Shown here in pieces: positions 1 to 20,328 of a DNA stretch of 20,328 nucleotides (position 1 is the first letter of the stretch; every line of letters starts with the position of its first letter). The translations under genes were made by a program, and so were the position numbers. Origin of the DNA: Prevotellaceae bacterium (GTDB lineage Bacteria > Bacteroidota > Bacteroidia > Bacteroidales > UBA932); NCBI GenBank assembly GCA_031259225.1, contig JAIRLT010000263.1, positions 1-20,328 on the forward strand, written 5' to 3'. The notes beneath the pieces were generated by a model, which searched no databases, was not told the origin of the DNA, and saw only the letters and a list, made by a program, of their open reading frames with translations.

Positions 1-1971
1 GGACACTTGCAGTTCCGAAACTTTTTCGCCATTGACATTATAAAACGTAACGGTTTGCTGCTTGCCGGCGATTGCCGCGGCTTTTTCATTTTCCCATTTC
101 AACATGACGCCTTTAAAATAGACGGTTTGCCCCGGGCGGTAAATGGCGCGGTCGGTAAAAAAAGTAGTTTGGTAAGACGGGGCGTTCGCGCCGGCATAGC
201 GGTATAAATAGGCATTTCCGCCGGCATAGCTGTCCGTCCCTTTGGTGAAAAACAAAGACAAATTGCGGTGTTGGTTGTCCGCACTTGTTAATGTTATCCT
301 GCCTTCCGCGCCGGAGGTATAGGTTTCGCCGTATTTCACTTCATACCACCGCTGGTTGTATTTATATTCATGCGTGTAGCGTTGTGCAGTTACGCCCTTC
401 AAAGGCTGCCCGCTTGTCCGGTCAAGCAACTGTACAATGATTTGCCCATTGTCTTCCCGTTTCACAAAACTGATGTTCGTTATCCAAATTTTCATTTCCG
501 TTACGAGCGTGGCTTTGTCCGAAAAATGCCCGTCCACCGAAGCCAGCAGGGCGTAATAACCCTCGTTCAATGCCGGTAACGCCAACTCCACGGTATGCTG
601 CTGGTAATCGCCGTCGTCGGGCAAATCAAACGCCATCGTTTGCACGGTTTTCGCCGCTGCATAAGCCACCAGCCGGTCTTCTTCGTTGGTGCGCAGCAGC
701 TCTTTTTTGAAATCCAGCGCTACGATTTTAATATATACTTTAGGTACGTTCCGGTACACCACATTGACGAGCAGCGGCAGTCCGGGCGCCGTCGCCTCGT
801 CCGCCGTAAGGGTGAGCGCCGGTTGCAGAATGTCATTTTTCAGGGCAAGGCAGTTGTTTGTGCCGAAACTATCCGGAAAACGGCTCGCCGCGCAGTCAAT
901 CACTGCCACCGCTTCCTTTTTCTTCCATTGCGGCGCGGGGTTGGTAAAAGGATTGTAGGCATCGCCCTGCCGGTTATACAGTTTTGCCCTACGGTAAGCA
1001 ATCTCTGCCGAACACGGCGCGCCGGCATACTGCGTTTCCAACGCCTGCAACGCCGACAGATACAGGCTGTCCTTGTTGGGCAGGACACTTTTCCGGTGCA
1101 CAAAATCCAGCCGCCACAAATCGGCGTCCACCAATGCATCCGGCGTGGTGTCCGGCAAATGAAACGCTATAAGCTGTTGTAATAATACCAATGATTGATA
1201 GGGGAACGACAGCGTGTCGGTTGTTGCCGGCGGCTGCTGTACGAAGGCGGCGGCAGGCGCGAAATATTCCGCCCGGTCGATTACAAACCGGTCAGCCGGC
1301 TGCGTTAAACCGGCTTCGGTGTTTTGGTAAAAAGCTACGGCGCGGAACGCCAAAAAATCAAACAACGTGGGGCGGTAACGCTCCGAATACGGCGCTTTCT
1401 TCAAAATAGCGGCATACGCGCCGGTATTGATTTGCTGCAACGCCTCCGGCATTTCCAGCGAAGCCGAATAATGCGCTACACACCGCTCCACCAGTTGCCG
1501 CAAGTCGAGGGTACGCACGTCGTCCGGGGGCAAGTTCCCTACTGCATCCGGCGCGGGCATCCGGGATGTGCGGTTGTGGAATTGCCAGCGGTTTCCTTCG
1601 TAATACTGCCAATATAAACCGGCAGCTATCGTATGCAAAATATTTCCGGTGGGGAAGGTGGCGGTACGAAGCAGTTCTTCCGTCTCGGCAATGTTTTTGG
1701 CAAGCGCGTCCTCTTCGTAGCTGCTTTTTACCCGCAAGCGGTAAATCACGGCTTTGATGAATTGCGGCACATTCTTTTCCTGCCGCGCCGCATCGTAAAT
1801 TTTATCAATAATTTTCCCCGCCGGTTGCGGTTGCCCGGCAGCCAATAAACTGTCGGCTTTTTCCCATTCGGATGTATAATTTTTCATTAGTATATCAGGT
1901 TGATTTTTTTGTGTCCATGCCGGCAGCGCGGCAAACAACGCCGCAATGGCTATTAAAACGGTTCTTTTCAT
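1..1971 (-). CDS. Large secreted MG2-domain protein, alpha-2-macroglobulin family. N-terminal 657 aa only; the C-terminus lies beyond the window.
   Basis: Translating the reverse complement from the ATG at 1971-1969 gives MKRTVLIAIAALFAALPAWTQK, a signal peptide with no Cys. A sensible, stop-free frame then runs to position 1 (1971 nt = 657 codons). It ends with a TDRAIYRPGQTVYFKGV-type segment typical of bacterial A2M MG domains. The ORF is absent from the supplied track only because it has no in-window stop. Every + strand ORF in this region reads as antisense junk. Confidence 0.6.
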   Translation of the reverse strand, partial: MKRTVLIAIAALFAALPAWTQKNQPDILMKNYTSEWEKADSLLAAGQPQPAGKIIDKIYDAARQEKNVPQFIKAVIYRLRVKSSYEEDALAKNIAETEELLRTATFPTGNILHTIAAGLYWQYYEGNRWQFHNRTSRMPAPDAVGNLPPDDVRTLDLRQLVERCVAHYSASLEMPEALQQINTGAYAAILKKAPYSERYRPTLFDFLAFRAVAFYQNTEAGLTQPADRFVIDRAEYFAPAAAFVQQPPATTDTLSFPYQSLVLLQQLIAFHLPDTTPDALVDADLWRLDFVHRKSVLPNKDSLYLSALQALETQYAGAPCSAEIAYRRAKLYNRQGDAYNPFTNPAPQWKKKEAVAVIDCAASRFPDSFGTNNCLALKNDILQPALTLTADEATAPGLPLLVNVVYRNVPKVYIKIVALDFKKELLRTNEEDRLVAYAAAKTVQTMAFDLPDDGDYQQHTVELALPALNEGYYALLASVDGHFSDKATLVTEMKIWITNISFVKREDNGQIIVQLLDRTSGQPLKGVTAQRYTHEYKYNQRWYEVKYGETYTSGAEGRITLTSADNQHRNLSLFFTKGTDSYAGGNAYLYRYAGANAPSYQTTFFTDRAIYRPGQTVYFKGVMLKWENEKAAAIAGKQQTVTFYNVNGEKVSELQVS

Positions 1972-1993
1972 AAACGAGCCTTTTAATTTATAA

Positions 1994-2001
1994 CAAAGAT
2001 A
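1994..2001 (-). promoter_or_regulatory. Bacteroidota -7 promoter element (TATCTTTG on the minus strand) for the MG2-domain gene
   Basis: Plus-strand caaagata is the reverse complement of TAtcTTTG. It matches the TAnnTTTG consensus and sits 22 nt upstream of the ATG at 1971. Confidence 0.5.
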
Positions 2002-2017
2002 GTGAAAAAGAATTTGT

Positions 2018-2046
2018 AGGAATTAGGAATTGGCTGGCGCCAGAAC
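2018..2046. repeat. Short repeat block: inverted CTAATTC motifs (gaattaggaatt) next to the perfect palindrome CTGGCGCCAG
   Basis: Read directly: ggaattaggaattggCTGGCGCCAGaac. Related motifs recur at 2174-2268 and 9437-9452. Confidence 0.5.
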
Positions 2047-2083
2047 AAATTCAAAATTCAAAGATTTCAAGTTTCAAAATTTC

Positions 2084-2117
2084 AAAAAAAACCGCCGGTA
2101 CATTTCTGCACCGGCAG
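2084..2117 (-). terminator. Rho-independent terminator for the minus-strand biosynthetic operon
   Basis: The minus-strand transcript reads cuGCCGGUGCA-GAAA-UGUACCGGCgg followed by U8. That is a 9-bp stem (one G.U) with a GNRA tetraloop and a poly-U tail, about 135 nt after the last operon stop at 2255. On the plus strand the same stem has an A-C mismatch, which supports minus orientation. Confidence 0.65.
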
Positions 2118-2136
2118 TTCTTCTTTGCACCCATCA

Positions 2137-2172
2137 CCCCCTCCTAAGGTTTGGTGGTCAGGGGGCTTTTTT
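2137..2172 (+). terminator. Orphan plus-oriented hairpin plus T6 (CCCCCT...AGGGGG then cTTTTTT)
   Basis: A 6-bp G/C stem (2137-2142 paired with 2160-2165) is followed by c and T6 at 2167-2172. No plus-strand gene lies upstream. Confidence 0.3.
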
Positions 2173-2173
2173 C

Positions 2174-2268
2174 TAATTGGCTGGTACGCCAGCCTAATTC
2201 TGTAAATCCGTAAATTGTTTCCGGCGCGACAGCCTAATTCCTAATTCTTAATTCCTAATTCTTAATTG
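2174..2268. repeat. Repeat block at the 3' end of the operon. It holds a near-palindrome GGCTGGTACGCCAGCC, two inverted ATTTACNG octamers (ctgtaaatccgtaaattg) and five tandem CTAATTC/TTAATTC heptamers that overlap the last codons and stop of the KS-partner gene.
   Basis: Read directly from the sequence. The heptamers are at 2234-2240, 2241-2247, 2248-2254, 2255-2261 and 2262-2268. The octamers are the reverse complement of the ATTTACGG ATTTACAG units found at 9405-9436. Confidence 0.6.
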
Positions 2269-3259
2269 GCTGCCGTGCCACCGCTAACATCAATGTGTGG
2301 TTGCAATTTTGATAATGGTTATAGAGCAGTACTTTTTGCGGCTTGGCGGCTGTGCCGGGTCTAAATACGGCGGGTGCGGGAAATGCGCCGGCGGCAATGG
2401 AATGAGCGGCTAATGCCAAAGCAAAGGCGCTGCTTGTATGGTATTCCCCGCAGAGGTGCTTATAGGTGATAAGCTGGCAGGAGGGCGGGAAAAAGTTATC
2501 TATAAGCCGGCAGTATATGGCGTCGTCGCCCGGGTTGCCGTTTATCCCCAAGAGGACGGCGTCCAAGTGGTGCAGCGGCATATTGTGTTCTTCCAAAAAC
2601 CGGGCAATAAAATCCTCCTCAGGGGCATAATAAGTCCTGACCGCCGGAATTTCCACGCTGTTTTTTCCGGCGGGCGAGTCGCTTAGCAGGAAAAATCCCG
2701 CTCCTTCGCCGGTAACCACTTTTGGCGTTAGCAGGTTGTAATAATGCATGGAAAATTCGTCGATGCCGCCTACCAGCACTTGCCGGTGTTCCTTTTCGTG
2801 GAGTAGCATCAGGGCGTCCAGCAGGGCGTTTTCAAACGAAGCGCCGCGATGGCAATGGGTATTGTTATAGGTCTGTATTTTCAACGTGCGCGCCACCTGC
2901 GCCGCCACCGTATTGTGCAGTGAGTTGATAAACGGAATGGACGACAACCCCTGTTCCCCTGTTTCGATAATGGATTTCAGGAAAAGTTCGAGGTCATTGA
3001 CACAGGCAAGCCCGGTGCCAACGATGATAGCATCGGGCTGTTGCCCGCCGGCATTGTTGATACATAGCTGCGCCGCGCCTATCCCCAGTTTCAGGATGCG
3101 CGACATGCGCCGCAGTTGCACCGGGTTGATGAGTCCTTTGTAATTTGGCTCTATTGCCGGCAATATGGGCATGCCCTCCGTTTCCAGCCCGCACGAAAAG
3201 TCATTTTCAAAAGTGCGTTGCGGCGAAATAAGTCCTGTGGATGTAAGGTAAGCATGCAT
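2255..3259 (-). CDS. Ketosynthase-like partner subunit, chain-length-factor-like. A shortened beta-ketoacyl synthase family protein that lacks the HGTGT catalytic His motif.
   Basis: The 334-aa ORF has a KS-like core (QVLVGGIDEF, and GEYHTSSAFALALAA aligning to the GYTGHTLAAAGAA region of the adjacent KS). LGINGNPGDD replaces the HGTGT motif. Its start codon lies 1 nt after the KS stop, which points to a coupled KS/CLF-type heterodimer. Confidence 0.7.
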   Translation of the reverse strand: MHAYLTSTGLISPQRTFENDFSCGLETEGMPILPAIEPNYKGLINPVQLRRMSRILKLGIGAAQLCINNAGGQQPDAIIVGTGLACVNDLELFLKSIIETGEQGLSSIPFINSLHNTVAAQVARTLKIQTYNNTHCHRGASFENALLDALMLLHEKEHRQVLVGGIDEFSMHYYNLLTPKVVTGEGAGFFLLSDSPAGKNSVEIPAVRTYYAPEEDFIARFLEEHNMPLHHLDAVLLGINGNPGDDAIYCRLIDNFFPPSCQLITYKHLCGEYHTSSAFALALAAHSIAAGAFPAPAVFRPGTAAKPQKVLLYNHYQNCNHTLMLAVARQPIKN

Positions 3260-3260
3260 A

Positions 3261-4490
3261 TTACGGTCGTGAAAAAATTAAAGCGGCATTGCTCCCCCCA
3301 AAGCCAAAAGAGTTGGATAAAACATGATTGACCGGTACGTTTTCTTCCAGCGCCGTTTGCGGCAGGAATGAGAGTTCGGGCATTTGCGTAGTGAAGCGCA
3401 GGTTCGGGAACAGCAGGCGGTGTTGGATGGCGAGGATGGAAATGATAGCCTCTGCCGCCCCGGCAGCCGCTAAAGTATGCCCCGTATAGCCTTTGGTGGA
3501 GCTGACCGGCGGGACAGTGGCGCCGAAAACCGTTTCAATGGCGCGCCCTTCCGACAGGTCGTTTATCACCGTGCCGGTGCCGTGCGCATTGATATAGCTG
3601 ATGCCGGCGGCAGGCAGCCCTGCTGTGTCCAGCGCTTTCCTGATAGCGTGTACCGCGCCTTCGCCGTAGGGCGACGAAGCGGTTTGGTGGTAGGCTTCGT
3701 TGGTGTTCGCATAACCGCTTAACCGGCATAAAATATTTTCCGGTTTGGCTACGGCGGCGGCTTCCAGTACGAGGTAGGCGGCTCCTTCCCCTAATGAAAT
3801 GCCGTTCCGGTGGGCGTCAAAAGGCATACAGCCGCCCGGCGACAGGATTTCCAAGCTGTTAAAACCGTTCAGGGCGAAACGGGTCAAGGCGTCGGCGCCG
3901 CCTACCAGCACTTTGTCGGCAATGCCGGTTTTAATCATCCTCGCGCCGACAATAATCGCATTCGCCGAAGAGGAACAGGCGGTGCTTACCGTAGTAACAT
4001 TATTTGAAATGCCGAAATAGCCGGCGATTTTTTGCGCAGCGTCGGCGCAATCCAACAATTCTATGTATTTTTTTTCTACCGTTCCCGCCAATATCGTATG
4101 GGCGTTTTTTTCATGAAAACGCATTCCGCCCGTCGTGGTCGCGGACACCAAGCTGATCCGTTGCTTATCCACTTTGCTTTGCGACATCCGCATGGCTTCC
4201 TGCGCCGCTACCAAACCCAGCAGGGCTGTGCGGGAACAGACATCCCTGCCCGGATGCATATCCGCGCGGCGGAATAATTCTTCGTCGCTGCATTTTACTT
4301 CCCCTGCCGGAAGGTGTTTTAATTTTGTATCGAATAATGTGATGGGGGCAATGCCTGTCCGCTGTTCACGCAGGGCAAGCAATGTTTCCTTTACCGAAAA
4401 CCCTATCGCCGACACCATGCCGGCGCCTGTAATGTAAACCGCCGGCATGGATTTATTGTAAACCGCTGGCATGGATTCAGGATCTTTCAC
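3261..4490 (-). CDS. Beta-ketoacyl-ACP synthase, FabF/KAS II-like ketosynthase
   Basis: Active-site motif VSTACSSS is present, together with HGTGT, GHTLAAAG and NSFGFGGSNAALIF. The N-terminus carries a short tandem duplication, MPAVYNKS followed by MPAVYITGAG. The true start may be the internal Met at 4448 (MPAVYITGAGMVSAIG, a textbook KS N-terminus) rather than 4490. Confidence 0.9.
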   Translation of the reverse strand: MKDPESMPAVYNKSMPAVYITGAGMVSAIGFSVKETLLALREQRTGIAPITLFDTKLKHLPAGEVKCSDEELFRRADMHPGRDVCSRTALLGLVAAQEAMRMSQSKVDKQRISLVSATTTGGMRFHEKNAHTILAGTVEKKYIELLDCADAAQKIAGYFGISNNVTTVSTACSSSANAIIVGARMIKTGIADKVLVGGADALTRFALNGFNSLEILSPGGCMPFDAHRNGISLGEGAAYLVLEAAAVAKPENILCRLSGYANTNEAYHQTASSPYGEGAVHAIRKALDTAGLPAAGISYINAHGTGTVINDLSEGRAIETVFGATVPPVSSTKGYTGHTLAAAGAAEAIISILAIQHRLLFPNLRFTTQMPELSFLPQTALEENVPVNHVLSNSFGFGGSNAALIFSRP

Positions 4491-4491
4491 T

Positions 4492-4752
4492 TTACTGGTG
4501 GCTCAAGATATAATCCGCCATGGCATTCACCGATTGCAAGGCATCGCGGCGTTCTTTCGGGTCTTCCACCCGGATGCCATATTGTTTTTCCAACAATAAA
4601 ATTAACTCCAAGGCGTCAATAGAGTCCAGCCCCAGCCCTTCCACGAAGAGCGGGGCTGCGGGGTCAATGTCGCCGGGGGTAAGGTCTTCGAGCAATAATG
4701 CTTCTATGATTTGTGCCTTTAATTGTTCGACAAGTGCTGTTTTTTCCATCAT
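4492..4752 (-). CDS. Acyl carrier protein
   Basis: 86 aa with the phosphopantetheine attachment motif LGLDSIDALEL. Its stop lies 1 nt before the KS start. Confidence 0.9.
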   Translation of the reverse strand: MMEKTALVEQLKAQIIEALLLEDLTPGDIDPAAPLFVEGLGLDSIDALELILLLEKQYGIRVEDPKERRDALQSVNAMADYILSHQ

Positions 4753-4771
4753 ATTTTTTTAAAATTTAATT

Positions 4772-6043
4772 CTACAAATCTATCCTTTTTCTTTTATTAT
4801 ACCAAATCGCCGCTCCGGTGCACAGGGCAAAAAACAATAACGAAACGGCGCTTTCCGGCAGGACGGACGTCCAGTTCCCGCCCCGTACAAAAATGGCGTA
4901 AAAACCTTCCAGCCCCCAGTTCAGCGGCGAGATATGGCTAACGAGTTGCATGATGTGCGGCATGACGAATACCGGGATCCATATGCCGCCAATTGCCGCC
5001 ATTATTACTACTGAAATGGATGCAAAGATAGCCGCCTGCTGGTGCGTTACCGCCACTTTTCCTATCAGCACGCCATAGCCGATAGCCGCCAGTGCGGAAG
5101 ACGTGCAGGTTAAGATCAGGGCAAAATAATCGACACCGGCGTCCAAAGGAGGCAAGCCCAAGTACGGGAAAACAAAAACGCCCAAAAGCATCAACGCCGT
5201 AAACTGTAAAACGCAAACCCCAAAATATACGGCGATTTTGCTGAATAAATAAAAGGAATAGGGGCAGGGCATCAGGCGTAACCGCGTATAACTCCCGTCG
5301 TCCCGTTCCTTGATAATATTTCCCGACAGGGAAATGGTGATAAAGAAAATGGCAAACATACTCCATGCCGGCACGTTGTGCTGTGTGGAATTGGGTATTT
5401 TATCCCGTTCTTTCAAGGACGCATATTGCTCGGTAAAGAGCACCTGATTGCGCGCCAGGTGCACATCGGTAATGGGGATGGGCGACAGGTGGTTTACTTC
5501 CGCAATAATTTCGTTGAAAATAAAATCCGATTCCGTGCGTACGGCATACTCCCGCAGGCTGCTCATCAAGGTGGTGCGGAAGGAGCTTTTAATCGCCGGG
5601 TCCAGGTAAATAGCTACCTGCACCTCATCGGCAACCGGCGGTAATGCTTTGCCGTTAAACGCGCCGGCGACATACCGCTTTACATTTTTCCGGATATTCA
5701 CGGTCGCCTGTTCCGGCACCATGATCCCAACCAGGTAATCGCCTTTGGCGACTGCCGTAACCAGTTGTTCTTCCGTCACCGGTTGACCGTTTATGGATTT
5801 ATGCACGTCGAAGATGCCGGATTGCGTTATTTGCTTTTCCATCGCCACGCCCAGGGAACCGGTGTCGCGGTTGAGCAGCAGCAAGGGGATGTGATTTTCG
5901 TGTACCGCATGAAACGTGCTATCCTGCAAACAGGTCATGATGATTACCAGCAACACGGGCAGGAGGAACATCATGGCAAGCCCGGCTTTGTCGCGCACCA
6001 GCAAAAGGAAATCTTTATAAATTAAGAATTGAAATTTGTTCAT
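4772..6043 (-). CDS. ABC-2 family transporter permease
   Basis: 423 aa. There is an N-terminal TM helix (LAMMFLLPVLLVIIMTCL), a large extracytoplasmic loop, and a C-terminal cluster of about 5 hydrophobic helices. Its start abuts the ATPase stop. Confidence 0.8.
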   Translation of the reverse strand: MNKFQFLIYKDFLLLVRDKAGLAMMFLLPVLLVIIMTCLQDSTFHAVHENHIPLLLLNRDTGSLGVAMEKQITQSGIFDVHKSINGQPVTEEQLVTAVAKGDYLVGIMVPEQATVNIRKNVKRYVAGAFNGKALPPVADEVQVAIYLDPAIKSSFRTTLMSSLREYAVRTESDFIFNEIIAEVNHLSPIPITDVHLARNQVLFTEQYASLKERDKIPNSTQHNVPAWSMFAIFFITISLSGNIIKERDDGSYTRLRLMPCPYSFYLFSKIAVYFGVCVLQFTALMLLGVFVFPYLGLPPLDAGVDYFALILTCTSSALAAIGYGVLIGKVAVTHQQAAIFASISVVIMAAIGGIWIPVFVMPHIMQLVSHISPLNWGLEGFYAIFVRGGNWTSVLPESAVSLLFFALCTGAAIWYNKRKRIDL

Positions 6044-6790
6044 TTAATCACGCAATTTCTTCCCGGTAAGTTGCAGGTATAACATTTCCAAAGAAGTGCA
6101 ACCCGGCTGTTGTTTTATCATTTCGGCAGGATTTCCTTCGCATACGACGCTGCCTTCATCAATAAAGGCGACGTGGGAACAAAGCGCTTCCGCCTCTTCC
6201 ATGTAGTGCGAGGTGTAGATAATGGTAGTCCCTTGCCGGTTCATTTCGCGCAGGCTTTCGAGGATAACGTTTTTTGATTGCACATCCACGCCAGCCGTAG
6301 GTTCGTCGAGAAACAGTATTTTCGGGCGGTGCAGTATGCCGGCGATGAGGTTCACCCGCCGTTTCATTCCGCCTGAAAAGTTTTGCAGGGTACGGCGTTT
6401 ACTTTGTTCCAGCCCGAATTGGGAAAGCAGTTCGTTTATACGGTTGTCTAACACCGCGCCGCGCAGCCCGAAAATCCCGCCGAAAATTTTCAGGTTTTCG
6501 TATGCCGTAAGCAGGGGGTAGAGCGCTATTTCCTGCGGCACAAAGCCAATAAGCGTTTTTATTTCCTTCCATTGTCGGGGAAGGGCATATCCATAGATGT
6601 TTACTTCGCCTTCGTCAAAGGAGCGCAGACCGCAGAGGATATTTATGAGGGTGGTTTTTCCCGCGCCGTTAGGTCCGAGTAGCCCGAATACCGTTCCCTG
6701 CGCTATTGACAGCGACAGGCGGTCTATCGCTGGGGAGGCATTTCCCCTGTAAGTTTTTACCAGTCGTTTAATGGTTATCGCCGGATACAT
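6044..6790 (-). CDS. ABC transporter ATP-binding protein
   Basis: Walker A motif GLLGPNGAGKTT, ABC signature LSGGMKRRVNLIAG, Walker B ILFLDEPTAGVD. Confidence 0.9.
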   Translation of the reverse strand: MYPAITIKRLVKTYRGNASPAIDRLSLSIAQGTVFGLLGPNGAGKTTLINILCGLRSFDEGEVNIYGYALPRQWKEIKTLIGFVPQEIALYPLLTAYENLKIFGGIFGLRGAVLDNRINELLSQFGLEQSKRRTLQNFSGGMKRRVNLIAGILHRPKILFLDEPTAGVDVQSKNVILESLREMNRQGTTIIYTSHYMEEAEALCSHVAFIDEGSVVCEGNPAEMIKQQPGCTSLEMLYLQLTGKKLRD

Positions 6791-6808
6791 GGTGCCGTGT
6801 TTTACTTT

Positions 6809-7822
6809 TTAAGGTTTATAGCTGTTTACGGTTTGGCGCAGCAGGCGGAAAATGGCTTCTTCCGCGCCGGCTATTTTCATCAGTTTATCCGCCAGCTCAT
6901 CATAGGTGCAAAGATCTTCGCCGCGGTTTTTGAATTTGCGTCCTGCGGCGGCGGCAAATTCGCGCCACCTGTCGCCGGCTTCCGTCATTTGCGCCGCGTA
7001 TTTCCTGCATTCCGGTTGCCGGAGGATGTCGGCGGCTTCCTGCAAAAATGCGGCATACATAAACCTGAAGCCGGCGCCGCCGGTGCCTATTTCTTCCAGC
7101 ATGCGTATAACCTGCGCCAGGTTCAACGCCGCCCGGTGGGTTCCAAAGCGTTTTTCCCAGCGGCGCATTCTTTTGGCGAGCAGGCGGATGCCGTGCACGC
7201 CGAAAAAAGGCAGGGGAATGTCAAGCATTCGGCGGCAGTTTAATTTTATGGCTTTAACCACCGCCCGCTGCAAATCCGGGCTTTGCGTTTTCATGCGGTC
7301 AATCCAGTACATTTTGCCGTAGGGGGGATAAGTGCCTTTGGCATAGCGGCAGCGTTTCAATGCTTCATAGCCGATAGTTTCCTTTTGCAGTATCACCGGG
7401 TCGCTTACGATATACTCGCCGTTTTCTTTCCCAATCACGGCAATGTTGTGGGCGTTGAAATGGAAACGGTATTCTTTCGGGAAATACGGTAAATGGAATA
7501 CGCCGACCAGCACGCCTACCGGCATTTCCCGGGCAATCAGGCGGTCTAAAGCCTGCATGGATTTATCTTTGTCTATGAACCGGCGTGTTTTTACTTTTAC
7601 CCCCAAGAGGTTAGTTACCCGCGAAAATATTTTCCCCGGCAAAGGACGAAACGAGGTAACCGCCATTCCGTGCAAGGTGATAAAAGGCATGTGGGAGAAA
7701 AATAAACCCGACCCCAGCCCTAAAACCATCGGTTCGCTAATGTTGATACCGTGAAAATTCAATAAATTTGATGTAACGCCGCTCTCGCAATGCGCCGCCG
7801 GTTTATGCTCAAATGCTATCAT
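6809..7822 (-). CDS. BtrH N-terminal domain protein (butirosin BtrH-like, predicted ACP-dependent acyltransferase fold, with a DUF4872-like C-terminal half)
   Basis: The segment MIAFEHKPAAHCESGVTSNLLNFHGINISEPMVLGLGSGLFF resembles the BtrH_N signature. The track ORF 6809..8068 is trimmed to the Met at 7822. The upstream 82 codons overlap the preceding gene in another frame and look non-coding. The ATG at 7822-7820 overlaps the upstream stop as ATGA. Confidence 0.6.
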   Translation of the reverse strand: MIAFEHKPAAHCESGVTSNLLNFHGINISEPMVLGLGSGLFFSHMPFITLHGMAVTSFRPLPGKIFSRVTNLLGVKVKTRRFIDKDKSMQALDRLIAREMPVGVLVGVFHLPYFPKEYRFHFNAHNIAVIGKENGEYIVSDPVILQKETIGYEALKRCRYAKGTYPPYGKMYWIDRMKTQSPDLQRAVVKAIKLNCRRMLDIPLPFFGVHGIRLLAKRMRRWEKRFGTHRAALNLAQVIRMLEEIGTGGAGFRFMYAAFLQEAADILRQPECRKYAAQMTEAGDRWREFAAAAGRKFKNRGEDLCTYDELADKLMKIAGAEEAIFRLLRQTVNSYKP

Positions 7823-8214
7823 ACACTTTTTAACTCTTCTTCCGTAATATGCATCGCATCGGCATATTTCTTCAGTATGGATGCGTCTACTTGTAAAAAC
7901 GCCTTTGCTTCCAGGTGCTTTTTGATTGTTTTTTTCGGCAGTCCCGTGTATGCTGCCAGCAGGGGAATGTCCAGCAAGCACATTCTTATATGATAAGCCA
8001 AAGGGCTTTTTTTGCCGGCAAGGACTTCCTGCCGGATTGTTTCCGCTTCTTTTGAAATATATTCCCACGTTAATGACAGGGCGTCGTGTTTCGCCTTGCA
8101 GCCCGCGCTAAGCACTTGCCGGTAATTCCCCTGTTCATCCAGGGCATAATAAACATTACGAAGCTGTGTGTTTCCGGAGGATTGTTCTTCTTGCAGCGCT
8201 TCTTCTATTTTCAT
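7819..8214 (-). CDS. Hypothetical 131-aa protein within the biosynthetic operon
   Basis: A complete ORF whose start lies 4 nt after the FabH-like stop. No recognisable motif. Confidence 0.55.
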   Translation of the reverse strand: MKIEEALQEEQSSGNTQLRNVYYALDEQGNYRQVLSAGCKAKHDALSLTWEYISKEAETIRQEVLAGKKSPLAYHIRMCLLDIPLLAAYTGLPKKTIKKHLEAKAFLQVDASILKKYADAMHITEEELKSV

Positions 8215-8218
8215 AGTC

Positions 8219-9355
8219 TTAACAAACGGTTAATAGCGAATATCCATACGAAAAGCGGGCGCTTTCCGGGATCATTAAAAGTATTTTTTGCCCCTGCTTC
8301 AACATTCCCGAATGCACCAGTTCTTCGAGCATGATGAAATTGGACGCCGACGCGACATTGCCTACTTTCTGCAAATTCAAAAACCATTTCTCTTCCGGAA
8401 TGGCAAATCCCAGTGATGCCAGTTCATCAAAGATTTTATCCTTGAAAAACATGGACGACAAGTGCGGTAAAAACCAGTCAATGTCTTCCGGGCGGAGGTT
8501 CCTTTTTTGCACGGTTTCCATAAAAAACCGACCGCCCAGTTTCACAATGTGTTCGTCGAGCAAGCGCGTATTCTGTTTCAATGCAAACAACGACCGGGAA
8601 AGCCATTCGTCTTCCGGGAACAGCGTCCAGCCCAGTAACTCGCCCTGCGCATTCTTTTCCCCGCCGGCATACATGCACGTTTCTACCTCGTGGGCGTACG
8701 AACAAATATCTATCCAGTCAATTTTCAGGGAGCAGCCGGAGCGGGCAGGTTCGGTTTGCAAGAGCAGCGCTGCCGCCCCGTCGGACAGCATCCACCGCAA
8801 AAACTCTTTTTCAAATGCCAGCACTGGTTTTTTGTCCAATTCCTTTAACCGTTCCATTTCGACGGTGAAGTTTTTGGCAAGCATCCATGCCGAAGGGCGT
8901 TCGGACGCGACGCATACCGCATTGTTTTTCCCGCCCGACAAAAGCGAGAGGTAAGCATACTTTAATGCCTGTATCCCAACACAGCACGAACCGGCAAAAG
9001 AAACCACTTCCGCATTTTTCCCGCCCAACAAGCCATGCACCATCACCCCGTGCGAGGGGACAAGTTGTTCCGGCGAAGCCGTACCCGCCGCCAACAACTC
9101 CATATCCCCGATGAAGAAACCGTAATCACATAATTTTTTAATGGCTTGCACCGCCATTTGAACGCTCGTATGCGTTACATTACCGGCTTCATCCAGAGCG
9201 TAATAACGTGTCTTTATGCCATTATTTTTCAGCACAAGACGTTTAGCGTGCGAGGGGATATTGTCAATCATCCCCAAATATTTTTCCATGTCGTTATTAC
9301 CGACCGGCTGGTTGGGGAAAAAAGTTGAAAACGCCGTAATGTAGATTTCTTTCAT
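8219..9355 (-). CDS. FabH-like 3-oxoacyl-ACP synthase III family protein
   Basis: KAS III-like motifs FAGSCCVGIQALKYA and NLQKVGNVASASNFIMLEEL. Start chosen at MKEIYITAFS (9355) because a TAnnTTTG -7 element sits 4 nt upstream of it. The longer ORF reaching 9391 would place that promoter element inside the gene. Confidence 0.75.
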   Translation of the reverse strand: MKEIYITAFSTFFPNQPVGNNDMEKYLGMIDNIPSHAKRLVLKNNGIKTRYYALDEAGNVTHTSVQMAVQAIKKLCDYGFFIGDMELLAAGTASPEQLVPSHGVMVHGLLGGKNAEVVSFAGSCCVGIQALKYAYLSLLSGGKNNAVCVASERPSAWMLAKNFTVEMERLKELDKKPVLAFEKEFLRWMLSDGAAALLLQTEPARSGCSLKIDWIDICSYAHEVETCMYAGGEKNAQGELLGWTLFPEDEWLSRSLFALKQNTRLLDEHIVKLGGRFFMETVQKRNLRPEDIDWFLPHLSSMFFKDKIFDELASLGFAIPEEKWFLNLQKVGNVASASNFIMLEELVHSGMLKQGQKILLMIPESARFSYGYSLLTVC

Positions 9356-9359
9356 CCTG

Positions 9360-9367
9360 CAAAGATA
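9360..9367 (-). promoter_or_regulatory. Bacteroidota -7 element (TATCTTTG) abutting the FabH-like start. The predicted mRNA is leaderless or has a very short leader.
   Basis: Plus-strand caaagata at 9360-9367 is the reverse complement of TAtcTTTG. The ATG at 9355 is 4 nt downstream. A TTG lies about 21 nt further upstream, in the -33 position. Confidence 0.55.
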
Positions 9368-9404
9368 CAAAATTCTCGTATTATGGAACAAAGAACACTG
9401 AGAA

Positions 9405-9456
9405 ATTTACAGATTTACGGATTTACTTATTTACAGGTTTAGCCTGGCGCCGAAAA
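9405..9456. repeat. Four perfect tandem ATTTACNG octamers (ATTTACAG ATTTACGG ATTTACTT ATTTACAG) followed by a GCCTGGCGCC palindrome, about 40-90 nt upstream of the operon promoter
   Basis: Read directly at 9405-9436 and 9441-9452. The same octamers occur inverted at 2200-2217, and a related palindrome at 2032-2041 and 2179-2194. Confidence 0.6.
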
Positions 9457-9532
9457 CAATTCATATGTGGTAACATGACCTCATTGAACTTATCGTTTAT
9501 TTTAATACACGGTTCTAAAATGTTTTTTATAC

Positions 9533-9540
9533 CTTTGTAT
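9533..9540 (+). promoter_or_regulatory. Candidate -7 element TACCTTTG for the flotillin-like gene, implying a 5' leader of roughly 210 nt
   Basis: An exact TAnnTTTG match on the plus strand. No closer match was seen before the ATG at 9759. Confidence 0.35.
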
Positions 9541-9758
9541 TGTTTTTAAGTCAGGTTAGAGATAAATTGCGATTTACGTTATTACTAATCATCATAACGT
9601 GGTAAAACAAATTTCAATGGACAGGCTGCCTGATATTAGTTTATCGCTAATGGTAGTTAGGCATAAACAGGTTCTTCAACAAATGGTTTTTTTATGTCTA
9701 TATGTACAAAATAGCGAACAAGATATTGGAAAGAGTTCTCTACTAAAAAATAAAAAAT

Positions 9759-12125
9759 ATGGAAAATTTAACTGCTTTATTACCGCCTTGGGGAATAGTT
9801 ATTATTGCTATTCTTGGTTTATGGCTTCTGTTGAAAGGTTTGGTAAATGTGGGATCAACTCAAATTGCTACCGTTGAAAGAAAGTATATCGGCAAAGAAA
9901 TGGGCAATGGTCGCACGGTTGCACTTCCCGGGGAAGTTGGTATTCAGGCAAGGATCCTTGGTCCCGGCTTGCATTTTCTGATCCCTTTTTTTCAAAAAGC
10001 GCGAAAATACCCTTATATCGTTATTAGAGATAATCAGATAGGGTTAGTAGAAGCAATTACCGGCGCGCCTATTCCCGAAGGGAAATTTATGGCAGAAGCG
10101 ATCGACTGTAATACCTTTCAAGACGGCGCGGCTTTTCTCAAAAATGGAGGTCAGAAGGGTCCCCAAATAGCTATCCTTCCTCCGGGAGAGCACCGGATTA
10201 ATCCGTACCTGTTTAAAGTTAGCGTGCAAAATGCCATAAAAGTTGGCGACAATCAAGTGGGGATTATAGAATCCATTGCAGGCGATCCAATTCCTCCCGG
10301 GCATATTATGGCGCAGTCTGTAAAATGTAATTTATTTCAGGATGGCATAGCATTTCTCAAAAACGGAGGTCAAAAAGGACCTCAATTGGACATCCTGACC
10401 CCGGGATATTACCGTATCAACACGTATCTTTTTAAAGTGAGGATAGAAAATGCCGTAGAAGTGCCCGGCGGATATATCCGTATGGTTACTTCGATTGATG
10501 GAGAAAAAATTCCCGACGGACAAATTCTCGCCAAGAAAGTAGAAGGGCATTCTAATTTTGAAAAAGGAGACATTTTCCTCCAGAATGGGGGTCAGAAAGG
10601 TCGGCAAATCCAGCATCTGATGCCCGGGACATACCGCATTAATACAAGCCTGTTTGAAGTCAGTGATGCTGTTAAGTGGATAGAAATCGGTCCTGATGAA
10701 GTAGGGATTACTACCACATTGGAAGGGAAACCGATTACCGATAGCGGTAAAATTGCAGCCGATGAAGTTCCTTTGGATAAGCACAGTAATTTTCAGGATG
10801 CCGCGGCATTCCTGGAAAATTGTGGTCAAAAAGGGCTTCAAATACCGGTATTACGGGCAGGCGCTTATGCTATTAATCCGTGGTTTGCGTCTGTTGAAAA
10901 ACAACCCATGGTCAAAGTCGGTATTGGCGAATGTGCTGTAATTACCAGCTTCGTCGGAGAAGAATGGAAACAAAATACAGAAGACTCCGTAGAAAATAAC
11001 AGGGTGAATGCAAAGCTTGTACCTGTCGGCTATAAAGGAATTTGGCATACCCCGTTAGGTCCCGGTAAACACCCGCTCAATCCGAAAACGTGCAGGTGGG
11101 ATATTGTGCCTACCGTACAGGTGGTTTTGAGCTGGGATAATGCCAAAACAGAAGATAAATCCTTAACGTATGAATACGATAAGGATTTGCGTACCATTGT
11201 GCTGCGTACGGCAGACGCATTTGATGTTTCCATGACCGTACAAGTAATGTTCCATATTCCAATGGGTAAGGCGCCTGCCGTAGTGGCTGATTTGGGTTCC
11301 ATGAGAGACATGATTTCTCAAGTATTAGAACCGGCTGTGAGTTCTCATTTCCGTAATGCGGCACAAAAGGTAAAAGCATTAGATCTTTACACCCAGCGGA
11401 TGGAACTGGCAGAAGCCGCTAAGAAAAAGATTTCCGAAGTATTGGCTCTTTATCATATTGAGTCGCGAGACGTAATGATTACGGATGTGATTTTACCGGA
11501 ATCTATTGTTAAACCTGTGAAACAGGCTGCCATTGCCATTGAAGAAGAAAAACAGTACAAGAGCGAAGAACAGGCGCAAAATGCACGTAAGAATTTGGAG
11601 TTTGCTAAAAAACAAGCGGACATGCAAGAAGCATTGGTGGAATCGGAACGTCAAATCGAGATTTCAAAAAACAATGCCGAAGCTACAGCCAAAAAGGCAG
11701 AAGGAGATAAGAAAGCCCAAATTCTTAAAGCCGAAGCAAGCGCTGCGGAAATTGCACTTGTTGCAAATGCCAATGCTCAGAAAGTAGAACAGGTGGGTTT
11801 AGCTGAAGCCAAAGTAATCCTTGAACAGGGCAAAGCGCAGGCAGAAGCGTATAAACTATCTCAGGAAGCATTGGGTACCGACTATGCCCGCTTGCAGATT
11901 ATCGAAGCCATTGCAAAGAACCGGTTACAAATCATTCCACAAAACATCATCGCCGGCGGCGGAGAGTCCGGATCCGGTATTATTAATCAATTCTTGGGAG
12001 TACGAATGTTAGAAGAATTGACGGGCAGACCGTTTAATTCGAAAACAGACGAAATCCCGACGTCCACAACTCATCTTGCAGACATTTTGCAGCAAAGGAA
12101 AGAGGGGAAAAAAGAGAAAAAATAA
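9759..12125 (+). CDS. Flotillin / SPFH (band 7) family membrane protein with an expanded internal repeat region
   Basis: N-terminal TM helix (LLPPWGIVIIAILGLWLLL). GGQKG-Q...L-PG-YRINP-LF-V units resemble the N-terminal beta segment of YqiK/flotillin SPFH domains. The C-terminal half is a long Ala/Glu/Lys-rich coiled coil (AEAKVILEQGKAQAEAYKLSQEALGTDYARLQIIEAIAK), typical of the flotillin C-terminus. Confidence 0.75.
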   Translation: MENLTALLPPWGIVIIAILGLWLLLKGLVNVGSTQIATVERKYIGKEMGNGRTVALPGEVGIQARILGPGLHFLIPFFQKARKYPYIVIRDNQIGLVEAITGAPIPEGKFMAEAIDCNTFQDGAAFLKNGGQKGPQIAILPPGEHRINPYLFKVSVQNAIKVGDNQVGIIESIAGDPIPPGHIMAQSVKCNLFQDGIAFLKNGGQKGPQLDILTPGYYRINTYLFKVRIENAVEVPGGYIRMVTSIDGEKIPDGQILAKKVEGHSNFEKGDIFLQNGGQKGRQIQHLMPGTYRINTSLFEVSDAVKWIEIGPDEVGITTTLEGKPITDSGKIAADEVPLDKHSNFQDAAAFLENCGQKGLQIPVLRAGAYAINPWFASVEKQPMVKVGIGECAVITSFVGEEWKQNTEDSVENNRVNAKLVPVGYKGIWHTPLGPGKHPLNPKTCRWDIVPTVQVVLSWDNAKTEDKSLTYEYDKDLRTIVLRTADAFDVSMTVQVMFHIPMGKAPAVVADLGSMRDMISQVLEPAVSSHFRNAAQKVKALDLYTQRMELAEAAKKKISEVLALYHIESRDVMITDVILPESIVKPVKQAAIAIEEEKQYKSEEQAQNARKNLEFAKKQADMQEALVESERQIEISKNNAEATAKKAEGDKKAQILKAEASAAEIALVANANAQKVEQVGLAEAKVILEQGKAQAEAYKLSQEALGTDYARLQIIEAIAKNRLQIIPQNIIAGGGESGSGIINQFLGVRMLEELTGRPFNSKTDEIPTSTTHLADILQQRKEGKKEKK
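10029..10922 (+). repeat. Four tandem ~75-aa intragenic repeats (about 225 nt each) inside the flotillin-like CDS
   Basis: Units start at roughly aa 91, 165, 239 and 313. Each contains xGxPIPxG, FQDGxAFLKNGGQKGxQ, LxPGxYRINxxLFxV. They are also visible at DNA level, for example tttctcaaaaatggaggtcagaagggtcc versus tttctcaaaaacggaggtcaaaaaggacc. Confidence 0.7.
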
Positions 12126-12367
12126 CCCGTGCTATGGGATACTGCTAAGTTAGTATCAGGGCTATCCGCTACAAAAAGAAACGAACGGGCGGTTTACGAA
12201 AGAGGGCGTTTTTTTACGAAACTCGACGGAAAGAACATGCAAAACGTGAGGTGGCAAGGTATTCGAGATGCCCGATGGGATAGATAGCCACGTTCAACCA
12301 ATAACCGGTATTAACCTGCGGTTGGGCGTGCATATTTACACCCCTTTTTTATTTGTATTTTTTTCAC

Positions 12368-12375
12368 TACCTTTG
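12368..12375 (+). promoter_or_regulatory. -7 element TACCTTTG for tRNA-Leu
   Basis: An exact TAnnTTTG match 11 nt upstream of the mature tRNA 5' end. Confidence 0.5.
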
Positions 12376-12386
12376 CGTCCCAAAAA

Positions 12387-12469
12387 GCGGGCATGGCGTA
12401 ATTTGGTAGCCGCGCCAGACTTAGGATCTGGTGCCGTAAGGCGTGGGGGTTCGAGTCCCTTTGCCCGCA
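12387..12469 (+). tRNA. tRNA-Leu, anticodon TAG
   Basis: Manual fold. Acceptor stem GCGGGCA/TGCCCGC, 3-bp D stem, anticodon stem CCAGA/TCTGG with loop CTTAGGA (anticodon TAG), long variable arm, T arm GGGGG-TTCGAGT-CCCTT, discriminator A. CCA is not encoded. 83 nt, class II. Confidence 0.85.
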
Positions 12470-12543
12470 CAATAAAACGTGATTAGTTGATGACATAACG
12501 GAATTTCGTAATCTGATATCAGTATCCAATATTAAAACAGTTC

Positions 12544-13872
12544 ATGAATATAACACAGAAAAAAATCGACGACTTAACAGCCACTCTTACGCTAACTATT
12601 GAAAAAAGCGACTACGAACCACTGGTGAAAAAGAATTTGAATGATTTCCGTCGCAAAGCGGAAATCAAGGGTTTTCGCCCGGGCATGGCGCCGGTGAGCT
12701 TGGTTGAAAAAATGCACGGGCGTGCGGCATTGTTTGAAGAAATACATAAATTATTGCCGGAAAGCTTGAGTAAATATATTGAAGATAACAAGCTAAACCT
12801 GTTGGGCGAACCCATTCCCAGCGACGCCGCAGAAAAGCAAAATATGGAAGATCCCGATAATCTCAAATTTGATTTTGAAATAGGATTTGCGCCGGATATT
12901 GCATTTACCCTTTCGGAAAAAGATAAAATTCCTTTTTACAATATCACGATAACCGAAGAGGATAAAGCAATGCAAAAGGAAATCATTCTAAAACAATACG
13001 GGCAAGTGACCGCAACGGAAACCATTACCGGAAAAGACGAATACCTGCAAGTGGACTTAGTGCAAGACGGGAAGACGATAGAAGATGCTTTTCTTTTTCT
13101 TAAAACTATCGAAAAAAATGCGGTAAAAGAACTGTTTACCGGGAAAAAAGCCGGCGATGAAATCGAAGCGGATGTAAAAAAAATCATCACTAATGAAGCT
13201 GATTTAGCGGAGTTGCTGAAAGTAAAAAAAGGAGAATTAGCGGGTATTGATCCGATATTCACCATAAAGATAAAAGAAGTTAAACGGTTTGTTGCAGCCG
13301 AATTAAATCAAGACTTGTACGACCGTTTGTTCGGCGAAGGCATCGTGAAAAGCGAAGACGAATTTATGCAAAAAATCACCGAACATATTCGTGAAAAATA
13401 CACACATGAAAGCGATTACCGTTTTTCTATTGACGCTTACAACGCTTTGCTGAAGAAAGCGCACATCGAATTGCCTGAAGCATTTTTGAAACGCTGGTTA
13501 AGTTATTCGAACGCCGAAAAAATCGCGCCGGACGTTATTGAAAAAGAATTTCCGGAATTCGCCGACGATTTACGCCAGCAAATGATTCGTGATTATATCC
13601 TGAAAGAACAAAAAATAGAATTAAAGCAGGACGATTTTTTAGAACATGCTAAAAAAATGGCACGGTACCAATTCCAGATGTATGGCATCCACAATGCATC
13701 GGAAGAACAAATCGAATATTATGCCAATAGCATTTTGGCGAATGAAAAGGAATGGAAACGTATCCGCGAAAAGTTGGAAAGCGATAAGGTAATAGATTAC
13801 GTGAAAGCTACTGTAACATTGGATACGAAAGAAATTACAAATGACAAATTGCAAAAACTCTACGAAAAATAA
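12544..13872 (+). CDS. tig: Trigger factor
   Basis: 442 aa. Bacteroidota-type trigger factor N-terminus (MNITQKKIDDLTATLTLTIEK...FRPGMAPVSLVEK). It sits immediately upstream of clpP-clpX. Confidence 0.85.
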   Translation: MNITQKKIDDLTATLTLTIEKSDYEPLVKKNLNDFRRKAEIKGFRPGMAPVSLVEKMHGRAALFEEIHKLLPESLSKYIEDNKLNLLGEPIPSDAAEKQNMEDPDNLKFDFEIGFAPDIAFTLSEKDKIPFYNITITEEDKAMQKEIILKQYGQVTATETITGKDEYLQVDLVQDGKTIEDAFLFLKTIEKNAVKELFTGKKAGDEIEADVKKIITNEADLAELLKVKKGELAGIDPIFTIKIKEVKRFVAAELNQDLYDRLFGEGIVKSEDEFMQKITEHIREKYTHESDYRFSIDAYNALLKKAHIELPEAFLKRWLSYSNAEKIAPDVIEKEFPEFADDLRQQMIRDYILKEQKIELKQDDFLEHAKKMARYQFQMYGIHNASEEQIEYYANSILANEKEWKRIREKLESDKVIDYVKATVTLDTKEITNDKLQKLYEK

Positions 13873-13878
13873 TCAGTC

Positions 13879-14556
13879 ATGAATACGAATGAATTTCAAA
13901 AATACGCTACCCGGCATCTGGGTGTTAGCAGCTTGGCTTTGCACCGTTATGGCAATGTACATGCCAATTATATCAATCCGACGATTATTGAAGAGCGGCA
14001 GTTGAATGTGGCGTCAATGGATGTGTTTTCGCGCCTGATGATGGATCGCATTATTTTCCTTGGCGTACCTATCAACGACGATGTGGCGAATATTATTGAA
14101 GCGCAACTGTTGTTCCTCGAATCAACCGATGCGAACAAAGATATTCAAATGTACATTAACTCGCCGGGCGGATCGGTGTACGCCGGCTTGGGCATTTACG
14201 ACACCATGCAACTGATAAACCCGAAAGTCGCTACCATTTGCACCGGCATTGCGGCTTCCATGTCGGCTATCCTGCTAACCGCCGGGCATAAGGGACGCCG
14301 TACCGGGCTGCCCCATTCTCGCGTGATGATACACCAACCCATGGGCGGCGCCGAAGGACCGGCGTCGGATATTGAAATCACCGCCCGCGAAATTGTAAAA
14401 CTTAAACGTGAATTGTACGAAATCATTGCTAAACATACGGGAAAACCGGTAGAACAAATAGAAAAAGACGCCGATCGCGACTATTGGATGACCTCACAGG
14501 AAGCCTTGTCGTACGGTATGATTGACGAAATTTTGACCAATGCCAACAAAAAATAA
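13879..14556 (+). CDS. clpP: ATP-dependent Clp protease proteolytic subunit
   Basis: Strong ClpP core ([20 protein letters not shown], Ser in GIAASMSA, His in MIHQPMGG). Confidence 0.95.
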
Positions 14557-15781
14557 TTTTCATTCCAAGGTACGGTGTTCGTTTTGCGGACGCACCGAAC
14601 AGGACGGCGTGCTACTGATCCATGCCGAGCGCGGCGCTGTGATTTGCAATATCTGTATTGATGCGGCGGCAGAGATGGTAAAAACCACCCTGCAAAAAAA
14701 CGAGCCGGTATCATTGGATAAAATCCAATTGCTGAAACCGCAGGAAATCAAACAGCGGTTGGATGAATATGTAATTGGGCAGGACGACGCTAAAAAATTC
14801 CTGTCTGTAGCGGTTTACAACCACTACAAGCGTATCATGTACAATCATAAAAACACCGTAGAATTAGACAAATCGAATATTTTACTTGTCGGTCCTACCG
14901 GCACTGGGAAAACATTGCTGGCACACACTATTGCGCGATTGCTCCATGTGCCGTTCACTATCGTTGATGCTACCGTACTGACCGAAGCCGGCTACGTGGG
15001 CGAAGATGTGGAAAGCGTATTGACGCGCCTGCTGCAAGCGGCAGACTTCAACGTCCAAGCTGCGCAAAAAGGCATTGTGTTTATTGACGAGATAGATAAA
15101 ATTGCACGTAAAAGTGACAACCCGTCTATCACGCGCGACGTATCGGGCGAAGGCGTGCAACAGGCATTGTTGAAACTGTTGGAAGGTACAGAAGTGAATG
15201 TCCCCCCGCAAGGCGGACGCAAACATCCCGAACAGAAAATGATTACGGTGGACACGCGCAATATTTTATTTATTTGCGGCGGCGCTTTTGAAGGCATTGA
15301 AAAACGTATTGCGCAACGCCTCAATACGCAAGTAATGGGTTTTGGCGCAGTGCAACGGACAGCGCATATTGACAAGGAAAATTTATTGCAATACATTGCG
15401 CCGGCAGACTTGCGCAAGTACGGGCTTATTCCCGAAATTGTCGGGCGTTTGCCGGTCATCACCTACTTAAACCCGTTGAACCGCGAGGCTTTGCGAAATA
15501 TCCTCACCGAGCCGAAAAATGCCATTCTTAAACAATACATCCATTTATTCCAGTTAGACAACATCCGGCTCACGTTCGATGATGACGTGCTGGATTTCAT
15601 TGTGGATAAAGCCGTCGGGTTTAACCTTGGCGCGCGCGGCTTGCGTTCCATTTGCGAAACAATTATGATAGACGCCATGTATGAACTGCCGTCAAGCGGC
15701 AAGGACGCATTGCATATTACGAAACAATATGCCGGAGAAAAGTTGGAACGAAATTCCCCACAGAAATTAAATGTAGCCTGA
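14540..15781 (+). CDS. clpX: ATP-dependent Clp protease ATP-binding subunit ClpX
   Basis: N-terminal zinc finger CSFCGR...CNICID, Walker [12 protein letters not shown], Walker [11 protein letters not shown]. It overlaps clpP by 17 nt. Confidence 0.95.
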
Positions 15782-15789
15782 TTTTCCTG

Positions 15790-15863
15790 TGACTCCGGAG
15801 GGATTCGAACCCGCGACCCACAGATTAGAAATCTGTTGCTCTATCCAACTGAGCTACGGAGCC
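15790..15863 (-). tRNA. tRNA-Arg, anticodon TCT
   Basis: Reverse complement GGCTCCGTAGCTCAGTTGGATAGAGCAACAGATTTCTAATCTGTGGGTCGCGGGTTCGAATCCCTCCGGAGTCA. Acceptor stem GGCTCCG/CGGAGTC (one G.U), D arm GCTC...GAGC, anticodon stem ACAGA/TCTGT with loop TTTCTAA. There is one C-U mismatch in the T stem. 74 nt. Confidence 0.8.
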
Positions 15864-15883
15864 GTTTAATTTTATTTTTTAGC

Positions 15884-15891
15884 ATGCAAAG
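15884..15891 (-). promoter_or_regulatory. -7 element TACCTTTG for tRNA-Arg
   Basis: Reverse complement of plus-strand caaaggta, 20 nt upstream of the tRNA 5' end on the minus strand. Confidence 0.45.
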
Positions 15892-15907
15892 GTAGCAAAA
15901 ACTTAGG

Positions 15908-16648
15908 CTATGCAAAAATTTTAAATTTCCCCCAATGCCATTTTTGCAACCGGTATGAAAGCGATACGCCTAATACGCCGAGACCATATTTAATGCTTCT
16001 GCGTATATTGATGGACGAGGCTTCCTTAAAATACTTGGTAGGACAAGTAATTTCGGCGATCTCAAATTTTTTGTAAAAAAGCTGCGCTAACATTTGATTA
16101 TCGAACACGAAGTCATCGGAGTTTATTTCATAGTTCACCGCCTGCAAGGCATTGCGCGAGAAAGCGCGGTAGCCGGTATGGTATTCGCTCAATTTTTGCT
16201 GCATCAAAACATTTTGAAATCCGGTCAATAGCCGGTTGAAGATATATTTATAGCGGGGCATGCCGCCACGTAATGCGCCGCGCCCCAAGATACGCGAACC
16301 CAACACGACATGGTACACATCGTTGGCAATAATGTAGCACATGGATTGCAACAACTTCGGCGTGTACTGGTAATCGGGATGCAACATGACGACAATATCG
16401 GCTTTCAATTCCAGCGCCTTGTTGTAACAACTCTTCTGGTTACCGCCGTAGCCGCGGTTTTTCGGATGTTGCACAATATGTTTTATACCTAAATCATGCG
16501 CTACCTGCACCGTTGTATCATAACTTTTGTCGTCCACTAAAATGACGTCGTCCACTATATCCAAAGGGATTTCGTGATACGTTTTCGCTAATGTTTGCGC
16601 CGCATTATAAGCAGGCAGCACCACTGCAATACGTTTCCCGTTTATCAT
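15908..16648 (-). CDS. Family 2 glycosyltransferase (polyprenyl-phosphate sugar transferase-like)
   Basis: GT2 N-terminus MINGKRIAVVLPAYNAAQTL...VILVDDKSYDTT...VVMLHPDYQYTP. Start set at the Met at 16648, whose ATG overlaps the TPR gene's stop as ATGA. The track ORF extends further upstream into the TPR gene. Confidence 0.8.
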   Translation of the reverse strand: MINGKRIAVVLPAYNAAQTLAKTYHEIPLDIVDDVILVDDKSYDTTVQVAHDLGIKHIVQHPKNRGYGGNQKSCYNKALELKADIVVMLHPDYQYTPKLLQSMCYIIANDVYHVVLGSRILGRGALRGGMPRYKYIFNRLLTGFQNVLMQQKLSEYHTGYRAFSRNALQAVNYEINSDDFVFDNQMLAQLFYKKFEIAEITCPTKYFKEASSINIRRSIKYGLGVLGVSLSYRLQKWHWGKFKIFA

Positions 16649-17742
16649 GATGTTTTTTTGTTTCCGCGTGATTGTAAGAGAATATTGCCTAATTGCAACC
16701 AGTATTTCAGGCAGCCGGGTTCCAGCGTTGCCGCCCTGTACATGTGTTGCAACGCCTGTTCCCACTTGTTAGTATTGGCGTAGGCAACCGCCAGCCCATA
16801 GTGTGCTTCCGCAAAATTATCGTCGAAAATAACGGCTTCCCTGTATGCGGCAAGCGCCTCACGGGAGCAGTTTAATTTTTCGTAGCAGGCAGCCATAGAC
16901 ACATAGGCGGCAGAATTGTCAGGCTCTAATTTTAAGAAAGCTTGGAAGGTATTGATTGCTTCCGGATATTGTTCCTGCTGGACGTAAGTGTTGGCAAGGT
17001 TATAATAAGCCGAAGCGTGTTTTTCGTTTAGCGTAACGGCAAAGTTGAACGCTTGCATTGCTTGTTGGTAGTCATTTTTACGCGCATATACCGTTCCTAT
17101 GTTATACCAGACATTGTCGTTGAAAGGCTCTTCTTTAATGTATTTTTCGTAGTAGTATAAACTTTCATCCAAATTATTCAATCGCTCGTTACAGAAAGCC
17201 ATTTCATTGACTACTTCCATGTCGTCGGGCGCCAGTTCCAATGCGGTTTTTACGTATTTCAACGCCGCAGCGTATTCCTGTTTTTCCATCAGGTCGGAGG
17301 CTACATTCAGCAGCAACGAAAGCTGGTCTTCATCGTCGGTTTGCTGCGTGCATCTGTCGAAATAGTCCGTTGCTTCGGTTATGTTACCCAATTGCATGTA
17401 TGCCATGCCGGTTAAAAATGATAGCTCCGAATCAGTAACGCCTTTTGCTTCCATTTCTTGTAACAGTTGTAATGCGTGCGCCGCTTCCTTTTTTTCAAGC
17501 AGCACGTTGACATAACATAATTTCATATCGTCGGAAAACGGATGCTGCCGGCTGCCGCAATCGGCTACCCGCAAGGCTTCGCTCAATTTGTTTACCAGAA
17601 GGTAATGCTCTACGATTGTTTCGTATTCTTCTTCATCAAAATAATCGGCGCGGTTGTGCTTCACCATATTTTCATAACGGTGAACCAGCGCAGCTACTTC
17701 GGCGCTTTCAAAAAAGGTAGTATCTTCGTCATCCCACCACAT
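16645..17742 (-). CDS. Tetratricopeptide-repeat protein
   Basis: 365 aa with many TPR-like units (AYYNLANTYVQQEQYPEAINTFQAFLKLEPDN, AHYGLAVAYANTNKWEQALQHMYRAATLEP). Confidence 0.75.
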   Translation of the reverse strand: MWWDDEDTTFFESAEVAALVHRYENMVKHNRADYFDEEEYETIVEHYLLVNKLSEALRVADCGSRQHPFSDDMKLCYVNVLLEKKEAAHALQLLQEMEAKGVTDSELSFLTGMAYMQLGNITEATDYFDRCTQQTDDEDQLSLLLNVASDLMEKQEYAAALKYVKTALELAPDDMEVVNEMAFCNERLNNLDESLYYYEKYIKEEPFNDNVWYNIGTVYARKNDYQQAMQAFNFAVTLNEKHASAYYNLANTYVQQEQYPEAINTFQAFLKLEPDNSAAYVSMAACYEKLNCSREALAAYREAVIFDDNFAEAHYGLAVAYANTNKWEQALQHMYRAATLEPGCLKYWLQLGNILLQSRGNKKTS

Positions 17743-18278
17743 TACTTTATTTGAATGGAGAGTAAATAATGTTTCAACTGTTCAATAAAAAGTTTATTGT
17801 TGCCCTGTTCGGGAACAGTTAAAATAAATTCGTACGGATTGTCGGGATAAGCTATTTTGCCGACACGCATTTGCGCATGGGAAAGCGTGGCTACATATTG
17901 CATCGGATAACACAGGGAATGACTGAAATCAATTAAAATATCAAACGGCGACCGGATGAAATTATCCACTTCGCCCGTTACCGGTTTACCGAACCAGTTC
18001 AACTGATCTTTATGGAATAAACGTTTATTGACAGTGGTTATAAAGGATTGCGGCGGCGCCGGTTCGGGGCTGTAAGCCAATAGCTGTACCTTAATGTTCC
18101 GTTCCGTCAAAAATCTTACAAGCATTTGAATATCGTTTTCTGTTGTTGGGTTGTACAGGTATAATATGCCTACCGATTTTGCCGTATTAAAATTATGGAA
18201 TTGCCGTTTGCACTGTTGGTACTTACGTTGCTTTTTCAGTATCCGGCGACCTATACTTCTCTTTACCCCTCCAAACAT
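17742..18278 (-). CDS. Hypothetical protein (about 178 aa), first gene of the hypothetical-TPR-GT2 operon
   Basis: Start chosen at MFGGVKRSIG (18278). A TATCTTTG -7 element lies 20 nt upstream of it. The longer ORF reaching 18320 would include that promoter element. Confidence 0.55.
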   Translation of the reverse strand: MFGGVKRSIGRRILKKQRKYQQCKRQFHNFNTAKSVGILYLYNPTTENDIQMLVRFLTERNIKVQLLAYSPEPAPPQSFITTVNKRLFHKDQLNWFGKPVTGEVDNFIRSPFDILIDFSHSLCYPMQYVATLSHAQMRVGKIAYPDNPYEFILTVPEQGNNKLFIEQLKHYLLSIQIK

Positions 18279-18298
18279 AATAACTTTTTTAGGATGTG

Positions 18299-18306
18299 CA
18301 AAGATA
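18299..18306 (-). promoter_or_regulatory. -7 element TATCTTTG (the same tgcaaagatacaaaa context as at 9357-9371)
   Basis: Plus-strand caaagata, the reverse complement of TAtcTTTG. Confidence 0.5.
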
Positions 18307-18660
18307 CAAAAAAACTCCACAGATTGTATAAAGCGGCAATAGTTTTTTCAGGATAAATACACAAAATTAAGTAATCAAAATTTGGCAGTATATGCCGCGC
18401 TTGCCACGGGTTGCCGGGTGGCTGCATCAAGCGTCCGTCCGGTAACGTCGGTAGCATGCGCCGGCGCAAGGCTCAACCCGCCCGCCAAGAATGCCACATA
18501 TTTTTTCAAACCGTTTATCACATTGCGTTTTTAAGATGATTAATAAAAAGGCGCAAGATAGCATGCCGGCAAGTCTCTCGCAATACCATTAATGTGGTAT
18601 TTTTTACCCTGTGTATTCGGACGAGGTGCTACTGTTGTTGAGAGGATGGAAAAATTTGCG

Positions 18661-18668
18661 TATATTTG
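18661..18668 (+). promoter_or_regulatory. -7 element TATATTTG upstream of the DUF4160 gene
   Basis: An exact TAnnTTTG match 18 nt before the ATG at 18687. Confidence 0.4.
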
Positions 18669-18686
18669 TGGGAAAATAATATTGTT

Positions 18687-18956
18687 ATGGCTGTTATATC
18701 TATGTTTTACGGCATTGTGGTTTACTTGTTTTTGAAGATAACAAACGCCACCATCTTCCACATATCCACGTAAAGTACCAAGACGAGAATGCGGTATTCT
18801 CTATTCCTGACGGCGAATTATTGGAAGGAAGCCTGAAGCCCAATAAAATAAAACTCTTGCAGGCATGGGTAGAGATACATGCCGAAGAACTGCTTGCCGA
18901 TTGGGATTTAGCAATAAGCGGACAAAGAATATTTAAAATAGACCCTTTAAAATAAA
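18687..18956 (+). pseudogene. DUF4160-family gene disrupted by a 1-bp deletion in a T5 run near 18729-18733
   Basis: Frame 1 gives MAVISMFYGIVVYLFLKITNATIFHIST then a stop. The -1 frame continues as FEDNKRHHLPHIHVKYQDENAVFSIPDGELLEGSLKPNKIKLLQAWVEIHAEELLADWDLAISGQRIFKIDPLK, ending at 18956. Restoring a sixth T gives MYLFFEDNKRHHLPHIH, which matches the DUF4160 consensus (MFYGI...HHxPHIH). Confidence 0.6.
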
Positions 18957-18961
18957 GACCC

Positions 18962-19198
18962 ATGAACCCAAGAATTGTCAAGGTACAGCCCGAAAAAGAC
19001 TACATGCTGCGTTTGTGTTTTACAAACGGTGAAATACGGCGTTTTGATGTAAAGCCTTATTTGGAGATAGGTATTTTCCGGGAATTGAAAGATGTTTCAT
19101 TGTTCAATTCCGCCAAGCCGGACGGACTGAGCGTCGAATGGGCAAATGAAGCATCCATTTGTCCCGACACACTATATTTAGACAGCTATCCGGTATAA
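18962..19198 (+). CDS. DUF2442-family small protein, the usual partner of DUF4160
   Basis: 78 aa, MNPRIVKVQPEKDYMLRLCFTNGEIRRFDVKPYLEIGIFRELKD...EWANEASICPDTLY. It starts 6 nt after the DUF4160 stop. Confidence 0.7.
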   Translation: MNPRIVKVQPEKDYMLRLCFTNGEIRRFDVKPYLEIGIFRELKDVSLFNSAKPDGLSVEWANEASICPDTLYLDSYPV

Positions 19199-19296
19199 GC
19201 TACGGACGAGGTGGAGCCTCGCCCGTCCTATCCTGCCCGGATAATCGGAAGGCAACTTTACACAAGTACTATGGTGAGAAAGTCCTGTATGCGCAA

Positions 19297-19378
19297 CAGT
19301 CCTGAAAGGACTTGACTTTCATAACCGCAGGTCACCGACCTGCGGTAGGCGGCGGTAGCCCTGCCTGAAAGGCAGGAC
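19297..19378. repeat. REP-like palindromic hairpins downstream of the RAYT gene
   Basis: Three hairpins: gtcctgaaaggac at 19300-19312, ccgcaggtcACCgacctgcgg at 19325-19345, and cctgccTGAAAggcagg at 19360-19376. Confidence 0.7.
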
Positions 19379-19828
19379 TTAATCTTTCAAAAAGTAACGT
19401 TCATCAATGTCAATGCCGTTCTCTGTCAAAAAACAGCGGTATTCTTCTTCAAAACGGACGGTTTTATGATGTGCTTTCTGGTTTTTAATATAGTTAAAAA
19501 TCGTCTGTTTGTCCTTCAAACTGTAAGTAAATCCGGCGAAGCTGACTGCCCAGCACTCGAAATCCGGAAAATTCGGATTTTTTGCCAGCCATTTACTCGA
19601 ATATTCTTTGAGTTCTTTCATGAAATCAGACAAGGCAATAGTCGGATGTATGTCAACCAGTAAATGGATATGATTTTCCGTGCCTCCAATACGGTACAGC
19701 TTCGATTTTTTATTATTGACGATGCCCATAATGTAGGCATATAATTCTTTTTCGTGTGCTTCGGGGATTGTTGGCTTACCGTATTTTGTGCGAAATACGA
19801 TATGGTAGAGAAGACGTGTGTAGCTCAT
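19379..19828 (-). mobile_element. REP-associated tyrosine transposase (RAYT, IS200/IS605 TnpA-like Y1 HUH transposase)
   Basis: 149 aa. HUH motif ENHIHLLVDIHP. N-terminus YHIVFRTKYGKPTI, typical of IS200-like TnpA. Flanked on both sides by palindromic REP hairpins. Confidence 0.8.
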
Positions 19829-19845
19829 ACTTTCAGTGTTTTTAG

Positions 19846-19962
19846 TCCTGCCTTTCAGGCAGGATAGTGGTTGTGTTTTTTTTCCGCAGGTCGTTGACCT
19901 GCGGTTATGGATTTTCCGCAGGTTGACCTGCGGTTATGGATCTATTGCCTTTCAGGCAGGTT
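19846..19962. repeat. REP-like palindromic hairpins upstream of the RAYT gene (inverted relative to the downstream set)
   Basis: Four hairpins: cctgccTTTCAggcagg at 19848-19864 (its loop is the reverse complement of the downstream copy's loop), ccgcaggtcGTTgacctgcgg at 19884-19904, ccgcaggtTGacctgcgg at 19915-19932, and cctTTCAggcagg at 19946-19960. Confidence 0.7.
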
Positions 19963-20063
19963 CTGTTGTCTGCCATAAATTTATATGAAAAAAATTGAAT
20001 TCTACATACAAGCGGATAAAAATTGTGCCGCTTAGTATCAACAAAAATATGATTTACATTATT

Positions 20064-20071
20064 CAAAGATA
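20064..20071 (-). promoter_or_regulatory. Candidate -7 element TATCTTTG on the minus strand, reading toward the REP/RAYT region
   Basis: Plus-strand caaagata lies immediately downstream (on the minus strand) of the bidirectional terminator. Confidence 0.3.
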
Positions 20072-20072
20072 T

Positions 20073-20110
20073 AAAAAAGGGGAAAATAACCTAAGCTATT
20101 TTCCCTTTTT
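20073..20110. terminator. Bidirectional rho-independent terminator
   Basis: An A6 run, then a 9-bp stem GGGAAAATA/TATTTTCCC with loop ACCTAAGC, then T5. It lies about 25 nt after the stop (20131) of the minus-strand gene at the window end. Confidence 0.7.
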
Positions 20111-20130
20111 AGATTTTTAGGGGGGTATTG

Positions 20131-20328
20131 TTACGGTATGATAGCGCTTTCGATTTCGCTCCAGGGACCTTTTTCGCCCTTTTCGTTTTGCCAGCAGATG
20201 GCGACGTATACCGTTTTCCCGCGCTCTTCGTCGGTAAATTCGAGGATATACGGCGTACGCGTTGCCAGCACGTTGCGTGCCAGCGCAGACACGCCGGCGG
20301 GCGGGGCGTCGAGCACATCATAAATGAT
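20131..20328 (-). CDS. C-terminal 65 codons of an unidentified protein whose start lies beyond the window
   Basis: The open frame runs in from the window edge (...IIYDVLDAPPAGVSALARNVLATRTPYILEFTDEERGKTVYVAICWQNEKGEKGPWSEIESAIIP, then a stop) and is followed by a terminator. Confidence 0.5.
   Translation of the reverse strand: MIYDVLDAPPAGVSALARNVLATRTPYILEFTDEERGKTVYVAICWQNEKGEKGPWSEIESAIIP

What the first reader, a model, noticed from the sequence alone, without database searches (positions are those of the whole stretch)
2255..9391. Compact eight-gene cluster that looks like an uncharacterised fatty-acid/type-II-PKS-like pathway with its own ABC exporter
All eight genes are on the minus strand with gaps of 0-19 nt or ATGA overlaps, so this reads as a single operon. 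The gene order is a FabH-like KS III, a 131-aa unknown, a BtrH_N-domain protein, an ABC ATPase, an ABC-2 permease, a discrete ACP, a FabF-like ketosynthase, and a non-catalytic KS partner with a cluster-specific KS/CLF-type arrangement. In butirosin biosynthesis BtrH transfers an ACP-bound acyl group onto an amine. The FabH-like primer KS, the KS plus CLF-like elongation pair, the dedicated ACP and the BtrH-like protein suggest synthesis of a specialised acyl chain on the private ACP and its transfer to an acceptor. The ABC-2 pump suggests export of the product. No ketoreductase or dehydratase is seen in the window. The product would therefore either borrow FAS enzymes or stay poly-beta-keto. 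The cluster is wedged between conserved genes and is much more GC-rich than the flotillin-tig-clpPX side.
Basis: partly seen in the sequence, partly recalled or inferred. Interest (0 to 1): 0.75.

Follow-up and report, generated by a model that had tools for sequence, protein, structure and literature searches.

The report
Dialkylresorcinol (dar) operon lacking darA
The eight genes are real and form one operon, but it is a copy of the already published "dar" gene set that Bacteroidota and some Proteobacteria use to make the dialkylresorcinol lipid part of flexirubin-type pigments, here in a termite-gut Prevotellaceae genome and without the usual aromatase gene darA next to it.

Summary
Eight intact minus-strand genes (2255-9391) are packed with 0-19 nt gaps or an ATGA overlap. 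A Bacteroidota-type promoter motif precedes them and a strong terminator hairpin follows.

The "FabH-like KS III" is DarB, the StlD/DarB head-to-head condensing ketosynthase (NCBIfam 551 bits; StlD structure E 8e-121). It is not a primer KS. The "131-aa unknown" belongs to the DarG family, and the BtrH-like protein is DarH.

The order darB-G-H-I-J-C-D plus a CLF-like partner matches the published dar loci of Chitinophaga pinensis and Flavobacterium johnsoniae (flexirubin) and of Azoarcus BH72 (arcuflavin).

Two things differ. No darA aromatase lies beside darB, whereas 45 of 53 scorable related loci have one. No polyene (flx/APE) genes lie within 20 kb.

The darA-less cassette recurs in three sister MAGs in different genomic contexts, with dN/dS of 0.01-0.17.

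Likely mechanism, inferred: KS/CLF plus the private ACP supply a beta-ketoacyl thioester. DarB cyclises it with an enoyl thioester. DarH, a CtaG/BtrH-fold Cys-His-Asp transacylase, couples an ACP-bound acyl group to an acceptor. The ABC-2 pump exports the lipid.

Verdict: a new member of a known kind, of modest interest.

The parts
9360..9367 (-). Promoter-like Bacteroidota -7 motif TAnnTTTG (TATCTTTG), 4 nt upstream of the darB ATG
   Evidence: Pattern search. The same motif sits at the same place in front of darB in L001, L004, L005, L007 and L013. The identical 15-mer recurs before another minus-strand gene at 18297-18311 (D11). This is a consensus match only.
8219..9355 (-). darB: StlD/DarB-family ketosynthase (378 aa), a head-to-head condensing and cyclising enzyme
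   Evidence: NCBIfam resorcinol_DarB 551 bits (cut-off 550) and StlD/DarB subfamily 541.5 bits (cut-off 450). StlD structure 5gk0 matches at E 8e-121 over the full length, with the active-site Cys (C124), the WFLPH His and the GN(V)ASAS Asn conserved.
7819..8214 (-). darG-family protein (131 aa): N-terminal beta-hairpin plus long helix, C-terminal XRE/Cro-type HTH
   Evidence: NCBIfam DarG_fam 109.5 bits (cut-off 70). The flexirubin_DarG equivalog scores 113, below its cut-off of 170. AF2 model pLDDT 80. Foldseek matches Cro/C.BclI/SinR-type HTH domains over about 58 residues at rmsd about 2 A. Some homologues carry PF13443.
6809..7822 (-). darH: BtrH-related acyltransferase (337 aa), papain-like N-domain plus helical C-domain
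   Evidence: NCBIfam DarH_acyl 415.5 bits (cut-off 300). Pfam BtrH_N 2e-45 and DUF4872 2e-54. AF2 model pLDDT 81.7. Foldseek matches AziU3 at 1e-10, CtaG at 7e-9 and CcbD at 1e-7. Invariant C12, H125 and D141 have the same spacing as the CtaG triad C11/H128/D144.
6044..6790 (-). darI-type ABC transporter ATP-binding subunit (248 aa)
   Evidence: Pfam ABC_tran 2e-32. The closest NCBIfam model is DrrA-type at 245 bits, below its cut-off. It follows DarH in 63 of 72 related loci.
4772..6043 (-). darJ-type ABC-2 permease (423 aa)
   Evidence: Pfam ABC2_membrane_3 8e-30 and ABC2_membrane 1.6e-20.
4492..4752 (-). darC-type discrete acyl carrier protein (86 aa)
   Evidence: Pfam PP-binding 3.5e-9. 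NCBIfam PRK09184 72.8 bits (cut-off 70). The AcpP equivalog is not met. The LDS motif with the phosphopantetheine Ser is at residues 42-44. The protein is 99% identical in L005, with dN/dS 0.013.
3261..4490 (-). darD-type elongating ketosynthase (409 aa, GTG start) with intact Cys-His-His
   Evidence: Pfam ketoacyl-synt N and C. The best solved match is ApeO (6qsp_A, 3.4e-58). The TACSSS, HGTGT and GHT motifs are present. The FabF equivalog scores 282, below its cut-off of 494.
2255..3259 (-). Non-catalytic KS partner (CLF-like, 334 aa)
   Evidence: Pfam Ketoacyl-synt_2 28 bits (cut-off 25). There is a weak match to ApeC (6qsp_B, E 0.033). Gly aligns at the active-site Cys position of FabF. 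NCBI names it beta-ketoacyl synthase chain length factor. It co-occurs with the KS in 23 of 49 related loci.
2084..2120 (-). Terminator-like hairpin (13 bp, -22 kcal/mol) followed by T8, ending the operon
   Evidence: Sequence and RNAfold. The next gene downstream has its own TAnnTTTG motif at 2001-1994.

Best explanation
This is a dar operon, the dialkylresorcinol-type lipid module known from flexirubin and arcuflavin gene clusters. It sits on a contig of an uncultured termite-gut Prevotellaceae MAG.

**Proposed working.**
1. *(inferred)* The KS, its CLF-like partner and the private ACP extend a fatty acyl chain once with malonate. They hold it as a beta-ketoacyl thioester. This is why the operon has no KR or DH.
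2. *(family function shown elsewhere; membership shown here)* DarB condenses that beta-ketoacyl thioester head-to-head with a 2-enoyl thioester borrowed from FAS II. A Claisen plus Michael reaction gives a carboxy-2,5-dialkylcyclohexane-1,3-dione.
3. *(open)* DarA normally aromatises this to the resorcinol. No darA lies beside darB here. Either darA is elsewhere in the incomplete MAG, or the product stays a cyclohexanedione.
4. *(inferred from fold and conserved triad)* DarH takes an acyl group from a carrier protein onto Cys12. It passes the group to a free acceptor, most plausibly a ring hydroxyl. That would make the ester bond seen in flexirubin-type lipids.
5. *(inferred)* The ABC-2 transporter moves the hydrophobic product out of the inner membrane.
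6. *(inferred)* DarG, an XRE-type HTH protein translationally coupled to DarH, is either a pathway regulator or a DarH partner.
For: **Family membership.**
- DarB, DarG-family and DarH pass their curated NCBIfam cut-offs.
- DarB matches StlD at E 8e-121 with the Cys/His/Asn conserved.

**Gene order.** The order is identical to the published dar loci:
- C. pinensis / F. johnsoniae: A, B, G, H, I, J, C, D.
- Azoarcus BH72: azo0293-0283.

The same order occurs in most of 80 species-representative loci.

**DarB chemistry and the DarA role.** Taken from the literature summary in PMC6836626.

**KS/CLF.** The pair resembles ApeO-ApeC, and the KS triad is intact.

**DarH.** Its fold equals CtaG/CcbD/AziU3, with a Cys-His-Asp set at CtaG-like spacing.

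**Link to the polyene-lipid pathway.**
- In relatives the DarG-H-I-J module also sits beside LolA, FabA-like, AMP-ligase, KS and acyltransferase genes with no DarB adjacent.
- In L003 the dar locus runs on into flxV/flxW-like genes.

**Selection.** All eight genes are under purifying selection between darA-less sister cassettes (dN/dS 0.01-0.17).
Against: - No darA is in the window (tblastn best E 0.65). No polyene or flexirubin genes lie within 20 kb.
- The flexirubin_DarG equivalog cut-off is not met (113 vs 170). DarB only just clears its exception-level cut-off (551 vs 550).
- The roles of DarG, DarH, the ABC pair and the KS/CLF pair have not, as far as I could find, been tested biochemically in any organism.
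- The KS/CLF pair is closest to polyene-building ApeO-ApeC. It could therefore build something other than a single beta-keto extension.
- The organism is an uncultured gut anaerobe. No product is known.
Confidence: 0.75

Rival explanations
1. Canonical flexirubin-type pigment pathway split over the genome. On this reading darA and the aryl-polyene (flx/APE) genes lie on other contigs of the same MAG. This operon would then supply only the resorcinol half and the coupling and export functions.
For: - C. pinensis itself keeps the dar and flx loci apart. Azoarcus keeps three unlinked loci.
- Two members of the sister termite-gut clade, L008 and L010, have darA next to darB.
- DarG-H-I-J sits next to APE-type genes in L024 and L054.
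- The MAG is fragmentary; this contig is only 20 kb.
Against: - Four sister MAG contigs (window, L004, L005, L006) all lack darA and flx genes in their flanks, and they sit in four different contexts.
That was not searched for specifically (the one search that included 'termite gut' is).
Confidence: 0.35
2. A FabH-like KS III primes, and the KS/CLF pair elongates, a novel specialised or poly-beta-keto acyl chain on the private ACP. The BtrH-like enzyme then transfers that chain to an amine acceptor.
For: - The domain content fits at Pfam level.
- Characterised BtrH, CtaG and CcbD form amide bonds.
- The KS/CLF pair resembles a polyketide-type pair.
Against: - The KS III is a full-length DarB/StlD orthologue. 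This family is described as having lost elongation in favour of head-to-head condensation.
- The DarB tree places it inside darA-associated DarBs.
- The whole gene order is that of known dar loci.
Confidence: 0.07
3. A decaying remnant. On this reading loss of darA left a non-functional dar operon on its way to pseudogenisation.
For: - darA is absent beside darB in the window.
- There is a window-specific 24-nt in-frame duplication at the 5' end of the KS gene.
Against: - All eight ORFs are intact, and the catalytic residues are kept.
- dN/dS is 0.01-0.17 for every gene against two darA-less sister cassettes.
- The promoter motif is conserved.
Confidence: 0.05
4. Ordinary housekeeping fabH/fabF/acpP paralogues in a fatty-acid synthesis operon.
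For: There are weak hits to the FabH, FabF and AcpP models.
Against: - All of these score far below their curated cut-offs, while the DarB and DarH models are passed.
- No fabD, fabG or fabZ is present.
- BtrH-like and ABC-2 genes are embedded in the operon.
Confidence: 0.01

Closest known systems
dar locus of the flexirubin clusters of Chitinophaga pinensis DSM 2588 and Flavobacterium johnsoniae UW101 (darA, B, G, H, I, J, C, D, E; Schoener et al. 2014, PMC3992019; table in PMC12968099)
   Same: The families and the order are the same: DarB, hypothetical G, BtrH_N protein H, ABC ATPase I, ABC permease J, ACP C, KS D. The curated NCBIfam models named after this locus are passed by the window's DarB, DarG family and DarH.
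   Different: - No darA lies beside darB.
- The flexirubin_DarG equivalog cut-off is not met.
- The last gene here is a CLF-like KS partner, not the M14 peptidase listed as darE.
- No flx polyene genes lie within 20 kb.
- The host is an anaerobic gut Prevotellaceae MAG, not an aerobic pigmented Bacteroidota.
DAR locus of Azoarcus sp. BH72 for arcuflavin (azo0293-0283: darA, B, D, E, F, [TA pair], I, C, J, K; PMC3949708)
   Same: The order is the same gene for gene, including the final hypothetical protein after the KS: KS III, conserved hypothetical, BtrH-like, ABC ATPase, ABC permease, ACP, KS, hypothetical.
   Different: - Azoarcus has darA and an inserted toxin-antitoxin pair.
- It is a betaproteobacterium.
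- Its DAR is esterified to a xanthomonadin-type polyene made by two other loci.
Minimal darABC / StlCD systems (Pseudomonas aurantiaca darABC; Photorhabdus StlD-StlC; a Burkholderia pseudomallei plasmid triad)
   Same: The DarB/StlD ketosynthase and a dedicated ACP are shared. StlD is the closest solved structure. The triad arrangement was seen on plasmid NZ_CP009155.
   Different: Those systems have DarA and lack DarG, DarH, the ABC pair and the KS/CLF pair. Their products are free resorcinols, cyclohexanediones or stilbenes.
ApeO-ApeC KS-CLF heterodimer of aryl-polyene clusters (PDB 6QSP; PMC8358021)
   Same: It is the best solved match for the KS (3.4e-58) and the only KS-partner match for the CLF-like protein.
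   Different: - The CLF-like protein here is 334 aa against 239 aa, and the match is weak (E 0.033).
- The operon has no ApeQ-type KR or ApeI/P-type DH, so polyene synthesis is not expected from it alone.
CtaG / BtrH / AsbE / CcbD protease-like, carrier-protein-dependent transacylases (PMC12865890)
   Same: The predicted bipartite fold is shared (papain-like N-domain, helical C-domain). So is a Cys/His/Asp set at equivalent spacing.
   Different: - Sequence identity is 10-18%.
- The known members form amide bonds, whereas an ester to a phenol or enol is proposed here.
- The acceptor is unknown.

Membership tests
dar (dialkylresorcinol) biosynthetic locus | StlD/DarB-family ketosynthase with the catalytic Cys-His-Asn | tested here: met
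   NCBIfam NF053539 551 bits (cut-off 550) and NF005293 541.5 bits (cut-off 450). StlD matches at E 8e-121 with the triad conserved.
dar (dialkylresorcinol) biosynthetic locus | DarA aromatase encoded next to darB | tested here: not met
   tblastn of four DarA-position proteins against the window gives a best E of 0.65. Upstream of darB lie 400 nt of non-coding DNA and then a divergent Band_7 gene. DarA is adjacent in 45 of 53 scorable related loci. Whether darA exists elsewhere in the MAG could not be tested.
dar (dialkylresorcinol) biosynthetic locus | Dedicated ACP (DarC) | tested here: met
   PP-binding domain, PRK09184 72.8 bits (cut-off 70), Ser motif present.
dar (dialkylresorcinol) biosynthetic locus | Extended dar gene order B-G-H-I-J-C-D as in C. 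pinensis and Azoarcus | tested here: met
   Window order compared with the published tables.
dar (dialkylresorcinol) biosynthetic locus | Product is a 2,5-dialkylresorcinol or cyclohexanedione | not testable with these tools
   This needs expression and LC-MS.
Flexirubin-type pigment cluster | Aryl-polyene genes (TAL/4CL or chorismatase starter, KR, DH, LolA, glycosyltransferase/acyltransferase, MMPL exporter) linked or present in the genome | tested here: not met
   None is in the 20-kb window. Only this contig could be examined, so absence from the genome is not shown.
Flexirubin-type pigment cluster | DarG equivalog (NF053545) | tested here: not met
   113 bits against a cut-off of 170. Only the broader DarG_fam model is passed.
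BtrH/CtaG-type carrier-protein-dependent transacylase | BtrH_N plus helical C-domain architecture | tested here: met
   Pfam BtrH_N 2e-45 and DUF4872 2e-54. Foldseek gives TM 0.63-0.69 to AziU3, CtaG and CcbD.
BtrH/CtaG-type carrier-protein-dependent transacylase | Cys-His-Asp catalytic triad | tested here: inconclusive
   C12, H125 and D141 are invariant in 16 homologues, with spacing like CtaG C11/H128/D144. Their proximity in space in the model was not measured.
Type II PKS / aryl-polyene KS-CLF pair | Catalytic KS (Cys-His-His) encoded next to a partner that lacks the active-site Cys | tested here: met
   TACSSS, HGTGT and GHT motifs in the KS. Gly aligns at the Cys position in the partner, which also carries PF13723. 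Heterodimer formation was not tested.
Type II PKS / aryl-polyene KS-CLF pair | Cluster-encoded KR/DH (polyene type) or cyclase/aromatase (aromatic type) | tested here: not met
   No such domain is in the window.
Housekeeping FAS II (fabH/fabF/acpP) | Passing the FabH, FabF and AcpP equivalog cut-offs | tested here: not met
   TIGR00747 79 vs 292, TIGR03150 282 vs 494, TIGR00517 39 vs 70.

The most novel reading that the evidence does not exclude
The darA-less, polyene-less eight-gene cassette may be a self-sufficient variant. It would make a non-aromatised dialkyl-cyclohexanedione, or an acyl ester of one made by DarH, and export it as a signal or envelope lipid in anaerobic termite-gut Prevotellaceae. 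On this reading it does not feed a flexirubin pigment at all. The cassette has been kept under purifying selection while it moved between genomic contexts.
Probability: 0.25. Interest if true: 0.5.

Novelty: new member of a known kind. Interest (0 to 1): 0.25.

Why it matters
The finding mainly corrects an annotation. The public record calls these genes FabH, hypothetical protein, BtrH N-terminal domain protein and chain length factor. Together they are a dar (resorcinol-type) biosynthetic operon.

It also shows how widespread and modular the dar accessory set is in uncultured Bacteroidales:
- DarH has more than 7,500 homologues.
- The blocks [darA-darB], [darG-H-I-J] and [ACP-KS-CLF] occur in several combinations.

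The accessory proteins remain biochemically untested. The structural link of DarH to CtaG/BtrH-type transacylases gives a concrete, testable candidate for the long-unassigned step that esterifies the resorcinol in flexirubin-type lipids.

The darA-less version in gut anaerobes is a modest open question. The product could be a cyclohexanedione or a resorcinol.

Tried and rejected
- **Exact-sequence context look-ups.** Look-ups for the window's ABC ATPase and DarH found nothing on record.
- **Naming DarA through homologues.** All 120 listed relatives of P0121 are "hypothetical protein". It has no Pfam, NCBIfam or PDB hit. Its identity as DarA therefore rests on two things. One is its position upstream of darB in 45 loci. 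The other is a homologue (34.7% identity, E 1e-57) in the darA slot of a darA-darB-acpP triad on a B. pseudomallei plasmid.
- **Profile search of DarH against PDB sequences.** This gave nothing useful. Only fold comparison worked.
- **Sigma-70 promoter scan.** It was no better than shuffles, as expected for Bacteroidota.
- **Terminal inverted repeats of a mobile cassette.** I considered the inverted repeat that brackets the cassette (2195-2215 / 9413-9433, 21 nt, 86%, I12) and rejected it. It ranks only 12th among 70 chance-level pairs. It is built from short tandem 6-8-mers that fill intergenic regions in this lineage. The sister loci do not share it.
- **GC-rich island idea.** Rejected, because the left flank is as GC-rich as the cassette.
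- **StlD structure paper.** It is not in the library. The catalytic residues were therefore read from the alignment only.
- **AziU2 as a DarG analogue.** No AziU2 chain appeared among the 50 fold matches listed for DarG.

Full report
**1. Observation**

The window carries eight consecutive minus-strand ORFs between 2255 and 9391. Read from the sequence, the junctions are as follows:

| Junction | Spacing |
|---|---|
| darB to darG | 4 nt |
| darG / darH | ATGA overlap |
| darH to ABC ATPase | 18 nt |
| ABC ATPase to permease | 0 nt |
| permease to ACP | 19 nt |
| ACP to KS | 1 nt |
| KS to CLF-like gene | 1 nt |

Two start codons need correcting.
- DarH starts at the ATG at 7822 (337 aa, identical to the NCBI protein).
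- DarB most likely starts at the ATG at 9355 (378 aa).

The KS start is the GTG at 4490. The V/M-K-D N-terminus is conserved in three sister loci.

No terminator-like site lies on the minus strand inside the cluster. A 13-bp hairpin (-22 kcal/mol) followed by T8 lies at 2114-2084. A Bacteroidota-type TAnnTTTG motif lies 4 nt before the darB ATG, and it is kept in five related loci. The single-operon reading is therefore sound.

The GC claim is only half right. The cassette is 50.9% GC and the flotillin-to-clpX side is 44.2%. The gene on the other side, an MG2-domain secreted protein, is 52.5%.

**2. What the cluster is**

NCBIfam models identify three of the proteins precisely.
- The KS III passes resorcinol_DarB (551 bits, cut-off 550) and the StlD/DarB subfamily (541.5 bits, cut-off 450).
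- The 131-aa protein passes DarG_fam (109.5 bits, cut-off 70).
- The BtrH-like protein passes DarH_acyl (415.5 bits, cut-off 300).

The FabH, FabF and AcpP equivalogs are all missed by wide margins, so these are not housekeeping genes.

DarB aligns over its full length to the solved StlD ketosynthase of Photorhabdus (E 8e-121). The active-site Cys, His and Asn are in place.

The names DarG and DarH come from the Chitinophaga pinensis flexirubin locus. A published table lists that locus as darA, darB, G (hypothetical), H (BtrH N-terminal domain), I (ABC ATP-binding), J (ABC permease), C (ACP), D (KS), E.

The Azoarcus BH72 arcuflavin paper lists the same order under other letters. It includes a final hypothetical protein after the KS.

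The window is therefore darB-G-H-I-J-C-D plus the CLF-like partner. This is a known gene set, not a new kind of pathway.

**3. Source and relatives**

The proteins are those of a MAG labelled Prevotellaceae bacterium (MDR0695113-MDR0695120; the contig length equals the window). The nearest relatives are other MAGs labelled Prevotellaceae, Dysgonamonadaceae, Tannerella or Candidatus Symbiothrix. One hit comes from a termite-gut metagenome.

DarH has more than 7,500 homologues. A scan of one genome per species returned 80 loci. I mapped them with tblastn.

| Feature scored | Count |
|---|---|
| DarB with a 304-aa gene directly upstream | 45 loci |
| DarB with no such gene within 2.5 kb (plus the window and L004) | 8 loci |
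| DarG/DarH with no DarB upstream | 13 loci |
| ABC pair following DarH | 63 of 72 |
| KS plus CLF-like pair following | 23 of 49 |

The locus is thus built from three blocks that occur in several combinations: [darA-darB], [darG-H-I-J] and [ACP-KS-CLF].

**4. Is the 304-aa upstream gene DarA?**

It has no Pfam, NCBIfam or PDB sequence match. All of its listed relatives are named hypothetical.

Its identification as DarA rests on position. It sits upstream of darB exactly as in Azoarcus. A homologue (34.7% identity, E 1e-57) also occupies the first slot of a hypothetical / KS III / acpP triad on a Burkholderia pseudomallei plasmid. That triad matches the classical darABC layout.

Four such proteins find nothing in the window (best E 0.65).

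**5. The darA-less cassette**

In a DarB tree, the window and three sister MAG loci (L004, L005, L006; DarB 90-94% identical) form a clade in which none has darA adjacent. The next clade out is mixed. L008 and L010 have darA, while L007 and L013 do not. Other darA-less loci are scattered elsewhere in the tree.

This DarB is therefore nested among darA-associated enzymes. Adjacency of darA has been lost several times.

The four sister cassettes lie in four different neighbourhoods:

| Locus | Flanking genes |
|---|---|
| window | Band_7 and MG2 genes |
| L006 | PhoU/PHO4/VTT and SUI1/DUF4271/HEM4 |
| L005 | panC upstream |
| L004 | a GNAT gene downstream |

All eight genes are under purifying selection between them (dN/dS 0.01-0.17). 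The cassette is therefore maintained and not decaying. Whether darA sits elsewhere in these fragmentary MAGs could not be tested.

**6. The parts**

*KS and partner.* The KS has the Cys-His-His motifs. Its best solved match is ApeO. The partner has Gly where FabF has the catalytic Cys, carries PF13723, and weakly matches ApeC. PDB entry 6QSP is the ApeO-ApeC KS-CLF heterodimer.

*ACP.* The ACP has its Ser motif. It is the most conserved protein of the set.

*DarH.* The model is confident (pLDDT 81.7). It matches AziU3, CtaG and CcbD over the whole length (Foldseek E 1e-10 to 1e-7, TM 0.63-0.69). CtaG is a papain-like ligase with a helical C-domain. Its triad is Cys11/His128/Asp144, and it works by a ping-pong mechanism through an acyl-Cys intermediate. 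BtrH and AsbE share that fold, take carrier-protein-bound donors and act on free acceptors. DarH has invariant C12, H125 and D141 at matching spacing.

*DarG.* The model has pLDDT 80. It shows a beta-hairpin, a long helix and a C-terminal five-helix XRE/Cro-type HTH.

**7. Mechanism proposed**

From the literature, DarB joins a beta-ketoacyl thioester and an alpha,beta-unsaturated acyl thioester into a carboxy-cyclohexanedione. DarA then aromatises it with decarboxylation.

My inferences are these.
- The operon has no KR or DH because the KS/CLF pair and the private ACP exist to make and hold the beta-keto substrate.
- DarH couples a carrier-bound acyl group to a free acceptor, most plausibly a ring hydroxyl.
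- The ABC-2 pair exports the lipid.

Context in relatives supports a coupling and export role.
- DarG-H-I-J occurs without DarB next to FabA-like and LolA genes (L054).
- It also occurs next to acyltransferase, KS and AMP-ligase genes (L024).
- In L003 the dar locus continues into amine-oxidase-type and Ntn-hydrolase-type genes, which correspond to flxV and flxW.

Without darA, the predicted ring product is a cyclohexanedione, unless darA is encoded elsewhere.

**8. Comparison and verdict**

The genes are not housekeeping FAS, and the BtrH_N and DUF4872 models are matched.

Its interpretation is partly supported. It is right about a dedicated ACP-based pathway with transacylase and exporter. 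It is wrong about the role of the KS III and about the pathway being uncharacterised as a type.

The cluster is a new member of the known dar/resorcinol family. It belongs to the less common darA-less arrangement and sits in a gut anaerobe.

Interest is modest. It rises only if the cassette proves to be self-sufficient and to make a non-aromatic or newly acylated product.

Noticed in passing
window 19320-19909: An IS200-like Y1 transposase gene (149 aa, PF01797; 19379-19828, minus strand) is bracketed by two nested inverted-repeat pairs. These are 19320-19345 / 19884-19909 (26 nt, 96%) and 19360-19382 / 19841-19863 (23 nt, 96%). Each arm is itself hairpin-forming. This looks like a REP-associated tyrosine transposase (RAYT) with its REP-like hairpins.
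   Followed up: partly
window 1969-2260 and 9395-9440; L004 and L005 flanks of the cassette: Intergenic DNA around the cassette is filled with short tandem 6-8-mers (AATTAGG, GTAAAT(n), CATACCT, AATGTGCT). It also holds GC-rich palindromes of the form GGCTGnCGCGnCAGCC. The same kind of element occurs in the sister MAG loci, so it appears to be a lineage-wide intergenic repeat family. Four GTAAAT copies sit 40-80 nt upstream of the darB promoter motif.
   Followed up: partly
window 4430-4477: A 24-nt in-frame tandem duplication (92% identical copies) sits at the 5' end of the KS gene. It adds MPAVYNKS before MPAVYITG. It is absent from L004, L005 and L006.
   Followed up: yes
window 10116-10841 (within 9759-12125, + strand): The 788-aa Band_7/SPFH protein has four internal repeats of about 73 aa before its SPFH domain (51-nt cores spaced 219-234 nt). 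This is an unusually long N-terminal repeat region for a flotillin-like protein.
   Followed up: no
L054:8571-9538 and L024:3164-8153: In some Bacteroidales the darG-H-I-J block has no darB next to it. Instead it follows FabA-like dehydratase and LolA genes (L054), or acyltransferase, KS and AMP-ligase genes (L024). This suggests the block serves the polyene-lipid pathway more generally.
   Followed up: partly
window 9358-9372, 18297-18311, 20062-20076: The 15-mer TGCAAAGATACAAAA (the TAnnTTTG promoter motif on the minus strand) occurs identically before darB and inside the annotated 5' end of the DUF6913 ORF (17742-18320). The real start of that gene is therefore probably further downstream. 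A third, 87% copy lies near 20070.
   Followed up: no
window 12387-12470 (+) and 15789-15863 (-): tRNA-Leu (anticodon tag) lies between the Band_7 gene and tig. tRNA-Arg (anticodon tct) lies just after clpX.
   Followed up: yes
window 15908-16765 vs 16645-17742: The longest ORF of the GT2 glycosyltransferase overlaps the TPR gene by 120 nt. The GT2 domain starts at residue 48, so the true start is probably the internal Met (MINGKR...).
   Followed up: no
L005:11688-11961: The sister locus L005 has about 270 nt between the ABC ATPase and permease genes. The window has none.
   Followed up: no
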